A stretch of DNA of 64,000 nucleotides from a virus (lineage: Duplodnaviria; Caudoviricetes), in IMG/VR virus record IMGVR_UViG_3300001765_000027, positions 1-64,000 of that record; one strand, given 5' to 3'. The notes under the pieces are model-generated. The model did not search any database and was not told the origin of the DNA. It worked only from the letters and a program-made list of their open reading frames with translations. Position numbers and translations under genes: made by a program. This document shows positions 1-64,000 of this stretch, in pieces (within the stretch, counting starts at the first letter, position 1; each line of letters begins with the position of its first letter).

Positions 1-9
1 AATGGCGCG

Positions 10-627
10 TTGATGCTTACTGTCGATAACGCCAGTGAGTCTACGGATACCGCCGCTCAATTGTCTGTTCGACTTGATGGCACTACGCTAACCAAAGGCC
101 CCGGCGGTCTTAAGCTAAGCGCTCCGTGGCAGCTAGCAATCACCGACAATACGGCAGCTATCGCACAAGAGACTATTGATCGTGGTATTTCGGAAGGCGT
201 ATTGGTAGGTCGCCTAGACAACCACGATACTGATATTCTCCTACTGCAAGATACCGTTAATAACTTCGCTCATGTCAAGAAGAACGGTACAGTAGCTGGC
301 GGGGCCACTGGAGTTATAGACCATCAGCTTCTTGATAACGTGTATGTTGTCAATTATCTGGTATACGTCCGTGATACTACCAATGGTCGTGTAACGGTAA
401 TGGAGATTCTGGCAACCCATAACGGTACTGAAACTACTGCCGCTACCCAGTGTGACTTCACTAGTTTTGCTAAGCTGAAAGTTGGCGGCACCTTGGCAGG
501 CCTATCGGTGTCCGTAGCTTTGGTGGGTAGTACTTTGGGCGCTCAGCATCTTGACGTTGTAATCGGCGCAACTAACAACATTGTTACCCGCATTGTTGGT
601 AAGTTTGTTGAGACTGAGTACGCATAA
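10..627 (+). CDS. virion/tail-associated protein, probably 5'-truncated by the window edge
   Basis: Thr/Gly-rich beta-type ORF directly upstream of tail fibre genes; stop overlaps next ATG. Confidence 0.5.
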   Translation: MMLTVDNASESTDTAAQLSVRLDGTTLTKGPGGLKLSAPWQLAITDNTAAIAQETIDRGISEGVLVGRLDNHDTDILLLQDTVNNFAHVKKNGTVAGGATGVIDHQLLDNVYVVNYLVYVRDTTNGRVTVMEILATHNGTETTAATQCDFTSFAKLKVGGTLAGLSVSVALVGSTLGAQHLDVVIGATNNIVTRIVGKFVETEYA

Positions 628-908
628 TGTTTGTACTACAGGATGCCTTTGAGGTTGATGGCCTCCTGCTGGGAGGGGTGGCGGCTATATTCACCGCTAC
701 CTCTACCCCACAAACAAATGACTATCCTGAGGCTCCTGTGGGGTCTCAGTGCATAGTGCCTGAGGAAGGTGTATATACAAAATACTCAGACGGCACATGG
801 AGACGGTCAGTTGATTCAGCAGTAGAGCTTGAAGAACTCGTGCTATACCGTAACGGGGAGCCTGAGTGCTGCTTCTTTGCGGATAGTGTTGCCAAAGTGA
901 GGGTATGA
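627..908 (+). CDS. hypothetical tail-module protein
   Basis: Overlaps both neighbouring ORFs (translational coupling). Confidence 0.5.
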   Translation: MFVLQDAFEVDGLLLGGVAAIFTATSTPQTNDYPEAPVGSQCIVPEEGVYTKYSDGTWRRSVDSAVELEELVLYRNGEPECCFFADSVAKVRV

Positions 909-2971
909 TGCTCCATCAAAATGCGCCTTTAGGTCAGATTCACGTTCCTTATAACTGGAAGTTCGCAGATGCGGCAACGCGTTTAGCCTACACGTTTGTT
1001 CCTGCGGATGCTGGTAAGTTTGCATTGCAAGATAGCGATGCCTCTCTGTGGCTAGTAACAGATGCCTTGAATACCACCCGCATGAGTGGAATGCCTACGG
1101 CTGGTGACGTTGGGGCAGAGCCTGCCGGTGCGGTAGCTGCTCATGAGGCGTTGCTTGATCCCCACCCACAATACACGACGGCAGGGGAAGTAACTACTAT
1201 TGTTGAGTGGCCTATCGCCCAGCATACTGCTTTGCCTAACCCGCACAATACCGGAATCTCAAATATTGCTGGACTACAAACAGCTTTGGATGGAAAAGCG
1301 CCAACATCACATTTCCATAACCAAAGTGAAGTAACTGGGTTAGTAGCCGCTCTTGGTACAAAAGCAAACGCCACTGACGTATATACCAAAGCACAGGTTG
1401 ATACTTCGTTATCCACTAAGGCCAATGTGGGCGCATCCTACACTAAGGCTGAAGAGGATGTATTGTTAGGCGGAAAAACAGATACAGGGCATTTGCACAC
1501 AATTGCAAATGTAACCGGACTCCAAACGTCACTTGACGCGAAGGCCAATGCCTCTGAGGTATATACCCAGACGCAAACAGACACTCTACTAGGTACGAAG
1601 GCGAACACCTCCCATACCCATTCAATTGCCAATGTCACAGGTCTTCAAACGGCTCTTGATGGTAAGACAGATACTGGTCACGGTCATGCAATTACTGATG
1701 TAACCAACCTGCAAACAACTCTTGATGGGAAGGCGAATACGGCTGATGTCTATACACAGACTCAAGTCAATACCGCGCTGGCATTAAAGGCAGATGCGAC
1801 GGCTGTATATACAAAGAGTGAGACGGACACCCGTATTCAAGCAGTGATTGATTTGGCTCCTGCTGCTCTGGATACCTTGAATGAAATCGCGGCTGCATTG
1901 GGAGATGATCCGAACTTTGCCACCACGATGACCACGCAGTTTGGTTTGAAGGCAGACAAGTCGGATACCTATACCAAAGCTCAAGTAGATACAAGTCTTG
2001 CTGGTAAGGCTGACTCATCACACGTGCATTCAATTGCAAATGTGACTAACCTACAAACGTCATTGGATGCCAAGGCAAATCAGGCTACGACTTATACCAA
2101 GCCAGAAGTTGATACAGCACTGACAGCCAAGGCAAACCAAGCAACTACCTATACCAAAACGGAGGTAGATACTGCTCTGTCTGGTAAGGCTGCTACGGTG
2201 CATACTCACACCATTGCAAACGTAACGGGTCTCCAGACAGCCTTGGACGGTAAAGCAGCAACTGCCCACTCCCATGCAATTGCTGATACCACCGGACTAC
2301 AAACTGCCCTAGACGGCAAGGCAGCTACGAGCCATGTGCATACAATTGCAAACGTCACAGGCTTGCAAACTGCTCTGGATGGAAAGACCAATACAGGCCA
2401 CACGCATACTCCAGCAGAGGCAGGAGCAGACCCAGTAGGTACGGCAGCGGCGGCTGTAGCAGCACACGTAGCCGCAGCAGACCCTCACCCTACTTACCTG
2501 ACCCAAGCTGAAGGTGATGCAAGGTATGCTCAGTCAAGTGGGGAGTTGGCCGTATTAGCTTCTAACTTTACTACGACCTCCAACACCCTTCAAAGCACTG
2601 GTCTTGCTGTAGCACTTGCAGCTAATACACACTATGAGATTGATGGATTTTTCATTTGCCAATCGTCAGCTACCAATAACGGTCTTGGTGTGGGATTCAA
2701 TGGCCCTGCTGGGTACCTCCATGCCGCGTTTAGCATGACTGTGCCCACCTCAGCCACTGCTGCTATTACGATGAATAGTGAGGGGTACTTGGATAGCTTG
2801 TCTTCAACTTCTTCGATGGCAGCGAACACAGACTTCTTAGTACAGGTAAAAGGTATCGTAGTCACTGGGGCTACTGCCGGTAATCTCACTGCTTACCTAC
2901 GTTCTGAGTTGAGCGGTAGCACAGCGCGTATGATGGATCATTCAATGTTGAAGGCGAGGGAAGTAGCATGA
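905..2971 (+). CDS. long tail fibre protein with His-containing repeats
   Basis: Multiple HTH(T/S)IANVTGLQTALDGK and YTKxEVDTAL repeats, plus the common fibre motif APAALDTLNEIAAALGDDPNFATT and HxAAxDPHPxY motifs. Confidence 0.88.
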   Translation: MMLHQNAPLGQIHVPYNWKFADAATRLAYTFVPADAGKFALQDSDASLWLVTDALNTTRMSGMPTAGDVGAEPAGAVAAHEALLDPHPQYTTAGEVTTIVEWPIAQHTALPNPHNTGISNIAGLQTALDGKAPTSHFHNQSEVTGLVAALGTKANATDVYTKAQVDTSLSTKANVGASYTKAEEDVLLGGKTDTGHLHTIANVTGLQTSLDAKANASEVYTQTQTDTLLGTKANTSHTHSIANVTGLQTALDGKTDTGHGHAITDVTNLQTTLDGKANTADVYTQTQVNTALALKADATAVYTKSETDTRIQAVIDLAPAALDTLNEIAAALGDDPNFATTMTTQFGLKADKSDTYTKAQVDTSLAGKADSSHVHSIANVTNLQTSLDAKANQATTYTKPEVDTALTAKANQATTYTKTEVDTALSGKAATVHTHTIANVTGLQTALDGKAATAHSHAIADTTGLQTALDGKAATSHVHTIANVTGLQTALDGKTNTGHTHTPAEAGADPVGTAAAAVAAHVAAADPHPTYLTQAEGDARYAQSSGELAVLASNFTTTSNTLQSTGLAVALAANTHYEIDGFFICQSSATNNGLGVGFNGPAGYLHAAFSMTVPTSATAAITMNSEGYLDSLSSTSSMAANTDFLVQVKGIVVTGATAGNLTAYLRSELSGSTARMMDHSMLKAREVA

Positions 2972-3345
2972 AACTAGATAACATGCTGGCTCATATTGAT
3001 GCCAAGGCTGGTGCAGTACGTGGATGCTATATCACGATTGCCCCCGGACAGGAGGCTACGTACATTATGAAGGCTACTCAAGCAAGAGCGTTTTCGATGG
3101 CGGGTTTCGTTGGTATTATTCCCGGCCTTATACAAGCGGAGATGAGTGCTACTAACCAAGGGGCTGAAGTAGTTGTAGCCCGTATTCTTGGGGAGGAGGC
3201 ACAGTGGGCAAAGTTGGCAGGAGCTATAGAGAATATTCGTAGGTCTGCCAAACAATCGTTGCTGTCTTCTACTCTTGACGAAGCTGCCAAGGACGAAGTA
3301 TACGATCAGGCTATTAGACAACTAACTGCGTTGATGCCTAAATGA
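2968..3345 (+). CDS. putative tail fibre assembly protein
   Basis: Small helical ORF coupled to the fibre gene; ID..AG.VR..Y......Q...Y..K pattern common in post-fibre genes. Confidence 0.5.
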   Translation: MKLDNMLAHIDAKAGAVRGCYITIAPGQEATYIMKATQARAFSMAGFVGIIPGLIQAEMSATNQGAEVVVARILGEEAQWAKLAGAIENIRRSAKQSLLSSTLDEAAKDEVYDQAIRQLTALMPK

Positions 3346-3767
3346 GACTAGCTTTCTACAAGGGCCGTACTCGGCTATTCAATAGGGCCGTGTCTTGGTG
3401 GACGCATGGCCCGTACTCTCATACAGAGCTAATACTTGGCAATGAGATGGACGGCACTCTGGTATGTGCGTCATCTAGCTGTGTGGATGGAGGTGTGCGC
3501 TTTAAGAACATGGCGCTAGATGACAACCATTGGGATGTTATGGAAATACGCGGAGATTCCTTAGCTGCGTATAACTGGTTTATGGCTCATACAGGCTTAC
3601 CTTACGATGTTCTAGGCTTAGCTGGTTTTGTAGGTCGTAGAGGTCTTGACGATAAGAATAAATGGTTTTGTTCTGAGGCTTGCGCAGCCGCTTTAGGTAT
3701 GGAAGAGCCGTGGCGGTATGATCCTAATACGCTGTATGTAGTCGCTAAGCAGTTTTTGCAGATTTGA
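3342..3767 (+). CDS. permuted papain-like (YiiX/YaeF-type NlpC/P60) amidase
   Basis: YSHTEL His motif precedes KWFCSE Cys motif (permuted catalytic order). Confidence 0.7.
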   Translation: MRLAFYKGRTRLFNRAVSWWTHGPYSHTELILGNEMDGTLVCASSSCVDGGVRFKNMALDDNHWDVMEIRGDSLAAYNWFMAHTGLPYDVLGLAGFVGRRGLDDKNKWFCSEACAAALGMEEPWRYDPNTLYVVAKQFLQI

Positions 3768-3793
3768 AATCGATTGCAAACCGGAGGTAGCTC

Positions 3794-4285
3794 ATGGCTG
3801 ATCTAGGTAACATAGGCGTAGGTTCTACCTCTACAGGAAAAGCCGCCACCATAGTAGCTACTGGCGGGGTAAAGAAGATACGGGACATGCTTAGGTCTGT
3901 CCTATACGTAGGAGGCGCTACTAACCGTACTAGACACCACTCGTATGTAGTAAGCAACTCTGGGGTAATTAACCGCGCAATACTTGGTTTACGTAAGCTT
4001 CCAGACTACTTACCTGCCGGGGTTAGTACCTTATCAGCGGACTTAAGTGGTAGCATTTTTGGGGTAGTTAAAGTAGAGGGCGTAGCTACTGCCGGAAGAA
4101 TAGTTAGACTATATGCCAGACCGAATGGTAAACTGGTAAAAGAAACAGTGTCAGAGGTTAATGGAGAATTTACTGTAATAGACTTATACGTAGGTATGAC
4201 CTACTACGTTATTGCTTTAGACGATGACGGCGGCGCAGACTATAACGCTGTTATATTCGATAAACTTGTACCAACAGTTAGCTAA
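3794..4285 (+). CDS. virion beta-sandwich protein (paralogue of 7445..7864)
   Basis: C-terminal R.VRLY.R..G.LV.ETVS...G.F and ALDD.....YNA.I.DK.VP shared with 7445..7864. Confidence 0.6.
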   Translation: MADLGNIGVGSTSTGKAATIVATGGVKKIRDMLRSVLYVGGATNRTRHHSYVVSNSGVINRAILGLRKLPDYLPAGVSTLSADLSGSIFGVVKVEGVATAGRIVRLYARPNGKLVKETVSEVNGEFTVIDLYVGMTYYVIALDDDGGADYNAVIFDKLVPTVS

Positions 4286-4294
4286 GGAGTAGCC

Positions 4295-5449
4295 ATGACT
4301 AGTGTCAAAATATACCGTTCCTCTGACGTAGGGGCACCTGTACTAGGTAACATAGCAGGGTCGCTCATCGGAGTATTGGATGCCTGCTTGGTTAACGGCT
4401 TTGCTGACAGGCAGGTAACCAGCATATCTAGGATTGGCTCAGTGGCTACCGCTACACTAGCGGGTCATGGCTACCATAAATTCGATACTGTATTGGTATC
4501 CGGGGCCACGCAGACTGAGTATAACGGCACAGTGAAGGTAACAGAAGCTACTGCCGATACTTTCTCCTACGCTATAGTAGGTACGCCAACTACTCCGGCT
4601 ACAGGCACGATCAACGCTAAAAAACCCGGCGCTGGTTGGACTAAAGAATTTACCGGAACCAATAAAGCTGCTTATCGAATGGGGCCGGGATCGAACCTAC
4701 ATTACCTCCGCGTAGATGATACTGGACTAACATCGGCAGAATGTAGAGGCTACGAATCTATGAGTAGTGTCGACGCAGGCACTGCCGCATTCCCTACTAC
4801 AACGCAAATGAATGTTAGCTATTGGTGGAAGGCTGATGCAGCGGCGCGTGATTGGATGGTAATAGCGACAGATCGTATCCTTTACTATTGGCATGACTAC
4901 AGTAATACGCAATCCTCTAGGTATCTGTGGATGTTTGGTCAGATACGCGCATACAAAGCGGATGATGCTTTTGGTTCTGTTATGTTCTCCACTAACCAGC
5001 CAAACGCTAGCTATAGTTACTACTACCCTTGTACCGTAGAGTCGCATGTAGGCACCACTGGCAGCTTTAGGTTTTTGGCTAGGACATATAACCAGAGCGG
5101 TAGCTCTGTGCCCCTAGGGTTTATGGGAGACTACAGTAAAATGCGTGGTACGACGTACATAGGTCACGATTCACCTACGACCTATGGCATACAGTACCCT
5201 CACGGCCCTGACGCAGGATTGTACGTTACCCCACTGTACATTACCGAGAACCCCGGCACTCCTGTAATACGCGGGGAGATGCCCGGACTATGGTGCCCAC
5301 TACACTATGCCTCTGCTTTTAACCACGGTGATGTTTTCGGCGGCACAGGGGATATGGCAGGTAAGTACTTTATGATTGCGCACGTATTCACTACGTCTAG
5401 CCAAAAGGGCGCGTTTGCCATTGAGCTTTCGGATACTTGGGCTACTTAA
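4295..5449 (+). CDS. tail/receptor-binding protein paralogue 1 (extra inserted domain)
   Basis: Conserved YRSSD.GAP / SLI..LDACLVNG / GWTK...GTN.A.Y / RG..PG..W.P.H motifs shared with the next two ORFs. Confidence 0.65.
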   Translation: MTSVKIYRSSDVGAPVLGNIAGSLIGVLDACLVNGFADRQVTSISRIGSVATATLAGHGYHKFDTVLVSGATQTEYNGTVKVTEATADTFSYAIVGTPTTPATGTINAKKPGAGWTKEFTGTNKAAYRMGPGSNLHYLRVDDTGLTSAECRGYESMSSVDAGTAAFPTTTQMNVSYWWKADAAARDWMVIATDRILYYWHDYSNTQSSRYLWMFGQIRAYKADDAFGSVMFSTNQPNASYSYYYPCTVESHVGTTGSFRFLARTYNQSGSSVPLGFMGDYSKMRGTTYIGHDSPTTYGIQYPHGPDAGLYVTPLYITENPGTPVIRGEMPGLWCPLHYASAFNHGDVFGGTGDMAGKYFMIAHVFTTSSQKGAFAIELSDTWAT

Positions 5450-5459
5450 TAGGTGACGT

Positions 5460-6422
5460 ATGGCTAAGACAGTTCGTGTATTGCGCAGCACAGACGCTAG
5501 CGCCCCAGTTCTTACCGGTACTACTGGGTCGCTAATAGCGCTTCTTGATGCTTGCTTAGTGAATGGGTACGGTAGTTCTACGCCTCTTGGGTGGACTAAG
5601 CCGTATAGCGGCACAAACCTCGCGGCCTACCGTATGAGTACCGTAGAGGGCAGTGGAGCATATCTACGCGTTGATGACTCCTTAACCTCTACTAATGCTG
5701 TGTATACTAGGCTAGCTGGCTACACCACCATGACGGCTATATCTACTGGTTCTGATATGTTTCCAGTAATGGCAAACTACATGGGCTTGCGCAAGTCTAA
5801 TAGCGCAGATAGTGTAGCTAGGCCTTGGGTAGTGATAGGTGACGAAGCTAGGTTCTATCTGCTGATACAGAACGGAGACTCGGCGGGGGCTACTATATGG
5901 GATTGCTCTTTCTTTGGTGATATTGAATCTTACATAGCTAATGATGCCTACAAAGCTATGCTGGTTTGTAGGTATAGCACTAGTGGAACTTTCCCTACCT
6001 ATACTGATAACCAGATACACTACATGCAGCACTATACGTGGAATAGTGTATCGTCTAGGCAAATGGCTCGCAACCACGCGGGAGCCGCCACACCAATATA
6101 TGTGGGTGCGCACACAGACTCGTTTAAGTGCGGCGCTAGTAACTACAACGCATGGTATGCTGGAGCAGGCGGGTACTTAGCGTACCCTAACGTAGCTGGT
6201 AATAGCCTATTCATGGCCCCTGTATGGATACACCAAAGTACAACTACTCCGTATGTAGTTAGAGGTCACCAACCCGGAATGTGGTGCCCCGGCCATAATA
6301 GGCCTTTGGCTAATAACGAGACCTTTACTGGGTCTGGCGCTTTAGCAGGCAAGACTTTTGAAGCATTCCACTTACACTCCAGCGGCGAGATAATTCTAGA
6401 AACTTCTAATACGTGGGGCTAA
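5460..6422 (+). CDS. tail/receptor-binding protein paralogue 2
   Basis: Same N- and C-terminal motifs as 4295..5449. Confidence 0.65.
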   Translation: MAKTVRVLRSTDASAPVLTGTTGSLIALLDACLVNGYGSSTPLGWTKPYSGTNLAAYRMSTVEGSGAYLRVDDSLTSTNAVYTRLAGYTTMTAISTGSDMFPVMANYMGLRKSNSADSVARPWVVIGDEARFYLLIQNGDSAGATIWDCSFFGDIESYIANDAYKAMLVCRYSTSGTFPTYTDNQIHYMQHYTWNSVSSRQMARNHAGAATPIYVGAHTDSFKCGASNYNAWYAGAGGYLAYPNVAGNSLFMAPVWIHQSTTTPYVVRGHQPGMWCPGHNRPLANNETFTGSGALAGKTFEAFHLHSSGEIILETSNTWG

Positions 6423-6423
6423 T

Positions 6424-7440
6424 ATGACTGTACGAGTCTATCGATCTACTGACGTAGGCGCTCCGTCAATTGACCTATCCATAGGGTCAATAATAACGCT
6501 ATTGGATGCCTGCTTAGTTAATGGTTACGGAAGTAAGGCTGCTCTTGGCTGGACTAAGCAATTCTCCGGTACCAACAAGGCAGTATACTTGCAAGGTACT
6601 GGCGGTGCAGGTAACGCTCTTAGAGTAGTTGACGATGTAGTTAATCAGGTAGGTGGGGGAGTAACTACTGCATGTAAGCTGCATGGCGTACGTGGCGCAT
6701 TGACAGTAGATACCTACAAGGGTAGGTTTGGCGATAGCGTAGGCTGCTTCATCACGAAGCCGGAGACTACGGGAGGTGGAGGATGGGTTCTAATCGGTAA
6801 CGAATACTCGTTCTACCTATGCACTAAACGTGCTGGTTGGGGCAATGGATGGAGCATAGGCTATTTTGGTGATTGTTCCTCTTATGCTAGTGATCCCGCT
6901 ACTGATATAGGGAAGACTATATTCTCTTTCCCTACAGCGCAGACTACTGTAGGTAGTCCACCTCCGTCTAACTATGATGGGGTTATCGGCTTTATAAGCA
7001 GTGGCTCAGGTAACTCAGGCAGCCCCGGCACTAGACTAGCTGGTGACGTAGGCGGTATATATACAGACGCTAACGGGTACGGCGGGGTAATGATTAACTT
7101 CGCGCTAGCTATGGGGTACCTTAAAGACACTATACTGTACCCAAGTCGTGTAAGTAATGGGCTAGTATGCTCGCCAGTAATGGTAGTAATTCCTAGTAGC
7201 AGCGTACTAACTCAACCTGCTGGCTACCAAGGAGATACAGAAATACGTGGAGTTATCCCCGGAAGGTATATCCCACTGCACCACTCGTCTAAGTTTACCC
7301 CAGAGCCGCAAAAGCAGTTTACCTTTACCTCTGGGGAGATGGCGGGTAAGACTCTAGAAGCTTTTTACTCATGGGATTACTCTACCTCTGCGCAGGGTAA
7401 TACTAACTTAGTGCTATTAGAAGTATCAGATACTTGGTGA
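6424..7440 (+). CDS. tail/receptor-binding protein paralogue 3
   Basis: Same N- and C-terminal motifs as 4295..5449. Confidence 0.65.
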   Translation: MTVRVYRSTDVGAPSIDLSIGSIITLLDACLVNGYGSKAALGWTKQFSGTNKAVYLQGTGGAGNALRVVDDVVNQVGGGVTTACKLHGVRGALTVDTYKGRFGDSVGCFITKPETTGGGGWVLIGNEYSFYLCTKRAGWGNGWSIGYFGDCSSYASDPATDIGKTIFSFPTAQTTVGSPPPSNYDGVIGFISSGSGNSGSPGTRLAGDVGGIYTDANGYGGVMINFALAMGYLKDTILYPSRVSNGLVCSPVMVVIPSSSVLTQPAGYQGDTEIRGVIPGRYIPLHHSSKFTPEPQKQFTFTSGEMAGKTLEAFYSWDYSTSAQGNTNLVLLEVSDTW

Positions 7441-7444
7441 TGCT

Positions 7445-7864
7445 ATGCCTCAAGTCTACCCGCTGCAAAACGCACAGCGATACCTAGGTAATTCTCTAGC
7501 CGATGACACGACTGCTATATGTGTTTTGCAATCGATTGCAACTAGAGACAGCCAGCACGGCCTAGAGACTCGTGGGTTACTATTACCTTCTCCACAAAAG
7601 GTAGGAGGCTCTGCTTTACCGGGGCTAGTAGTTAACCACATTAGCGGTACCGTATCCGAAGGGTTATCGCCAGTAGCTAGGGTTGTAAGGGCGTACCGCC
7701 GTAGTGATGGTGCTTTGGTAGGTACTACAGTAAGTGTGGCCGGCACAGGGGCGTTTAGTATGCCTATCTACGGTACGCCTGAAGAGGTTACAGTGGTAGC
7801 TTTTGACGACGCCTCTGGCTTATCGTACAATGCTGCCATAGCTGATAAAGTGATACCCGCATAA
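7445..7864 (+). CDS. virion beta-sandwich protein (paralogue of 3794..4285)
   Basis: Shared C-terminal motifs with 3794..4285. Confidence 0.6.
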   Translation: MPQVYPLQNAQRYLGNSLADDTTAICVLQSIATRDSQHGLETRGLLLPSPQKVGGSALPGLVVNHISGTVSEGLSPVARVVRAYRRSDGALVGTTVSVAGTGAFSMPIYGTPEEVTVVAFDDASGLSYNAAIADKVIPA

Positions 7865-7880
7865 CTACTTTGGATAAATC

Positions 7881-8249
7881 ATGGCGCAACCTAACGATAC
7901 AGTATGGAATGGAGTAGACCGTAGGGATAGTGGAATTCCTGTGCACGATACGTCACCCATGCCAAAGACAGTAACTATAGAGATGGTGTACGGATTACTA
8001 CGTGACCATATCAAGCAGGAGCGTGAATGGCGCGACGATATATCGAAAGCTTTTCCGGTAGACCGGCATGGAGAGCCTGATTACTCAGGGCATGGTGATT
8101 ACCATACAAAGCTTATTGACCGCGCAGCAAAGGCTGAAGGTGCAAAAGAGCGGCTAATCGAAAAAGTAGCAGGAGGCTCTATATGGGCTTTACTAATTTT
8201 CATAGGCACAGCGGCACTAGCCTACCTGAAAGACCACATACTGAAATGA
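7881..8249 (+). CDS. membrane protein, holin/antiholin candidate
   Basis: Single C-terminal TM helix, WNGVDRR N-terminus, first gene of lysis region. Confidence 0.45.
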   Translation: MAQPNDTVWNGVDRRDSGIPVHDTSPMPKTVTIEMVYGLLRDHIKQEREWRDDISKAFPVDRHGEPDYSGHGDYHTKLIDRAAKAEGAKERLIEKVAGGSIWALLIFIGTAALAYLKDHILK

Positions 8250-8728
8250 AATACGTATGCTCTCATTTTTCTTTGCGCAGGGCACTACTTAGATGGGATA
8301 GCGTAACTGCTCTACTTACGCTAGCCATACTAGTTACCCTAACCCTTGGGTACAGAACCAAGTACCCGCCAGAGGTTCCTTTCCACGACATATATGCACA
8401 GGCTACCGCCTACAGAATAGATGATGTTACAGTCGTAGAGTACGACAGAACCTTCTCTGTAGATTATGACTTTACTGGAATAGTAACTAGGTTGGTGGAG
8501 TGTGAAGGTATTCGTACATTCGATATAGCTGGTATATCCCGCATATTTAAGCAGGGGCAGCACACGACACAACGCACCTTCTCTGTTCCGTTTAGGTACC
8601 CAGAGGATACTGAATGTAAACTACGCACATTCATAGCATGGCAACCGATGGGTTCATTTAGGGAATCTGTGCACGAGATAGTTGCAGTAGATTTCAAAGT
8701 TATAGTAGCACCAACCGAGAGGAAGTAA
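8246..8728 (+). CDS. membrane-anchored hypothetical protein
   Basis: ATG at 8246 overlaps upstream stop; N-terminal TM segment, soluble domain with a Cys pair. Confidence 0.5.
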   Translation: MKYVCSHFSLRRALLRWDSVTALLTLAILVTLTLGYRTKYPPEVPFHDIYAQATAYRIDDVTVVEYDRTFSVDYDFTGIVTRLVECEGIRTFDIAGISRIFKQGQHTTQRTFSVPFRYPEDTECKLRTFIAWQPMGSFRESVHEIVAVDFKVIVAPTERK

Positions 8729-8730
8729 AA

Positions 8731-9018
8731 ATGAAACGCATGTATCGTGACCTTATAGTTATAGCCATTCTACTAGGCATGGGTGGTTATTTGCTTTGGG
8801 TTGACTCCGCTAATATAGTGATTATACAGGCTTTGGTTATAGGTATGTTTATGGTGGCCGGTACCCACTTGACAAGGCGTTTGCTGCTACCGCAAATAGA
8901 TTTGCAATTGGTTGCAAATAAAGCATCGATAGAGCCTATCGGGGCAGCAATAGTATTCGCGGCTATCTTGCTGTTCCTTGTTTCGGTTATGTGGCTTGGC
9001 ATATCAGTGTTAAAGTAA
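8731..9018 (+). CDS. putative holin (3 TM)
   Basis: Three hydrophobic segments, upstream of endolysin. Confidence 0.55.
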   Translation: MKRMYRDLIVIAILLGMGGYLLWVDSANIVIIQALVIGMFMVAGTHLTRRLLLPQIDLQLVANKASIEPIGAAIVFAAILLFLVSVMWLGISVLK

Positions 9019-9206
9019 TGGAACGATATGCCTCCCGCAAGTTCATACTTGCGTTAATAACATTGCTAGTAAGTACATGGGTGCTATTTGAGCATCTATT
9101 AGATGCTTCTGCATTTAAGGCAATTGTTATCGGTACGGTAGGTGCTTACATTATGGGCAACGTGACACAGAAGGTAGTAGATAAGAAAGACCAAAGTGAC
9201 AGTTGA
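9018..9206 (+). CDS. putative holin (2 TM)
   Basis: SRKF N-terminus, two TM segments, charged C-tail, overlaps endolysin start. Confidence 0.55.
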   Translation: MERYASRKFILALITLLVSTWVLFEHLLDASAFKAIVIGTVGAYIMGNVTQKVVDKKDQSDS

Positions 9207-9819
9207 TCTACCACCAAACGCGCAGATACATTTACCCGTACTAGTAGCTGAGGTTAAGCAGTATTGGCCTACGGCTCCGTTGAAGTCTTCCTTTGCTGGT
9301 CAAGTGGAGCAAGAAACGTGTATATCGCTAAAGCACAAAAAGTGTTGGTCGCCTTATGCGGAGTTGAAAACGGCAAGGGAATACGGATTCGGGTTAGGCC
9401 AGATAACTGTGACTGCATCTTTCGACAACTTCAAAGGGGCCAGAAAGTTAGATTCTTCTCTGAAGGATTGGACATGGGGGAACAGATACAACGCACAGTA
9501 TCAGCTACGAACTTTAGTTTTGATGGATAGATTTAATTATGCAAAATTCAATTGGGCACTGGATAACCATGAACGAATGGCTTTTTCTCTTGCTGCCTAT
9601 AACGGCGGCATTGGGGGCGTACTGTCTGATCGTAGGGTATGTTCTACTGTCGAAGGATGCGATACGTCGAGATGGTTCGGCAACGTCGAACATACTTCCA
9701 AGAAATTAAAGAAACCTGTAAGCGGGTATGGTAAGAGCTTCTTTGAGATAAATAGGGAGTACGTATTCAATATACTGAATGTACGCCGCGCAAAATACGA
9801 GACCTACTTACATGATTAG
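9196..9819 (+). CDS. endolysin, lytic transglycosylase (SLT-like)
   Basis: Catalytic QVEQET, GLGQ, AAYNGG and INREYV motifs. Confidence 0.85.
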   Translation: MTVDLPPNAQIHLPVLVAEVKQYWPTAPLKSSFAGQVEQETCISLKHKKCWSPYAELKTAREYGFGLGQITVTASFDNFKGARKLDSSLKDWTWGNRYNAQYQLRTLVLMDRFNYAKFNWALDNHERMAFSLAAYNGGIGGVLSDRRVCSTVEGCDTSRWFGNVEHTSKKLKKPVSGYGKSFFEINREYVFNILNVRRAKYETYLHD

Positions 9820-10201
9820 CAAAGATCAGTTTAGCCACTACCTTATTGGTGATAGTGCTATAGATAACAGTCACTGGGCATTACTTACGTTACTGGACTC
9901 TATTGCGCAGATAACTAACAGAGAAGCGCTTGTACTAGCGTCAGAGTCAGTATTGGCTGATTGGGCGATGCACATGGTTTATGAAGAAATACTTATGCGT
10001 AAAGTGCGCTTTCCTTACGCGCATGTGCATGCTGAGGAACATAATAGGATGCTTGATAACCTACGAGACTTACACGAGGAAGCCCTAGTGAAGTCAGAAT
10101 ACACAGCTACTACTCACGCTAAGAGAATGCTTGATATGGTGCTTGCCCACATAGACCATTACGACATGCAGTTTCGTCCTTATCTAATCGGGGGTACATA
10201 A
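9812..10201 (+). CDS. bacteriohemerythrin-like di-iron protein
   Basis: Full ligand set: IDNSH, HMVYEE (HxxxE), HAEEH (HxxxH), HIDHYD (HxxxxD). Confidence 0.8.
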   Translation: MISKDQFSHYLIGDSAIDNSHWALLTLLDSIAQITNREALVLASESVLADWAMHMVYEEILMRKVRFPYAHVHAEEHNRMLDNLRDLHEEALVKSEYTATTHAKRMLDMVLAHIDHYDMQFRPYLIGGT

Positions 10202-10202
10202 T

Positions 10203-10631
10203 ATGTTTGGTTTGCTCAGCATTAAGGAAAAGGTATTGGCAGGCTCCACGGCAGTACTACTCATACTGCTAGCTGGTATGTGGCTATACCACACGACAAC
10301 AATACACCTACTCAATTCGCAGCTAGAGGAAGTGCAGCAAGAGGCTGGTACCCTACGCGTAGATAAGGCATCTCTGGAGGCACAGAAAGCCCAATTAACG
10401 GCTACGTTAACCGCGCAGAATAAGGCTATTAGCGACTTGCTTACTGCGCAGGAAGCCTCGTCTAGGCAAGCACAAGCAGCAGTAGAGAAAGCCAAGCTTG
10501 AGGCGGCAAAGTGGAAGAAGCTATACGACGATATCTTCAACTCCCCTAAACCAGTAGCCGATGACTGCCAAGCCTTCAGCATACAACTTGATAAATACAT
10601 CAGCGTACGTAAATCGGAGAGTATGAAATGA
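10203..10631 (+). CDS. i-spanin (Rz-like)
   Basis: N-terminal TM followed by coiled coil, C-terminal Cys. Confidence 0.75.
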   Translation: MFGLLSIKEKVLAGSTAVLLILLAGMWLYHTTTIHLLNSQLEEVQQEAGTLRVDKASLEAQKAQLTATLTAQNKAISDLLTAQEASSRQAQAAVEKAKLEAAKWKKLYDDIFNSPKPVADDCQAFSIQLDKYISVRKSESMK

Positions 10632-10921
10632 GACAGATACTGCTTGCCGTGTTAGCTTTCTTCATCGCCACTGGGTTTACAGCCTGCGAAAAGAAATGCG
10701 ATCCTATTACTGTAGTGCAGGAGGTTAAGATTCCTGTGCCGGTTAAGTGCAAAATGACCTTACCAGTTGCGCCTATTAGCCCCATCAGCAATATACAACT
10801 AGGTGATACTTACTACCTTAAAGCTATGGCTCTTATGAAGGAGAACGAGCAGTACCGTAGATACTCTGAAGAGCTAGAAGCTGCGGCCACTGCATGTATT
10901 GAATCGCCCTTAGTACCTTGA
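10628..10921 (+). CDS. o-spanin (Rz1-like lipoprotein)
   Basis: Signal peptide with lipobox-like FTAC and Pro-rich VKIPVPVKC segment. Confidence 0.75.
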   Translation: MRQILLAVLAFFIATGFTACEKKCDPITVVQEVKIPVPVKCKMTLPVAPISPISNIQLGDTYYLKAMALMKENEQYRRYSEELEAAATACIESPLVP

Positions 10922-10927
10922 TATAAT
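10899..10927 (+). promoter_or_regulatory. sigma70-like promoter
   Basis: TTGAAT-N17-TATAAT. Confidence 0.65.
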
Positions 10928-10969
10928 ACTAGCGCAGTACCCTTTAACTCTACGAAAGGATGGTGATCT

Positions 10970-11026
10970 GTGGCTTGTAAGACCGGCGGTAAAGGTAAAG
11001 GAAAAGGCGGGGGCGGAAAGAAGTAA
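10970..11026 (+). CDS. 18-aa basic Gly/Lys peptide MACKTGGKGKGKGGGGKK
   Basis: GTG start after AAGGATGGTGA; own promoter upstream and terminator downstream. Confidence 0.5.
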   Translation: MACKTGGKGKGKGGGGKK

Positions 11027-11073
11027 AGCTAACGCTGACTGAACCTTGCTAGTTCACGTTCTGAAGTAAGATA

Positions 11074-11110
11074 ATAGCCCTAGGGATTAGTCTCTAGGGC
11101 TATTTGTTTT
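11074..11110 (+). terminator. intrinsic terminator
   Basis: ATAGCCCTAG...CTAGGGCTAT stem followed by T-run. Confidence 0.7.
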
Positions 11111-11139
11111 TGCAATCGATTTCAATTTAGGAGGTACCG

Positions 11140-12066
11140 GTGAAACCTATAAAAGAAGTAGTAATTAGGCCGATGCTTGCGCACTCTGAGCCTATAAATC
11201 CAGCAACGTACCCAATTCCGCCTAGCGGCGTATGGGTATCCCCAAAATTAGATGGGGTGCGGTGCATGCAGATGGCTTGCGAATCAAAGAGCAGGAAGCT
11301 GCTTAACATCCCAAATTTATTTGTGCAGAAAATGCTAGCTAATCCTGATCTGGATGGATTAGACGGAGAGTTAGTTGTAGGGCTACCAACGGCCCCTAAC
11401 TGCATAAACGTAACTACGTCAGGAGTTATGACCATAGCAGGCTATCCTGACTTTACCTACTATGTATTTGATATATGGGATAAGCCTAGTCTAGGGTTTC
11501 GTAGGAGATACGCAGAGATAAAGCACAGGGTTGCAAACCTTAAGCGTCGTGGTTTTCCTGTAGCTCTAGTGCCTCAAACACTTTGTTTTACTAACGAGGA
11601 AGCTGAGGCCGCCATAGGTGCCTTCTATGAGGCTGGCTACGAGGGTGGTATTGTACGTAGCTACAATGATCGTTATAAGTACAATCGATCAACACTCAAT
11701 GAAGGGTATCTACTGAAGGTAAAGGAGTCGGTAGATGCAGAGGCACGTATCGTGGACTTCATAGAGATGAACCATAACGACAATGAGGCCACAGTAAATG
11801 AACTTGGCCTAACCAAACGATCTACCCATAAGGATAATAAGCGTGGGGCAGGTACTCTAGGTCGTATGGTGGGTATTGACCTAGTTACAGGTGATGAGAT
11901 AAAAATAGGCCCCGGCAAGATGACGGCAGAGGAAAAGCTGCACGTATGGATGAACAAAGAACTGTATCGAAATAAGATATCGAAGTATCGGTACGGTAAG
12001 CATGGAGTAAAGGATAAGCCGCGTTTCCCAAGACATATTGTGTGGCGCGACCCTATCGACGTGTGA
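11140..12066 (+). CDS. ATP-dependent DNA ligase
   Basis: KLDGVR adenylation motif, LDGEL, YVFDI, YEGGI, LLKVK, PRFP. Confidence 0.93.
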   Translation: MKPIKEVVIRPMLAHSEPINPATYPIPPSGVWVSPKLDGVRCMQMACESKSRKLLNIPNLFVQKMLANPDLDGLDGELVVGLPTAPNCINVTTSGVMTIAGYPDFTYYVFDIWDKPSLGFRRRYAEIKHRVANLKRRGFPVALVPQTLCFTNEEAEAAIGAFYEAGYEGGIVRSYNDRYKYNRSTLNEGYLLKVKESVDAEARIVDFIEMNHNDNEATVNELGLTKRSTHKDNKRGAGTLGRMVGIDLVTGDEIKIGPGKMTAEEKLHVWMNKELYRNKISKYRYGKHGVKDKPRFPRHIVWRDPIDV

Positions 12067-12153
12067 TATAGTACTACCAGTTTCACAGGGCGCAAGACGG
12101 AAAGACAACACCCTGTACTTAGCCCGCAAGGGTATTTTTACAGGAGCGATACC

Positions 12154-12405
12154 ATGAGTGAATTAGGTGCAGTTGTAGCAAAGATGGTGTGTAACACGAT
12201 GGAGACTCACGAGTATTCCCACAACTACTCGCAGCGCAAAGTAAGGCTAGGAGCAGTGTGCGGTAATAGTGGTGAGAACGCAGCCTTTACTAAGGCTACC
12301 CCTTCGGGTGAATGCTGGATGCAGATTGACGCAAGCGCCCCGGCAGCGGCCTTCTTCATACCGGGAAAGAAGTACTATGTAACTTTTACTGAAGCACCTG
12401 ACTGA
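12154..12405 (+). CDS. conserved phage hypothetical protein
   Basis: GGAG RBS; EN..F.KATPSG and PGK.YYV.F motifs; followed by terminator. Confidence 0.6.
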   Translation: MSELGAVVAKMVCNTMETHEYSHNYSQRKVRLGAVCGNSGENAAFTKATPSGECWMQIDASAPAAAFFIPGKKYYVTFTEAPD

Positions 12406-12438
12406 CGGTTGACCCGTAGTAACCTGAAGTAGCACAAT

Positions 12439-12477
12439 GGCCCTTGGAATTCGTTTCGAGGGCCTTTTTGTTTTTTT
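12439..12477 (+). terminator. intrinsic terminator
   Basis: GGCCCTTGGA...TTCGAGGGCC stem with long T-run. Confidence 0.7.
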
Positions 12478-12561
12478 GCAATCGATTTCAAATACGTAGC
12501 TGGTTCTTTCGCCCGACAGGTAGCGGCGTTAGAATGGTCGAAATTTCAAAAGGAGTAAAAC

Positions 12562-14217
12562 ATGGACATAACTAGCAGTCACGCACAACGCCATTCTGAA
12601 AGAGACTTTTCAGTGAAGTTCTCCACGTACGTAGATTCGGGGGCAGGGATCATCCATGTGCGCACCAATGAGATAATCCGCGCATCTATTGCCGTACGTA
12701 CTCAGGCCATTCTGGATAACGGAACGGTCAAGGAGTGGGATGTAGTTAATGGTTTCCGTACCTACACCAAGGATAATGTAGATAACGTACTGATTGCAGG
12801 CGATGCCAATATTGACATTGGCTCTGCCTTCTCTTCCCCGTTGGATCAGTTGCGCAATTCATCCAGCGAGGATGGTGTGTTTTACTTCGTCTATGTAAAT
12901 CCCCATGTATTCATGGAGAACAACCCGACACTGACACAATTGCTTATTACCTATAGCCATGCACTACCATCCAAGAATGTAATTGTGGTATTGATTACTC
13001 CAGATGCACCATTACCTACTGAGGTAGATGCGAATATCCTCTCTATCCATTTTGAGCCACCCGGACTAGGTGAGTTGAAGGACGCGCTCAGCGGTATCCT
13101 AGACGGGGTTAGCGGAGACTTTGAGGATGGAGTGGACATGGACGAAGCTGCCGTAGAGAAAGTATGCTACGTTGGCGCAGGTATGACTAAGAACCACTTT
13201 GAGATGTATGCTGCTTTGTCTATAGTAGAGGCGGGTCGCGCTGGCAAGGATTCAGTCAATGTCGATGACCTTATCAAAGGCGTATCGATAGGCAAGACTG
13301 ATGTAGTCAACTCCAACGATATCTTAGAACTGTATCCCTCCACCGATATCAATAACGTAGGCGGTCTGGAGAACTTGAAGGATTGGGTACAGAAACGGCG
13401 TAGCTGCTACTCGGATGCGGCTAAGGACTTTGGTATTGAGCCACCTAAGGGAGTGGTCTTGGTAGGCCCTCCCGGTACTGGCAAGAGTCTTATCGCCAAG
13501 GCTATCTCATCTGAGCTTGGGGTTCCTCTAGTACGTCTAGACTTTGGGCGGGTATTCAACTCGCTGGTAGGGGCCTCAGAGCAACGCATGAGAACGGCGC
13601 TGAAGATGGTAGAGATGATGAGTCCTTGCGTACTATTCTGCGACGAGATAGACAAGGGTCTAGGCGGCATTGGCGGTAGCGGGGATAGCGGTACCAGCAA
13701 CAGGGTACTAGGCTCGTTCCTTACTTGGCTACAGGACTGCCAGCATCCAGTATTTGTCATGGTAACTGCCAACAACGTAACAGGACTTCCGCCAGAGATG
13801 CTTCGCCGTGGCCGCTTTGATGCTATCTTCTCTACGTCTTTGCCTAACTCTAAAGACAGGCGCGAGGTACTACGCATCCATCTGAAGTTGCGTAAGCGTA
13901 AGCTGGAGAGCTTTAATAAGGACGACGTTAATGAGATTGTTAATCTCTCTGAAGGATATGTACCCGCAGAGATTGAATCTGCCGTAAAGGATGCTCTGGT
14001 TGACGCGTACAATGCGGACGAAGAGATGGGTATGCAGCATGTCAAGAAAGCATTACTGTCTATGGTTCCGTTGTCTAAGGCCTTCGCTAGACAGATTCAG
14101 GAAATGAATGAGTGGGCAAAAGCAAACGCAACGCCGGCAGGCATCGACTCAAGTTCTGCTACAGAGACAAAGGTAGCAAATGCTCGGCGTGTCAGTACTA
14201 GGAGCAGGGCGAGATAA
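12562..14217 (+). CDS. AAA+ ATPase, Ycf46-like
   Basis: Degenerate N-terminal AAA module; VGGLENLKDW, Walker A GPPGTGKS, Walker B FCDEIDKG, PPEMLRRGRFD, VPLSK..W C-terminus. Confidence 0.88.
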   Translation: MDITSSHAQRHSERDFSVKFSTYVDSGAGIIHVRTNEIIRASIAVRTQAILDNGTVKEWDVVNGFRTYTKDNVDNVLIAGDANIDIGSAFSSPLDQLRNSSSEDGVFYFVYVNPHVFMENNPTLTQLLITYSHALPSKNVIVVLITPDAPLPTEVDANILSIHFEPPGLGELKDALSGILDGVSGDFEDGVDMDEAAVEKVCYVGAGMTKNHFEMYAALSIVEAGRAGKDSVNVDDLIKGVSIGKTDVVNSNDILELYPSTDINNVGGLENLKDWVQKRRSCYSDAAKDFGIEPPKGVVLVGPPGTGKSLIAKAISSELGVPLVRLDFGRVFNSLVGASEQRMRTALKMVEMMSPCVLFCDEIDKGLGGIGGSGDSGTSNRVLGSFLTWLQDCQHPVFVMVTANNVTGLPPEMLRRGRFDAIFSTSLPNSKDRREVLRIHLKLRKRKLESFNKDDVNEIVNLSEGYVPAEIESAVKDALVDAYNADEEMGMQHVKKALLSMVPLSKAFARQIQEMNEWAKANATPAGIDSSSATETKVANARRVSTRSRAR

Positions 14218-14227
14218 GGAGGCAAAA

Positions 14228-14836
14228 ATGCAATCGATTGCAATTGGTTATGGCAAAGTGACTTTCTCTACGGCATCCGCGACACTCGCGGGTTTCGTAG
14301 TGGAGGCCCCTTTCATCCGCACACTAACGTCAAAGAAGCTGCCTAAGATAGGCGGCACTATGCGTATCCCGGTAAGCAGCCATCCTGAGATTGATGGTTG
14401 GTTGTTTCAGGACACGGTACATGCACCTGACGGCACTATCGTTATGGTGCAGATGCAGTACAAGTACAGAGGTTCTGGTTTGCGGGATGGGGCTATATTC
14501 GTACGTACCCGTACTGAGGGTAGCGGATTGTTGATTGCGGCTAAACTACCAAGTGATCCGCGCTCTACTATGGGTACTAATAGGCATCCGCTATTCGCAG
14601 GGTGGGGCGATATTATGACGGTAGAAGAACTAGCTAAGTGCGGTATTGAGCCTCCCAAGAATTTTATCAGCGCATTCATGGAGCCTGAGGAAATCGATGA
14701 GTGCTTTGACATAACGGTTACCAGACCCCCAGTATCACTACCTCCCTTGGAAGAGACCAGAGTTTCATCAAGTGGGGAAGAAGTGACGATACGGATAACC
14801 CGTACTCAGCGTAGAATGCGTATTCGTAGGACGTAG
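14228..14836 (+). CDS. hypothetical protein with Arg-rich C-tail
   Basis: AGGAGG RBS before ATG 14228. Confidence 0.65.
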   Translation: MQSIAIGYGKVTFSTASATLAGFVVEAPFIRTLTSKKLPKIGGTMRIPVSSHPEIDGWLFQDTVHAPDGTIVMVQMQYKYRGSGLRDGAIFVRTRTEGSGLLIAAKLPSDPRSTMGTNRHPLFAGWGDIMTVEELAKCGIEPPKNFISAFMEPEEIDECFDITVTRPPVSLPPLEETRVSSSGEEVTIRITRTQRRMRIRRT

Positions 14837-14846
14837 ACATACAGAT

Positions 14847-14875
14847 TTGACAAAGAAATCTATATGTGCGATAAT
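14847..14875 (+). promoter_or_regulatory. sigma70-like promoter
   Basis: TTGACA-N17-GATAAT; shares TTGACAAAGAAA with promoter at 22230. Confidence 0.75.
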
Positions 14876-14905
14876 ACCTAGTGCGGTAATTTTAAGGAGA
14901 GGCAT

Positions 14906-15352
14906 ATGAGCCATACTACAGAAGTGAATGATATCGTATTCTCTGATATCGAAGCGTTGAAAGCAGCAGTGAATGAACTTAACACTAGAGGAGTTAAGTG
15001 CAGTCTAGTTAAGGGCGGCACCCCACGCGCTTACTACCAGAACCAGCAAGGTATGGGCGCTGCGGATTACACGCTTCAGTTGGCTGACTCCCCGTACGAT
15101 ATTGGTTTCTATCGGGACAACGCTAAGAAAGGCCTTGTAGCCCGTACTGATCTTTTCATGGGTCACGTATCACGGTTACTTGGTGCGCAAGGCCAGACCG
15201 GGGAGAAAGCAGAACAGGCAGCACTAGGTAAGCTTTACCAGACCTACGCAATTCATGCCGCTACGCGTAAAGCAGTGCAGCAGGGTATGTCAGTAAAGCG
15301 GGTGAATAATTCGGACGGTAGCGTACGTCTTGTGGTTGGGGGTATTCGATAA
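14906..15352 (+). CDS. DUF1257 / Ycf35-like protein
   Basis: MSH start, D.EALKAA..EL, YDIGF, KL.Q.YA, DGSVRLV; typical partner of Ycf46-like AAA. Confidence 0.75.
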   Translation: MSHTTEVNDIVFSDIEALKAAVNELNTRGVKCSLVKGGTPRAYYQNQQGMGAADYTLQLADSPYDIGFYRDNAKKGLVARTDLFMGHVSRLLGAQGQTGEKAEQAALGKLYQTYAIHAATRKAVQQGMSVKRVNNSDGSVRLVVGGIR

Positions 15353-15552
15353 TGGCTAAGCAGATCGTAATTGATATTACCCCTGCCGGATCGGTAAAGG
15401 TAGATGCTCAGGGGTTCAATGGAGTTGGGTGTGACAAGGCCACTGAGATGATCGAGATTGCCATCGGTGGGGCTGGCGTAAAGAAGAAGACTAAGAAGCC
15501 TGAGTACTACGCACCGGCAGGACAAAAGGCATCCAATAAACTAGCGTTTTAA
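15352..15552 (+). CDS. DUF2997-like protein
   Basis: I.I.P.G.V.V...GF.G..C..AT..IE and K.PEYY motifs. Confidence 0.75.
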   Translation: MAKQIVIDITPAGSVKVDAQGFNGVGCDKATEMIEIAIGGAGVKKKTKKPEYYAPAGQKASNKLAF

Positions 15553-15562
15553 GGGGTATAAC

Positions 15563-15958
15563 ATGGGCGAACTGGTCATAGCTTTTGAGGTTGATGGTAG
15601 GCTGGAGGCGTTGCACTTAGACAAGTTTGATCTTGGCTTCCTTGGTGCTAAAAGTATTGCTAGGCAGTCAAGCATTGTCTGGAATGAGATGGCCCAGAAT
15701 TGGGCTATACATTACCACGCTGGCGAGGAACGGGTTATGCACGAAAACCTAGACGGCTTCTCTGGGTATGATGAAGCGCGTGAGTTTGAGGTGCTATGGC
15801 TTAACAACTGTAGGCTGTATCAAGTAACCCCGGAAAGCTACCTAGGCCTTATGTACGCCGGCTACCTACGGTATGGTGATAAAACAGAGTGCTTCACCCT
15901 ACCTGACGGTTCTTGTATAGGCGAAGCTTGCATGCACTGCGTTACCCATAAGACGTAG
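15563..15958 (+). CDS. hypothetical protein of the AAA/DUF1257/DUF2997 operon
   Basis: RBS AAGGGG; co-oriented in operon. Confidence 0.55.
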   Translation: MGELVIAFEVDGRLEALHLDKFDLGFLGAKSIARQSSIVWNEMAQNWAIHYHAGEERVMHENLDGFSGYDEAREFEVLWLNNCRLYQVTPESYLGLMYAGYLRYGDKTECFTLPDGSCIGEACMHCVTHKT

Positions 15959-16054
15959 TGCAAAAAAATCCCCACCGAGATTTCTCTCAAGGTGGGGTAA
16001 TAGGGAGGAGGACTTGCAAGCAGTAGTGTATAACATAACCGGGGTACTTGCAAC

Positions 16055-17491
16055 ATGGCATCATTTGCGTATCAGGTAGAAGAAAAGAAAAAACGTGGTA
16101 GACCAGCAAAACGAATAGATAAACGGGTACGTAGCTATAAAGACATAGTAGCGGCACTGCCGCCAGAAGTAGGGAGCAAGCTGGTATTCAGTAGGGAAGT
16201 ATTCGTCAAGTCATATGATCTGACGAAATGGTTGCGCGTATATGGCTTAGGGGTACTGAACCCGCAGGAGTTCTTGCTATTGCACTTCATATTCTCCCGC
16301 ACTCTGCATTACGGAAAGCTAGCAGAGATGATTACGAAGGATCATTTTCTTCGTGGAGTATGGAGCGGCGATGAAGTTGTCTGCATGCCAATACGCACAA
16401 ACCCAAACACACTGTACAAAACCATACGCAGTCTAGAAGAAAAAGGACTGATAACGGTAACCCCGATCCACCTACAGGGCCGTGACTTGCCCACTTTGTA
16501 CGAAATTGCAATCGATTTCATTTTAGGTTTGCGTCCTAGTGAGGAATATATGAGCAAGCTTCGACAGCCCAAAGTAAAGAAAACTGCCGATGTTGTAGAT
16601 TTTGAGGCCTTTAGGGCAGCAAAAATGGGCCTAATTGGTGGTACCAATTCGTACCACCTAGACGACAAACAGGTGGTACCAATTCGTACCACAAATATAA
16701 GTAATATAAAAACAGAAGATAATAAAGTATTAGTTGCGTCGGCTTCGCCTAGCAACGAAGTCGCTTTGCGAGTGCGTAGAAAACCAAGAGCATCAAGCGG
16801 TTTTGAAATTGATTGCAATGCAAGTGCGCGAGATGTAATCAATCTTACTATCGAACGCAGTACTGCGAAGCGAGAGGCTAAGGTAGTACGGGCAGCGCAG
16901 GGAAGCGCGGTAGCGCTAGCTGATCTTAACGCTACTTGGAAGAAAGCCATGATTGCTGAATTCGGTACATGCACCGTTGCGGGGCTTACAGTTAAAGAGT
17001 TTGGCATGTTCAAGAGAATAGTAAAGACGCACGAGATAGCTTGCACATGGCTGGAGTTCTTTACTTGGGTAATTGGTAACTGGACACGCATAAACCGCGA
17101 GAGTCGTGAGTTCAACGAGTACAGGAAGAAAAAGAGTGGAGAATGGTCTATGAAGCAGGAGGACATGGTATTTCTAGGGAGCGAAGTACCTGACCTATTT
17201 ATGACCATCAAAAACTTTGGAAAGCTTATTAAGCGCTATTCACAGCATTCGCTAGGTGTAGTAGTAGCTGGTAAGCGCGAAGATACTGAGGAAGTTAAAC
17301 AGCTACGGCAGGAGCTAGCCTCTGCGCGTAAGGAGGCATCAACTAGCCAGCACCTACTAAGAAAGGCTATGACTGCGCGAGAGGAAAAGCCTGTAGCTAG
17401 AGTTGCGCCTAAGGTAAAGGCTAGAATAGTAAATCCAGACGTAGATACGTTCTTTGATGAACCTACGGAAACTTTGCCGAGGTGGAAATGA
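16055..17491 (+). CDS. replication initiator (lambda O-like, winged HTH)
   Basis: LLLHFIFSRTL.YGK and TLYKTIRSLEEKGLI wHTH; internal iteron-like repeats; upstream of loader and DnaB. Confidence 0.65.
   Translation: MASFAYQVEEKKKRGRPAKRIDKRVRSYKDIVAALPPEVGSKLVFSREVFVKSYDLTKWLRVYGLGVLNPQEFLLLHFIFSRTLHYGKLAEMITKDHFLRGVWSGDEVVCMPIRTNPNTLYKTIRSLEEKGLITVTPIHLQGRDLPTLYEIAIDFILGLRPSEEYMSKLRQPKVKKTADVVDFEAFRAAKMGLIGGTNSYHLDDKQVVPIRTTNISNIKTEDNKVLVASASPSNEVALRVRRKPRASSGFEIDCNASARDVINLTIERSTAKREAKVVRAAQGSAVALADLNATWKKAMIAEFGTCTVAGLTVKEFGMFKRIVKTHEIACTWLEFFTWVIGNWTRINRESREFNEYRKKKSGEWSMKQEDMVFLGSEVPDLFMTIKNFGKLIKRYSQHSLGVVVAGKREDTEEVKQLRQELASARKEASTSQHLLRKAMTAREEKPVARVAPKVKARIVNPDVDTFFDEPTETLPRWK
16637..16731. 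repeat. putative replication origin: two 21-bp repeats plus AT-rich tract
   Basis: GGTGGTACCAATTCGTACCAC at 16637 and 16672, each with GTGGTAC/GTACCAC inverted arms, then an A/T-rich stretch 16693-16731. Confidence 0.7.
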
Positions 17492-18051
17492 GCAACGATC
17501 TTATAGTACAGCAACTCCGCAATGCGGGGATACCTAGCGAAGCTCTAAAGACCACGCTTCCTAAAGAGGGGCTGGTAGAGATGCGTGAGTACGTAGACAC
17601 TGAGGCGTACAAAGAGAAGAGGATTGTGCATATACATGCTTCTTCTACTAGGACTACCCAGTACGTCGAGAAAGCTGAGCTTGCTTTCTATCTGCTAGCT
17701 AAGGAACTTGCCCTCATGGGTGAGGACGTATATTGCTGCGACCTAGTGGATATACACACCGCACTATTTAAGGAGACTGACGAGGCGTACGCTATTGCTA
17801 GTAGGGTGTATGACAAGTCTTCTGGCTTTATAGCGATAAGGCATTTCCATGATAGGGGAGGTAGGGTGGATCAGTTTATGACACCCTACGAGATTGCTTA
17901 CTTTACCTCGTGGCTGATTAGGCGCTATCAAGACGGGGCAGGGTTCATACTACTAGGTGCATCACCAATAATGGATGCTATTGATTGGTGGCCGGCATCC
18001 TTCATGGGGTACTTGCGTAGTAGGTCATTAGCTTTTGAGGTGAGAAAATGA
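17488..18051 (+). CDS. degenerate DnaC-like helicase loader
   Basis: AGIP N-terminus, position between initiator and DnaB; no intact Walker A. Confidence 0.45.
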   Translation: MSNDLIVQQLRNAGIPSEALKTTLPKEGLVEMREYVDTEAYKEKRIVHIHASSTRTTQYVEKAELAFYLLAKELALMGEDVYCCDLVDIHTALFKETDEAYAIASRVYDKSSGFIAIRHFHDRGGRVDQFMTPYEIAYFTSWLIRRYQDGAGFILLGASPIMDAIDWWPASFMGYLRSRSLAFEVRK

Positions 18052-19328
18052 GCGATGGGTTAAAGCTACTAGGGGCGATAATAGATACAGGCAGCGTACA
18101 TACGCTACGTGATCTACAGGAAGAAATATTCATCGAAGAGGAAGTAGCGCTGTATGCGATGATGCGTAGGCACTATCGCAGATACGGGCAGATACCTGCC
18201 ATAGCGACGGTAGAAGAGGAACTAGGTATTACGATACCTGAGGCCCCAGAGACCGTAGATTATTACATAAAGAGGGTACATGACCGGCGTCTATACAGTG
18301 TCATAAGAGAGAAGTTTAATTCACTGAAAGAAAGCCTGCGAGACTTCGACATGGATAGGTCGAAGGATTTGATTGACGAGATGCGCCTAGCTACTCGTGT
18401 AAATCACAGTAACTCAGACATACGTTCCTTAAGCGAGGCCTCTGTAGACGTACTACGCGAGTACGACTATGCCCACGAAAACCCCGGTGTGTCTGGCGTA
18501 CCTACGGGATGGGTTAGATTCGATAACCGAGTAGGTGGGTACCAGCCGGGGGATTTAGTATCGTGGGTGGCTAGACCTAACATGGGTAAGACGTACATCA
18601 TGCTGAAGCAGGCATCGGCGGCTTGGCAGTTTGGGTATAGTGTATTGGTAGTAACTATGGAGATGACTATCGAACAGATAGCTAGACGAGTGAATGCCAT
18701 ACAGGCTGGTCTTAATCCAGACTTTATCAGGAAGGGTACTCTATCGCAGTATGCCCGTAACCGCTTACAAAACTATGTCGATACGATGGTGGGGGCTGAA
18801 AGATTCAAGATGTTCTCAGGTGGCCTACGTAAGAAGGTTAGCGACATAGAGGTACTTATTCAGGAGTACAACCCAGACATAGTATTTATTGATGGCGTGT
18901 ACATGATGCAACCTGAGTCGAAGAGAGCAACGTCGAAGGTAGAGAAGGTCTCTGAAGTCTATGACGAGCTTAAGAAGCTAACGCTAGCGCACAACATACC
19001 TGTAGTAGTAACCACACAGTTTAACCGTACGGCAGGAAAGAAAGGTAAGGAAGGGTCACTAGAGAACATAGCCTTCAGTGACGCTATCTCTACACACAGT
19101 TCACTAGTAATATCGCTCAGAGAAGGGGAAGGATCAGACCTCATAAAGAAAACTCAGCGCATAGCTACGTTTCTTAAAGGACGCGAGGGTGAGGAGGGAG
19201 ACTTCAAGCTGCACTATAGTTTCTCGCCTATCAACTTCGATGAGGTATTCAATCCAGAAACTGATAGCGAAAACGGAGATGGGATAATAATACAGCAGAC
19301 ACAAAGAAACGTAGACTTCACTGTTTAA
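18048..19328 (+). CDS. dnaB: replicative DnaB-like helicase
   Basis: GVPTGW, ARPNMGKT, TMEM, VFIDG, QFNR, SDAI motifs. Confidence 0.92.
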   Translation: MSDGLKLLGAIIDTGSVHTLRDLQEEIFIEEEVALYAMMRRHYRRYGQIPAIATVEEELGITIPEAPETVDYYIKRVHDRRLYSVIREKFNSLKESLRDFDMDRSKDLIDEMRLATRVNHSNSDIRSLSEASVDVLREYDYAHENPGVSGVPTGWVRFDNRVGGYQPGDLVSWVARPNMGKTYIMLKQASAAWQFGYSVLVVTMEMTIEQIARRVNAIQAGLNPDFIRKGTLSQYARNRLQNYVDTMVGAERFKMFSGGLRKKVSDIEVLIQEYNPDIVFIDGVYMMQPESKRATSKVEKVSEVYDELKKLTLAHNIPVVVTTQFNRTAGKKGKEGSLENIAFSDAISTHSSLVISLREGEGSDLIKKTQRIATFLKGREGEEGDFKLHYSFSPINFDEVFNPETDSENGDGIIIQQTQRNVDFTV

Positions 19329-19356
19329 TTGAAATCGATTTCAAAAAGGAGCTTGT

Positions 19357-19545
19357 ATGTCTTTTAACACACACTTACTCAGCATGGAAGAGGTATGGTT
19401 TGCTAGAGAGCATCCATACGATATCAAGGTAGTTGGTGTAAAAAAGTTGGTTGCTGAAATAGAGGATATGGAAGACGCGCTGAAGGATAAGCATGACCAG
19501 CTTAAGGTGGCAGTAGGTGAAATGACTACAAGGATGAAAAAATGA
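19357..19545 (+). CDS. hypothetical protein
   Basis: AAGGAG RBS; stop overlaps polymerase start. Confidence 0.55.
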   Translation: MSFNTHLLSMEEVWFAREHPYDIKVVGVKKLVAEIEDMEDALKDKHDQLKVAVGEMTTRMKK

Positions 19546-22220
19546 TAGACAAGAAACACTGTCTTGGTTGCCCGTTAGATGGGATATCGGCACCATCTGC
19601 TACAAAAGGCAATACCAAGGCTAAGTTTATGGTGGTTGTTGATACACCAAGTAGTTTTAACGCGGCCAAAGGTAGATTACTGTCGGAGCGGTCTAGCGGG
19701 GTGTTTGCAGAACACATGGACGCCGCTGGTTTTGATACTAGTGAGTTTTCGTTTGTGCCACAAGTCAGATGCCCACACGACGCAGACCAGATTACTACCA
19801 AGGAAGTACGTGAGATTCAGAAACATTGTCGTGAGCATTTCTTGGACGATGTTTTTGAGCAGAAGCCTGAAATGATTATCCCTATCGGTGCAGAGCCAGC
19901 TAGGCAGGTATTCGGTAGGGCAGTAAAGATAACCAAAGTTCGCGGAGTGGCTGAGTTCAACGAAGAACACTCGTGCATGGTGATGGCTTTACTAAACCCC
20001 GGACAGGTGGTTATGTACCCACAGCATGCGCCTATATTCGCGGCAGACTGCCAGACCCTACGTAGAGTAGTTGATAGTGGTTATGACGTACTGGCTGCGG
20101 GTAATGCGCTACTAGGTGACTACGAGTACATAGACGATCTAGAGTTTCTGATAGAGCAAGAACCTTCCCTACTATTCTTCGATACTGAGAATACTAGTCT
20201 TGAGTATTTCAAGAAAGGCCCAGACGATGCTAGGGAATACGACCCTAAGAGACATGGTAAGGAATTCAACCCAAGTGCAGCTATTCTTACTATGCAGTTC
20301 TGTATTGAGCCGGGGAAGGCATACATGCTGGTATGGGATCACCCAGAGAAACCTATAGCCATGCGCAAGAAGCGTAAGCTGGTAGAGCAGTTAGGTAGGC
20401 TATTGTGCAATCCTAAAACTAGAGTTCTTGGGCAGAACCTGAAATACGATAACAACTACCTGTTTGAGCAAACCGGTGTGCGCTTCAAGATAGGTGGCGA
20501 TACTCTTATGCTCGCTGCCCTCCTAGACGAGAACATGATAAGCAAGAGTCAGGATGTACTGGTTAAGCATTACGTACCGGAGATGGCTGGGTATGCAGAT
20601 GCGTTCAACGCTTCTGTAGATAAGTCTAGAATGTGGGAGGTTCCTCTAGCCAAGCTTATAGGCTACGGCTGCGGCGACGTAGACTCAGGCTACATGCTGT
20701 ATAAGGCAATGTTCAAGGAGATGCGTAAGGATGACCGGCTTATTGAACACTACCGCAGGGTATCACTGCCGGGGCTTAACACATTCGCGGCGGTAGAGAC
20801 TAGCGGCATACATATTGACCAGCAGGCCTTATCTGACTTTGAAGCACTCATGGAAGTATCTGTTGCTCAGCAAGAGGCAGACCTACTAGAGCAGGTACCT
20901 AAATCAATCAAGCGTAAGCACATAGATAAGGGACTGAAGTTTAGTCGGTCAGACTTTGTACTGGATATATTATTCAGGCACAAGGATGGATTCAGGCTAC
21001 GCCCGAAGGTATATACAGCCAAGACGGCAAAGCTGCCTGCGGATAAGCGGGTGCCTAGTACATCGTCTAAAGACCACCTACCGTACTTTTTCGATGACTG
21101 TCCTTTTACCTTGCAGCTTTCCCAGTATGTGAAAGACTCTAGGTTGCTTGGTACCAACATCAAGGGATTCCAGAACAAGTATATCCATGATGGTTTGGTG
21201 AGGCCCGTATATAGCCTATGGACTACCGTTACCGGCAGGTCATCATCTGAGAACCCTAACGGGCAGAACTTCCCCAAGAGAGGCCCTAACGCTACTGCAT
21301 ACCGGAGAATCTTCGTACCACCTCCGGGTTATTACGTACTGGAGGCGGACTTGTCTCAAGCAGAGCTACGTATTGCGGCGGATATGGCTAGTGATAGGAC
21401 TATGCTTGGTATCTACCAGCAAAAGGGCGATATCCATACAGCCACGGCATTGATTACGATGGGTACTGATATGGAGCATTTTAAGTTGTTGCCCAAGGCT
21501 GAGCAAAAATCTGCGAGACAGAAGGCCAAGGCTGTTAACTTTGGTTTCATTTACGGCATGGGCTGGAGAAAGTTTATCGGCTATGCTAAGACGCAGTATG
21601 GCGTGGAGTTTACGGAGCTAGAGGCGCAACGGATACGCACTGCGTTCTTTGAGAAGTACCACGGATTGCCTGCATGGCACGATTCAACTAGAGAGGCGGC
21701 ACACAGGGACGGTATGGTTCGTTCCTACTCTGGGCGGATACGTCACCTACCTATGATTCATTCTGAGGATCAAGGCGTAGAGTCGGAAGCAGGCCGGCAG
21801 GCTATCAATAGCCCTGTGCAGGAGTTTGCTTCATCGCTAGGCATCATGGCTATCGGTAGGCTGCATGACGAGATAGACCCTGAGTACCTAGCACCCATAG
21901 CGTTCGTACATGACGCTATCTACTGCTACGTACCAGCTAAGTACCTTGAGTGGGGAGCCAAGACGTTGAAGCGATACATGGAGAGTAACCCCCTAGAAGA
22001 GTGGTTTAACCTACGCATGAAATGCCCCATCATTGCTGATGTTAGCTTTGGTCTTAACTTTGGTGACACTAACGAGATGGAGGGGTTATCTCTGGATGAG
22101 CCTTATGACTTCGGCAGGTTCTATGATGTTGAGCAGCAGACCGGTGTAGAGGTACCTAAGCAGAGAACACCACCCAATAGGGGCTTACGCAAGACAGACC
22201 CGTATGGGCTACCTGTTTAG
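19542..22220 (+). CDS. family A DNA polymerase with N-terminal uracil-DNA-glycosylase-like domain
   Basis: N-terminal CxxC, RCP, C, PEMIIPIGA (family-4 UDG-like); exonuclease FDTE, NLKYD, CGDVD; PolA TVTGRSSS, DLSQAELR, KAVNFGFIYG, VHDA. Confidence 0.93.
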   Translation: MIDKKHCLGCPLDGISAPSATKGNTKAKFMVVVDTPSSFNAAKGRLLSERSSGVFAEHMDAAGFDTSEFSFVPQVRCPHDADQITTKEVREIQKHCREHFLDDVFEQKPEMIIPIGAEPARQVFGRAVKITKVRGVAEFNEEHSCMVMALLNPGQVVMYPQHAPIFAADCQTLRRVVDSGYDVLAAGNALLGDYEYIDDLEFLIEQEPSLLFFDTENTSLEYFKKGPDDAREYDPKRHGKEFNPSAAILTMQFCIEPGKAYMLVWDHPEKPIAMRKKRKLVEQLGRLLCNPKTRVLGQNLKYDNNYLFEQTGVRFKIGGDTLMLAALLDENMISKSQDVLVKHYVPEMAGYADAFNASVDKSRMWEVPLAKLIGYGCGDVDSGYMLYKAMFKEMRKDDRLIEHYRRVSLPGLNTFAAVETSGIHIDQQALSDFEALMEVSVAQQEADLLEQVPKSIKRKHIDKGLKFSRSDFVLDILFRHKDGFRLRPKVYTAKTAKLPADKRVPSTSSKDHLPYFFDDCPFTLQLSQYVKDSRLLGTNIKGFQNKYIHDGLVRPVYSLWTTVTGRSSSENPNGQNFPKRGPNATAYRRIFVPPPGYYVLEADLSQAELRIAADMASDRTMLGIYQQKGDIHTATALITMGTDMEHFKLLPKAEQKSARQKAKAVNFGFIYGMGWRKFIGYAKTQYGVEFTELEAQRIRTAFFEKYHGLPAWHDSTREAAHRDGMVRSYSGRIRHLPMIHSEDQGVESEAGRQAINSPVQEFASSLGIMAIGRLHDEIDPEYLAPIAFVHDAIYCYVPAKYLEWGAKTLKRYMESNPLEEWFNLRMKCPIIADVSFGLNFGDTNEMEGLSLDEPYDFGRFYDVEQQTGVEVPKQRTPPNRGLRKTDPYGLPV

Positions 22221-22229
22221 GCATAAAGC

Positions 22230-22258
22230 TTGACAAAGAAAGCTATAGGGCGTAAGAT
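22230..22258 (+). promoter_or_regulatory. sigma70-like promoter
   Basis: TTGACA-N17-TAAGAT. Confidence 0.75.
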
Positions 22259-22299
22259 GTTCTTAGTTTATATCGTCGCATATACGAAAGGAGACAGCT

Positions 22300-22746
22300 A
22301 TGGCTGATCGCATTAGGCGGGTACGTACCGCAATACCAGAAACAAAAAAAGGGCCAACAGTGGCTCAGACAAAAGTCATGCAAGAGAATTTGAAATCGAT
22401 TGCACAATGGCAACGTGAAGCGGAGCAGCTTCGTAAGAATATGGCCGAGGCGGAAGCAGACCTGTTCGCAGATATGATTCGGTTTGATGTGATTCATCTG
22501 AATGGGGCAGACGGAGATTGCTGGGCTGACATTACACAGTCGGCTGGCAAAGCCACAAACCTGATCGACCCTAAGGGGTTGCGCGGGTTGCTTAAGAACG
22601 ATGCCGACTACTACGCTTGTGTTAGCGTATCGGTCACCAAAACAAAAGAGTTTCTTTCTGGTAAAGAACTTGAGTCAATCACCACGCATATCCCCGGAAA
22701 GGTGGGAGATAAGAAGCTGAAAATCACTAAGGATGATGAAAAGTAA
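22300..22746 (+). CDS. hypothetical protein
   Basis: AAGGAG RBS; coupled to primase. Confidence 0.65.
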   Translation: MADRIRRVRTAIPETKKGPTVAQTKVMQENLKSIAQWQREAEQLRKNMAEAEADLFADMIRFDVIHLNGADGDCWADITQSAGKATNLIDPKGLRGLLKNDADYYACVSVSVTKTKEFLSGKELESITTHIPGKVGDKKLKITKDDEK

Positions 22747-23744
22747 TGGATCGTCAGGCTATCAAGGAGATGCTGCGTGAGGTGCTTGGGCCTAACGTAG
22801 AGCTAGTAGATCACCCTAAGTGGGTTGGTCTACGGTGCCCATTAGCCCCTTGGACGCACGAGCATGGAGCGGATACTTCCCCAAGCGCAGGGGTATCCGT
22901 GAAGGATGACGGCAGCACCAGTATCTATAACTGCTATGTTTGCGGTAAGGGTACGATACCGTGGTTTCTTCAGCAGATGGAAAAGTACACAGGCGATTCC
23001 TACGGAAAACTACGTAAGAATATAGAGAATGGTGAGTTCCTTGGTGGTGCCTTGCCAGAGTGGGGAGTAAAGAAAGTGGAAGCCACACCTACTAAGTTCT
23101 TAGATAAGGCGCAGTATCTAGACCTGTACGAGAGCGCAGAGGATCATTGGTATTTTGAAGTACGGGCGTACAACAGAAACGAGACTGAGCTAGATAACGA
23201 CACTATCCGTACGCTACAGCTACAGGTAGACCCAGCAGACAGTACTGGCGACGAGCGTATTTTGTTCCCTGTATTTAGTAGGCACGGCGAGTTATACGGC
23301 TTTACTGGCAGGGCTGTGTATGAACAGGCTAAGCTTAAGGTTAGGGATTATCATGGCCTACCGAAAGCTAAGGTGTTGCTTGGCTTACATCTGATTAGGG
23401 AGGATGATCCTTACGTAGTAGTTGTAGAGGGGCTATTCGACTATGCCATGTTGGTGCAGTACGACTATCCGGTAGTAGCTGCACTACACGCGGGACTAAC
23501 AGAGGATCAGACAAAGTTACTTATTGATCTGGGTAAGCCAGTAGTATTGATGTACGACAACGATAGTGCGGGGGATAGAGCAACAGAGATAGCTATTACC
23601 GCTCTGGGTAAACACATTCCGTTGTCTTCGGTTAAATACCCTAAAAGGGAGGGTAAAGGGGGTAAGGTGGAATGTCTAAAAGACCCAGCAAGTTGCACAA
23701 AGGAAGAGGTGGACAGAATGGTAGCGAAGGCGAGACTTGTGTAG
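22746..23744 (+). CDS. DNA primase (Zn finger + TOPRIM)
   Basis: CP..H / CYVC zinc finger, RILFP, GFTGR, VVEGLFD, MYDNDSAG, KDP. Confidence 0.9.
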   Translation: MDRQAIKEMLREVLGPNVELVDHPKWVGLRCPLAPWTHEHGADTSPSAGVSVKDDGSTSIYNCYVCGKGTIPWFLQQMEKYTGDSYGKLRKNIENGEFLGGALPEWGVKKVEATPTKFLDKAQYLDLYESAEDHWYFEVRAYNRNETELDNDTIRTLQLQVDPADSTGDERILFPVFSRHGELYGFTGRAVYEQAKLKVRDYHGLPKAKVLLGLHLIREDDPYVVVVEGLFDYAMLVQYDYPVVAALHAGLTEDQTKLLIDLGKPVVLMYDNDSAGDRATEIAITALGKHIPLSSVKYPKREGKGGKVECLKDPASCTKEEVDRMVAKARLV

Positions 23745-24109
23745 TCTTGACTGATGATGTGCCGGCAGGTAATATAGGCAACAGATTGAACGAGCGTCAA
23801 TCTAAACGGAACCTAGCTGGTCATTTATTAGCACCCTTGAGAGTAGGAAAACCTGTAGCTTTAGTTGTGGACGATCCACGTTTACCTAAGCGTAAACGAG
23901 TAGACAAGCCTCTACTGTTTATAACGCCCATAGCTGTATTCGGAAGAGTATCTAGTAAGTTAGTGGTTGCACTACAGACGCATGGTTGTGAAGTAGTTGA
24001 TACAGCACAGGAAATAAAACCTATGGTTTTTTATCGTATGGGTATTGGTACTAAGTTGGCTATATCATTAGCCGCTGAGCTAAACCTAGTGTTTACTAAA
24101 GGAGAGTAG
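23672..24109 (+). CDS. hypothetical protein (start uncertain)
   Basis: Fills the gap between primase and SSB. Confidence 0.4.
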   Translation: MSKRPSKLHKGRGGQNGSEGETCVVLTDDVPAGNIGNRLNERQSKRNLAGHLLAPLRVGKPVALVVDDPRLPKRKRVDKPLLFITPIAVFGRVSSKLVVALQTHGCEVVDTAQEIKPMVFYRMGIGTKLAISLAAELNLVFTKGE

Positions 24110-24110
24110 T

Positions 24111-25211
24111 ATGGCTACAGGTGCACGTAAATCCGCGTTCTATCGCGGAAATGCTGGTCGGGCTAAAGGTGAAGAAGAACTAGCACGACAGAAGGCTCGC
24201 GCTGAGGCGCGTAAGGAGCAAGGGCTACAACCGTTCCGTTTTCGGGTACCGGTAGGTGGCACCACGCAGTTCGTTATTCTTGACGATGCTCCAGATTTTT
24301 TCCGATTTGAACATAACCTGAAGAATCCACAAACCGGATTCTGGGATACCTTTACTGGTTGCGTTAAGGAATGGGATAACTGCCCAGTATGCGCGGCGGT
24401 TGATCGTGATTCCTACTACGCTCTCTACTTCACCGTATTGGACTTTACTGAGTTTAAGACCAAGGACGGACAGAAGCATGAGTTTTCCCGTAAGCTGTTG
24501 GTAGTCAAGCCAGCACAGCAAAAGAAATTTCAACGTGCTTTCTCCAAGGCCGAGAAGGATGGTCGTACGCTACGCGGCGCTGTCTTTGAGGTAACTCGTG
24601 ATGGCGAGAAGGATTCTTCTATCGGTAACGACATTGAGCTTGTCGACTGGATGGAAGAGGACGAGCTTGTGACCTACACGCGTTCTTGGAAGGATAAGGA
24701 AGGCAAGAAGCACACCGAGGACTGTTCCGTATCGTACGAGTACGAGAAGATGTTTGAAGAGCCTGATTCCGACAATCTACGTGCGATAGTTGGCGCTTCC
24801 CCTGCCCCCGGCAGCCGTGCCCATGAAGAGAAAGAGCTTGGGCGTAGGCCGTCTCGTGGTCGTAAAGTAGCAGATGACGAGGACGATGAGGAGTACGAAC
24901 CTGCCGAGCGTAAAGGTCGTATGTCTGCTAGTCGTAAGGCGAAAGACGAAGACGATGAGGAAGAGGAAAAACCCGTTCGTCGTAGTGTTGGTAGGGGTAA
25001 GCCAAGAGAGGATGACGAAGAGGAAGAAAAGCCTGCTCGTCGTTCCGTAGCTCGCTCCAAGGTGGATGATGCCGAAGAGGAAACTCCACGCCGGCCTAGC
25101 CGTGGTCGTAAGGTAGATGACGATCCTCCATTTGATCCTGATGAGGATGACGATGAGGATAAGAAGGCTCCGGGTGTAGGTCGTAGAGTACAGGCCAGAG
25201 GTCGTCGGTAA
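24111..25211 (+). CDS. single-stranded DNA-binding protein with long acidic/basic repetitive tail
   Basis: Aromatic OB-type core with H...C...CPVC; position in replication block; alternating DE-runs and R-rich repeats. Confidence 0.7.
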   Translation: MATGARKSAFYRGNAGRAKGEEELARQKARAEARKEQGLQPFRFRVPVGGTTQFVILDDAPDFFRFEHNLKNPQTGFWDTFTGCVKEWDNCPVCAAVDRDSYYALYFTVLDFTEFKTKDGQKHEFSRKLLVVKPAQQKKFQRAFSKAEKDGRTLRGAVFEVTRDGEKDSSIGNDIELVDWMEEDELVTYTRSWKDKEGKKHTEDCSVSYEYEKMFEEPDSDNLRAIVGASPAPGSRAHEEKELGRRPSRGRKVADDEDDEEYEPAERKGRMSASRKAKDEDDEEEEKPVRRSVGRGKPREDDEEEEKPARRSVARSKVDDAEEETPRRPSRGRKVDDDPPFDPDEDDDEDKKAPGVGRRVQARGRR

Positions 25212-25256
25212 TAACTGTATTGCAAGGGGGTAACACCCCTTGCTTAGGGTATTGGT

Positions 25257-26879
25257 ATGAAAGCTATAGTATCGGGCGCGGTGTATATACCTAAGAAGGC
25301 GATAGACGTTGCCAAGGTGAAACACGCCCTTACCGTTAAGTACTGGCAGATGGGGGAGCAAGAGGCTACCCACGTACCTGCGTACTCAGAGACCAAAGAG
25401 TACCTAGTAGTGCCTAGGGCTTACGGTTTGAAATTGATTGCAAATAATAATGTACCCGCCGAGTACGCGATAGCGGCAGGGGTTACATTTCCATTCAAAA
25501 AGAAAGTAACGCACACTGGCGAATATGCCTACCAAAACGATTTCGTTAAAGACATTCTATCGTGTTGTGATAGGCATAACGATTTCATAGTACAGGCGGC
25601 TACCGGTAAAGGTAAAACGGTATGTTCGCTTTCTGTCATACAGAAGCTTGGACGTAACGCTATAGTTATTGTGGATCAAGAGAACTTAATGCTGCAATGG
25701 CGCAAGCAGTGTAAGGATGTACTTGGCTTAGCGGACGAGGAGATAGGCACCGTACAGGGCAAGGTATGTGACTACGAAGGAAAAGCAGTCACTATCGCAA
25801 TGATTCAGTCTCTGACTCAGAGAGAATACTCAGAGGAGTTATACGATCACTTTGGGGTATTAGTGGTAGATGAGGTACATACGGCTGGCGCACCCACATT
25901 CTCTCAAGCACTGCTTATGTTTTCTGCGGAGGTTAGGTTTGGCGTATCCGCTACCGTGGATAGGCGAGATGCCTTGCAGAGAATACTTCACTGGAACCTT
26001 GGTGAAGTAGAGGTTTTGCTTGAAGATAAGCACGATAAGTCCTACCTGTACTATATCGAGTCGGATACTGTGTATTCTTGGTACGCTAATATATCCCCTA
26101 AAGTGGGGCGCATGCTTACAGAGGTAGCCGAAGACCCTGTGCGTAACACCAAGATAGTAGAAGCTATTATGTGGTTGTATGAATCTGGAAGGGACGTACT
26201 AGTAATCAGTGACCGCATAGAGCAGTTAGAGAATCTTCTATCCATGTGCTACTACGAAGGTGTGCCAACCGCAGACCTAGGGTTGTATTGTGGCTTTAGG
26301 AATGTTTGGGGCTACATGAAGGATACTAAGCCTAAGAGAAAGCCTGTAGGTTACGAGAAGGGTACGGAATATACGCCAGTAGTATTTGGTAGCCAGCGTA
26401 AGCGGATACCTAAGAAAGAGCTAGAAGAGATTAAACAGAGAGCAAAAATTATATTTGCCACGTTTGGTATGTTTGCAAAGGGTGTTGATGTTCCTAGATT
26501 GTCTGGCGGGATAGACTGTACGCCTAGGAGCAAAGCACAGCAGGTTCATGGGCGGATACTGCGAAAACTAGATGGGAAGCACATACCGATATGGGTAACC
26601 ATTCGTGATGTTAATTCCTATAAATTAGAGCATCAGTTCTTACAACGGATCGATGAGTATGTATCCAGTTCTGCGGAGATTTATAAATGGAAACCAAGCA
26701 AAGGCGTACGTTTGATGGACGTAAAGGAATTACGGAGGTCAGTGCGGGAGAGCGTGGCGGAATTAAAGGCCCTGAATATAACAACCTGCGTAGACGGAAA
26801 CTATACGCTAGTGACCCCGGCTACGCCGACAGAGCTAAGAAAGCCTCAAGGGATACGTACCGCAAAGACCATCCGCTAG
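25257..26879 (+). CDS. superfamily 2 DNA helicase
   Basis: ATGKGKT, DEVH, SAT, GVDVP, QVHGRILR. Confidence 0.9.
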   Translation: MKAIVSGAVYIPKKAIDVAKVKHALTVKYWQMGEQEATHVPAYSETKEYLVVPRAYGLKLIANNNVPAEYAIAAGVTFPFKKKVTHTGEYAYQNDFVKDILSCCDRHNDFIVQAATGKGKTVCSLSVIQKLGRNAIVIVDQENLMLQWRKQCKDVLGLADEEIGTVQGKVCDYEGKAVTIAMIQSLTQREYSEELYDHFGVLVVDEVHTAGAPTFSQALLMFSAEVRFGVSATVDRRDALQRILHWNLGEVEVLLEDKHDKSYLYYIESDTVYSWYANISPKVGRMLTEVAEDPVRNTKIVEAIMWLYESGRDVLVISDRIEQLENLLSMCYYEGVPTADLGLYCGFRNVWGYMKDTKPKRKPVGYEKGTEYTPVVFGSQRKRIPKKELEEIKQRAKIIFATFGMFAKGVDVPRLSGGIDCTPRSKAQQVHGRILRKLDGKHIPIWVTIRDVNSYKLEHQFLQRIDEYVSSSAEIYKWKPSKGVRLMDVKELRRSVRESVAELKALNITTCVDGNYTLVTPATPTELRKPQGIRTAKTIR

Positions 26880-27232
26880 AGGCTAGTAAGCTGATTAGCG
26901 GATTACTGTATAAGGGCGAGATACGAGAGTTATTTACTGATGAGATGGAGCATCCTGTGTACGTTGAAGCTTTCACGGTACCGCAAGCGGCTAAAGCTTT
27001 GGGTAGATCAGAATTGTGTTTGAAGAGGTGGATAGCGGAGGGAATCGTGCCTTCGCCTATACTAAAGGACACGGTAAGGAAGTACAGCCACTATAGCGTA
27101 GGTGAGCTTTCTACCATTGCTAGGGTACTGAGGTCGCACGAGGATGAGTTCAAGTATTTAACGGTGAAGCATAGCACCACGATTCATGTTATGTGGCAGA
27201 GCATGCAAGCGTATAGGGCTACTAAGGTATAG
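26687..27232 (+). CDS. MerR-like HTH DNA-binding protein
   Basis: FTVPQAAKALGRSELCLKRWIAEGIVP...HYS..EL. Confidence 0.6.
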   Translation: METKQRRTFDGRKGITEVSAGERGGIKGPEYNNLRRRKLYASDPGYADRAKKASRDTYRKDHPLEASKLISGLLYKGEIRELFTDEMEHPVYVEAFTVPQAAKALGRSELCLKRWIAEGIVPSPILKDTVRKYSHYSVGELSTIARVLRSHEDEFKYLTVKHSTTIHVMWQSMQAYRATKV

Positions 27233-27241
27233 GAGAAAGAC

Positions 27242-27556
27242 ATGGAGCGCACGAGGACTAGAAGTAGAGTGGCTACAACGCAGGATGCAGTAGTATCAGT
27301 TACCGCTTCAGGTGTTGGGGTAGAGGAAGAGAAGCGCAAGGTTATAGAGGTGCGTAAATTTGAGACAGAACCGGCCTATGTCCGTGTGAATGCGGGTGTG
27401 ACGAAGAACCTAGGCAACTATGAGTCGCTACGCGTAGATGTTTCTCTTACTGTACCTTGCTACGTGGAAGAGATTGAGAAAGTACAAAAGAAGACGGCAG
27501 AGATGGTGGCGGCTATGCTAGACGCTGAAGTAGAAGAGTATCTAGGGAAGGAATAA
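27242..27556 (+). CDS. conserved phage hypothetical protein
   Basis: GVTKNLGNYESLRVDV motif common in phage replication modules. Confidence 0.65.
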   Translation: MERTRTRSRVATTQDAVVSVTASGVGVEEEKRKVIEVRKFETEPAYVRVNAGVTKNLGNYESLRVDVSLTVPCYVEEIEKVQKKTAEMVAAMLDAEVEEYLGKE

Positions 27557-27558
27557 TA

Positions 27559-28701
27559 ATGGCACAACGCAGAGGACGGACGGCTAGTGGTAAGAGTGAG
27601 AATGCCTCAGAGCTAGGCCCACTACTTAAAGAGATGGACAAGCGGTATGGTAAGGGCGTGGTACATAAGGGCATAGAGATAGAGCAACCAGAGCGCATAA
27701 GCACTGGAGTATTCTTGCTGGACTTTTGCCTACTTGGCGGGATACCTACCAGCAGGGGTACTATGGTGATAGGTAAGAAGCACTCAGGCAAGACCACTCT
27801 ATCGAACATGATTGCTGGTAATGCGCAGAGGCAGTTCCCAGACCAGAAGGTAGTGCTTGTGGATGTTGAAGGTACGTTTGATTCCGTGTGGGCCTCTAAG
27901 CTTGGTGTAGATATAGCAGAGTTGATAGTTGTTCACCCTGAGTCAGGGGAGGCAGCATGCGATATTACTGATGCCATGATACGCACCAAGGAGGTATCTG
28001 TAGTAATCATAGATAGCGTAGCTGCGCTAGCCCCAATGAAGGAGATGGAGGGCAGTGCAGAGGATGCGCATGTAGGGCTACAGGCTCGCATGATGGGTGC
28101 ACTACTACGCAAGACAACGGCAGGTATGATTGCAGAACGCCGCCGTGGTCATTTTGTTACCCCGATATACATCAACCAATACCGAGCCAAGATAGGTGGC
28201 TTTGCAGGCTTTGGTGAGCCTCTATCCGTGCCGGGAGGGCATGCACTTGGGTTTGCCAACACGGTAGAGATTATCATCCGTAACAAAGAGACTGCCGGTA
28301 AGAATGACCAAGGCGTTGATATCATGTCTGTCAATGAGCATAACTTTAAGATAGACAAGAATAAGTGTAACGGCGGTACTCGTACTGGTGAGTTTCGTTT
28401 CATTCGTTCCTTCGATGAAGAGACAGGCCTAGACGAAGGCGCTATCGATGATGCTGGCACCATGCTTGTATTCGCTAAGAAGTTCGGCGCGTACGAAGGG
28501 GCTGGCAGTTCATGGACGCTACACTTCTGGGATGAGGAGCATAAGTACCGTGGCACAGGAGATGCTACAGGACAGCTATACCAGAATGGTGAGCTATACC
28601 AAAAACTGCGAGACTATCTTATTTGGGAGAATGCGCGTAGCCTACGTATGCCAGAGAATTTTCTATCACGCTTTACCGAGCCTTACGGAGTCACTGAGTA
28701 A
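27559..28701 (+). CDS. recA: RecA/UvsX-like recombinase
   Basis: ISTG...LD..L.GGIP, SGKTT, DVEG, IIDSVAAL, VGLQARMM, INQ.R, PGG.AL. Confidence 0.92.
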   Translation: MAQRRGRTASGKSENASELGPLLKEMDKRYGKGVVHKGIEIEQPERISTGVFLLDFCLLGGIPTSRGTMVIGKKHSGKTTLSNMIAGNAQRQFPDQKVVLVDVEGTFDSVWASKLGVDIAELIVVHPESGEAACDITDAMIRTKEVSVVIIDSVAALAPMKEMEGSAEDAHVGLQARMMGALLRKTTAGMIAERRRGHFVTPIYINQYRAKIGGFAGFGEPLSVPGGHALGFANTVEIIIRNKETAGKNDQGVDIMSVNEHNFKIDKNKCNGGTRTGEFRFIRSFDEETGLDEGAIDDAGTMLVFAKKFGAYEGAGSSWTLHFWDEEHKYRGTGDATGQLYQNGELYQKLRDYLIWENARSLRMPENFLSRFTEPYGVTE

Positions 28702-29072
28702 TGAGCCTACGGGCCTTTATGAACCGTGATGTAGAGCGCGGAAACCCCTCTTATCGCCGGTCTAGGAAGCAAGAGAAAGAGCTTGCAGAGAAGCTTGGCG
28801 GTAAGAGAACGGTTGCCTCTGGCAGCAAGGACGAGAAGGGGGATGTTAGGCTTAAGCGTGTAGTTCGCATAGAGGCCAAGACTACCAAGAATAAAAGCTT
28901 TTCTGTTACGCTAGACATGATTAGGCAGATTGAGGATGCAGCGCTATCCGCTGACGAGATGCCGATTATTGCAATCGAATTCAACGACGGTCGTGGTAAG
29001 AAGCTTAAAGAAGTGGCCGTAGTTCCTATGTACGTACTGGATTTAATAAGGGCGCACGATGACAACACGTAA
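28701..29072 (+). CDS. PD-(D/E)XK endonuclease (Hjc-like)
   Basis: QEKELA, SGS, KGDV, IEAKTT. Confidence 0.75.
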   Translation: MSLRAFMNRDVERGNPSYRRSRKQEKELAEKLGGKRTVASGSKDEKGDVRLKRVVRIEAKTTKNKSFSVTLDMIRQIEDAALSADEMPIIAIEFNDGRGKKLKEVAVVPMYVLDLIRAHDDNT

Positions 29073-29991
29073 GCGAATAGTTGAGAGCGGTAGATCGGCA
29101 GCAGCCACTACGGTACTAAGGCGTAGGCGTACAGGTAAAGCAGCACCTGAGCGAGGTATGGAGGGTAAGGTAGTAGAGATGCACAACGGGGAGGACTTGG
29201 TACTGAAGCTATTGCGGTTTGCACCGGCAGGTATCAATACTTTCAGAAGCCATAAGTACCTGCACATATCAGACCTACTAGGCAAGTGCGTACGAAAGAT
29301 GGCGCTGTCAGAGAAGCTAGGCTTGTCTATGCCGGCAGGGCACTTATCTGATTCTATGGGCCTTACCTTCGCGCAGGGTAACGCCATACACGATTACGTT
29401 AAGGATAAATTTAGCAAAGGCCACCCAGAAAAAATGTTTGGTAGGTGGTCTTGCGTATGTGGTAAAACAGTAACCGAGCCTATGGTTCGTAACTCAATAC
29501 CTAACAGACCGTGTGCAGAATGCGGCAAGGTTCCTGACACCTACCATGAGCTAGAGCTTTTTGACGATGACCTTATGGTAGTGGGTTCCCCAGACATAAC
29601 CCTGTATATGGAAGAGTTTGAGGCGTACTACACCATAGAAATAAAATCTATCAATCCTGATGATTGGAAAGAGATAGCCAGACCAAAGCCAGATCATGTA
29701 TTGCAGGTATTGTTTTACTGGTACCTTATGAAGAAGCTGGGGTATTCAGTACCGGATCAGGTAAGTATTCTCTACGTCACTAAGGGCTTTATATTTAAGT
29801 CTCCGTATAAAGAGTTTACCTTTAGGCCTGAGGAGTCGATTGGGCGGCTAGATGATTACATAGAGGAAGCTAGGCAGTTGAAGGAGTCTAGGAAAGAAGG
29901 CGGCATGTTGCCCGACAGAAAGTTATGCACCTCCCTGTCGTGCAAGGATGCTAAAGAGTGTCATGTAGCAGTAGTGTGCTTTCAACACTGA
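29059..29991 (+). CDS. Cas4-like PD-(D/E)XK exonuclease
   Basis: SDLLGKC, GNAIH, GSPD, IEIKS, Q...Y and C-terminal Cys cluster. Confidence 0.75.
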   Translation: MTTRKRIVESGRSAAATTVLRRRRTGKAAPERGMEGKVVEMHNGEDLVLKLLRFAPAGINTFRSHKYLHISDLLGKCVRKMALSEKLGLSMPAGHLSDSMGLTFAQGNAIHDYVKDKFSKGHPEKMFGRWSCVCGKTVTEPMVRNSIPNRPCAECGKVPDTYHELELFDDDLMVVGSPDITLYMEEFEAYYTIEIKSINPDDWKEIARPKPDHVLQVLFYWYLMKKLGYSVPDQVSILYVTKGFIFKSPYKEFTFRPEESIGRLDDYIEEARQLKESRKEGGMLPDRKLCTSLSCKDAKECHVAVVCFQH

Positions 29992-30105
29992 GGAAACTAT
30001 GAAACCACTTAAGACAACCAGAACTATTATTTTTATAGCTGTATTCCACGCCTGCCGTATTATCGGTGATGAGTATCGTAGGCGCATGGCTAAGGAAGCC
30101 AAAGC

Positions 30106-30648
30106 ATGAGTTCTACAGTGTTGGGTATCGACCCTAGCCTGACTAGTCTTGGTCTGTCCTACCGCGTCAATGATAAGGTCTTAGCTTTTTGTATCGGCGG
30201 TAAAGAGCGCAGGGGTATCGATAGGATAAAGTACATACGAGACTCTGTAGCTCAAGCCTTGGATATGTACGAACCTACACTCGTGGCTTACGAGGGGTAT
30301 GCGCTAGGTTTCAGGGGTAAGAGCAATATTATTTTTGACCTAGGGGAATTAGGTGGAGTTCTAAAACTATTGATTTTAGAGCGCGGTATTGATATATTGC
30401 TTATCCCGCCAACGAGTTTGAAATTGTTTGCAACGGGCAAAGGCAATGCAGATAAAGAGCAAGTGTCGGTAGCGTTAAGAGAAGAGTTAGGCGTATCATT
30501 CTCTACAAGCGACCAGTATGATGCAGCAGGGTTGCTGTTGATGGGCGAGATGTACTATAGTAGTAATGCGCCATCTAGGAGAGGGCGTAAACCTATCGCC
30601 CACAGGCAACGAGCATTAGCTGCAAGCACGTTGTTAGAAGCAAATTGA
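30106..30648 (+). CDS. ruvC: RuvC-like Holliday junction resolvase
   Basis: VLGIDPSL, YEGY, ELGGV, P..LK..ATGKGNADK, DQYDA. Confidence 0.85.
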   Translation: MSSTVLGIDPSLTSLGLSYRVNDKVLAFCIGGKERRGIDRIKYIRDSVAQALDMYEPTLVAYEGYALGFRGKSNIIFDLGELGGVLKLLILERGIDILLIPPTSLKLFATGKGNADKEQVSVALREELGVSFSTSDQYDAAGLLLMGEMYYSSNAPSRRGRKPIAHRQRALAASTLLEAN

Positions 30649-30763
30649 AATCGGTTGCAAAAGTAGTCTGTTGGTTGCGTTAGTTTTTTGGTTTAAGTAG
30701 CATACGGTCATGCAAGAAAGGTTCTTGCACGTTTTTCGGTAAACATGAAAGGAAGGTGGAATT

Positions 30764-31981
30764 ATGGCTAAGTCCAAGTTTGCAGTTGGTAATAACGTTA
30801 CATTCAAGGGTTACTCTGATAACGTACCGGAAGACGAGCAATTGCTTGTTGAAGGTGAGAGCTACGAAGTAGCTGAGGTCAACGACAAGGAGAAATCTAT
30901 TGCCGTGCAGATCGATAACCCCGACTTCAACGCCAAGAAAAAAGAATCTGAAGCCAATCCCAAGACTATTCTTGTCGATGTTTTCTTCGACGAGGTTGAT
31001 CTTGCGGCTGACGAGGCTGAAGAAGCGGAAGAGGAAGTGGAAGAGAAACCCGCTCGTGGTCGTACCGTGAAGGCTGCACCAGCTAAGGCTAAGGCCAAGG
31101 TTGAGGAAGCTGACGAGGCTGATGACGAAGCTGAAGAAGCTGAAGAAGAGGCTCCCAAGGCTAAAGCTAAGGCTAAGCCAGCCGCTAAGGTGGCAGCTAA
31201 GCCGGCAGCAAAGGCTAAGGCAGTAGCTAAACCGAAGGCTAAGGCTGTTGCTAAGCCCAAGAAGGAAGAGGCTGAAGAAGTCGATCCGTTCCCCGAACTT
31301 GAAAACGAGAACGAGGAAGTCCTTGCTCTGGTTAACGATGCTGAGGATATTCTTGAACTGGCTAACGAGTTGGTTGAAGACAGCGCGGCTCTGGACTACA
31401 AGCTTGGTGGCGTTCTTTACCACATTCGTCTTGGCAAGTCTTACCAAGAAGTCGATCCTGCTTACAAGGAAAAGGGCGGATGGCAGCAGTACATCGATGA
31501 CAAGCTCCCCGGACTTGGCTATCGCAAGGCAATGCACCTGATCCAGATTTACTACAATTTCTGCCTCAACGGTATCGATGCAGAGAAAGTGGCAGAACTT
31601 GGTTGGACTAAGTGCAGCAAGATTGCTGCGGTTATGACTTCCGAGAACGCTGAAGAGCTTGTCGAGCTTGCCGAGAAGTCTTCGGTTGCTGAGTTGTCCG
31701 ATACCATCAAGGAATCGTACAAGGAAGTCGGCGGCGAGAAGGGCGAAAAGCGGCGTAAGCTGATGTTCAAGTTCCGCCTTTGGGAAGACCAAGCGGCGGC
31801 TGTTGAAGAGACCATCAATGGCGTTGCTGAGCAGATGGGCTTCAAAGACCTTAGCGATGCTTTCGAGCATATCGTTATGGAATGGGCGGCTGAGCATCCT
31901 TTGACTAAGAAGGCACCGGCTAAGGCCACAGCGAAAGCTGCCCCGGCCAAGGCTACCGGCAAGGTCAAGGCAAGCGCTTAA
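30764..31981 (+). CDS. abundant acidic, Ala/Lys-rich protein of unknown function
   Basis: Strong RBS, strongly biased codons, acidic tracts and H1-like KAKA/KPAA repeats, LGWTK motif. Confidence 0.75.
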   Translation: MAKSKFAVGNNVTFKGYSDNVPEDEQLLVEGESYEVAEVNDKEKSIAVQIDNPDFNAKKKESEANPKTILVDVFFDEVDLAADEAEEAEEEVEEKPARGRTVKAAPAKAKAKVEEADEADDEAEEAEEEAPKAKAKAKPAAKVAAKPAAKAKAVAKPKAKAVAKPKKEEAEEVDPFPELENENEEVLALVNDAEDILELANELVEDSAALDYKLGGVLYHIRLGKSYQEVDPAYKEKGGWQQYIDDKLPGLGYRKAMHLIQIYYNFCLNGIDAEKVAELGWTKCSKIAAVMTSENAEELVELAEKSSVAELSDTIKESYKEVGGEKGEKRRKLMFKFRLWEDQAAAVEETINGVAEQMGFKDLSDAFEHIVMEWAAEHPLTKKAPAKATAKAAPAKATGKVKASA

Positions 31982-32000
31982 TCTGGTAGTTCCGCTAATG

Positions 32001-32041
32001 AAGGGGCAGGGCCTGTTATGGGTCTTGCCCCTTTTGTCTTT
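32001..32041 (+). terminator. intrinsic terminator
   Basis: AAGGGGCAGGGCC...GGTCTTGCCCCTT stem followed by T-rich run. Confidence 0.7.
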
Positions 32042-32052
32042 AGGAGTTCATA

Positions 32053-32766
32053 ATGGTTGCTGCAAGACGATCTAGGACGAGGCCCAGTACTACAAGTCCT
32101 GAGGCTACTACAAATAAGCTACATACGCGTGTTCAACTTGAGTATAGGGATATACATGAACTACAGAACTACGAGTTCAACCCAAGAGACAATGGCCCTG
32201 CTATTGATTCTGTTGCTGCCTCTATTCGTACTTTTGGCTTCCTCATTCCTGTTGTTGTTGATTCCAGTAATGTTCTTGTTGCGGGTCATACACGAGTTGC
32301 GGCGGCTAAACAACTGGGCATGCACGAGGTTCCGGTTGTCCAAGTAGATCACTTAAGCGAAGCTGAAATAAATGCTTTCCGCGTTATTGACAACAAGGTA
32401 GCAGAACTTGCCAAGTGGGACTTTGATCTACTATCTGGCGAAATATCCAAGCTGCAAGGGTCAGGGCTTATGCTTACTGACTTCGGATGGACTCGTGAGG
32501 AGATTGATTGCCTTACAGACGTAGTTGCTGATGATTGCCTTAACTCATCTAACTTGGTAGACGCTGCGGCGCAAGACCGTATTCGTAGGTCAGAGCGCAG
32601 GGCACCAGCTACTGCTAGGTTTGTTTTAGGAGAGCTTGTATTTTTTATTCAAGCGGCAGACTACAGGGAATGGGTAAATGGTGTGCGCACCCTACACGAC
32701 TACGACGAGCAGGCTATCATTGCTGATCTAAAGCGTAGGCTAGGTATCACGCAGCATCAAAATTGA
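32053..32766 (+). CDS. ParB/Srx N-terminal domain protein
   Basis: YEFNPR, SI..FGF..PVVVD, AGHTR, R..DNK...LAKWD..LL. Confidence 0.88.
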   Translation: MVAARRSRTRPSTTSPEATTNKLHTRVQLEYRDIHELQNYEFNPRDNGPAIDSVAASIRTFGFLIPVVVDSSNVLVAGHTRVAAAKQLGMHEVPVVQVDHLSEAEINAFRVIDNKVAELAKWDFDLLSGEISKLQGSGLMLTDFGWTREEIDCLTDVVADDCLNSSNLVDAAAQDRIRRSERRAPATARFVLGELVFFIQAADYREWVNGVRTLHDYDEQAIIADLKRRLGITQHQN

Positions 32767-32788
32767 AATCGATTGCAAAGGTAAAATC

Positions 32789-34279
32789 ATGGTAAATAAT
32801 AGGCCGATTGGTAAGGTGACGCCAGACCATACAAACCCACGTAAGGCGGATCAGGCTAGGCTAGGGTTACTTCGCCTATCCTTAGCTAAACTGGGGTTCA
32901 TCATGCCCGTATATTCCACACCTACAGGCATGCTTCTATCTGGGCATCAACGTAGAACCGTAGCCTTGGATATGGGTATCAAGAAGCTTCCTGTAGTTAC
33001 TGTTGATATACAGGATAAGGATGTTAAGGGTATCAACATCTTATTCAATCGTGCTACAAATGATTTCAATGCGTTTGATACCGGCAGCAACATACAAGGA
33101 AGGTTAAGCCTTGACGATGTTATCGCTGCCGCAGAGAACCTTCCTGATTTTGAGGGTGAGGATTGGCTAGCCTTAGCCTGTGAGGAAAAACCTGTAGTAG
33201 ATTTCGGAAAAGATACCGGAGACCAGTACGATAAAAAGGCGGTCGTTCTGGCTGACAGCGTAATGCGAATGGGCATCCGCATACCGGTTGTAGTATCGGA
33301 GTCGGGGCAGGTAGTTAACGGCGTATATAGGCTATTTGCCGCCAAGGAAGCAGGGGAGAAGACATGGCCTATCATCGTAGTACCTGATGAGCTTGCCAAG
33401 GTAGCTTTGAACTTCCTCAATTACCTAAGCATGGACTTTCATGTGGATGATGATTTTGCCAAGATGATGCGTTACTCTGCGTATCGTCGCCCACAGAATA
33501 ATCGAGGCAATGTACCTAAAGCGTATCGCTACTGGGCTAATGGTGGGCGCACTCTACTTGACCGTGATTCATACAGTACAGACTACTGGCGTAAGTTCCG
33601 CGATCTGCACGGTAACGGTTTGCTAGATTTCGGTGCTGGTTTGTGCAAAGTAAAGCCTTTCTTGGAAGAGCGTGGCATGAACTGTAGTGAGTTTGAGCCT
33701 TACCGTATAGACCCTTCAGCAGAGAATGGTGTGCCTAGCCCTGACTTTTCAAAGAAAATGGCTAAGGTGTTCCTAGACGAGATTGCTGACGGTAGGCACT
33801 TTACGTCTATCTTCCTAGCCTCAGTAATGAACAGCGTACCGTTTCCGCAAGACCGCATGGCTGTACTAGCTATCGTACATGCCCTATCGGATAAGGATAC
33901 CTGTATATACGGTACTTGTAGGGATATAAGCGATTTCAATTATGAGTATGGTGGTATACGCAACGCAAACTACTTTGTGTTTGATTCGGAACCGGGGGTG
34001 CGTATAGGTGATGTAATGCGTAACCCTAAGGTGCAGAAGTTCCACACAACAGAAGAGGCTGAGACTATGTTTTCTCGCCTGTGGAACAAGCGGGAGTTTC
34101 ACCCCGGAGGTAACGTGTTCTACTGGAAGCTATCATCGCCCAAGGGGGTTAATGCCAAGGTGCTTGGTAAGGCGCTAGAGATTGAGTTTGATCTACCTTA
34201 CTCAGATGGAACCTCTATGGGGCTGGTCGAATATGCCAAGGATGCCTTTGCCAAACGACTAAGAATTGTGGTACCCTGA
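32789..34279 (+). CDS. tandem ParB-like domains fused to a SAM-dependent methyltransferase-fold domain
   Basis: NPR / LSGHQR and VNGVYR ParB motifs; LLDFGAG SAM-binding motif, FEPY, FLASVMNSVP amino-MTase-like motif. Confidence 0.78.
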   Translation: MVNNRPIGKVTPDHTNPRKADQARLGLLRLSLAKLGFIMPVYSTPTGMLLSGHQRRTVALDMGIKKLPVVTVDIQDKDVKGINILFNRATNDFNAFDTGSNIQGRLSLDDVIAAAENLPDFEGEDWLALACEEKPVVDFGKDTGDQYDKKAVVLADSVMRMGIRIPVVVSESGQVVNGVYRLFAAKEAGEKTWPIIVVPDELAKVALNFLNYLSMDFHVDDDFAKMMRYSAYRRPQNNRGNVPKAYRYWANGGRTLLDRDSYSTDYWRKFRDLHGNGLLDFGAGLCKVKPFLEERGMNCSEFEPYRIDPSAENGVPSPDFSKKMAKVFLDEIADGRHFTSIFLASVMNSVPFPQDRMAVLAIVHALSDKDTCIYGTCRDISDFNYEYGGIRNANYFVFDSEPGVRIGDVMRNPKVQKFHTTEEAETMFSRLWNKREFHPGGNVFYWKLSSPKGVNAKVLGKALEIEFDLPYSDGTSMGLVEYAKDAFAKRLRIVVP

Positions 34280-34302
34280 TCGTTCACTAAGGCGGAAACA
34301 CC

Positions 34303-35046
34303 ATGAGCATAGAAAAGATTGCTGGCAACGTAGTTCACTACCCTAAGCGGCGTAACGTGTTTGAGTTTGACGCAGAGGTTAGCGACATATTCCCTGATAT
34401 GGCTAAGCGCAGTATTCCTATGTATGAGGAGGCGCATAGGCTGCACGTATCTTTGCTTAAGGATACGCTATCTAAGGATCATGTAATAGTCTATGATGTG
34501 GGGGCCTCTCGTGGGCACTTCTTCAAAGAGATTTGCAATCAATTACAAATACCTATAGAGACAGGTAGCAGTAGCTTTAATTTCACTGCTATAGATATGT
34601 CACCGTTTATGCTAAACAGGCTATCTATTGAGATGCCTTGGGTACATACGCTAGAGGCAGACGCGAAGAACCTAGTAACTATGCCAGCGCAGGCGGATGT
34701 AATCTGCATGTTCTACATCTTGCAATTCTTACAGGAAGATAAGGATAAGGCTAAGTTGCTTGACTGGGCTTATGAGTCATTGCGGGAGGGTGGCGTACTT
34801 ATACTTGGTCAGAAAGACGAGCCTACAGATACCTACTCTAAACAGTTTGCCTCTGAGTATTATGATTTCCGCAGGGCTAATGGTTATTCAGACGAAGAGA
34901 TAGAGGCTAAGACAGTAGCCTTGCGTAACTCGATGTGGCCTTCATCCCCGGCGTGGTTAGAGAGTATGTGCTACGGCGCTAAGTTCAAGGATTACGTTGA
35001 GACTACGCGGTGGCTACAGTTTTCCACAAGTATGTGTACCAAGTAA
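34303..35046 (+). CDS. cmoA: CmoA-like (carboxy-SAM synthase family) protein
   Basis: FD.EV...FPDM..RS.P.Y, VYDVGASRG, AID.SP.M, LQF, GG.LIL..K, DF.RANGYS..EI..K...L.N.M match CmoA as I recall it. Confidence 0.85.
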   Translation: MSIEKIAGNVVHYPKRRNVFEFDAEVSDIFPDMAKRSIPMYEEAHRLHVSLLKDTLSKDHVIVYDVGASRGHFFKEICNQLQIPIETGSSSFNFTAIDMSPFMLNRLSIEMPWVHTLEADAKNLVTMPAQADVICMFYILQFLQEDKDKAKLLDWAYESLREGGVLILGQKDEPTDTYSKQFASEYYDFRRANGYSDEEIEAKTVALRNSMWPSSPAWLESMCYGAKFKDYVETTRWLQFSTSMCTK

Positions 35047-35055
35047 GGAGCCGTC

Positions 35056-35832
35056 ATGGACGATGATACTGGGTCGCAAGGGCAAGGTCGCCGTATATCC
35101 CGTAGGAACAGGGCTGGATTTGCTTTTACTAGATCGTCTCTAGCTGACTCTACTAGCGGTGAGGGCGTAGGTGATGTAGCCGATATTAACGAGGAAGTGG
35201 AGGCTATGGCTAGCGAGCCTACGGCAGTAGTACAGCCACGGCCTGAGGCCTTAGTTCCGGCAGCTACCGTAGCGGGTAATCCGTCTGAGGAGTTTAATCC
35301 CAGAGACAGGCTTGGTCAGGTACGGCGTAGGGCTGGAGAGTACGAGAAGGAATATAGGCTAGGGTTACTGCATCGTCTTATGATGCGCCGTATCCCTATC
35401 GATGAGATTGCAGACCAGCTAGGTATATCTGTATCGCAGGTATATCGTGATAGGGAAGAGCTTAAGCGTAGGCTACGCCAAGATGCTCGTGCCTTAGACA
35501 TTGAAGAGATAATTGGTGATAGTAAAGGGTACTATGACGAAGCTGCGGCTATGGCTATGCGAGCCGCGTCCAACTCAAATATACCCATGCCCATGCGGCT
35601 TGCTGCTATACGTACTGCGCTAGCCGCTAAGAATGACATGCACAGGTTCTTCCAGACAGCGGGAGTGTACGATGTGTTACGCTTCAAGCTAGCACAAGAC
35701 GGTACCGGTATGTCTGACGTTAAGAGACTTATGGAAAATACAGAACGTCTATTGCAGGGCGAGTCTCTTGAGTTTAGTAATGTGGCTAAAGAGGTTATAG
35801 ATTCAGGTAGCCACGAGGAGCTTGAACTGTGA
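35056..35832 (+). CDS. putative terminase small subunit
   Basis: HTH IDEIADQLGISVSQVYRD; overlaps terL start. Confidence 0.6.
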   Translation: MDDDTGSQGQGRRISRRNRAGFAFTRSSLADSTSGEGVGDVADINEEVEAMASEPTAVVQPRPEALVPAATVAGNPSEEFNPRDRLGQVRRRAGEYEKEYRLGLLHRLMMRRIPIDEIADQLGISVSQVYRDREELKRRLRQDARALDIEEIIGDSKGYYDEAAAMAMRAASNSNIPMPMRLAAIRTALAAKNDMHRFFQTAGVYDVLRFKLAQDGTGMSDVKRLMENTERLLQGESLEFSNVAKEVIDSGSHEELEL

Positions 35833-37787
35833 CAGCAGCTAGAGTTAGGCGTGGTAGAAGACCAACTCCGGGGGTAGCTAGTGGAGTTAGTGAGCAAGCG
35901 GCTAGGGTAGTTAAGCAGGCTTACGAGGCTATAGAAACCTGTGATAATAAACTATTCGGTAGGATGTATGCCTACTCGCTAGAGCGTAAGGTGTATAGCA
36001 ATGATCCGCACCTGTTCAATTTCCTAAAGCACCTAACACACGCACCTGTAGGCATAGAGGAGTTTCTAGATAGCCCTGAGTTTCTTGGGGCTACTGATAT
36101 AACACTATGGCCTGAGGTTCGTAAGGCGATCATCGCTATCAATGAGAATTGGTGGATGGGGCCGGGAGAGTCTTACGCAGAGGCTGTATTGATGGGGTCT
36201 ACCTCGTCTGGCAAATCAGAGATAGCCAAGATTACCACTCTATATCATCTGTACCTTCTGTCCTGTGTGGATGTACCGCAGGCGCTGTACGGCCTACCTA
36301 AGACTACCTCAATAGTCTTCGCCATCATGGCGGCTAAACCACACGTAACCAAGAAAGTTCTGTACGCACCGCTTCGTAAATTGGTGGAGGGAATACCCTA
36401 CTTCCAGAAGCATCTACGGCCTAACAAGCTGGTAGAGTCTGAGATGATCTTTGACGAGAAGAACATACGTGTAGTTCCGGGTGGCTCTGATGCTGATGCC
36501 ATCTTAGGTGAAGCTATCATCGGCGGAATCATAGATGAAATTAACTTTATGAATGTGGTACTAAAGTCTAAGAGGGCTGAAGTAACCACAGGAAGGGCTG
36601 GTGTATACGATCAGGCCGAGACTATCCATAGTGCAATGACGCGCCGTAAGAAAGGCCGGTTTATCAGCCAAGGCCCAGTGATAGGAGTTATATGTACCTC
36701 TTCATCTACCCGTTATAAAGGCGACTTCACTGACAAGCGTAAACAGCAGGTAATACAGCATAAAGAGAAGGGTGTATACATATACGATAGGCCACAGTAT
36801 GAGGTATGGCCGGCAGAGCGGTATTGTGGCGATAAGTTTAGATTGTTAGTAGGTAATGATGTAGTTAGTGATACTCGCGTATTATCTGATGGCGAGAAAG
36901 TACCGGAAGGCTCTATGGTGCTAGACATACCAGTAGAGTATCTATCTGATTTTCAGGCTAACCCTCATTCTGCTTTGCGTGACGTATGTGGTATATCCAA
37001 TAGCTCAATCAGTCCGTTCTTCCGCAGACGCTTCAAGATATACGAAGCTGTCGATCTTGGTACAGAGCATGGGGTAGAGTCTTTCCTAGATAAGGACAAT
37101 GTGATACTGGGCGTAGATGATATGCCAAGAGTCAAGTTCGGTCACTACTGCCCCAATCCATCAAGGCCAAGGTACGTACATATCGACCTATCAACAACGG
37201 GGGATAGATGCGGTATAGCGATGGTGCGATTCGACGGCATGGTAGATGTAGAGCGTAATGGTGGGATCATTGAGAAGCTTCCTATAGCTACCGTAGAGCT
37301 TGCTTGCTCTATCGCACCAGACGCTAACAATGAGCTACAGTTTGCCGAAGTACGGATGTGGGTAAAGCAACTACGCGATATGTATGGGTACCCTATCAAG
37401 TCTGTAACTTACGACGGTGTATTCAGTATTGAGTCTATCCAGCAATGGCGTAAGCAGGGGATGAAGACAGGGCATATATCGGTGGATAAAACCTCAGTGC
37501 CGTATAAGCAGCTACGAGACACGTTCAATGACGGTAGGCTGCGTATGCACAGCCAAGATGTGTTGATTAACGAGTTCTTTGAGTTGGAGTATGATGAGGT
37601 TAAAGACAAGATAGACCACCCGCCTAATGGATCGAAGGACGTAGCCGACGCTGTATGCGGGGCCTACTATTCCATGCTTATGCGTAGAGCGTCATGGACT
37701 TCTGCACAGATGGATGATGAAACGCTTGCTGCTAGTGGCGGTAGGGTGGAGTACGACGAGAGGTATGAGACTAGAGAGCGTTCGTAG
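35829..37787 (+). CDS. terminase large subunit
   Basis: GSTSSGKS Walker A, GIIDEINF Walker B, SS coupling motif, HIDLS nuclease Asp, TYD, DHPP.GSKDVADA. Confidence 0.9.
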   Translation: MTAARVRRGRRPTPGVASGVSEQAARVVKQAYEAIETCDNKLFGRMYAYSLERKVYSNDPHLFNFLKHLTHAPVGIEEFLDSPEFLGATDITLWPEVRKAIIAINENWWMGPGESYAEAVLMGSTSSGKSEIAKITTLYHLYLLSCVDVPQALYGLPKTTSIVFAIMAAKPHVTKKVLYAPLRKLVEGIPYFQKHLRPNKLVESEMIFDEKNIRVVPGGSDADAILGEAIIGGIIDEINFMNVVLKSKRAEVTTGRAGVYDQAETIHSAMTRRKKGRFISQGPVIGVICTSSSTRYKGDFTDKRKQQVIQHKEKGVYIYDRPQYEVWPAERYCGDKFRLLVGNDVVSDTRVLSDGEKVPEGSMVLDIPVEYLSDFQANPHSALRDVCGISNSSISPFFRRRFKIYEAVDLGTEHGVESFLDKDNVILGVDDMPRVKFGHYCPNPSRPRYVHIDLSTTGDRCGIAMVRFDGMVDVERNGGIIEKLPIATVELACSIAPDANNELQFAEVRMWVKQLRDMYGYPIKSVTYDGVFSIESIQQWRKQGMKTGHISVDKTSVPYKQLRDTFNDGRLRMHSQDVLINEFFELEYDEVKDKIDHPPNGSKDVADAVCGAYYSMLMRRASWTSAQMDDETLAASGGRVEYDERYETRERS

Positions 37788-37860
37788 TCTGGAGTTTGAC
37801 CTATAAACTGGTTTAGGAGTAAGATGCAACCTCATAATTATTAACGAGAAAGGGCGACCC

Positions 37861-38151
37861 ATGAATGAACTTCTGCAAAACTATTCGGCTATTGAGCTTG
37901 CGGCTATGGCATACCTAGCCTTAGCTATTGTAAAAATTATCCTATGCTTAGGTAACGTTAACGTCGCCACAGGGGTTCTGCATAGAAAACTAGGTACGCA
38001 TTCACGCACTTTCTACTTTGTAGTAGCAGTACTATTGACTACGGTAGTGGCGTTCTTCCGCGTACCGTACGCATTACGTACTGAGGGCTTTCGTTTTTTC
38101 TTAGTCTACGCAGATAGAAAAGTAATACGCGATATCTTGTCTGGTATTTGA
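37861..38151 (+). CDS. small membrane protein (2 TM)
   Basis: Two hydrophobic segments; preceded by TTGACC-N18-TAAGAT. Confidence 0.55.
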   Translation: MNELLQNYSAIELAAMAYLALAIVKIILCLGNVNVATGVLHRKLGTHSRTFYFVVAVLLTTVVAFFRVPYALRTEGFRFFLVYADRKVIRDILSGI

Positions 38152-38177
38152 AATCAATTTCAAAAAGGGAGAACACT

Positions 38178-38963
38178 ATGAGGATAGTGCAACCGTCCTT
38201 CGTAATAGAGGACTGCAACAAGGTAATGCGCAACATAGAGCGAGGGGCGCGTATATGCTACAAGTCAGAAGACAAGATATGCCCCGGCAGTGACGCAGAG
38301 ATTATAAGTAAGATTCTTACTCCCAAGCACGGAATTAAGCATGAGTCTGTGCTAGAGCATGGGGTAATTACGGTCACCATTGTAAATGATCGTGGCGTAT
38401 CGCATGAGGAGGTCAGGCACCGTATTGCTGCCTTCTCTCAGGAGTCTACTAGGTACTGCAATTATTCAAAGAATAAATACGGCAATGAGATTACTGTAGT
38501 AGAGCCGTTTTTCTTTGACCCCACCGAGGAATTGTCTGTGGTAAAGATGCCTACCTCGCTACTGTATCAGCAGTCTATGGGTTCCGGCACAGCAAGTTCT
38601 ACAAAGCTAACTGGCTTAACAGACCACATAGATATTTACGTTAACTCTTTTGACGTATGGATGATTACCTGCTTATGGGCAGAGTGGGGATACAACACAC
38701 TTACGCAGGTTATGAAGCGCAGTGCGCAAGAGGCTAGGTCTGTGCTGCCAAACAGCCTCAAGACAGAGCTTCAAATCACTGCTAACGTACGGGAGTGGAG
38801 ACACATACTTGCCTTACGCACTAACCGTGATGCACACCCTCAGATACGTCAGGTTATGGTTCCTCTTGGCTGGGCGATGGCAGAGCGTTGGCCTGTGCTA
38901 TTCGGTGAGTTTATAGAGGCAGAGCATAGCCATCCCGCCGATGGTATAGACCGTGTAGAGTAA
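38178..38963 (+). CDS. thyX: flavin-dependent thymidylate synthase
   Basis: HESVLEH, RHRIAAFSQESTRY, ARSVLP, N.REW.H...LR, AHPQIR. Confidence 0.95.
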   Translation: MRIVQPSFVIEDCNKVMRNIERGARICYKSEDKICPGSDAEIISKILTPKHGIKHESVLEHGVITVTIVNDRGVSHEEVRHRIAAFSQESTRYCNYSKNKYGNEITVVEPFFFDPTEELSVVKMPTSLLYQQSMGSGTASSTKLTGLTDHIDIYVNSFDVWMITCLWAEWGYNTLTQVMKRSAQEARSVLPNSLKTELQITANVREWRHILALRTNRDAHPQIRQVMVPLGWAMAERWPVLFGEFIEAEHSHPADGIDRVE

Positions 38964-38969
38964 CGCATC

Positions 38970-39197
38970 ATGGGGCTATATTTAGTGGAAATGACGCAGT
39001 ACAACAGGGTCATTAGCGTACGCTCTGACACGAACGATTACGATACGGCGAATACAGTATTCACACACCTGAAGAAAGAACCTTGCAGAGAGCTAAAGTT
39101 CTCTAAGGTAGTTAAGGGTGTGAAAGTATTGTTGAAGCATGTAACGAAGATTAAACACCAATCAACAGTAATAACAAGGAGAGGTATAGAGCCATGA
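38970..39197 (+). CDS. hypothetical protein
   Basis: Coupled to dUTPase start. Confidence 0.45.
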   Translation: MGLYLVEMTQYNRVISVRSDTNDYDTANTVFTHLKKEPCRELKFSKVVKGVKVLLKHVTKIKHQSTVITRRGIEP

Positions 39198-39640
39198 AAG
39201 TGAAGATAGCTAAGACACATGCAGATTCTATTATCCCGCAATACAAGTCGGCAGGCGCTGCATGCTTTGACCTACACGCTAGGTTTTTTGACAGGTCGAT
39301 CACTGATACTGTAGTAGTGACTCCCGGCAACCCTCAAGTATTCCCTACTGGGGTTATGGTGGAGATTCCAGAGGGGCATGTAATGTTGGTGTTTTCTCGT
39401 AGCGGTCATGGGTTCAAAGACGATACCCGTCTAGCTAATTGCGTAGGCATCATCGACGCAGATTACCGTGGAGAGATTATGGTTAAGCTTACCTGCGATA
39501 ATGGTTCACTGACTATCAAGCATGAGGATCGTGTAGCGCAGGCTATGGTAGTGCCTATTGATCGTGTTGAGTTTGAAGTAGTGGACGCGCTTGGGGAAAC
39601 TGAGCGTGGCGCTGGCGGCTTTGGTAGTACTGGAGCCTAG
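39194..39640 (+). CDS. dut: dUTPase
   Basis: AACFDL, SRSG, GIIDADYRGE, RVAQ, RGAGGFGSTG. Confidence 0.96.
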   Translation: MKVKIAKTHADSIIPQYKSAGAACFDLHARFFDRSITDTVVVTPGNPQVFPTGVMVEIPEGHVMLVFSRSGHGFKDDTRLANCVGIIDADYRGEIMVKLTCDNGSLTIKHEDRVAQAMVVPIDRVEFEVVDALGETERGAGGFGSTGA

Positions 39641-39642
39641 TT

Positions 39643-40050
39643 ATGGATGCCGAGCGTTTAATTGAGTTAGCCAGAGAGTCTGATATGTTCGTTACTGTCG
39701 AGATGAAGTGGCAGTACGCTAGGTGGGAAAAACTAGCTGAGCTAATAAACGATGATATGGAAGCACACACAGATAAGGGGAATCCTAAAATGAATTTTGG
39801 TAAAGCATTAGAGGCAATGAAGAGTGGGCTTAAGGTAAGCCGTGATGGGTGGAATGGTAAAGATATGTTTCTATTCCTTGTTCCGGGTAGTTCTTTTGAG
39901 GTGAATAGGCCTCCCCTACTTGGTATCTATCCGGCTGGTACTGTTGTTAGCTACCACGCGCATGTTGATATGAAAACGGCACAAGGCGATATAGTTCCTT
40001 GGCTATGTTCGCAGACAGACATGCTAGCTGAAGATTGGGGTGTTGTCTGA
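39643..40050 (+). CDS. DUF2829 protein (Tad2 anti-Thoeris family); core starts at ATG 39790
   Basis: MNFG.ALEA.K.G.KV.R.GWNGK.MF and [11 protein letters not shown] signature. Confidence 0.85.
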   Translation: MDAERLIELARESDMFVTVEMKWQYARWEKLAELINDDMEAHTDKGNPKMNFGKALEAMKSGLKVSRDGWNGKDMFLFLVPGSSFEVNRPPLLGIYPAGTVVSYHAHVDMKTAQGDIVPWLCSQTDMLAEDWGVV

Positions 40051-40232
40051 AGTGCCCACACTGCGGTTCTAGTACCAAAGTTTTACAGACCAGAAAGCAG
40101 TATAGGGAAAGAGAATGCTCTGGCTGTAAAACTAGGTTCTGGTCTAAAGAAACTATTTGCCATAGACCCGATAAACTATTCGACACCACCAGTTCAAACC
40201 TATTACCGTACCTGAAGAGAGGCACAACATGA
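40035..40232 (+). CDS. small zinc-ribbon protein
   Basis: CPHC...T.V..TR....R.REC..C..RF...E. Confidence 0.6.
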
Positions 40233-40801
40233 GCATCAAATGCGATAGCTGGATTAGGCGCATGGTACAACAGTACGACATGATTTCACCATTTGAGCCT
40301 AACCAAGTAAAGGAGGTAGACGGTACTAAAGTAGTGTCGTATGGTACCTCTAGCTATGGTTATGATATTCGCTGCGCGGATGAATTCAAGGTATTTACCA
40401 ATATCAACTCTACTGTTGTAGACCCTAAGAATTTTGATCCTGCCTCGTTCGTAGAAGTATCAGGTAAGGGATACTGTGTAATACCGCCAAACTCTTTTGC
40501 TTTGGCTAGGACGGTGGAGTACTTCAAGATACCGAGAAACGTGCTGACAGTATGCTTAGGTAAGAGTACCTACGCACGTTGTGGGATTATCGTTAACGTA
40601 ACTCCGTTTGAGCCAGAGTGGGAAGGGTACGTAACTCTAGAGTTCTCCAATACCACTCCCTTACCTGCAAAGATATATGCGGAGGAAGGTTGCGCTCAAG
40701 TACTGTTCTTTGAGGCAGACGAGATATGCGAGACTTCCTACAAGGATCGTGGCGGAAAATACCAAGGGCAGTATGGCGTAGTCTTACCTAGAATGTATTG
40801 A
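40229..40801 (+). CDS. dcd: dCTP deaminase
   Basis: [36 protein letters not shown]. Confidence 0.96.
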
Positions 40802-41208
40802 GCTATCATGTTACCTAGTGGCGTACAGAAAGCCTGTTGTTTAGTATGTACTGTTAAACCGAAAGACCCCGATAAGTGTAGTTGTGTTGCGGTATGCTCT
40901 ATATCTGCTAGGCCTCTTTGCCCGTACAAGTACACTTCCGGTTGTCCCTTACCGGAGCGTAGGCTACTACCTAGACAGAACCCTAGTGCTGCCACTGAAT
41001 CTTCGTAATCCGTAATCTGGTGCTGCCACAGAAACTATAGCACCTAGCTCTCTGTCTCTGTACACGACGGTTTGCTAGGTTGCTATACGCTCTGTACGTG
41101 GTAGTAGCTGGTATCTGCTGGGGCTTGACTACGGGTTTGTGTAGGTAGATAATTTGCGCTCGCGTCACAGGTAATGGTTGAAATCAATTTCAAAGTGAAA
41201 GGTATATC

Positions 41209-41430
41209 ATGTCTAACACATGCAGTAGTTGTGCTTTTTGTTCTACCCTCCCTGAGCAGCATCAAAGTGCCACCATCTGCCGTTTTGATTCCCCTAAACC
41301 GTTTCTAGTACCTGTGCAGACTGAGCATGGTAATGGACTGCAAGCTACTACAATCTGGCCGCAAGTGAATCCTGACTTAGATTTCTGTAGTCATCATGTG
41401 GGCGTAGCGTCAGGCGCTCTGGATAGCTAA
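41209..41430 (+). CDS. small Cys-rich protein
   Basis: CSSCAFC...CR...P...WP.V...DFC; RBS AAGG. Confidence 0.55.
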   Translation: MSNTCSSCAFCSTLPEQHQSATICRFDSPKPFLVPVQTEHGNGLQATTIWPQVNPDLDFCSHHVGVASGALDS

Positions 41431-41469
41431 AATTCAGTCATCGCAAAACGAAACGGAAGGGGGTTCTGT

Positions 41470-41622
41470 ATGGTTCGTCGTAAGGAAAGTGAAATTGGTT
41501 CTGCTAGGGCGCATCCCGGTGCGCCGCATAACCAGAAGTTTAACGTGTCACCCAAGTATAGTAAGAAGCGTAAGACTTGGTGGAACGGTTATACTGCGAA
41601 ATCCCGCAAGGCTGACGATTGA
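41470..41622 (+). CDS. small basic protein (50 aa, not in ORF track)
   Basis: AAGGGGG RBS; MVRRKESE...KADD stop just before tRNAs. Confidence 0.4.
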   Translation: MVRRKESEIGSARAHPGAPHNQKFNVSPKYSKKRKTWWNGYTAKSRKADD

Positions 41623-41629
41623 GTAGTTA

Positions 41630-41706
41630 GCCCCTGTAGCTCAGTTGGTTAGAGCAACCGACTCATAATCGGTGGGTCACAGGTTCAAGCCCTGTCGGGG
41701 GCACCA
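41630..41706 (+). tRNA. tRNA with CAT anticodon (Ile2 or elongator Met)
   Basis: Cloverleaf; ACCGA-CTCATAA-TCGGT arm, GGTTCAAG T-loop, encoded CCA. Confidence 0.93.
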
Positions 41707-41708
41707 GT

Positions 41709-41784
41709 GCAGGTATCGTCTATCGGTTTAGGACACCATCCTTTCACGGTGGGAAGCGGGGTTCGATTCCCCGTACCTGTACCA
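41709..41784 (+). tRNA. tRNA-Glu(TTC)
   Basis: CCATC-CTTTCAC-GGTGG arm, GGTTCGATTC, encoded CCA. Confidence 0.93.
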
Positions 41785-41790
41785 AGTAAT

Positions 41791-41875
41791 GCGAGCGTGG
41801 CGAAATTGGCAGACGCAGCAGATTTAGGTTCTGCCGCCGCAAGGCGTGGAGGTTCAAGTCCTCTCGCTCGCACCA
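41791..41875 (+). tRNA. tRNA-Leu(TAG)
   Basis: GCAGA-TTTAGGT-TCTGC arm, long variable arm GCC-GCAA-GGC, encoded CCA. Confidence 0.95.
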
Positions 41876-41972
41876 TAGGCAGTATAGGGGTGTGTTGTTT
41901 CTAAAGCCTGTTTCCGTTTCCTCCTTGCTGCGGAGGGCCTAACCTGAGACAGCACACCACCTATACTGCCTA
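41876..41972 (+). ncRNA. candidate structured RNA (long closing stem)
   Basis: TAGGCAGTATAGGGGTGTGTTGTTTC pairs with GAGACAGCACACCACCTATACTGCCTA using GU pairs and one bulge. Confidence 0.55.
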
Positions 41973-42001
41973 TTGCGCCTCAGGTTCTGGGGCGGTATAT
42001 T
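41973..42001 (+). promoter_or_regulatory. early sigma70-like promoter (TTGCG-type -35)
   Basis: TTGCGC-N17-TATATT; same architecture with 17-bp spacers at 43782, 45108, 48751, 49365, 52333 and 53758. Confidence 0.7.
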
Positions 42002-42697
42002 GCAATCAGTTTCAAATTCCATAAAGGAGAAAACAGTGCAAGTTACATACACAATATATACGCAAAGGATTACCCCTGAATCTGCGGAGATGGGTGATTT
42101 CGATGGCCCTCCTGAGATTGAGGAAAGCGATACTGATACCCTGCTAGCCGTATTGCGTCGGGCGGTGAATACCTACGGTATCTGTCCGAGGACGGACGAT
42201 GATAGCCCTACATGGTTCTCTGCCGATTCACCACCAGAAGATCGTGAGTTCTTTGAGCAGGGTGTGGAGAAGATACGCACCATGAACATACACTCTCTGA
42301 CTGCGCGGCAAGGTAGGCGTGTCAATGCAATACTCAAACGGTTGTGGGGGCGGTAATGCTTACTCGTGCTATGACGCTAGACACCTACAAGGTGGATGGT
42401 GATGGCTATATCACTACTCGTGGGCGTTTCTACAAGGAGCGTATCTTCGTGCCGCACTTCTGGGACAAGACGGTAAAGGCTAAGAGAGTGATCTACGATA
42501 AGACACCAGATGGTCTTTCGTGGGCTATATGGAAGGTAGTACCGTGGGACTTAGTAGAGTATCCTGAACTGCGTAATATAGGCAGTATAGGGGTACGTGA
42601 AGAGGCGGGAAAGGTACTATCGTGGACTCGTGCTAGCTCTTACGTTGAGCCGTGCAGCGGACGTAGAATATAGGTTCATTCCAGAAAGGAGAATTGT

Positions 42698-43312
42698 ATG
42701 AAAACTGTAGAAGAACTGAAGGCCAAGCATGAGAAGGAAATGGCTTACCTGTTAGCCAACAATGCAGTGGAGGCATCGTTAGAGATACCACCAGATACTG
42801 TATCGTCAGGGGATACTAAGTGTCCTTGGATAGCTTATAAGGTAAAGACGCTGAGGGAGGCCTATGATCTAGCAGATACCTTCACTCGTGAGGAGTATGC
42901 GTATGCCAATGACGGCTGCTTCTCTTACATAAAACCCATTCCATTACTGAATGAGGATAAGGTAGATGTACTACTGCCTATAGAGGACGGTACGCCGTAT
43001 ATCGAACTGCAAAACATCGATAACCATTACCACATAGCTGAGATGATTTTCTTCATCAAGCTGTTTGATGGCCGGTACGGAAAGGTGAATATAAAGATTG
43101 AGCAAGTGCCTTGGTATATCGGGATTACCGTGGAGCATGAGGGGTATAAAGGCAGGGCTAGTGGAGTAAGAAAACTCTACCCAACCTTGTCTGAGGATAA
43201 GAGAGTGAACTGGGCTTCTGGAGGCGATAAGTCGGCTAGGGCAACCTATCACTGGTTTAGACGGGCAGAGTACGATGCGTTCATGCTGCCGTTACTCAAT
43301 CTGCAACACTAA
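42698..43312 (+). CDS. hypothetical protein
   Basis: AAGGAG RBS with leader motif. Confidence 0.65.
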   Translation: MKTVEELKAKHEKEMAYLLANNAVEASLEIPPDTVSSGDTKCPWIAYKVKTLREAYDLADTFTREEYAYANDGCFSYIKPIPLLNEDKVDVLLPIEDGTPYIELQNIDNHYHIAEMIFFIKLFDGRYGKVNIKIEQVPWYIGITVEHEGYKGRASGVRKLYPTLSEDKRVNWASGGDKSARATYHWFRRAEYDAFMLPLLNLQH

Positions 43313-44264
43313 CATGCTGAAGCAGATGGTTATTCCATACAGGAAACCTTCTCTGAGACAGGGAGGTTTCATGGCTAAATTTATTCTAGTGCTTATTGCA
43401 CTTATCGTAGTAGATGCTATGTGTTATGCTACAGGTATTGGTAGTTTTCTAAGATAGGTGATATCGTGTTTGATCGTGAAGAATGGCGCGTAGCAAAAGA
43501 CTCTGAAGCTAGAGTCTATTGCGGTGTTATAAACAATACTGTAGTAGTTAGCCCTGCACGTAAGCGGGAGTACGAGGTGTATATAAAAGCACCCTCTGAT
43601 CTATTCCCGTATTTGCAGAATGTGTGCGGTTTATCTGTGGAAGAACTACGCAGAAGCCATGTGTCGTTCTACCTAGACGAAGCAGATAGTGTATGGTACT
43701 TTGGTATGCTACTGCCTACTGATGAGCATATTGATCTATGGATATACCGTGATCTGCCGGGATGGGCATATCGCGTGTAGCTTGCGGTAGGCACCCTGTA
43801 GCCGTATCATTCAATTGTCGCATCCATTCCATAAAGGAGAAATATATGGCTCTGTTTGGTTTTGCAATCAATTTCAATTCAGGTACCACTGAGTTTGTAG
43901 TTCTATCCGCAGGCACCCTGCAACAAGCGCAGGATGAGCTTGATGGTTTCTGTGAGGGTCAGGAAGTGGAATCCACTACCGAGTATAGCGTGGAGGCTAT
44001 TGTCACGGAGCAGTACCGTGGTATGGCATTCTTGACCACTGAATATTTTTCGGGGGATGACTGACATGAAAGTAATAGTCGAAATGCGCGTACTCGTGGA
44101 AGCCGATTCACCGGATGGTTCCGTGGAGGTAGGCCCTCTGCGGGATGCTGTGAATAACGGCTTACACCTAGCCAACGCCGAGGGGTACCTGACTCCGCTG
44201 GATAACGAGGCGGTAACTATCATCGGGTGGGGCGTGTCGCACGTATCCACCAAAGGAGGCTGAC

Positions 44265-45104
44265 ATGGCAAAGATCAAGTGTCCTTACACTTTTCCGCAT
44301 AAGTCTCGCAAGGCTCGTGCAGAGTACCTAGAAGGCATTGGTGGGTACAGTCGGTATCTTGACGGCAAGTGGCCTATTGAATTTACTGTAGCCTGTTACG
44401 ATACAGACTTCAGCTTTGATAACATCTGGGACAAGTATTCTAGTGAGCATACTCCTGCGGAGTGTTTCTGCACACCAGACTTAATGGCTGCGTACTACAA
44501 TCTAGCTAAGAGACTGCACAAGTCACATGAAGAGTATATGTGGGCTTGGGGGCAGGAAGACGCTGCTAGGTCTATTTCTGATGACGATACTTTTAGGCAA
44601 TTGTGGGACGGTACGCCAGTATCTGTAGAATTGCAGCTTCGTGGTCGTAGTGGAAAGCACCTAGTCATTGCTGAGTTTGAGGGTCGCAATTTTACTGGTA
44701 TGGATGGTCGTGACCTACACGATGAAATCATGTGCCAAGTACGCCCTGATGGGTATGAGCATGTGGAGTACAATACTCTGCGTAAAGGTAATGTATGGAA
44801 TAGCTGGACAGATGCAGAGGTAGAGAAGCTGTACAAATACGTTCGTATGTGTGAGCAAGACTTCACCACTGCGAAAGCCAGCAAGGAAGTGGAGTACCAA
44901 GGGGCTTTCTGCTTTTTCGCCAATATCGTAGCCTCAGAGTGGGAAGTGGTTAAGCAGGAGATGGCTAGCCATGAAGAGGCCGTGGAGGCGGCTCAGGCAT
45001 TGTATAGCGCATTGAGCGGTGAGGACACGCAGAAGGCTGTATTCGATAGCCTATACGTCCTATGTTCTGCGGCGGGAGTATCGCAGGAAGAAGCACAAAG
45101 CTGA
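44265..45104 (+). CDS. hypothetical protein
   Basis: AGGAGG RBS, 279 aa. Confidence 0.7.
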   Translation: MAKIKCPYTFPHKSRKARAEYLEGIGGYSRYLDGKWPIEFTVACYDTDFSFDNIWDKYSSEHTPAECFCTPDLMAAYYNLAKRLHKSHEEYMWAWGQEDAARSISDDDTFRQLWDGTPVSVELQLRGRSGKHLVIAEFEGRNFTGMDGRDLHDEIMCQVRPDGYEHVEYNTLRKGNVWNSWTDAEVEKLYKYVRMCEQDFTTAKASKEVEYQGAFCFFANIVASEWEVVKQEMASHEEAVEAAQALYSALSGEDTQKAVFDSLYVLCSAAGVSQEEAQS

Positions 45105-46763
45105 TGATTGCGCAAGGTAGTCTGGTACGACATAATGGGCTTGTTCGATTCCAATCCATAAAGGAGAAACCAATGCTGCATTTTATCTACGCCTACTCTG
45201 AGCATACTCCGCGTAACGGCCACACTACCAAGTCTGTGAAAATCTACCAGATCAAGAAGAATACTCCGGTGTTTGTGGCTAGCGGCTCCGATCAGTTCGT
45301 TGGTGAGCTTCAGCTAGTGCTCCAAATTATGGAGTCAGCAAAGCTGTTGCCGCGCAAGGCCTTCGTGAAGAATGCTAATACCGGCAGTAACAATATGTGC
45401 ACTGCTTGGCAGTTACGTGAGGCAGGCATTGCGGATGTGGTTAGGATATAATTTGTAATCGATTTCAATCCATAAAGGAGAGACACATGCTGGACATACT
45501 TCGTAAGTGCGTATTCCATCCCTACACCAAAGGCCGTGAGCATCCGGTATTCTCTTTGGTACTGTATTACGTGCCGGGGCATATGAATACTGGTCAGCAG
45601 AGGCTGGGGTATCGTTTTCGTATGAATGGTAAGATGCTGTTTCAGGGCGAGGATTATGGCTGTAGCCCATGTAACGCGTGGGACAGCGACGAAGCGGTAG
45701 CTGTGTTGATGAGCTTTCTCTGCCTAAAACCGGGTGATACGGACAGGGAATACTTTGAGAAATATACTGAGGAGCAGATGGACTTCTGCACCACGCATGG
45801 CGAGGCTCTTTGGTGTTGCGTGAATGATAGGTTCGGGGAGGATGTATGCAACTGACTATATACCCTACAAAGATTGTAGTGCAGCGCGACTTGGGTGATA
45901 AAGTACGCTACAAAAACGAGAGTCATTTTCTGTATCACCTGAAGAAGGAGCTACAGAAACGTGGCAATGATTGCATTAAAAAGCTGGCGTGGAAAGACGG
46001 TAATCTAGTGGATGATTACATGCACTACATACGTGAGCGTAAAACAGGAGCATACATAGTGTATGACAGTTGGTATCAGATTAGATGTTGCGCTGAGGAA
46101 TTCAATAAGCGCGGGGAAGTGACTATGGTACTAGATGGGGGAGGACTGAAATGAGAAATGCTCTGGCTTTTGAGCATGGAGATACCACCTGTGCTAGCGA
46201 ACCGGGTGTGTTCTGCATGTTCCTATTCACCAAGCACTTTGGTACTGCGCCGGTATGCCACCTATTTGATGACCAGCCGCTGCATGAGCATACGGATGGT
46301 GAATTTCATGGTTGGCTAGCCAGATGCCCTAAGTGCGTAGAGTTATTTACTGGCGATAGAATCGTGCAAAAGAAGGATTTGCTATGAAACCTGAGGTGAG
46401 AGTATTCAGTAAGGATGCACCCTGCACCAAGGTAGAAATCTGGAATTGCTTTAGGGCGCGTTCTGGTTTCGTTTCGGTACAGGTAGTACAGGCCCACTCT
46501 GAGATTGGGCTAAACGTACCTAGAGTGATGGAGCGTAACGCTCGACTCACACGCGCTGAGCGCAAGGGTATTGAGTATTACATACTCACACCTGAAGGGG
46601 AGGAATGGCTGCTAGCCGGCATCAGAGCCTTTCTGAAGAATCATCCATTACGCGCAGATGAGGTAGCGATAGAGCCACCATCTGATAAACCTGCTAGGTT
46701 GCGTCGTACCCGCTGACGTAGTATATTTCGGTTTCGTTAATTCATTCCATAAAGGAGACACAT

Positions 46764-47237
46764 ATGGCTGCTCACATAAATAACTGGAACGATCTTCAGA
46801 AATATGGTATCAACGCCCTGACAGGGGAGGCCTGTGCCTACTCCATGAGGCTACTCTGCGATCTGAATGAGGATGGAGTAGAGCGTATCCGTGAGGCTTT
46901 TGGTATGCAGATTGTGTTGAATCCGCAGGTACAGTTTAGCGCTAACTGGAATACGCGGGTAGGCGAAAAACCTGCCGTAGCCAGCATCATGCTGTTCTAT
47001 GAAATACTGCCTGTATTGTCTAGGTTTATTCTCTTCAATGTGGAAAAATGCGAATTCGTGGTACATGCGGATGATGGTTCCTCTGTTGGTTACACCTCTG
47101 AGGACATAGACAAGTACGGTCTGACACGCAGCAAGCTAGACCAACTGTACGGCGGTCGTATCTATCGCAACCACCGCAACCCTGAGGCTTCCGTAGGTAG
47201 CCGCAACGTGCATCAAGCAACCGGACGATCTGAGTAA
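46764..47237 (+). CDS. hypothetical protein
   Basis: AAGGAG RBS; LTGEAC..S.RLLCDL motif. Confidence 0.65.
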   Translation: MAAHINNWNDLQKYGINALTGEACAYSMRLLCDLNEDGVERIREAFGMQIVLNPQVQFSANWNTRVGEKPAVASIMLFYEILPVLSRFILFNVEKCEFVVHADDGSSVGYTSEDIDKYGLTRSKLDQLYGGRIYRNHRNPEASVGSRNVHQATGRSE

Positions 47238-48882
47238 AGGATACATATGACCCATAAACTAGGAACTGAACATGAACACTTGAGCGGCCTGCGAGTTAAT
47301 GACCTTGTAGCTAAGGTGGCGCGAGTAACCATGAAGGATACTACTCGTGTGATGAAGTCTATGCTGCTAGTCTGCATGTACTTGGATATTGATATGTATG
47401 AGTTGCTGGAGGAAGAAGAGTTTTCTGTAGAGCGACCAAGTGCAGATGAGGCTACTAAGTGCAATGAGGCGTTTAACGAACTACAGGAAGCTTTACGTGT
47501 ATGGGATGCGCAAGCTGACATAGACGATATTCGTGCGCTAGATTGATCCATTTCATAAAGGAGGATGCTGATGATCTACGAAATTTACTATGAACCACGA
47601 GGCGGTGTATGGCGTATCAGAGTTACTGTTATCTACTTCCTATTCTTCTCGTGGTCTAGGGTAGCTTGTGATGGTAGTCTAAGCCCTCTGGACTTTACTT
47701 CCTACAAGGTAGCTGAGGAATACGCAGAGACTACTGGCTTATCTAAAGCGTACCAGAAACGTACTCGCGGTGCGGGGTATGTCTCTTGGCTGCATGGAGA
47801 AGGATGCCATGCGTAGAGTGCGGAGGGTGCAGGTAGTAGAAGCTGAGCCTACTAGGGTAAGGCGACCACCTAGGACACTGCTACCGGACGGTAAAGTAGC
47901 AGTAACTCTGGTTGTATCGGCAGAGATTGTGCGAGGTTCGGTATCGGAGAAAGACTTTGCTGCTTGGGTAAGCGAAGCTGTACATTCGTACCATCGCTGG
48001 CGTAACGGTTGGGTGGGTATTGGGGCTACTGGCGGTATAGATGTTCCGCAGGTAATAGTAGCTGATGATGGATAGTATGGTAGATAGACGAAAGCTAGTG
48101 GAGCCGTTAGGCAGTCGTGGTTCCCGCAAGGTTAGGACAGAAGACGGTGGGGTACGGGTAGTACGCCCCACTGTCGATAGCCTAGTCAGGATGCGGGTGT
48201 CTAAACAGAAAAAGAAAGTAGTGATTAGATTCAATAGAGGCACGATGTAGGTGGTGCCACGACTCTCACAATACTGTAGCTCTCTGTAGCTGGATACCGC
48301 TGTATGCTACTGGCCGCTACACCCTGAGTAGGGTAGTTGTGGGTATTGCGGGATGGGCGCTGTAGCAGTAAAGTTTGACTTCCTTATTTCATATAGACAG
48401 GAGGTAGTGATGGGCGCTAGACCAAATGCTGTATTTTCTGTTAGCCCTATCGCAGGGTGCCGATTAGTGCAACGTAATGGATGTGATTTTATTTCCCAGC
48501 GTGAGCGAGCATTTACCGGTACGTGCAGGGTTGTTAGTTCTGGCGATGACTTCTTCGGCTCTGGGGAGCCTTACGTTGGTGCGGTACTTACTAACCCTAC
48601 GTGGGCTAGGCTATTGACGGAAGCTGGCAAGATGATCGAAGCTACTGGGGATCGCCACCATATATACCTTGAACAGTTTTATGTGCCTAAGTCTCAGCCT
48701 GAGGAAGGTATTACACAGATTGAACTGATTATGGGTAGTTAATGTGGGGCTTGCGCCCCGGTCTCTGGGGCGCTAAAGTTCAACCATCGATTGATTCCAT
48801 ACAGGAGGGGCGAACATGAAGTGAGGCAAGTAAGGTAAGTGGATTTGCAATCAATTACAAACTAAAAGAAAGGCGGTGCAAT

Positions 48883-49110
48883 ATGGCTACAAAACGTACA
48901 TTCAAGGATGCTGAAGGTAAGATCGGTCGTAACGCTTCTTACGTGATCGACAGCAAAGGTATTATGACCATCAAGGTGGATTTGAATCTTGATCTGGGGC
49001 CGTCCAAATCCGGCAAGAGCAACATCGTGGCTTCATCCGATGGCAATACCCCGATTGATGGTGGGCAGGGGGCAGTTATCGGCCTGAACATCTACCGTAA
49101 AGCTGATTAA
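48883..49110 (+). CDS. conserved small phage protein
   Basis: TIKVDL...GPSKSGK..IVAS..GN...GLNIY; biased codons. Confidence 0.65.
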   Translation: MATKRTFKDAEGKIGRNASYVIDSKGIMTIKVDLNLDLGPSKSGKSNIVASSDGNTPIDGGQGAVIGLNIYRKAD

Positions 49111-49116
49111 CGATTA

Positions 49117-49358
49117 GGGGCGTGTGAGATTGGCTGTGATGCCAGCGAAATGACAGATAACGTGCGCAATGTAGGGCCACGCACCCTGTCCGCCCACCCT
49201 CAACTGCGGTTCGTTGGCCGCGAACTGCGGGAGGTAATTGAAAGGAGACTGAGTATGCTTCGCCATTGAATCGTGGTAGCCCTGACGACCACGCCAACAA
49301 CAGGGTCTCGGTGCGGACGCGCATTAGAGGATAAGGGATCGAGTGAGACACTCACTCG
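49117..49358 (+). ncRNA. candidate multi-stem RNA with pseudoknot
   Basis: Nested helices and an H-type pseudoknot in an ORF-free interval (see findings). Confidence 0.5.
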
Positions 49359-50091
49359 TGAGTATTGCAGGGAGGCCTCTGCTTCCCTAGAATACTTACT
49401 CGTTCATTCCATACAGGAGGTTACACCGTGATTACTAAAGAGATTGCACTGACGCTGAAGCATGGTCAGATTCTGCATAGCAAGACCACCAAGAACGCTG
49501 ACAAGACACCCATGCGGGTTCGTGTTAATGGCAAGTGCCAGACATGGGCGCGTCGGCCTCTCGACTTCAAGCTGCCGGTAAAGTATGGGCTGAAGACCTG
49601 TGGCTATATCGACAATTTTGATTTGGGTAACTTCCACGACTGGGAGGTAGCATGAGCCAACGACTGACATACGAGGTAGCCCAGACGCTGAAGAAGGGCG
49701 ACATTCTGTACAACAACGTGCTTGAATTCACCGATGCGGATGGTGATAGGTCACCGGCTACTGCGGTAGTTATGGGTAAGCCTAAGAAGCATCCTGTAGA
49801 AGAGTTCCTACTACCTATCAAGAGGCAGTATGGTGATGGCGGCATGGGTAACGTATCGAAGTTTGGTAGTGATCTATGGCGCACCACACCTGAGAAGGTA
49901 GTCGCAAAACATATCGTGCGTACGCGTCCTGCACCCGTAGAGGAAGAGGAGGTAGTGACACCTACTCATGTGCGTAGGACGAGGCGTTAAGTGGCTATAT
50001 CGCACGGTTACCTGATAGGGTAAAGTTCATACATGGCAAGTTTATATAGCCTACATTGTTTTTCTGTTCATCTCATAAGGAGGTACTGCAA

Positions 50092-50604
50092 ATGACCCAG
50101 ACCACGACCACTGTTGCAAAGAAAATTTCCCCACGCAAACCCGCTGCCAAGGTTGAGGCGAAGCCTGCCCGTAAGGCAGTATCGCTGAAGGCAGAGGCGA
50201 AGCCCTCGCTGATGAAGGAGGTTGCTGTTGCAGCAACTAAGTTTTTCGTGTTTATCGAAGGCGCACGACCTGTATCAGGCATTCGGCTTTCTGCACATAC
50301 CGATGCCGCTCTGCGGTTCCTTGGTTTGGCAGAGCAAAAGTCGGTGCGCAAGGGCGCAGCTATCGCTGTCATGGGTAACCGTGCTATCAAGTACCACATT
50401 GAGCGTGGAAACATGGAGGAGAAGGGTGGTAACGTCGCTCTGACTACTCAAGGGTACGGAGTATTCAAGGGGCGCGTGGAGGGCGGCAAGGTTGATGGTA
50501 AGCTGTCAGCCGCGTATCTGGCCGCTATCTCCAAAGGCAAGACCAACGTCGAGTGCGGTATCAAGGATAATCACCTGATCCCCGTAGGTATGCAGCTTCG
50601 CTGA
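50092..50604 (+). CDS. Lys/Ala-tailed putative DNA-binding protein (distant paralogue of 57164 and 59012)
   Basis: AIKYH..RGN......ALT.QG motif shared with those ORFs. Confidence 0.65.
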   Translation: MTQTTTTVAKKISPRKPAAKVEAKPARKAVSLKAEAKPSLMKEVAVAATKFFVFIEGARPVSGIRLSAHTDAALRFLGLAEQKSVRKGAAIAVMGNRAIKYHIERGNMEEKGGNVALTTQGYGVFKGRVEGGKVDGKLSAAYLAAISKGKTNVECGIKDNHLIPVGMQLR

Positions 50605-50632
50605 TCCCTCCTCTGGCGCATAGCGCCAGTTT

Positions 50633-50662
50633 ATCAGGGTGGAATCTCACCCTGATTTTTTT
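50633..50662 (+). terminator. intrinsic terminator
   Basis: ATCAGGGTG...CACCCTGAT stem plus T-run. Confidence 0.8.
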
Positions 50663-51494
50663 CGCCCGTAGTACGGTGCTGCCATGCGGCAGTATCTACT
50701 ATAGGTGCTGTACTACAGTACAGAGTGCTGCTGGGTGTTGCTGATTGCAATCGATTGCAAACTGGGCCTTTCGCGGGAGGCCCTGAGGTAGTACCATTCA
50801 TCTATTGATTCATTCCATAGAGGAGAATACCGTGAAAAGTAGAGCAGATGCTGTATTGAAGGGCGTAGAGGCGCTGCGCAAGCTTCGGCCTAACATGAGA
50901 GTAGAGATTCACCCTGCGAGTGATCGTCCATTGATCGTAACGCTGGATGGTTGGGTATCTATTTCTGAGGCAGAGATTGAGGTTGTGCGGTCTAGTATCT
51001 TGGGCGATGAAGTGGTCAAGGTACAGGGCTTTCTGCTTGAGAAAGCGGTTATGTCCTATGGCGCGTATTCTGAGCCGGACGATGTTGATATTGTAGCCGT
51101 GGGGGAGTACGAGAACGTGCTACCGGTAGTACGGGATGCCTACATGGAGATAGTGGAGAATGAACTGTCTCAATGCTTGGAGTATGTGTGGTACGAAGAG
51201 TCTTTCGTGGATGTATCGGAAGAGTAGCTGTAGGAGTACCATTCGTTTCGTAGGCTAATTCAATCCATACAGGAGAACTGAAATGAAACTGATCTATACG
51301 GAGAGTGGCGCAGCAGTACAGAAGGGTGACAAGGTTACTAGCTTTCGTGGTACCGAGGCCACAGTAACTGGCTGGGATGAGCCGCGCCACGCTGGTTCTA
51401 CCGGACGGGTATATGTGCGCGAAGTAGAGTTGGCTACCTGCGACTGCTCTTACTTTCCCGGTGTCTTTAAGCTCAAATTCGTGGAGGATTAATC

Positions 51495-52094
51495 ATGGAT
51501 CGCACTGTTGCTCTGGATGCACTCAAGGTTGGTCTGGAGTCCGGTACTGTGTCGGACAAGGATCGCGGTTTCGTGGAATCGCTGGTAGCCCAGAGCGCTA
51601 CTCGTGGCTTGTCGGACAAGCAGTGGTATTGGGTAGCCAAACTGGCTAGTAAGTTGGTTGGTGATCCGCAACCCGCTACTGTGGCTAACTTCGAGCGCGT
51701 GTATGTGATGTTTCAGAAAGCGAAGGAACACCTGAAATACCCGAAGTTCAATCTGGCTACTCCTTCAGGTCGTGGGGTGAAGTTGTACCTTTCTGGAGAG
51801 CGTAGCAGGGTTCCTGATACCGTCAATGTAGTTGATACCTGCAACGACGGCTGGTACGGTAGAGTCTATCAGGATGGTAAGTGGGAGCAGGGTACCGCAT
51901 CGTCTGGAATGGACGAGGTAGAGGCGCTGCTTAACAGGTTGGCTAGCGACCCAGAGGGGGTAGCTGCGGAGCATGGGAAGCTCACAGGTAACTGTTGTTT
52001 CTGTAGTAGGGGGCTATCGGATGAGCGCAGTACAGAAGTGGGGTATGGCCCAGTATGTGCCTCACGCTACGGCCTTACGTGGGGCAAGAAGTAA
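51495..52094 (+). CDS. DUF6011-like zinc-finger protein
   Basis: C-terminal G.CCFC.R.L.DERS...GYGPVCA. Confidence 0.75.
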   Translation: MDRTVALDALKVGLESGTVSDKDRGFVESLVAQSATRGLSDKQWYWVAKLASKLVGDPQPATVANFERVYVMFQKAKEHLKYPKFNLATPSGRGVKLYLSGERSRVPDTVNVVDTCNDGWYGRVYQDGKWEQGTASSGMDEVEALLNRLASDPEGVAAEHGKLTGNCCFCSRGLSDERSTEVGYGPVCASRYGLTWGKK

Positions 52095-54943
52095 GCCCCT
52101 GTAGGGGTATAGTTCGGATTCCATCAATCCATACCGGAGAATGAAAATGAAACCTGTACCTACGATGTTCTACGTTGTGTCTCATGTCATGGCTCGTGCT
52201 ATCAAGGAAGGGCGCGACTGCAAACGCGGCACGATGTACGGCGTGTTCGCTACGGCAGCTAGCGCTGCGGCCTATGTCACGAACAACAAACTGGGGCTTT
52301 GCTCTACCGTAGTAGAAAAGTAGTAGTGAGGATTGCGCCCTCGTAACTGGGGGCGTAAGATTCTCCCATGTTCATTCCATAAAGGAGATAGATGTGACTG
52401 CTAAAAAACGCATGCCGATAGAGTTTTCCCCGCACCTGATCGACGCGGTGCATACCGTAGTGAGTGCGATATACTGCGATGCCGCAGAGTTCTGCGAGGA
52501 TAACGAAGAACTGATTGAGTTAGTGCTAGACGCAGACCGGCTCCTGACGTTTGCCGATCCGCAAGCTGAAGAAGAGGCATCCAGACTGATTGACTTGTAT
52601 GGATTTGACAAAGTGCGCAAGCAGTTGTCTGCCAAGTGTAATTACATCTAACCAAGGAGTACGTGATGGACGTAGTGTATAACGAGGCCTTCGGGCAACT
52701 GGAGATTAGCGGAGATTCTGCTAGTACGCTATTCGCTGCAACTGCGAAGATGAATGGGTCGGATGTGTATGAGTTTGAGGACGAGGCTGGAAAAGGATAT
52801 GCCTTCGTGGCCGGAAAGCTCACATACCTGTTTCAGAAGGTTGCGGGTGTGCAGCGTTTGACTATCATGGGAGGCTAATCGTGAGACTATACAAGGATAC
52901 TGATGGTATCAAGTCTTATGCCACTGAGGCTAATGCGGAGAAAGCTGCCGATAAGCTAGTAGATCAAGTTACTGAGGCTAGGTTACGTTATGTGCTAATG
53001 CCGGCCCAAGGTGGTAGGTACGCAGTGTGCTTTATCCTATCGCAGCAGCAGATGTGGATGGCTGGCGGTATCGCACATCTCGGTTTTTGTGTGACGGGGT
53101 AAGCCATGACACTGAAAATCAAACCTGCTCATATAGACAGACTTCGTGAGGTAATGGACGTATTTCTGAATGAGGATACTGAGCAGCTATACAAAGACGC
53201 TGGGATGACTACGCGTAGGTATCTATGGGATGCGTTCTGGTCGGCATGTAAATGTGATCCGCACTTGAACGATGTTGTGCGAGAGATATACACCTACGCC
53301 GACGATACTCACCTGTATTCCGTATTCAAGATGTTGTGGAAGGAGAAGCAAAATGGAACGATCTGACTTGATAGAGCCGATCTACAGTGGTGACGAATTC
53401 CATAGCGAATTACTATCGCTGAATGCGAAGTACGGGCGCGGTGATCCAATCAGTATTACATGGGATGCCGGCACCGACTGGTCGCTTGCTACGGGTGTTA
53501 TTCGTCGTGCTATCGTAGTTTGCCAACTGCAATACGGGCAGGCAGCGTACCTGATGACGGTTCATTGTTGGGATACGCAGTACATACTGAAGTTTAGACG
53601 GCACACGGTAACAGTGCAATCAGACTACTTTGCGTCCTGATAAGAAATCCCTATTAAACTGTGAAAGTCGATAGTTTCGTGCTATTGCGGGAATTTACGA
53701 GAATTTCTCGTGGTTTTCGCATAGCGTGGGAATTTGTAATCGATTGCAAACTGAGGCTTGCGGAAGGTTTAGTGGGGCGGTAAAGTAGCACCATGTTCAA
53801 TCCATAGAGGAGAAGATGATGCGTGAAGTGAATCAGTACCAGACAGCCGACCTGTACCGCGAGGCATTCAAGCAAGTGTGCGAAGAGGATGACTGGAAGA
53901 AGCCAATTGACTGCATGGTTCCCTACCATCTGGCTAACCTGTACATGCAGGCTATTGAATTCGTAACTGGGGTTCCGGCACAAGGTACTGCGGCAGGTTG
54001 CGTGCCGGGAATGTATCGGCTTACCTGTATCGGCTACCGCGCAGGGCCGTGTAACTAACATGGACTACCACTGGAAGAATCTGGAAACGGGAGGCTCTGG
54101 AGTCTCCCAGTTCAAGCCAGTGCAGCACTCCATATTCGGTGAGGAAGGCTATGTAGCGCAACGCTCACTGGATAAAGCTGCCGATGACTTGATAAACAAG
54201 TGGAATGCTCAACAACCTAAAACGTGGAAATACTGGAGGGATCATGCGAATGCCTGAGGCAATAGTAGTGGTAAAGGATGCGGATTGGTGGGTAGGACGT
54301 ACTCTACTGTGGCTATTTGCCATCCGTGGGTTTCTCGACACAGTTACGTCACTGGGGGTGTGAAATGAGAGTTAGTGCAAAGCATGGATTGAACCCGTCG
54401 CTGGTAACTTGTTTTTGGTGCGGGGAGGGTACAGGAGAGATAGTGATGTTTGGTGCATCCTACCCAAAGGGCGCTGAGGCACCAATGCACTCAGTAATGA
54501 ACTATGAGCCGTGCGCAGACTGTAGGGATAAGTTCTCGTTAGGGATAGTCCTGATGGAGGCCCAGACTCGACCTATTAAGGATCGCCCTGAGATTCAGGA
54601 AGGCGTGTGGCCTACGGGAGCGCATGTCGTGATAACGGAGAATGATCTTCGTAGGGCATTCGATCCTGCGACGGCAGACAGCGTGATAAAAGCGGGGAAG
54701 GCATTTATCGACACTGCTACCTTTACTCAACTATTCCGTGGGAGTCAATGCGATGGTTAGTGTAGTCATGGAGGAAGGCTCTGATCGATTGGAGCTAGAA
54801 GTGCGCGGGGCGGTACTACACCTAAACAGTGTAGAGGCTAAGAGAGTGGTCATGTTCCTAGCACACGCCCTGAGCAAGATGCCGGAAGCGCCTGTACAGC
54901 AAATGCGGGAGCGGCTGGAGAATACGTATCTGGGGAGAATGGC

Positions 54944-55375
54944 ATGAGACAAGAGGTGGCTATACGCTCTGCCTTCAAGATTGCGGAAAGGTTAGCTGCA
55001 TGTGATGGGGTAGTAGATACGCCGGACTGTGCATGGAGTCAATTCAGGTTTAACGTGGTATGGTTATTCGGCTCTACTGCGCAAGGTAAAAAAGAACCCG
55101 GTGATATAGACATCATGTACGATGCTGCGTCGGGCGGGGTGTGGCAACCAGATAATCTATTTACTGGTAAGAGCCACAAAGGCCACGCTGACTACGTTGC
55201 GTTAGTGTGGCTTAGGAGAGGACTGAAGCTAGTCAGGTATCACGACTACTACTGTGATAACTTTGCACTGGATCATGGCGCAATACAGCTATGGCCTGTT
55301 AATGAATTAGTGGTAGCCGCTGATGCCTTGGTTACTAAACGGTATCGTCCTGTTAAGCGTGAGGATTTTGAGTGA
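54944..55375 (+). CDS. minimal nucleotidyltransferase-fold protein
   Basis: VWLFGS..G.....DIDI Pol-beta superfamily motif. Confidence 0.7.
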   Translation: MRQEVAIRSAFKIAERLAACDGVVDTPDCAWSQFRFNVVWLFGSTAQGKKEPGDIDIMYDAASGGVWQPDNLFTGKSHKGHADYVALVWLRRGLKLVRYHDYYCDNFALDHGAIQLWPVNELVVAADALVTKRYRPVKREDFE

Positions 55376-55684
55376 GGGAGGCTATGGTGAGTAAAGGAAT
55401 GACAGCTACTGAGAAATACCACTATGAGGAATACACTAGACTGCGGGAACAGGCCCTGCTCATCTATAAGGTATGGGATAACAAACCAGTACCTGACAAG
55501 GTTAAAGCGCCACACTACAAAACAGCAGACCTGTTAATGCGACAAGCAGACCACCATAAGCAACTGTGGATCAACGCTGCAAGTACCTAATTTGTGGGCG
55601 GGGAGGTAAATAGATAGTGAATACACCATATAAGACATATAGGACTGCATATAGACATAGAGTGCATCCTATTACTGATTTACT

Positions 55685-55730
55685 TTGTGTTATATTTTTT
55701 CCCGATCTACTTGTGTTATATTTTTTCCCG
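55685..55730. repeat. 20-bp direct repeat in AT-rich noncoding tract
   Basis: TTGTGTTATATTTTTTCCCG at 55685 and 55711. Confidence 0.8.
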
Positions 55731-56045
55731 TCTTACTGCGTGTTTCCCATCTGAACAAAATTTTCAAATCGTGCCCTATATGATTCGTGGTATGGTGTTA
55801 TTGTGTCATGCTGTCATGTGCTGCCACGGCAGCCTTATAACTATGGGTGCTGCCACGGGGTACTGATACTAACTACGTGCTGCCACCTATTACTGATACT
55901 ACTGTATAGTGGTGGTGAGTGGTGGGTGCTGCTGAGTGGTGTAGTGGTGAGCGCCCCGCATGTGGGTACGTGGTGACCTACCCGCGATTCGTGGGACAGG
56001 GCATAATTCGTTCTCCATTAGTTCATTCCACATAGGAGTTCTGAA

Positions 56046-56357
56046 ATGTTCCACAATCAAGTACAGACGCCCTCCCCTGAGTTCCTTGCGTATTGCGATG
56101 CTATTCGCCCCGCACCTGTTGTTACTGCGTACCGCGCAGGATACTTGGCAGGCGAGGTCGCTCGTGAGACGGGAGCCGGTTTGCCTGACGCATTGCCGGA
56201 AGTCATTGAGTACCTGTACAACAATACTGGCAATGAGCACTACATTGATCTAGTCGAGTCCGCCCTGATCGAGTCAGCGTTTCTGGATGGGGCGGCAACG
56301 GCGTACTGCGATCAAGAGCCTTTGACCGACAATCAGATCGTTGTGGCCTACGACTGA
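56046..56357 (+). CDS. hypothetical acidic protein
   Basis: AGGAG RBS with leader motif. Confidence 0.6.
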   Translation: MFHNQVQTPSPEFLAYCDAIRPAPVVTAYRAGYLAGEVARETGAGLPDALPEVIEYLYNNTGNEHYIDLVESALIESAFLDGAATAYCDQEPLTDNQIVVAYD

Positions 56358-56431
56358 GTATTGACGATGGCCCTGTGTTGCTTCAACATGGGGTCTCGTT
56401 TTGAAATCAATTACAAAAAGGAGTAACTGAA

Positions 56432-56596
56432 ATGTCCAAGAGTCGCCGTCGTGAGAATAACGAATCAGTGATGAGTAAAGTGGCAACGGGTAGCAAGCGT
56501 GTTGTGTTGAGTATCGAGAACCGCCGTGCGCGGAAGGCAAAGGCAGCAACGTGGAAGCGTCAGTGGAACGAAGAACTCCTCTCTGACGTAGTATAG
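56432..56596 (+). CDS. small Arg-rich protein (54 aa, not in ORF track)
   Basis: AAGGAG RBS; MSKSRRRENN...ENRRARKAK. Confidence 0.55.
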   Translation: MSKSRRRENNESVMSKVATGSKRVVLSIENRRARKAKAATWKRQWNEELLSDVV

Positions 56597-56641
56597 TTCG
56601 TTTCGTAGTACATCCCATTCATTCCATATCTGGAGAATATC

Positions 56642-56881
56642 ATGGCAGTGTTCAAAATCCTCGGTACCATTGTGAAAATCCTCGAAGGCGGTGAAGAGAA
56701 GCGCGTGCTTACTAAGACCTACGTCCGTGCCCCTAACGCCGACTACGCTGAGGTCATGGGTATCAATCTGGGCTTCATCGAATCGGAAGTGTCGTACTTC
56801 GGGCAGGATCACTCTACTGATCTGGGTAACAATACCCACTACGCTGCGGACAACGGGCTAGGAGTACTGCCCGGAATGTGA
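56642..56881 (+). CDS. hypothetical protein
   Basis: GGAG RBS; terminator at 56898-56929. Confidence 0.6.
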   Translation: MAVFKILGTIVKILEGGEEKRVLTKTYVRAPNADYAEVMGINLGFIESEVSYFGQDHSTDLGNNTHYAADNGLGVLPGM

Positions 56882-57163
56882 GAATAGGGCCTAATCTGGG
56901 GTAGGGCTATGCCTTACCCCTGTTCTTTTAACGCAACCTAGTGCTGTTAAGTGCCCTTAATTATCACGTTTCTGGTGGTGCCATGCGGCTTCTATTACTA
57001 GTATGGTGCTGTCTGGCGTTTAGTGCTGCTGTCTGCTGCTGAATATGCCTCTGGTGTTTGAAATCGATTTCAAAAATATTTTGTGCGTGATGCACACAAG
57101 CGCCACTGTTTCGATATAATAGGTACTCCATCAACGTAGTACATTCCATATAGGAGTTCTGAG

Positions 57164-57625
57164 ATGACAAACGCCACCCTGAAAACGAAGTCCGTGAAAA
57201 CCGTCAAGGCCGCTGCACCTAAGGCCGTGAAGAACACTCCCGTCAAGAAGACTGCCGTCAAGGCTGAAGTCAAGCCGACAGTGTTTGCTCTGGTAGCCGG
57301 CCTCGCCGTGAAGGTCGAACACAAGGCCCTGAAGCAGGCCGTCAAGTACCACGTATCGAAAGGCTCCCTGAAGCTCACCACGGCGGGTGTAGAGCTTACG
57401 GCGCAGGGTAAGACCTTGTGGGACGCTGAGCGGGTAGCAAAAGACCCTGCCAAGTTCCAAGAGATAGCTGCTTTCGTGAAGGGTACGGGAGAGTGCCCGA
57501 AGGAGTGGAAGGGCCAGCCGACTACCACTGTGGCCGATGGCGTGAAGTTCCCGAACATGCTCTACTGGGGTAGCTTCACCACTGGGATTATGCGTCAAGC
57601 GTTCTCTGCGCTCTGGGCCAAGTAA
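57164..57625 (+). CDS. Lys/Ala/Thr-tailed putative DNA-binding protein, copy A
   Basis: Close paralogue of 59012..59473 (DPAKFQEIA, GECPKEW.GQP, FPNMLYWGSF); own -10 TATAAT and terminator 57641-57670. Confidence 0.8.
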   Translation: MTNATLKTKSVKTVKAAAPKAVKNTPVKKTAVKAEVKPTVFALVAGLAVKVEHKALKQAVKYHVSKGSLKLTTAGVELTAQGKTLWDAERVAKDPAKFQEIAAFVKGTGECPKEWKGQPTTTVADGVKFPNMLYWGSFTTGIMRQAFSALWAK

Positions 57626-57978
57626 TAGAGTGAGACTATCGGGGAGGGTGACACCTCCCTGATTTTTTATTGGCACACTTCCTGCTGAGCAAGTGCCATG
57701 CCAGTACTGATAAGTGGCTGCTGCCACGCCATAAAATTTACTTTTTATTCTGGTGTCGTGGGTGGTGCCTGCTGTCATATCCTGCTGTACTATGCTGCTG
57801 TCGAATAAGTCCGGTGGTGCCACGCATATGTTGTATTTATGGCGGTGGTGTCTGGGTGGTGGTGTCTGGTGGTGAAGTGTCATTTCTGAAATCGATTGCA
57901 AATGTGGCATTTCTGAGCGATTTGTGGGGGAGGTACAATGGGTCTCTTCCAACCACACCACGAGGAAAGGCAACAACC

Positions 57979-58161
57979 ATGCAAATCAAATCTAACACCT
58001 CAGATATCGTCGTTTCGTTCCGCGATATTGACGACAACATGATTGAGGGCCGTATATACGCCGAAGCGGGAGAATTTTATTGGTCAATCGAAGCAGTAAT
58101 GGGGCCATTCAATTCCGAGCAGGAAGCATTTGTCGATATGCTTGCATACTTCAGAGGGTAA
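57979..58161 (+). CDS. small acidic early protein
   Basis: TACAAT at 57934, GAGG RBS, terminator 58167-58190. Confidence 0.65.
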   Translation: MQIKSNTSDIVVSFRDIDDNMIEGRIYAEAGEFYWSIEAVMGPFNSEQEAFVDMLAYFRG

Positions 58162-58303
58162 GGATAAGAGGCTTCGGCCTCTTTTCTTTTACCCTCTACA
58201 TAGTGGTGCTACTGTCTACTGGTGAGGGGTAGGCCCCTGAGGCACACGCGATTTCTGGGGCGGGGTACAATGGGTTTCCTCAATTCCATATAGGACAAAC
58301 GAA

Positions 58304-58537
58304 ATGCCTAACATCAAAATCCATAGCGTTGTTACCCTCCAGAATTCCTTGGGTCGTATCCTCATTGTTGAATACCCAGAGGGTTGTTTCGGTACCGACG
58401 ATTCTATAGGTTTCCTTTGGTTTGACGAATCCGATTTATCGCAGGAAGAGAATGCTATTCAGTATCCCGGCGATAGGGTATTCCTACCTACTCCAGAGGA
58501 AACCATAAACAACGCGTTTCTACATTTGAGCGTTTAA
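58304..58537 (+). CDS. small acidic early protein
   Basis: TACAAT at 58266, leader motif, terminator 58544-58570. Confidence 0.65.
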   Translation: MPNIKIHSVVTLQNSLGRILIVEYPEGCFGTDDSIGFLWFDESDLSQEENAIQYPGDRVFLPTPEETINNAFLHLSV

Positions 58538-59011
58538 TAAATCGGGAGGTAAAACCTCCCTTTTTATTTATCTACTATTCAGGTGCTGCCATCCAGTAGT
58601 TGATACCCCTGCATGTGCTGCCACGCTATCGGTTATACCCTGACGCCTGCTGACTGTAGGGTACTGGTAGCGCTGTTCCTACTGAGTGCTGCTGAGGGTC
58701 TGGTGCCACTGTCCCTACAATACTGGGCCTAGTGCTGTCGGATACATGGTCTGGGTATGTGGGTGGTCTGGGGCTATCGCCGGGGGCTGATCGATAGGCA
58801 ACCCCTATCGGGTATTTCCGACGCGTCTGGTATGGTATGACTTTTGACAATGCAAGGGGCATGCCCGAAAGCGAAAAACGAAAGAAATTTATTTTTGCAA
58901 TTGATTACAAAAAAGGCTTGCAATGCAGAAACGCGCCCCTATAATTCTAATCAGCAACACGGCAACACGGTAACGCGACCGATTCGCGGCAACCCATACA
59001 GGGGCGTCAAA

Positions 59012-59473
59012 ATGGCAACCACCAAAGCAACCACCAAAGCAACCACCAAAGCAACCAAAGCAACCACCAAAGCGGCAGGCAACACACCAGTAAAGGCAAC
59101 CACCAAAGCGGCAGAAAAGAAAGCTCACGTTTTTGCATTGGTTGCCGGTATGGTTCGTAAAATCGACCACAAAGGCATGAAACAAGCGGTTGCTTATCAT
59201 GTATCAAAAGGCAACCTAAACCGCACGGAAAGCGGTTTAGCGCTCACCGAGCAGGGCGCTATGCTTTGGGCAAAAGATAGGGTTAATAATGATCCGGCAA
59301 AGTTTCAAGAAATCGCAAGCTTTATAAACGGCAAAGGAGAATGCCCGAAAGAATGGAATGGGCAACCTATAACGCAAGCATGCGATGGAGCGCAATTCCC
59401 TAATATGCTTTATTGGGGAAGTTTCGCAAGCGGTATCATGCGGCAGGCATTTGCCGGTCTTTGGGCAAAGTAA
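59012..59473 (+). CDS. Lys/Ala/Thr-tailed putative DNA-binding protein, copy B
   Basis: Paralogue of 57164..57625; ATTK repeats; promoter TTGCAA-N16-TATAAT at 58918-58945. Confidence 0.8.
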   Translation: MATTKATTKATTKATKATTKAAGNTPVKATTKAAEKKAHVFALVAGMVRKIDHKGMKQAVAYHVSKGNLNRTESGLALTEQGAMLWAKDRVNNDPAKFQEIASFINGKGECPKEWNGQPITQACDGAQFPNMLYWGSFASGIMRQAFAGLWAK

Positions 59474-59535
59474 GATAAGCAAAAGGGGCGCTAACATAAG
59501 CGCCCCTATCTAATCCTATATAAGGTAGATCAATA

Positions 59536-59646
59536 ATGAAAAACATTTCTATTTATGCGGTTATTGGGTATATCGCTTATCATATCTATACATTAGTTTC
59601 ACTTATCCCCACGATCATAACGCTAGCAAATCGCATGCCACATTAA
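59536..59646 (+). CDS. 36-aa hydrophobic peptide
   Basis: TAAGG RBS; MKNISIYAVIGYIAYHIYTLVSLIPTIITLANRMPH; followed by GACCG/CGGTC hairpin and T-run. Confidence 0.45.
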   Translation: MKNISIYAVIGYIAYHIYTLVSLIPTIITLANRMPH

Positions 59647-59983
59647 CCTATTTCATTATAAAAAAATCGACCGTGTAATATCGGTCTTTTTTATATCCTC
59701 TGGTGCTGTAAGGAAATGATGGATACCGATTTTTTATTTCAGCCATATAGAATTCTTTTTAGTCCACCTAGAGTCCGCACAATTCCAGACATATAGAATT
59801 TTTGGGCAATCTAGGCATGCGGGAGGACTAAAACAATATGCTTTTCCTACTAGTATTTGTGGCTATTGCAGATACATTCAATTCTTTGTATAATCTCGAT
59901 TAGTTTATGGTTACTTTAATTGCATCAGAGATGCACATTTACTGCCCCGGAGAATTTGTAATTGATTACAAAAAGGAGAGAAG

Positions 59984-60292
59984 ATGCCGAGACATAGCGG
60001 AGGGTGGAGACCGATGGGGAGTGCGCCGAGGGATGGGGCAGATTTCTTGGCGGTAGATAAAGGCGGTGAGATGATGGTGGTTAATTGGCCTGCGGGATAC
60101 GCTCTGGGGCGTTGGTCGTTTATGCGTGGGCGATGGGGAGGATCGTCAGTAGCTTTCCTACCTAGATTATGGAAAGGGTTGCCTACTAAACCGACACTAA
60201 TTAAGGGGAAGGTTGATGGCTGTAAAAAGAGTGCGAAGAACAAGGATGGACGGCTCTCTGGAGAGATTCAGTCGGGAGCAGTTGCTGGATAG
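59984..60292 (+). CDS. hypothetical phage protein
   Basis: W.P...APRDG N-terminal motif common in small phage proteins; AAGGAG RBS. Confidence 0.5.
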   Translation: MPRHSGGWRPMGSAPRDGADFLAVDKGGEMMVVNWPAGYALGRWSFMRGRWGGSSVAFLPRLWKGLPTKPTLIKGKVDGCKKSAKNKDGRLSGEIQSGAVAG

Positions 60293-61154
60293 AGTTCGGG
60301 AGTTGGAGGAGCATGTGCGCAAAGTGGATGCGTTGGCTACCGAGTATATGTTGGAGCTTTCGGTGATTCAGGTTAAGGACATGATGGAGCGCGGAGGGAG
60401 GACACGATGAAACTACTATGGATACTGGTTAAACCAAAGGAGAAATGATATGGATATGGACGATGTGGCGGATTTCTTGGTGAGTATGGATGAGCCAGAG
60501 ATGGCAGAGCTAGTGCTTAATACCCACAATAGGTTGGAGTTACTTATTGGCGGTATTGATCGGACTTGCTACGAGGCTATGAAAGATAGCGCTGAGAAGT
60601 TGGTGGAGGAGAATGATCGGTTACAGAAACAAATTTCTATATTGGCGGGGATAGGGTGATGCGAGCGCTAGCCTTATTGTTATGGTTATCGGTGGGCGTT
60701 TGGCTGGTTAGTAATGCCCATGCCGAATGTCGGGTGTCGGTCATAGTTGAAGGGCACAAGCGGGTAGAATGCGACAACGTTGAGGAACGTCGGGCTGTAG
60801 TTAGTTCTATTCGTAGCGAAAGCCGTCTTGCCTATGGCACAAGTGGTCATGGAGTGGTTGGTTCCACTAGCGCACCGCAAGCAATGGCTAAAGATTATTA
60901 TGCGCCCTATGGTGGGTATCATCAGGGCATGCAGTTACAGACAGGAAAGGGGTTCTACACATGGTACAAGTAGAGGATGAAGGGTGGGAGTTTGAATGCG
61001 ACGATGCTGGTTGTAGTTGCCACGAGGATATTGAGCTACAAAAGAAACGGCATTTTGAGCTTATGGTAGCTGCCCTTGTTCGTATCAAAAATAAGCAGAC
61101 GGATGATCCGTGTTATGAGGCGTTCGCTGCGCTAAAGGCTGTAGGGAGGTTGCA

Positions 61155-61541
61155 ATGAGCAATCAAGAGGTTGTCTTTGAGCGGCAGGTTCGCTATGTGG
61201 TCTTCAAAATCAAGGATATTCTTGAGTTTGGGGAGGAACGTGATCTTGATATCTTGCGGCAGATAGGTGGGGATATTGCGTACAGGCGTAGATTGGCCGG
61301 TAAGCCTATTTTCAATGCTGTAGTAGTCGAGCAGGATTGGCCTGAGTTCGATGTAGTTTGGAAACTGATCGAAGAGCGTATGCTTGGCAGGCAGGAGACT
61401 TTGATAGGTGGGCTTAAACCACACAAAGTACGTGACATGGTGAATGAATTACGACTTATGGCCGAGTTCTATTATGACCACCAATCGTTACGTGAGCGTA
61501 TATCCCATGTAGTGCACGATTACTTGGAGGGCAAGAAGTGA
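61155..61541 (+). CDS. hypothetical phage protein
   Basis: F.R..RY.V.K..D and VVVE.DWPE...VW..IE.R motifs; GGAGG RBS. Confidence 0.6.
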   Translation: MSNQEVVFERQVRYVVFKIKDILEFGEERDLDILRQIGGDIAYRRRLAGKPIFNAVVVEQDWPEFDVVWKLIEERMLGRQETLIGGLKPHKVRDMVNELRLMAEFYYDHQSLRERISHVVHDYLEGKK

Positions 61542-61622
61542 AAGTAGAGCTATTGCGGTGGGTTATCTACTGTGTAGTTATGTTACCTGTACTTATTTAC
61601 CGAGGGATAAAGGAGTGTAGAA

Positions 61623-62096
61623 ATGAAAATGGACGAATGTAGGCCTCGTGATGAGATATTTACTCACGTAGAGGATGATGGCTTGGTGAGGCACATCAAT
61701 GCGTCAGCTATGTTCCGAGAATCGTCTAGGGCTATGATTCAAGGCGATGCGGAGCTAGTATGTTGCCCAATAGATAGTGAGTTTGTGGAGTACATACGCG
61801 CTAAGCGGGGTGTTGAGCAAGCTAAGCTGGATAGGCTATGTGAACCTTATCTGTCTTTACCTATAGTTGGCGTGTGGATGGATGATGGTTCATGTCTTAC
61901 CGTAGATGGGCATCATCGCATGGTGAAATTGCACGAACTAGGGGTGAGTACCTACAAGATTATTATCTATTCAGAGCATATGCTTGCACGATATTGCATA
62001 GAGGATGTGCCTAGCCATTTCTCAGAGTTTATAGTATCGGAAACTAAGGCTCAGAGGAGTGAAATGGAGAGCCTAGCGTACCTATTAGGGCAATAG
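61623..62096 (+). CDS. stand-alone ParB/Srx-like domain protein
   Basis: PIVGV.........VDGHHR motif. Confidence 0.6.
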   Translation: MKMDECRPRDEIFTHVEDDGLVRHINASAMFRESSRAMIQGDAELVCCPIDSEFVEYIRAKRGVEQAKLDRLCEPYLSLPIVGVWMDDGSCLTVDGHHRMVKLHELGVSTYKIIIYSEHMLARYCIEDVPSHFSEFIVSETKAQRSEMESLAYLLGQ

Positions 62097-62178
62097 TTAC
62101 GTGGTACTTGCGCTCATGCCGTTTGAATTGCTATGATACGGTTTCGCGGTTAAGTTAACTCAGGTAAAGGAGAACGTC

Positions 62179-62646
62179 ATGGACGGAAACACAGTTGGTG
62201 AAGACGGCCTCAAAAGGGCCAAGTGGGTAGATTGCAGTACTAACCCTAAGAAGCATGGCGAGTTTGAGGGCCATATCAAGGGCGAACCTACTAAGGTAAA
62301 ACGCTATATGTGGACAGGCCGTCAGTGGATGTTCTGTAAGCCTGCTATGGGTCGTAAAAAGGCTCATTGGTTCCCTAGTATCTTCGGTGAACCGGGGGAT
62401 AAATGGCGCGGTCTGGCAGAAGACCCTAACGCTCCTTTGAGCATCGCTGTTCCGTACCCAGACACTTGCCCAGTTACTGATATTGGTACCCTCTTCTCTG
62501 AGGAAGAGCAAAAAGCTATGGACAAGTATCAGGCAGAGAAAGCCTGTGAATGCACTATCGCAACTAAGCTAGTTGGAGATGGTTGCGAGACCTGTAACCC
62601 AGAGAAGGCGGAAGAGTTAGCTCAGGAAGTCGATAGTGCAACTTGA
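62179..62646 (+). CDS. hypothetical protein
   Basis: AAGGAG RBS; promoter TTGCGC-N18-TATGAT upstream. Confidence 0.6.
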   Translation: MDGNTVGEDGLKRAKWVDCSTNPKKHGEFEGHIKGEPTKVKRYMWTGRQWMFCKPAMGRKKAHWFPSIFGEPGDKWRGLAEDPNAPLSIAVPYPDTCPVTDIGTLFSEEEQKAMDKYQAEKACECTIATKLVGDGCETCNPEKAEELAQEVDSAT

Positions 62647-63026
62647 GTGGTATGAGCGTAGGCGAACACCTATGCCCGATACCCAGCCTACTCTACGAAT
62701 AGGTAAGTGGGACGTAGGTTTCGTAGGGTACGATTGGACTTCTTTAGCCACTCGTGGTCTTAGGCACGTTGCCTATATATCCCTGCCGGGAATACCTTGC
62801 GAACAGGGCCATTATGGTAGTGTTAAAGAGGCTAAAGAGGTTGTCTATAACGCGGTTAGGTACTGGTTTTACCACTTGGAGCTACGAGGCGACGAAGATA
62901 AGCCTGTACCTAAGCGCGTCACTAGGAGTAGGCCTGTAGAGCCAGTAGGTAGAGTTCGTAGGTCTAGGGTAGCTGAGGAAATTGTACGGGTGCGCAGGGC
63001 ACCAAGAACTTTATAGGGAGAACATC

Positions 63027-63275
63027 ATGTCAATTACTGCAAGTGAAGCTAAGAAAATTCGTAAGGTATTCGACGGGCTGAAGGCGCATCGTACCTCTGT
63101 GCAGCAGAACCAGCTTACTTTCTGGAAACAGTACGGGGTAACCCAGAGCGGAGGCTCACGCTACGAGAGTGGGCGAGAGATGGACGCTCCTCTACGTGCA
63201 TTAGTAGCCCTGCATGTTAGCGGTAAAGTGGATGATGAGACGCTAGCTAACGCTATGCGGCTAGCTAAATCCTAG
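63027..63275 (+). CDS. RsaL-like XRE-family HTH regulator
   Basis: NQ..FW...GVTQSGGSRYE.G...L.....G...D..LA pattern. Confidence 0.75.
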   Translation: MSITASEAKKIRKVFDGLKAHRTSVQQNQLTFWKQYGVTQSGGSRYESGREMDAPLRALVALHVSGKVDDETLANAMRLAKS

Positions 63276-63282
63276 TATCTAA

Positions 63283-63406
63283 TACGCTGCCTACACTTCC
63301 CCGTAGTTTAACTTAGCAAAGAAAGGCACAGGGCCAGAGCAACAGTGGACAGTTGGTATTGATTGGGAAAGGTCATACCGACAACTTGAAAAGTGTGGGC
63401 GGCGTA
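63283..63406 (+). ncRNA. candidate structured RNA
   Basis: 16-bp closing stem TACGCTGCCTACACTT / AAGTGTGGGCGGCGTA with two GU pairs; internal GTTGGTAT/ATACCGAC helix. Confidence 0.5.
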
Positions 63407-63506
63407 CCTCTCGTATGGTGTATAATCACCATCCCTAATGGGCGTAATAAGGCTATATTAGGCGCGTCAGCCGGTAGTAAATAAGTACAACCTTAAAGGT
63501 GCCGAC

Positions 63507-63743
63507 ATGAAAGTGTATTGGGCCATACAGGGCGCTATAAACGCCATAAGCAGGGAGCATACCGTATATAGAGATGCGTTTCTGCACGTACAGAAAGAGG
63601 TTATAACGCCAAAGCGGGGCATGAAGATGGGTAGGCCACGGTCTAGGTATTACATAGACGGCGACCCCAGAGAATTCCGTACAGAGGATGATATGGTAGC
63701 TGCTTTAGAAAAAGAAAATTTGCAATCGATTTCAAAGGAGTAA
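63507..63743 (+). CDS. hypothetical protein
   Basis: AAGG RBS. Confidence 0.5.
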   Translation: MKVYWAIQGAINAISREHTVYRDAFLHVQKEVITPKRGMKMGRPRSRYYIDGDPREFRTEDDMVAALEKENLQSISKE

Positions 63744-63920
63744 TAATTTGTGGTATGGACTAAAGGAAGGCAACAGACTTATAGCCGTTAAATATTTTCG
63801 CCATCGTGAACCGGATATATTGGACTTCGGTGTACCTATCGGGATCAAAGCCGCGTACGTTGTAGTAGTTGTGCGCATACGAGAAGTAGGAACCGCAGTA
63901 TCGTACTGAAGGAGATACAA

Positions 63921-64000
63921 ATGGCCGCATCATTATTATGTATAGCCCTAACTATATTCATGGAAGCGCGAGGGGAGCCTAAAGCTGGGCAAGAGGCTGT
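63921..64000 (+). CDS. cell wall hydrolase SleB-like (5' part only)
   Basis: AAGGAG RBS; MAASLLCIALTIFMEARGEPKAGQEAV matches the C.A..I..EARGE...GQ.AV motif. Confidence 0.8.
   Translation, partial: MAASLLCIALTIFMEARGEPKAGQEA

Follow-up and report, generated by a model that had tools for sequence, protein, structure and literature searches.

The window, that is, the whole 64,000-nt stretch analysed here, covers the initial 64 kb of a 102,004-bp phage genome that is complete (rated 100%) and has direct terminal repeats. It contains a run of five genes, encoding a ParB-like protein (ParB1), a ParB-ParB-transferase fusion, a CmoA-like protein, a TerS-like protein and the large terminase subunit (TerL), which are separated by spacers of 22, 23 and 9 nt followed by a 4-nt overlap between the terS-like and terL genes. 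An earlier note on this DNA had described three consecutive genes directly upstream of terS/terL, and the ORF list confirms them at 32053-32766, 32789-34279 and 34303-35046 (237, 496 and 247 aa, respectively), all on the + strand. The features of the locus are as follows.

32000..32034, + strand: terminator-like hairpin with a 16-bp stem, 8 G-C pairs and a T-rich tail, from a consensus scan only
32053..32766, + strand: ParB1, stand-alone ParB-like protein, 237 aa (ParB_N, 7.1e-08; phrog_620 ParB-like, 6e-47)
32760..32779, no strand: copy of a dispersed 20-bp near-palindromic repeat, core TTGMAATCGATTKCAA
32789..33148, + strand: ParB/Srx-fold domain 1 of the fusion, ~aa 1-120 (ParB_N match; Noc/ParB, 8.3e-09 with the family profile)
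33176..33538, + strand: ParB/Srx-fold domain 2 of the fusion, ~aa 130-250 (ParB_N stretch at 153-198; secondary structure of the model)
33551..34279, + strand: class I SAM-dependent transferase domain of the fusion, ~aa 255-496 (PF13489, UbiG, AF2 model, Foldseek)
34303..35046, + strand: CmoA-like protein, 247 aa, proposed carboxy-SAM synthase (TIGR00740, 4gek, phrog_4752)
35056..35832, + strand: putative small terminase subunit, 258 aa, from position and helix-turn-helix similarity only
35829..37787, + strand: large terminase subunit, 652 aa (phrog_9, 6.1e-10; phrog_2, 1.1e-09)

The hairpin lies between an upstream 405-aa gene and the ParB1 gene. Scanning for terminators returned 8 sites versus 5.6 expected in shuffled sequences, with the stem at 32000..32034 by far the longest, and located no hairpin of comparable strength before terL; the hairpin likely marks the start of a transcription unit comprising the module and the terminase genes. 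The near-palindrome copy sits in the 22-nt spacer, just 5' of the fusion gene, and the repeat, which is probably the 16-bp site of the earlier note, has 16 matches with no more than 3 mismatches in the 64-kb window versus 0.01 expected. The similarity of the TerS-like protein to helix-turn-helix families ranges from 5e-4 to 6e-3, every match being below the cut-off, and its homologues follow the CmoA-like gene in close relatives; TerL homologues, 50-80% identical, occupy the same position in related loci.

The N-terminal ParB/Srx-fold domain of ParB1 is of the type seen at the N-terminus of ParB-fused DNA methyltransferases and matches the N-terminal part of phrog_498 'DNA methyltransferase' (1.4e-39), while profile searches matched the C-terminal half to no known family. 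Residues N43, G78, H79, R81, D113 and N114 are invariant, and in 71 of 80 viral loci the gene immediately preceding the fusion gene encodes a ParB1 homologue. Complex prediction for ParB1 and the fusion scored 0.53 (runs 0.63, 0.53 and 0.00; best of three controls, 0.00), with contact agreement between runs of at least 0% and partner pLDDT of at least 61. In the benchmark, 58 of 80 solved complexes attained this mark, as did 2 of 110 mismatched pairs, with scores of at most 0.60 accounting for only 7 of the 80 solved complexes and for both mismatches. The prediction weakly suggests that ParB1 may bind the fusion protein, and its pass may reflect memory, because ParB N-domain dimers have already been solved.

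The fusion protein matches ParB_N at 4.6e-07, with ParB similarity at residues 3-103 and 153-198. The ParB_N match, together with NPR-, GxxR- and ENxxR-type boxes, identifies a ParB/Srx (ParB-CTPase) fold. Domain 1 keeps all three ParB box-like motifs, NPR, SGHQR and N-I-L-F-N-R-x-T-N-D, the third with a Phe in place of the acidic residue, and an alignment of 74 family sequences shows conservation of N16-P17-R18, G52-H53-Q54-R55 and N87-R88-x-T90-N91-D92. Domain 2 is degenerate, retaining N177, G178 and R181. One fusion homologue carries an intein inside the third, nucleotide-box motif, an insertion point that argues for a central functional role of this motif. Over its full length (residues 1-492) the protein matches phrog_5475 'unknown function' (3.4e-126), and the ParB-ParB-Methyltransf_23 fusion family comprises 754 relatives at E ≤ 1e-5 among 8000 scored candidates.

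The C-terminal domain shows the glycine-rich motif I (VLDFGAG; LLDFGAGLCK in the ORF2 translation) and the acidic residue after strand 2 that define the class I SAM-dependent methyltransferase fold. It further displays an acidic E303 (FEPY), SVMNSVPF after strand 4, conserved K414, Q416 and K417, and E466-F-x-L-P-Y. D280-x-G282-x-G284, E303 and the residues that follow strand 4 show little or no variation across the 74 family sequences, and the domain looks intact. PF13489 (Methyltransf_23) matches 35 of these 74 family members; in the window protein itself the domain is below Pfam detection, and it matches UbiG (4kdc) at 1.8e-5. The AF2 model of the fusion is of high quality (pLDDT 92.7, pTM 0.89), and Foldseek retrieved class I small-molecule and RNA methyltransferases on top (~1e-5), several of the top neighbours being N-methyltransferases (ToxA, CcbJ, glycine sarcosine N-methyltransferase and METTL6). 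Outside the ParB fusion the domain hardly occurs (241 representatives in 1.84 billion); it is Methyltransf_23/UbiG-like and falls in no known DNA methyltransferase family.

That family placement bears on the earlier suggestion that DFGAG together with SVMNSVP points to an exocyclic-amine target. Both strings are present in the ORF2 translation, but the argument drawn from them is unsupported because no known DNA methyltransferase family includes the domain: the fusion matches neither PF01555 (N6_N4_Mtase) nor PF02086 (D12 class), and its counterpart of the (D/N/S)PP(Y/F/W) motif IV, which is not present, is N-S-V-P-F in a short helix. In the model, SVMNSVP forms the generic short helix after strand 4 that is typical of small-molecule enzymes. 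An N-linked product is possible, with nothing in the analysis pointing to it.

Among NCBIfam models, CmoA (TIGR00740) fits the CmoA-like protein best (2.7e-30), although the score of 105.8 bits stays under the cut-off of 193.3; the top PDB match is E. coli CmoA (4gek, 5.6e-19), and the protein also matches phrog_4752 (6.8e-40). The validated phage enzyme SpCmoA, identical in S-B05 and S-B43, likewise falls below the cut-off with 115.6 bits, so this threshold does not separate active phage enzymes. Although identity is only 27% to E. coli CmoA and 26% to SpCmoA, the family motifs (TIGR00740/NF011995) are present: the N-terminal F-x-F-D...F...S-x-P-x-Y, L-Q-F after strand 4, K165 and the helix D-F-x-R-x-N-G-Y-S...I...K198. 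Across 121 unique module-linked CmoA-like proteins, these positions are retained overall in 110-120 sequences (F20 in 119; F28, P37, D62 and F137 in 120 each; S66 in 116; K165 in 118; K198 in 119), the exception being Q136, kept in 92 and replaced by M in 28. TIGR00740 was also the best match of all seven divergent module-linked CmoA-like proteins tested. The position of E. coli CmoA Arg199, which in the 2013 structure papers is said to contact the Cx-SAM carboxylate, holds Thr in the window protein and R, T, E or A in 47, 28, 26 and 9 of the 121 sequences, respectively. Since the active SpCmoA has Glu there, Arg199 is not required in phage CmoA, and by its sequence the module protein looks like a working CmoA.

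We found no match in the complete 102-kb genome to PF00145 (C5 methyltransferase, CmoX type), PF08003 (Methyltransf_9, CmoB), PF01555 and PF02086 (N6/N4 and Dam-class methyltransferases) or PF00733 (CmoY-type ligase), and PF13649 retrieved the CmoA-like gene only; PF00145 and PF08003 were likewise matched in none of five further module-bearing phage genomes. The claim that CmoB is missing thus extends from the window to the whole genome, family searches bear out a single transferase partner that is not of the C5 type, and the ParB fusion is the sole candidate partner in the complete genome. According to PMC10491745, Lys91, Tyr200 and Arg315 of CmoB hold the Cx-SAM carboxylate. Comparison with E. 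coli CmoB gave a weak hhalign match (16% probability) in which only the Tyr200 column could be aligned, with N348, and which identified no Cx-SAM-specific residue in the fusion transferase.

A survey of gene neighbourhoods, another proposal of the earlier note, placed a CmoA-like ORF next to the fusion gene at 133 of 138 loci (65/68 viral and 68/70 bacterial, metagenomic or genomic, counting only those with at least 1500 bp of downstream flank), loci that are not independent, many being near-identical, with 121 unique CmoA-like sequences among the 138 matches. The three viral exceptions comprise two contigs with the CmoA-like gene elsewhere and a 6.5-kb fragment (L079); no CmoA-like gene was found in the available sequence of this fragment or of two fusion-bearing bacterial loci (L093 and L102). 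The fusions are 31-79% identical to the window protein, and the hosts include Verrucomicrobiota, Desulfovibrionaceae, Lachnospiraceae, Bacteroidales, Vibrio, cyanobacteria, Anaerolineae and Actinomycetota. The fusion and CmoA-like genes overlap by 4 nt (gap -3) in several lineages, the same gene order is found in the cultured Pseudomonas phage SM1, Aeromonas phage HJ05 and Gordonia phage Evaa, and the module adjoins the terminase genes in every member of the window's clade examined. This arrangement is far beyond chance, and near-obligate linkage would be expected of a Cx-SAM donor and its transferase. The overall reading of the earlier note holds for the module, its CmoA linkage and the lack of CmoB and C5 enzymes, and is unsupported for the amino target.

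Between the fusion and CmoA-like genes, 87 of 160 related loci encode a capless HAD-fold protein of 140 aa. The structure most similar to its model (pLDDT 95.3) is the 3'-phosphatase domain of T4 Pnkp (TM 0.71-0.72, E 1.5e-05), with the Pnkp1/Rnl/Hen1 complex also among the structural matches; phosphatase activity is uncertain because the second catalytic Asp is replaced by Asn (DLNYT). The gene has no match in the window genome at E ≤ 1 and is absent from the whole close clade.

Among known Cx-SAM systems, the nearest is CmoA/CmoX(/CmoY) of Synechococcus phage S-B43, which produces 5-carboxymethylcytosine (5cxmC; PMC12783734) and bears out the link between phage CmoA and C5-cytosine carboxymethylation mentioned in the earlier note. 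Both phages have a CmoA homologue with similar TIGR00740 scores, without CmoB, beside a proposed DNA-directed transferase, and ParBc/ParB-domain proteins are described as frequent in CmoX contigs (PMC12783734, section 13). According to the same section, CmoX has a C5-methyltransferase fold (PF00145), an SPPC motif and an Arg350 equivalent, a context absent from the window genome given the lack of a PF00145 match; the window partner is instead a Methyltransf_23-like domain fused to two ParB folds, and no CmoY-type ligase accompanies it. Section 14 of that paper mentions a preliminary search in which phage CmoA was linked to no candidate carboxymethyltransferase for N6-A or N4-C, and our literature search retrieved only this one paper on phage Cx-SAM, whose available part reports no non-C5 partner of this kind. 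As in E. coli CmoA/CmoB (tRNA cmo5U34), the genes of a Cx-SAM synthase retaining the family motifs and of a class I transferase are adjacent; unlike there, PF08003 is absent, Arg199 is not conserved and the transferase is fused to ParB domains in a phage late operon. Recruitment of unrelated partners has precedent in MccS/MccB-CTD and TglE/TglF, where CmoA homologues work with Cx-SAM-specific methyltransferase-fold enzymes, MccB-CTD lacking significant similarity to CmoB (PMC10491745). Compared by description, these enzymes differ in their substrates (peptidyl-cytidylate and a peptide thiol) and have neither ParB domains nor a packaging context.

The best explanation, in which our confidence is just short of even, is that the CmoA-like protein makes Cx-SAM and the ParB-tethered transferase carboxymethylates phage DNA. 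ParB1, the fusion and the CmoA-like protein would form a donor-plus-transferase system analogous to CmoA/CmoB and CmoA/CmoX. Judging by homology, the CmoA-like protein would convert SAM and host prephenate into carboxy-SAM, and the C-terminal class I domain of the fusion, a candidate Cx-SAM-dependent carboxymethyltransferase, would use it for carboxymethyl transfer, as suggested by the near-obligate gene linkage and the lack of any other transferase partner. Phage DNA would be the substrate, to which the two ParB/Srx-fold domains would bring or clamp the enzyme, with ParB1 probably joining in and nucleotide gating perhaps involved. The ParB fusions and published ParB-dependent phage DNA-modifying enzymes point to this substrate; the case draws on the ParB domains and context because the transferase resembles small-molecule and RNA methyltransferases and no DNA family. 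The operon shared with terS/terL suggests that the reaction may be timed after replication, around packaging, and co-transcription suggests coupling to packaging itself. The chemistry differs from the Cys-dependent C5 attack of CmoX, which is excluded here because the genome has no such enzyme or motif, and the acceptor atom cannot be read from the sequence, candidates being N6-A, N4-C, some other N or O of the ring, and backbone or terminal groups.

Were the fusion an ordinary SAM-dependent orphan DNA methyltransferase serving anti-restriction, the CmoA-like protein would act separately, draining SAM, making Cx-SAM that blunts SAM-dependent host defences or feeding host CmoB. Such a division of labour, which we consider unlikely, would accommodate the lack of an identified Cx-SAM-specific residue and the three loci without a CmoA-like gene in the available sequence. 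ParB-fused methyltransferases are described as common in phages and prophages with a suggested anti-defence role (bioRxiv 10.1101/2025.10.10.680097), and SAM depletion by CmoA has been raised as a possibility (PMC12783734, section 14). Independent functions, however, predict neither that the two genes adjoin at 133 of 138 loci spanning many phyla, sometimes with stop/start overlaps, nor the near-confinement of the C-terminal domain to the fusion, and the characterised CmoA homologues in the available texts each have an adjacent dedicated carboxymethyltransferase, namely CmoB, TglF and MccB-CTD (PMC10491745) and CmoX (PMC12783734).

The Pnkp-like HAD-fold neighbour in so many relatives hints instead at polynucleotide ends or RNA rather than at bulk base modification, for example carboxymethylation of terminase-made DNA termini, or tRNA/RNA repair or protection in the manner of Pnkp/Hen1. 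The terminase neighbourhood throughout the window's clade and a tRNA-Leu(UAG) gene in the window, a tRNA that carries cmo5U in E. coli, would fit. Yet the fusion/CmoA pair persists in the window genome and its close clade without the HAD-like gene, whose product has its second catalytic Asp replaced; phage tRNA genes are not constant (none in HJ05, one each in SM1 and Evaa); and ParB folds are DNA-associated in known cases, which makes action on ends or RNA fairly improbable. The transferase fold, nearest to small-molecule methyltransferases, might also act on a free nucleotide, another small molecule or a protein; a cytidine or deoxynucleotide held on the nucleotide-binding ParB fold, for instance, could be carboxymethylated and then enter DNA before replication, or have no role in DNA. 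In line with this, the intein interrupts a nucleotide-box motif, ParB folds are described as binding CTP, ATP or GTP (bioRxiv 10.1101/2025.10.10.680097) and MccB-CTD carboxymethylates peptidyl-cytidylate with Cx-SAM from a CmoA homologue (PMC10491745). Against it, neither a nucleotide kinase nor a dedicated link to a polymerase is part of the cassette, ParB1 is like the ParB type associated with DNA methyltransferases, and the phage ParB partners described in PMC13229309 work on DNA polymers, so that we regard a free substrate as quite improbable.

Returning to DNA carboxymethylation, the product could be N6-carboxymethyl-adenine or N4-carboxymethyl-cytosine, a narrower version of the best explanation that we think rather unlikely. 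In the absence of a C5-type enzyme, a class I transferase would most simply act on heteroatoms; Asn348, which hardly varies and precedes Pro351-Phe352, occupies the catalytic post-strand-4 position, and N-methyltransferases are among the top structural neighbours. But O- or other N-acceptors fit equally well, and the amino-methyltransferase families and motif IV are missing, with a small-molecule-type helix in that place. Broader, and possible though we lean against it, is the proposal that the module introduces a second natural class of DNA carboxymethyltransferase with a distinct mechanism, ParB-clamped and UbiG-like, moving the carboxymethyl group from phage carboxy-SAM to a DNA heteroatom (N6-A, N4-C or other), with a nucleotide-gated ParB1/ParB heteromer controlling where or when. 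If true, this would be a base modification not yet seen in nature, made by a system distributed among the phages and prophages of eight or more bacterial phyla; our literature search found no modified nucleoside reported for any phage with the module. The pairing, kept across phages and prophages of many phyla, makes the module a strong candidate for a new route of DNA carboxymethylation.

Known ParB systems resemble the module in part. ParB-fused N6/N4 DNA methyltransferases (phrog_498; PF02195+PF01555) also join a ParB/Srx fold to a SAM-dependent transferase and are typical of phage and prophage settings, but their catalytic domain is PF01555 rather than PF13489-like, and the window system has two ParB folds, a separate ParB1 and an obligate CmoA-like neighbour. 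In 5mYOX/ParB, ParB-like proteins with no obvious DNA-binding domain are reported to activate phage thymine dioxygenases on dsDNA, with terminase genes near in 19.2% of contigs (PMC13229309); there, an Fe/2-oxoglutarate dioxygenase works with a separate ParB, whereas the window protein unites its ParB folds and a SAM-family transferase in one chain. One survey names PF13489 as one of the domains whose fusions to the ParB fold are commoner in phages than in bacteria (bioRxiv 10.1101/2025.10.10.680097); these ParB-CTPase-fold/Methyltransf_23 fusions have the same architecture as the window fusion, and the available text of the survey gives them no function and does not mention CmoA. The new element relative to that survey is the linkage of the fusion to a CmoA-like gene.

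The strongest single fact to emerge is a near-obligate pairing of the CmoA-like gene with the gene for the ParB-ParB-class I transferase protein (the fusion), in genomes without any known user of carboxy-SAM (Cx-SAM). The three consecutive genes that the earlier note had described ahead of terS/terL were all recovered as open reading frames (ORFs), in the following arrangement:

32053-32766, + strand, ParB1, ORF of 237 aa
32789-34279, + strand, fusion, ORF of 496 aa
34303-35046, + strand, CmoA-like gene, ORF of 247 aa
35056-35832, + strand, terS-like gene, assigned by position and weak helix-turn-helix matches only
35829-37787, + strand, terL, assigned by PHROGs matches

In the ORF listing, all large genes lie on the + strand. 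The module spacers measure 22, 23 and 9 nt, and the terS-like and terL genes overlap by 4 nt. A consensus scan placed a terminator-like hairpin with a 16-bp stem at 32000-32034, immediately ahead of ParB1, and found none of comparable strength before terL, which, together with the tight spacing, suggests that the five genes from ParB1 to terL form a single transcription unit. The source virus record comprises 102,004 bp with direct terminal repeats and is rated 100% complete, the window being its first 64 kb. Genes for RecA, a RuvC-type resolvase, a helicase and a family A DNA polymerase lie upstream of the module, and ThyX, dUTPase and Tad2-like genes downstream. The polymerase (19542-22220) carries an N-terminal stretch of the uracil-DNA-glycosylase superfamily (PF03167, 2e-05, just above the cut-off), and the Tad2-like (Thoeris anti-defence 2) domain protein (39643-40050, 2.4e-25) is encoded directly after the dUTPase. 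A 405-aa protein (30764-31981; phrog_17202, 'unknown function') has extended repeats, acidic and Ala/Lys/Pro-rich, that are reminiscent of the tails of histone H1, and close relatives keep its gene directly upstream of ParB1.

The best model for the CmoA-like protein is TIGR00740 (2.7e-30, 105.8 bits against a cut-off of 193.3), and E. coli CmoA is its nearest relative of solved structure (5.6e-19), with 27% identity. It is 26% identical to SpCmoA, the CmoA of Synechococcus phage S-B43, which has been shown to produce Cx-SAM (PMC12783734). The gene clusters of phages S-B05 and S-B43 are 100.0% identical over CmoA, the ligase CmoY and the C5-cytosine partner CmoX, so the S-B05 protein served as SpCmoA. 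With 115.6 bits, SpCmoA also falls under the TIGR00740 cut-off, as do the module-linked proteins of Pseudomonas phage SM1 (91.7), Aeromonas phage HJ05 (120.8) and Gordonia phage Evaa (105.4). Active-site residues were assigned by alignment with validated enzymes. Invariant among eight aligned CmoA sequences are F20, F28, S35, D62, G64, S66, G68, L135-Q136-F137, G158, K165, I195, K198 and L202, and most invariant positions are kept in 110-120 of 121 unique module-linked homologues. The column of E. coli CmoA Arg199 holds Thr in the window protein, which is not decisive, because the validated SpCmoA has Glu there.

Relatives of the module are visible at the protein level only: a megablast search with the 5.7-kb module returned no match among 50,697 phage records, and the protein-level search found the fusion in 14 of these records, from 12 SM1/PaMx31-group Pseudomonas phages, HJ05 and Evaa. 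The order ParB, fusion, CmoA-like gene, terminase recurs in all three annotated phages (SM1, HJ05 and Evaa), with two small reverse genes interrupting it in Evaa, where gp5 is the CmoA-like protein. Viral contigs yielded 443 stretches encoding a fusion relative, from which 80 loci were kept; bacterial contigs, with one genome per species, yielded 98 stretches, of which 80 loci were again kept. Using an HMM built from our CmoA alignment, we found a co-directional CmoA-like ORF in 65 of 68 viral loci whose downstream flank reaches 1500 bp or more, at distances from a 79-nt overlap to 3.7 kb, and within 5 kb in 68 of 70 bacterial loci with enough flank, frequently with a 4-nt overlap. Two of the three viral exceptions have a CmoA-like gene at another place on the contig (3.5e-41 and 6.3e-75) and the third is a 6.5-kb fragment; the two bacterial exceptions (L093 and L102) have no CmoA-like ORF within 5 kb. 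These counts are to be read knowing that the search HMM contains four module-linked sequences and that near-identical loci are frequent, the 138 hits comprising 121 unique CmoA-like sequences. As an independent check, TIGR00740 was the best NCBIfam match for seven of seven divergent partners, at 49.8-175.5 bits, all under the cut-off. The bacterial loci come from Verrucomicrobiota, Desulfovibrionaceae (including Bilophila wadsworthia ATCC 49260), Lachnospiraceae/Oscillospiraceae, Bacteroidales, Vibrio, Photobacterium, alphaproteobacteria, cyanobacteria, Anaerolineae, Planctomycetota and Actinomycetota. The cassette is present in cultured, easily handled phages as well as in gut-bacterial prophages (Akkermansia relatives, Bilophila, Lachnospiraceae).

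Searches of the complete 102-kb genome found no match to PF00145 (C5 methyltransferases, the CmoX fold), PF01555, PF02086, PF00733 (the CmoY-type ligase fold) or PF08003 (CmoB), so that the absence of a visible CmoB, reported in the earlier note, holds genome-wide; the sole match to PF13649 was the CmoA-like gene itself. PF00145 and PF08003 were likewise unmatched in all five further module-bearing phage genomes searched (SM1, HJ05, Evaa and two complete IMG/VR records). Each characterised CmoA homologue feeds a dedicated neighbouring carboxymethyltransferase, namely CmoB, TglF, MccB-CTD (PMC10491745) or CmoX (PMC12783734). Given the near-obligate pairing and this precedent of dedicated CmoA partners, we read the fusion as a putative Cx-SAM-dependent transferase, and its ParB folds as its means to engage DNA. 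The substrate would be DNA; this step, the acceptor atom and what ParB1 does are all inferred. A different use of the donor is conceivable: the window also encodes three clustered tRNAs (41630-41875), Met(CAT), Glu(TTC) and Leu(TAG). E. coli tRNA-Leu(UAG) bears cmo5U, and, given the phage tRNA-Leu(UAG), phage Cx-SAM could also supply host CmoB; the window tRNA set is not kept in SM1, HJ05 or Evaa.

The fusion protein is matched along its full length by phrog_5475 ('unknown function', 3.4e-126), and its C-terminal 240 residues have no Pfam match. Searched alone against 1.84 billion cluster representatives, the C-terminal part has 241 relatives at E values up to 0.001, nearly all of them proteins of ~500 aa matched at their C-terminus, which indicates that the domain is almost confined to the ParB fusion. 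Among 74 aligned full-length relatives, ParB_N is recognised in 60 and Methyltransf_23 in 35 (best 3.4e-11), and a search with the family profile retrieves ParB/Noc structures (8.3e-09) as well as UbiG (1.8e-05). An AlphaFold2 model computed from this alignment (pLDDT 92.7, pTM 0.89) was compared with the PDB by Foldseek at full length, retrieving generic class I small-molecule and RNA methyltransferases, among them 5bp9, CcbJ, ToxA, METTL6 and glycine sarcosine N-methyltransferase, and also ParB/Noc, each with an E value of about 1e-5; no DNA methyltransferase appears among the matches listed, and an Atlas structure search gave identical family labels. Conservation among the 74 relatives is complete or almost complete in motif I (D280-x-G-x-G), at E303 and in N348-S349-x-P351-F352. 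Conserved residues of the fusion with basic or polar side chains, any of which may face the transferred group, are N348, R228, R233, K414, K417 and R490. The earlier note had argued from DFGAG plus SVMNSVP for an exocyclic amine as the target. This argument fails on the model, where the N348-P351-F352 segment forms a short helix after strand 4, as in small-molecule enzymes, and not a (D/N/S)PP(Y/F/W) loop; the product may still belong to the class it named, N6-carboxymethyl-adenine or N4-carboxymethyl-cytosine. Compared as profiles, the fusion family aligns to E. coli CmoB at 16% probability (hhalign) and to our CmoA alignment at 2.4%; both results reflect the generic Rossmann fold only, and neither allows Cx-SAM-binding residues to be assigned. 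N348 falls in the column of CmoB Tyr200, one of three ligands of the Cx-SAM carboxylate (PMC10491745), a correspondence we treat as a lead rather than a test.

ParB1 has the ParB/Srx fold (ParB_N 7.1e-08; phrog_620 6e-47), over its N-terminal half it aligns with the corresponding region of ParB-fused DNA methyltransferases (phrog_498, 1.4e-39), and a homologue lies upstream of the fusion in 71 of 80 viral loci. The fusion itself contains two ParB-like stretches, the first of which keeps three box-like motifs in the 74-sequence alignment. Predicting the complex of fusion and ParB1 with SAM included gave a score of 0.53 (runs 0.63, 0.53 and 0.00; best of three controls 0.00), with run-to-run contact agreement of at least 0% and partner pLDDT of at least 61. 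Of 80 solved complexes, 58 reach the mark, as do 2 of 110 mismatched pairs; only seven of the 80 complexes, but both mismatches, reach it at 0.60 or under. The prediction lends weak support to ParB1 binding the fusion; since ParB N-domain dimers have already been solved, the predicted contact may reflect likeness alone. One fusion homologue (P0095, 857 aa) carries a LAGLIDADG-type intein of ~340 aa exactly between NILFNR and TTNDF, the most conserved motif of the ParB domain, with the C-extein beginning with Thr after His-Asn; this position marks the motif as important. No other fusion relative has a true intein, and 'intein-like' matches of ~2100 nt were rejected as ParB1 and fusion genes matching together.

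A 140-aa protein (phrog_32036) is encoded between the fusion and CmoA-like genes in 87 of 160 loci (for example L115:6506-6940, L139:7072-7491 and L003:2633-3115, the last being Evaa gp4, annotated 'phosphatase'); the window genome and its close clade lack it. Sequence searches gave it neither a Pfam family nor a significant PDB match, and it was placed by fold search alone: the model (pLDDT 95.3) is a capless HAD fold nearest to the 3'-phosphatase domain of T4 Pnkp (TM 0.71-0.72, E 1.5e-05), with HAD-like motifs in which the second catalytic Asp is replaced by Asn (DLNYT). The modelled likeness to Pnkp points to a polynucleotide substrate, and the cassette may have an end-directed or RNA-directed role.

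Phage Cx-SAM-dependent DNA modification was first shown in 2025, for a C5-cytosine enzyme only, and a preliminary search by the same authors reported no candidate N6-A or N4-C carboxymethyltransferases linked to phage CmoA (PMC12783734), the sole paper on phage Cx-SAM found in our literature search. Phage ParB-like proteins without a DNA-binding domain activate thymine dioxygenases on double-stranded DNA (PMC13229309). A survey lists PF13489 as a ParB-fold fusion partner favoured in phages (bioRxiv 10.1101/2025.10.10.680097); the accessible text of that survey gives no function for PF13489 fusions and never mentions CmoA. We found no paper linking CmoA to a ParB-Methyltransf_23 fusion, a point on which the supplementary tables of PMC12783734 and PMC13229309 might bear. 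Nor did the literature search yield any account of modified DNA in SM1-like phages or HJ05. A Cx-SAM donor with a dedicated transferase has precedents; here the transferase family is new, and the chemistry is probably new as well. A cassette with a different transferase family would broaden known phage DNA chemistry, the pairing would assign a function to a common ParB-methyltransferase fusion, and this would be the second case of ParB folds steering DNA-modifying enzymes; a carboxylate handle at a new DNA position would serve DNA labelling.

Other phage CmoA homologues have different surroundings. In Erwinia phage Y3 (L007, 4971-7562), the homologue lies beside an asparagine-synthase-like gene and an 'oxygenase', with no C5 methyltransferase annotated next to it, and in Alcaligenes phage Afa-NA1 (L006, 5947-10491), a 'DNA adenine methylase' is found 2.5 kb downstream; these neighbours may represent additional types of Cx-SAM partner.

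Finally, a 20-bp near-palindrome, AAATTGAAATCGRTTGCAAA with the core TTGMAATCGATTKCAA, occurs at 16 window sites with at most three mismatches, against 0.01 expected, including these copies:

3761-3780, palindrome copy
11109-11128, palindrome copy
30642-30661, palindrome copy
32760-32779, palindrome copy
45452-45471, palindrome copy

The copies lie on both strands, mostly in intergenic positions, close to gene ends or immediately ahead of start codons, and the core recurs at varying positions in 12 of 90 related-phage loci; the element looks like a dimeric protein-binding site or a regulatory element. A role of the 16-bp palindrome as a ParB site was rejected, the element being dispersed and tied to the module by one spacer copy only. 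As to the host, the nearest fusion relative among bacterial genome bins (L091, 79% identity) lies on a 3.2-kb contig in a Sulfuricella sp. MAG, and the window stretch was found in one sequencing run only, a microbial mat metagenome that may be the source sample, and in no RNA run; together they offer a weak hint of the host.

Follow-up and report, generated by a model that had tools for sequence, protein, structure and literature searches.

A three-nucleotide word is absent from one strand of three predicted transcription units in an uncultured phage

Results

Three units without CTG or GTG

The window, which is the whole stretch of 64,000 nt that was analysed, covers positions 1 to 64,000 of the viral record IMGVR_UViG_3300001765_000027 (Caudoviricetes), from an uncultured phage with a genome of 102,004 nt. 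CTG and GTG are together written STG, and the complementary CAG and CAC are written CAS. The features of the locus are as follows.

57626-57926, + strand: STG-saturated spacer 5' of unit 1, including runs like GTGGTGGTG and CTGGTGGTG; a palindrome variant lies near 57888
57927-58202, + strand: unit 1, STG-free cassette (0 STG in 276 nt)
57934-57939, + strand: TACAAT of the unit 1 promoter-like box GGTACAATGGG (consensus match)
57979-58161, + strand: orphan ORF of unit 1, 60 aa, no Pfam or PHROG match
58166-58183, + strand: predicted terminator hairpin of unit 1
58203-58257, + strand: spacer 1 (7 STG in 55 nt), beginning with GTGGTG 20 nt past the unit 1 terminator stem
58258-58582, + strand: unit 2, STG-free cassette (0 STG in 325 nt)
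58266-58271, + strand: TACAAT of the unit 2 promoter-like box, again GGTACAATGGG (consensus match)
58304-58537, + strand: orphan ORF of unit 2, 77 aa, whose sole database match is itself
58544-58560, + strand: predicted terminator of unit 2
58583-58829, + strand: spacer 2, an STG array (27 STG in 247 nt)
58830-59672, + strand: unit 3, conserved STG-free cassette (0 STG in 843 nt), with an operator-like palindrome variant in its 5' part, ahead of the promoter
58918-58945, + strand: sigma-70-like promoter of unit 3, TTGCAA-16-TATAAT (consensus match)
59012-59473, + strand: unit 3 gene, 153 aa, with a Lys/Thr/Ala-rich tail and a small globular domain
59484-59507, + strand: hairpin of unit 3
59536-59646, + strand: hydrophobic peptide of unit 3, 36 aa
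59669-59686, + strand: predicted terminator of unit 3
59700-59708, + strand: CTGGTGCTG run directly after the unit 3 terminator

First, the occurrence of STG was counted. An earlier note on this DNA had claimed that the + strand carries no CTG or GTG in 57927-58202, 58258-58582 and 58830-59672, and that the spacers between them are packed with both words. The count confirmed this: the three units, which total 1444 nt, held zero STG, and the two spacers held 7 and 27. The three longest STG-free stretches on the + strand of the whole genome were 58827-59673 (846 nt), 58255-58583 (328 nt) and 57924-58203 (279 nt), and the gap ranked fourth in the 102,004 nt was 184 nt. The pooled units were expected to hold 46 STG from the genome frequency, or 16.5 under a first-order Markov model. 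CTG and GTG were the only trinucleotides missing from them, and when gaps were ranked over 352 trinucleotide patterns STG gave the most extreme gap both here and in the complete relative G001, where the gap measured 1292 nt.

The counts were then compared with randomized sequences, the check proposed in the earlier note. Unit 3 lay far outside the null, since none of 5000 dinucleotide-preserving shuffles reached zero STG (the minimum was 2). Zero was reached by 68 of the 5000 shuffles of unit 1 and by 45 of the 5000 of unit 2, and the longest STG gap in 60 third-order Markov genomes had a mean of 260 nt and a maximum of 370 nt. Units 1 and 2 are therefore not extreme when taken singly. Resampling of synonymous codons gave z = -4.9 for the called ORF 58844-59473, which includes the 59012-59473 gene, and z = -2.8 for 58304-58537.

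The effect was specific to one strand, as had been claimed. CAG (18) and CAC (20) together occurred 38 times on the sense strand of the 1444 nt, which is normal, while STG was at zero; the clearing is thus limited to the strand being read. ATG (29) and TTG (26) were also at normal levels. These counts bear on the idea that STG is avoided as a pause site of RNA polymerase, which would let transcription of the cassettes run at top speed. A pyrimidine-G step is shared by STG and the consensus of the elemental pause, G-10 Y-1 G+1. However, the other pyrimidine-G words were undepleted (CCG 15, GCG 25 and TCG 18, besides the normal TTG and ATG), a kinetic preference would bias the use of the word and would not remove it altogether in one relative after another, and the STG arrays would be left unexplained. 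We consider pause avoidance very unlikely.

The unit 3 protein and its STG-rich paralogue

The protein encoded by unit 3 has a paralogue in the window, paralogue A, with its own predicted signals.

57091-57120, + strand: sigma-70-like promoter of paralogue A (consensus match)
57164-57625, + strand: paralogue A of the unit 3 protein, STG-rich
57638-57663, + strand: predicted terminator of paralogue A

The two proteins were 60% identical (92 of the 154 aligned positions). Paralogue A contained 26 STG (11, 10 and 5 by frame) against 0 in its unit 3 counterpart, and its count stood at z = +2.3 against synonymous resampling. The claim that the absence is not simple codon bias was thus borne out: STG was missing from all frames and from the UTRs of the units, and the STG-rich paralogue served as an internal control.

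Local base composition, codon bias or chance could be invoked in that the units are A-rich and G-poor and the 279- and 328-nt gaps fall within the third-order Markov range of longest gaps. For unit 3 this explanation was refuted by the shuffles, the paralogue control, the ranking of 352 patterns (topped by STG in two genomes) and the trinucleotide counts, in which only CTG and GTG are missing; the recurrence of the island in 5 of 6 contigs, described below, also stands against it. We give it practically no chance for the pattern as a whole.

The cassette proteins had no match in Pfam or PHROGs. For the unit 3 protein 42 homologues were found, 39 of them as protein sequence only and 0 of them in Pfam, and NCBIfam gave no match. 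Megablast with the region and tblastn with the unit 3 protein gave no match in a phage collection from which close records may be missing. A protein atlas search with the unit 2 protein returned scores of 0.82, which is chance level, and the single Rfam match was below threshold and also at chance level. The predicted fold of the unit 3 protein had a pLDDT of 72.6, with a disordered tail (residues 1-35), and gave weak winged-helix-like matches only (Foldseek E 0.5 or worse; VIA-align Z up to 4.0). We take this modelled resemblance as a lead and not as a finding.

Boundaries of the units

The boundaries of the STG-free stretches followed predicted promoter-terminator units, in agreement with the earlier note, the promoters and terminators being consensus matches only. 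Only two copies of the box GGTACAATGGG were present in the window, one in each of units 1 and 2; the final upstream STG there stood 10-11 nt before the TACAAT hexamer. In unit 3 the final upstream STG stood 91 nt before the -35 hexamer. STG returned 20 nt (unit 1) and 23 nt (unit 2) past the terminator stem, and at unit 3 within the terminator stem. Judged from these signals, the three units are probably self-contained cassettes, each with its own predicted promoter, small gene or genes and terminator, and host RNA polymerase would be their reader. Their early expression, as named in the earlier note, is a prediction from sigma-70-like consensus matches. In unit 3 and its orthologues the STG-free zone extended beyond the predicted promoter, on its 5' side, by 90 to about 280 nt; this stretch would need a start further upstream, whether the agent acts on DNA or on RNA.

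The main rival to a mark on DNA is an agent acting on RNA, which fits the boundaries equally well. It would be a (C/G)UG-specific endoribonuclease, or an RNA-binding or RNA-modifying factor, from host or phage, that acts on single-stranded RNA; the cassettes would encode immune mRNAs, STG-rich genes would be marked for rapid decay, and the arrays after terminators would trim read-through RNA. Whole transcripts were cleared, in all frames and UTRs, from within about 10 nt of the -10 hexamer (units 1 and 2) to the terminators, and CAS on the sense strand was untouched. The only STG of the unit 3 RNA lay in the terminator stem, and the same was seen in the related contigs L002 and L003. The orphan genes of units 1 and 2 followed the rule, as anti-defence genes needed first would. 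The GCU-poor mqsR is a comparable word-poor message, and T4 RegB targets GGAG in early mRNAs. Toxins specific for 3 nt and engineered ACA-less messages are documented in a review (PMC5408214); however, the text of that review has no CUG-specific toxin, mentioning 'GUG' once and 'CUG' 0 times. Scans of the phage proteins (61 + 64 in bulk and about 30 singly against Pfam, and PHROGs for the cassette proteins) turned up no RNase or toxin family, which is weak evidence because most small ORFs have no family at all. Also against it are that a 3-nt nuclease would destroy the other phage mRNAs (about 27 STG per kb) too, and that the saturation of apparently untranscribed spacers with STG, with an oriented 10-nt motif at 29-34 nt spacing, is hard to justify at the RNA level. 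We regard an RNA-level agent as possible but not likely.

STG arrays between the units

STG was concentrated in noncoding DNA around the cassettes and at one more place in the window.

55591-56045, + strand: large noncoding STG array (41 STG in 455 nt)

This array contained GTGCTGCCAC three times, 29-30 nt apart (55818, 55847 and 55877), and two AT-rich direct repeats. In spacer 2 the oriented motif STGSTGCCA(Y) was present three times (58583, 58615 and 58700), and 37 STG were counted in 57626-57978. On the + strand 12 of the 14 copies of the oriented 10-nt array motif were intergenic, and the arrays lie in spacers between terminators and promoters. The array spacers are probably untranscribed, which indicates a DNA-level element. 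By eye, an (STG)2-3 run was also seen after each of the cassette terminators inspected in the window and in the related contigs L002, L006 and L008.

A further possibility is some other strand-specific transaction on the + strand as single-stranded DNA: priming at 5'-STG-3' by a phage primase, recognition of (STG)n by a recombinase or in the manner of RecBCD and Chi, site-specific nicking of the template strand, or a host toxin that modifies single-stranded DNA. At rightward-moving forks the + strand is the template of lagging-strand synthesis, and in transcription bubbles it is the strand that is displaced; the cassettes would escape primers, nicks or lesions, and the arrays would be hot spots for loading or priming. 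The phage encodes a DnaG-like Toprim primase, a DnaB-like helicase, a UvsX-like recombinase and a ligase-like protein, and its arrays are confined to one strand. E. coli Chi is G-CTG-GTG-G, and the exact octamer was found twice in the L008 arrays and once in those of L006. However, the octamer GCTGGTGG was absent from the spacers of the window and had one + strand copy in the genome (85964), and Chi may not be the sequence used by the host. Proteobacterial DnaG primes on CTG and CTA (PMC2978363), but the units retain CTA at an undepleted level (24 copies), and DnaG does not use GTG as a site. The scanned phage proteins included no match to a nickase family, and no obvious cost of a primer site would explain total exclusion from an 846-nt gene. 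A single-stranded DNA transaction is, in our estimation, improbable.

Relatives

The earlier note had asked for a check in related phages, and there the pattern recurred: an STG-free island of at least 505 nt was found at the syntenic place in 5 of 6 informative contigs. L009, L010, L011, L012, L014 and L015 were left out, as their sequence stops short of the expected place. The cassettes orthologous to unit 3 in L002, L003, L006 and L008 were STG-free too, and the L001 orthologue tolerated 5 STG in its coding sequence. Cultured relatives include the Pseudomonas phages SM1 and PaMx31. In SM1 the exclusion was relaxed: gp093 contained 7 CTG and no GTG, and the longest STG gap was 302 nt. The first island protein of G001 matched the unit 3 protein with a BLASTP E of 0.36 and an hhalign probability of 27.7% (E 6.4e-4), so that by sequence comparison it may be a remote homologue at best. 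A scan of viral contigs with a single protein query recovered no relative, and scans with an alignment-based query recovered L001-L003. Literature searches found no description of STG-free phage cassettes. Among listed sequencing runs, the genome was found in one DNA run, stored as contigs and perhaps the source sample, and in no RNA run.

Use of STG codons by gene class

Beyond the cassettes, the frequency of STG differed between classes of genes.

41000-57926, + strand: small-gene region, STG-enriched ('class E')

This region had 23.8 GTG and 26.9 CTG per kb, compared with 11.8 and 16.7 in the structural region, and these were the top two enriched words among the 64 trinucleotides. GTG made up 0.36 of GTN codons in its genes and 0.18 elsewhere, and CTG made up 0.49 and 0.19 of CTN codons. 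The six other fourfold codon families did not change between gene classes. In G001 the gene-class contrast in STG codons was weak. Replication and structural genes of the phage carried about 27 STG per kb.

A genome-wide signature of decay from CAS to TAS was considered and rejected as specific evidence, because TAT and TAA likewise exceed CAT and CAA. Words containing TA were over-represented (GTA/TAC 1.62-fold here and 1.55-fold in G001), and the preference for GTA was clade-wide, SM1 included. NNT|AS was favoured over NNC|AS here, a context effect that was not reproduced in G001 or SM1.

A candidate DNA-modification module

Three adjoining genes in the window may form a module that modifies DNA.

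32053-32766, + strand: ParB_N protein (PF02195)
32789-34279, + strand: 496-aa protein with two ParB_N domains (PF02195) and the class-I methyltransferase motif LLDFGAG, read from the translation
34303-35046, + strand: CmoA-like enzyme (TIGR00740, E 2.7e-30, 105.8 bits, below the curated cut-off of 193.3)

In Pfam the third gene matched generic methyltransferase domains only. The 496-aa protein matched ParB_N only, and no DNA methyltransferase or C5-methyltransferase family, in Pfam, NCBIfam and PDB sequence searches. The module also occurs in G001, where a homologue is 56% identical, and in SM1, which has the same gene order. We consider the genes in 32053-35046 a candidate modification module, with the 496-aa protein as candidate writer, and their link to the STG pattern is one that we infer.

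The earlier note had proposed a bulky modification at CAS, on the model of Mu Mom. One part of this proposal stood, as the phage has a plausible short-motif module (ParB_N protein, double ParB_N fused to a methyltransferase-like domain, and CmoA-like enzyme). The comparison with Mom failed: Mom adds methylcarbamoyl-adenine in the context S-A-S-N-Y, but the complements of GAG and GAC were not excluded from the units (CTC 11 and GTC 7 in 1444 nt). No Mom-like family was present among the Pfam matches of the scanned phage proteins, many ORFs being without any family.

Phage CmoA and CmoX are described as making 5-carboxymethylcytosine at a 2-nt motif, and ParBc neighbours as common beside phage CmoA systems (PMC12783734). 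The same paper cites work in which major-groove modifications alter bacterial transcription (PMC12783734).

Discussion

A trinucleotide was cleared from cassettes, concentrated between them and tuned by gene class, which argues for a reader with trinucleotide resolution that acts on transcription, RNA or single-stranded DNA. Following the earlier note, we tentatively favour a short-motif DNA modification, including CAS, that hinders RNA polymerase when it is on the template strand, although we would not call even this reading probable. The phage would mark its own DNA at a short motif including CAS, with the ParB-fused methyltransferase-like protein as writer and the CmoA-like enzyme, as a carboxy-SAM synthase, as supplier of the cofactor. 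RNA polymerase meeting the mark on its template strand would be slowed or halted, and the density of STG on the sense strand would act as a dial in cis. Cassettes at zero STG, whose template strands would be kept free of 5'-CA(C/G)-3', would be fully expressed from marked DNA, namely the incoming genome and late DNA. Genes at ordinary STG density would have reduced expression. STG-enriched DNA (the 41-58 kb genes, paralogue A and the arrays between cassettes) would be silenced or insulated on marked DNA, and the genes in it would open once replication has produced unmarked DNA. This reading draws on the extreme STG gap in two complete genomes, the clearing of UTRs and all frames up to the terminators, the normal CAS of the sense strand, the paralogue pair, the arrays, the shift in GTG and CTG codon shares, and the module in this phage, G001 and SM1. 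The replication and structural genes hold about 27 STG per kb, so that an absolute block, with which infection could not proceed, is unlikely; a graded effect would be required. Counting against a template-strand mark are the relaxed exclusion in SM1, which has the module, the 5 STG in L001, the CmoA match below its cut-off, the 496-aa protein matching ParB_N only, the STG-free zone ahead of the predicted unit 3 promoter and the weak gene-class contrast in G001.

A further and more doubtful extension of the template-strand mark is that the density of CAS on the template works as an epigenetic timer inherent in the sequence. The brake on host RNA polymerase at template CAS would be written by the new ParB-fused, carboxy-SAM-dependent transferase. 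Cassettes without CAS would be expressed from the incoming genome while it is marked, and CAS-rich genes and arrays would be silent or act as insulators until the mark is diluted by replication. Two genes would then encode one protein, one gene for each state.

Avoidance of short words is already known for restriction sites and toxin-resistant messages. The word in this phage has 3 nt; it is missing from one strand of single transcription units, abundant in the DNA between those units and used to a different degree by each gene class. If the reader is a DNA mark of the phage, this would be the first phage hypermodification used as a strand-specific transcriptional switch, and sequence alone would have yielded the modification motif of an uncharacterised ParB-fused transferase. 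With an RNase as reader, the pattern would reveal an RNase specificity that is new, together with a group of first-strike genes. Either way, motif-free islands could detect cryptic sequence-specific agents in uncultured phages from sequence alone, and Pseudomonas phage SM1 offers a laboratory system for experiments.

Several known systems resemble parts of this pattern. Mu Mom provides a bulky adenine modification whose context overlaps CAS, as the earlier note proposed; unlike what Mom would predict, the complements of GAS (CTC and GTC) remain in the units here, and no Mom-like family was matched. To our knowledge, Mu does not keep modification-free transcription units.

The CmoA-CmoX(-CmoY) system of Synechococcus phage S-B43 (PMC12783734) is similar in that a CmoA-like gene adjoins ParB-domain genes near terminase genes. 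Here too the modification motif could plausibly be very short, and effects on RNA polymerase are a question raised in that paper. However, the partner here is a double ParB_N fusion with a class-I methyltransferase-like domain and has no CmoX family match, the published motif is GC and not CAS, and motif-free gene cassettes do not form part of the system in the available text of its description (PMC12783734).

In the immune mRNAs of MazF and ACA (PMC5408214), as in the cassettes, a short word is absent from the whole message in every frame, and other messages are rich in it, presumably for decay. Unlike in the MazF type, no such nuclease was found among the proteins scanned here, and apparently untranscribed spacers are crowded with the word as well, in the form of an oriented DNA motif. 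None of the known toxins in the review has (C/G)UG specificity (PMC5408214).

Finally, the pattern may be compared with T7. In T7, a phage with all of its genes on one strand, all EcoP15I CAGCAG sites are described as lying in one orientation, so that a word containing CAG/CTG is strand-specific there too. The T7 case concerns a 6-nt site across the whole genome, whereas in the present phage a 3-nt word is missing from individual cassettes and crowded into the DNA that separates them.

Extent and significance of the STG exclusion

CTG and GTG (together STG) were counted on the + strand, both in the window and over the whole phage genome, a single contig of 102,004 nt that begins with the 64,000 nt of the window. 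Among the sequencing runs searched, the genome was found in one, a microbial-mat metagenome kept as contigs. Genome-wide, the longest STG-free gap lay at 58827-59673 (846 nt), followed by those at 58255-58583 (328 nt) and 57924-58203 (279 nt); the fourth-longest was 184 nt. These three gaps cover three cassettes. All genes are on the + strand.

Cassettes and paralogous ORF
57927-58202, +, unit 1: 60-aa orphan ORF, then a hairpin and T-run terminator
58258-58582, +, unit 2: 77-aa orphan ORF, then a hairpin and T-run terminator
58830-59672, +, unit 3: in order, sigma-70-like promoter (TTGCAA, 16 nt, TATAAT), 153-aa gene (59012-59473), hairpin, gene for a 36-aa hydrophobic peptide, terminator
57164-57625, +, STG-rich paralogue of the unit 3 protein

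The earlier note had reported that the units lack CTG and GTG on the sense strand only, and that their spacers hold 7 and about 27 copies. The counts bore this out: there were 0 STG in the pooled 1444 nt of the units, 7 between units 1 and 2, and 27 between units 2 and 3. CTG and GTG were the only trinucleotides with a zero count in the pooled units, where genome frequencies would give 46 STG and a first-order Markov model 16.5. The counts of ATG (29), TTG (26), CAG (18), and CAC (20) on the same strand were ordinary, so that the effect is strand-specific.

Dinucleotide-preserving shuffles (5000 per unit) were used as a null, which is conservative, the exclusion itself having depressed the CT, GT, and TG counts. 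Zero STG was reached in 68 of 5000 shuffles of unit 1, in 45 of 5000 of unit 2, and in none of 5000 of unit 3 (minimum 2). The longest STG gap in 60 third-order Markov genomes was 260 nt on average and 370 nt at most. Therefore, in the null-model comparison that had been proposed, unit 3 lay far outside the null, but units 1 and 2 were unremarkable as isolated gaps. When all 64 trinucleotides and a further 288 patterns with one degenerate position were scanned without bias, STG ranked first of 352, with a longest gap 27.2 times the mean gap in comparison with 18.3 times for the runner-up.

Next to STG, the pattern with the most extreme gap in the genome was KAG (GAG or TAG; 18.3 times the mean), both words being absent for 443 nt at 58795-59238, in unit 3.

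Organization of the cassettes

A box, GGTACAATGGG, was common to units 1 and 2 and occurred exactly twice in the window. In these units the last STG lay 10-11 nt upstream of a TACAAT hexamer, and STG returned 20 and 23 nt past the terminator stems as the tandem runs GTGGTG and GTGCTG. In unit 3, 91 nt separated the last STG from the -35 hexamer downstream of it, and STG returned inside the terminator stem. In line with the earlier note, the exclusion tracked promoter-terminator units as predicted from consensus matches.

A conserved leader, TTCCA(C/T)ATAGGA, preceded start codons at 56020-56046, 57140-57164, and 58280-58304, and was also found in the related contigs L001, L002, and L003. The STG-rich versions end in GGAGTTCTGA(A/G)ATG and the unit 2 version in GGACAAACGAAATG, so the CTG of the ribosome-site spacer is removed in the latter.

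The products of units 1 and 2 were orphans in the database searches. For the unit 3 protein, 42 homologues were found in databases, and none of them belongs to a Pfam family. Its members combine a basic, disordered tail with a small domain of some 115 aa. The fold prediction (pLDDT 72.6) weakly resembled winged-helix DNA-binding domains (Z at most 4.0), and DNA binding by this protein is a lead, nothing more.

Comparison of the paralogues and codon usage

ORF 57164-57625 and ORF 59012-59473 encode 153-aa paralogues identical at 92 of 154 aligned positions. The former contained 26 STG (11, 10, and 5 by frame) and the latter 0; therefore, amino-acid composition cannot explain the exclusion. Such a difference over all frames between proteins 60% identical also agrees with the earlier view that this is not simple codon bias.

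GTG and CTG were the most enriched trinucleotides in the small-gene region at 41-57.9 kb in comparison with the structural region (GTG, 23.8 against 11.8 per kb; CTG, 26.9 against 16.7). Among GTN codons, GTG had a share of 0.36 at 41-57.9 kb (n=400) but of 0.18 elsewhere in the genome (n=2168), and its share in the units was 0 (n=18). The corresponding shares of CTG among CTN codons were 0.49 (n=255), 0.19 (n=1487), and 0 (n=13). In the six other fourfold families, the G-ending share differed by at most 0.07 between 41-57.9 kb and the rest of the genome; thus, STG content is set independently of general codon usage. The contrast between gene classes was weak in G001, a complete relative genome.

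Codon and word usage in this phage, G001, and the cultured Pseudomonas phage SM1 was unusual in further respects. Val and Leu were most often encoded by GTA and CTA (0.52 and 0.47 of their families), all other fourfold families favouring T; the TA dinucleotide was at 1.27 times expectation; and CTAC was the top over-represented 4-mer (2.61, 2.04, and 1.65 times, respectively).

Conservation in related phages

A DNA search for related loci gave 12 distinct contigs, of which six reach the syntenic place and the other six stop short of it. The exclusion recurred there in five contigs and was relaxed in L001.

STG gaps at the syntenic place
L002: 747 nt across the orthologue, against 149 nt for the next in the locus
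L003: 654 and 311 nt; contig of 1150 nt
L006: 755 nt; a second small cassette has one CTG
L008: 1292 nt; part of the complete record G001 (99,461 nt)
L013: 505 nt or more, at the edge of the locus
L001: relaxed, the coding sequence containing 5 STG; even so, the longest three gaps of this locus are found around the gene

The 1292-nt gap was 46.8 times the mean gap of G001 and eight times the runner-up (164 nt), and STG again ranked first of 352 patterns. In the recurrent architecture an STG array came first, followed by an operator-like palindrome and a promoter. Next came a gene for a protein whose tail is rich in Lys, Ala, and Thr, in some cases an additional gene, and a gene for a small hydrophobic peptide; a terminator and an STG run closed the series. 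The STG leaking into the relatives' cassettes was mostly CTG. The STG exclusion is real, strand-specific, and conserved, and for unit 3 and its orthologues the statistical evidence is overwhelming.

SM1, whose DNA polymerase shows 49% identity, carries a relaxed form at 23040-23985 of L025 (73040-73985 of the record), with an STG array upstream and then a TTGACC-17-TATTAT promoter. In gp093 of SM1, which has a tail rich in Lys, Ala, and Pro, there were 7 CTG and 0 GTG, and the SM1 genome had no extreme STG gap. SM1 could serve as a laboratory model.

Two other features were seen in relatives. A second island in G001 (L021, about 49630-50800) lacked TAR, GTW, YAC, and STA for 560-1170 nt and held that genome's longest gap in CAS (CAG or CAC; 464 nt), its word set differing from STG. 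An alternating CA/CG repeat run (cacacacgcacacgcacgc...) occupied positions 1-60 of L003, at the end of the contig that precedes the cassette.

Repeats in and around the spacers

Beyond mere G+T richness, the spacers contained an oriented motif, STGSTGCCA(Y). The + strand carried 14 copies, all of which fell between 38.7 and 58.7 kb and 12 of which were intergenic; the - strand carried 3. For (STG)n runs on the + strand, 35 of the 85 in the genome fell at 55-60 kb. Exact Chi was absent from the arrays of the window.

At 55685-55900, within a 455-nt noncoding stretch, two AT-rich direct repeats (GTGTTATATTTTTTCCCG) were followed by three copies of GTGCTGCCAC 29-30 nt apart, a layout that looks like a replication origin or other protein-binding array. 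A 16-bp palindrome, TTG(C/A)AAT(C/T)(G/A)(A/G)TT(G/T)CAA, had 25 copies by the strict pattern, at 3764-63720 in the window and up to 100937 in the genome. Copies often preceded start codons by about 30 nt or adjoined sigma-70-like promoters, and some were intragenic. It also occurred in L001, L002, L003, L006, and L008, and variants preceded the relatives' STG-free cassettes. An operator, a parS-like site, and an RNA hairpin are possible identities for this palindrome.

Candidate agents encoded by the phage

The phage encodes replication and recombination proteins (DNA polymerase, DnaB-like helicase, DnaG-like primase, UvsX-like recombinase, RuvC, and a ligase-like protein) and nucleotide-metabolism enzymes (ThyX, dCTP deaminase-like protein, dUTPase, and dNMP kinase). 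A putative modification module upstream of the terminase gene comprises a ParB_N protein, a 496-aa protein with two ParB_N regions and a C-terminal class-I methyltransferase motif (LLDFGAG), and a CmoA-like enzyme (TIGR00740, E 2.7e-30, under the curated cut-off). The CmoA-like gene was 56% identical in G001, and the three-gene order was identical in SM1. No match to RNase, toxin, nickase, or Mom-like families was found among the phage proteins scanned, most small ORFs being family-less. One protein, encoded outside 41-64 kb, had a Tad2-like anti-Thoeris domain (PF11195, E 2.4e-25).

Discussion

No description of STG-free phage cassettes was found in the literature searched. Exclusion over whole transcripts and on the sense strand only is predicted both by a DNA mark and by an RNA-level agent specific for (C/G)UG. 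The latter has good precedent in engineered ACA-less messages under MazF, as described in the available text of PMC5408214. However, no candidate enzyme was present among the phage proteins scanned, and the STG arrays are poorly explained by such an agent. T4 RegB is a further precedent for the RNA-level explanation, which we place second as the somewhat less likely of the two.

The best reading, which we put forward tentatively, is a mark on the template strand. A short-motif DNA mark would lie on that strand, cassettes free of STG on the sense strand would escape it, and STG-rich and STG-free copies of one protein would serve two template states. We put this reading first because STG is packed as an oriented, regularly spaced DNA motif in the terminator-promoter spacers, because a plausible short-motif writer is present, and because the pairing of STG-rich and STG-free copies suggests two template states. 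Against it, the mark is one that we infer, SM1 has the module yet shows only the relaxed pattern, and the STG-free zone of the unit 3 orthologues reaches 90 to about 280 nt upstream of the predicted promoter. Essential genes retain about 27 STG per kb, so any effect of the mark must be graded.

Three other explanations were weighed. Avoidance of RNA polymerase pausing does not fit, as other pyrimidine-G words were normal in the units. Avoidance of host primase sites does not fit either: CTA, also a DnaG initiation site according to the available text of PMC2978363, was not depleted in the units. The earlier comparison with Mom failed, since the wider S-A-S context, beyond CAS, is still present in the units.

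The proposed template-strand mark can be compared with a known phage system. In the available text of PMC12783734, a 2025 paper, phage CmoA feeds carboxy-SAM to CmoX, a C5-methyltransferase homologue, whose product is 5-carboxymethylcytosine at GC sites. ParBc neighbours are frequent in CmoA systems, and the effect on RNA polymerase is posed there as an open question (PMC12783734). The phage studied here differs from the CmoA-CmoX system in that the partner of its CmoA-like enzyme is not recognisable as CmoX.
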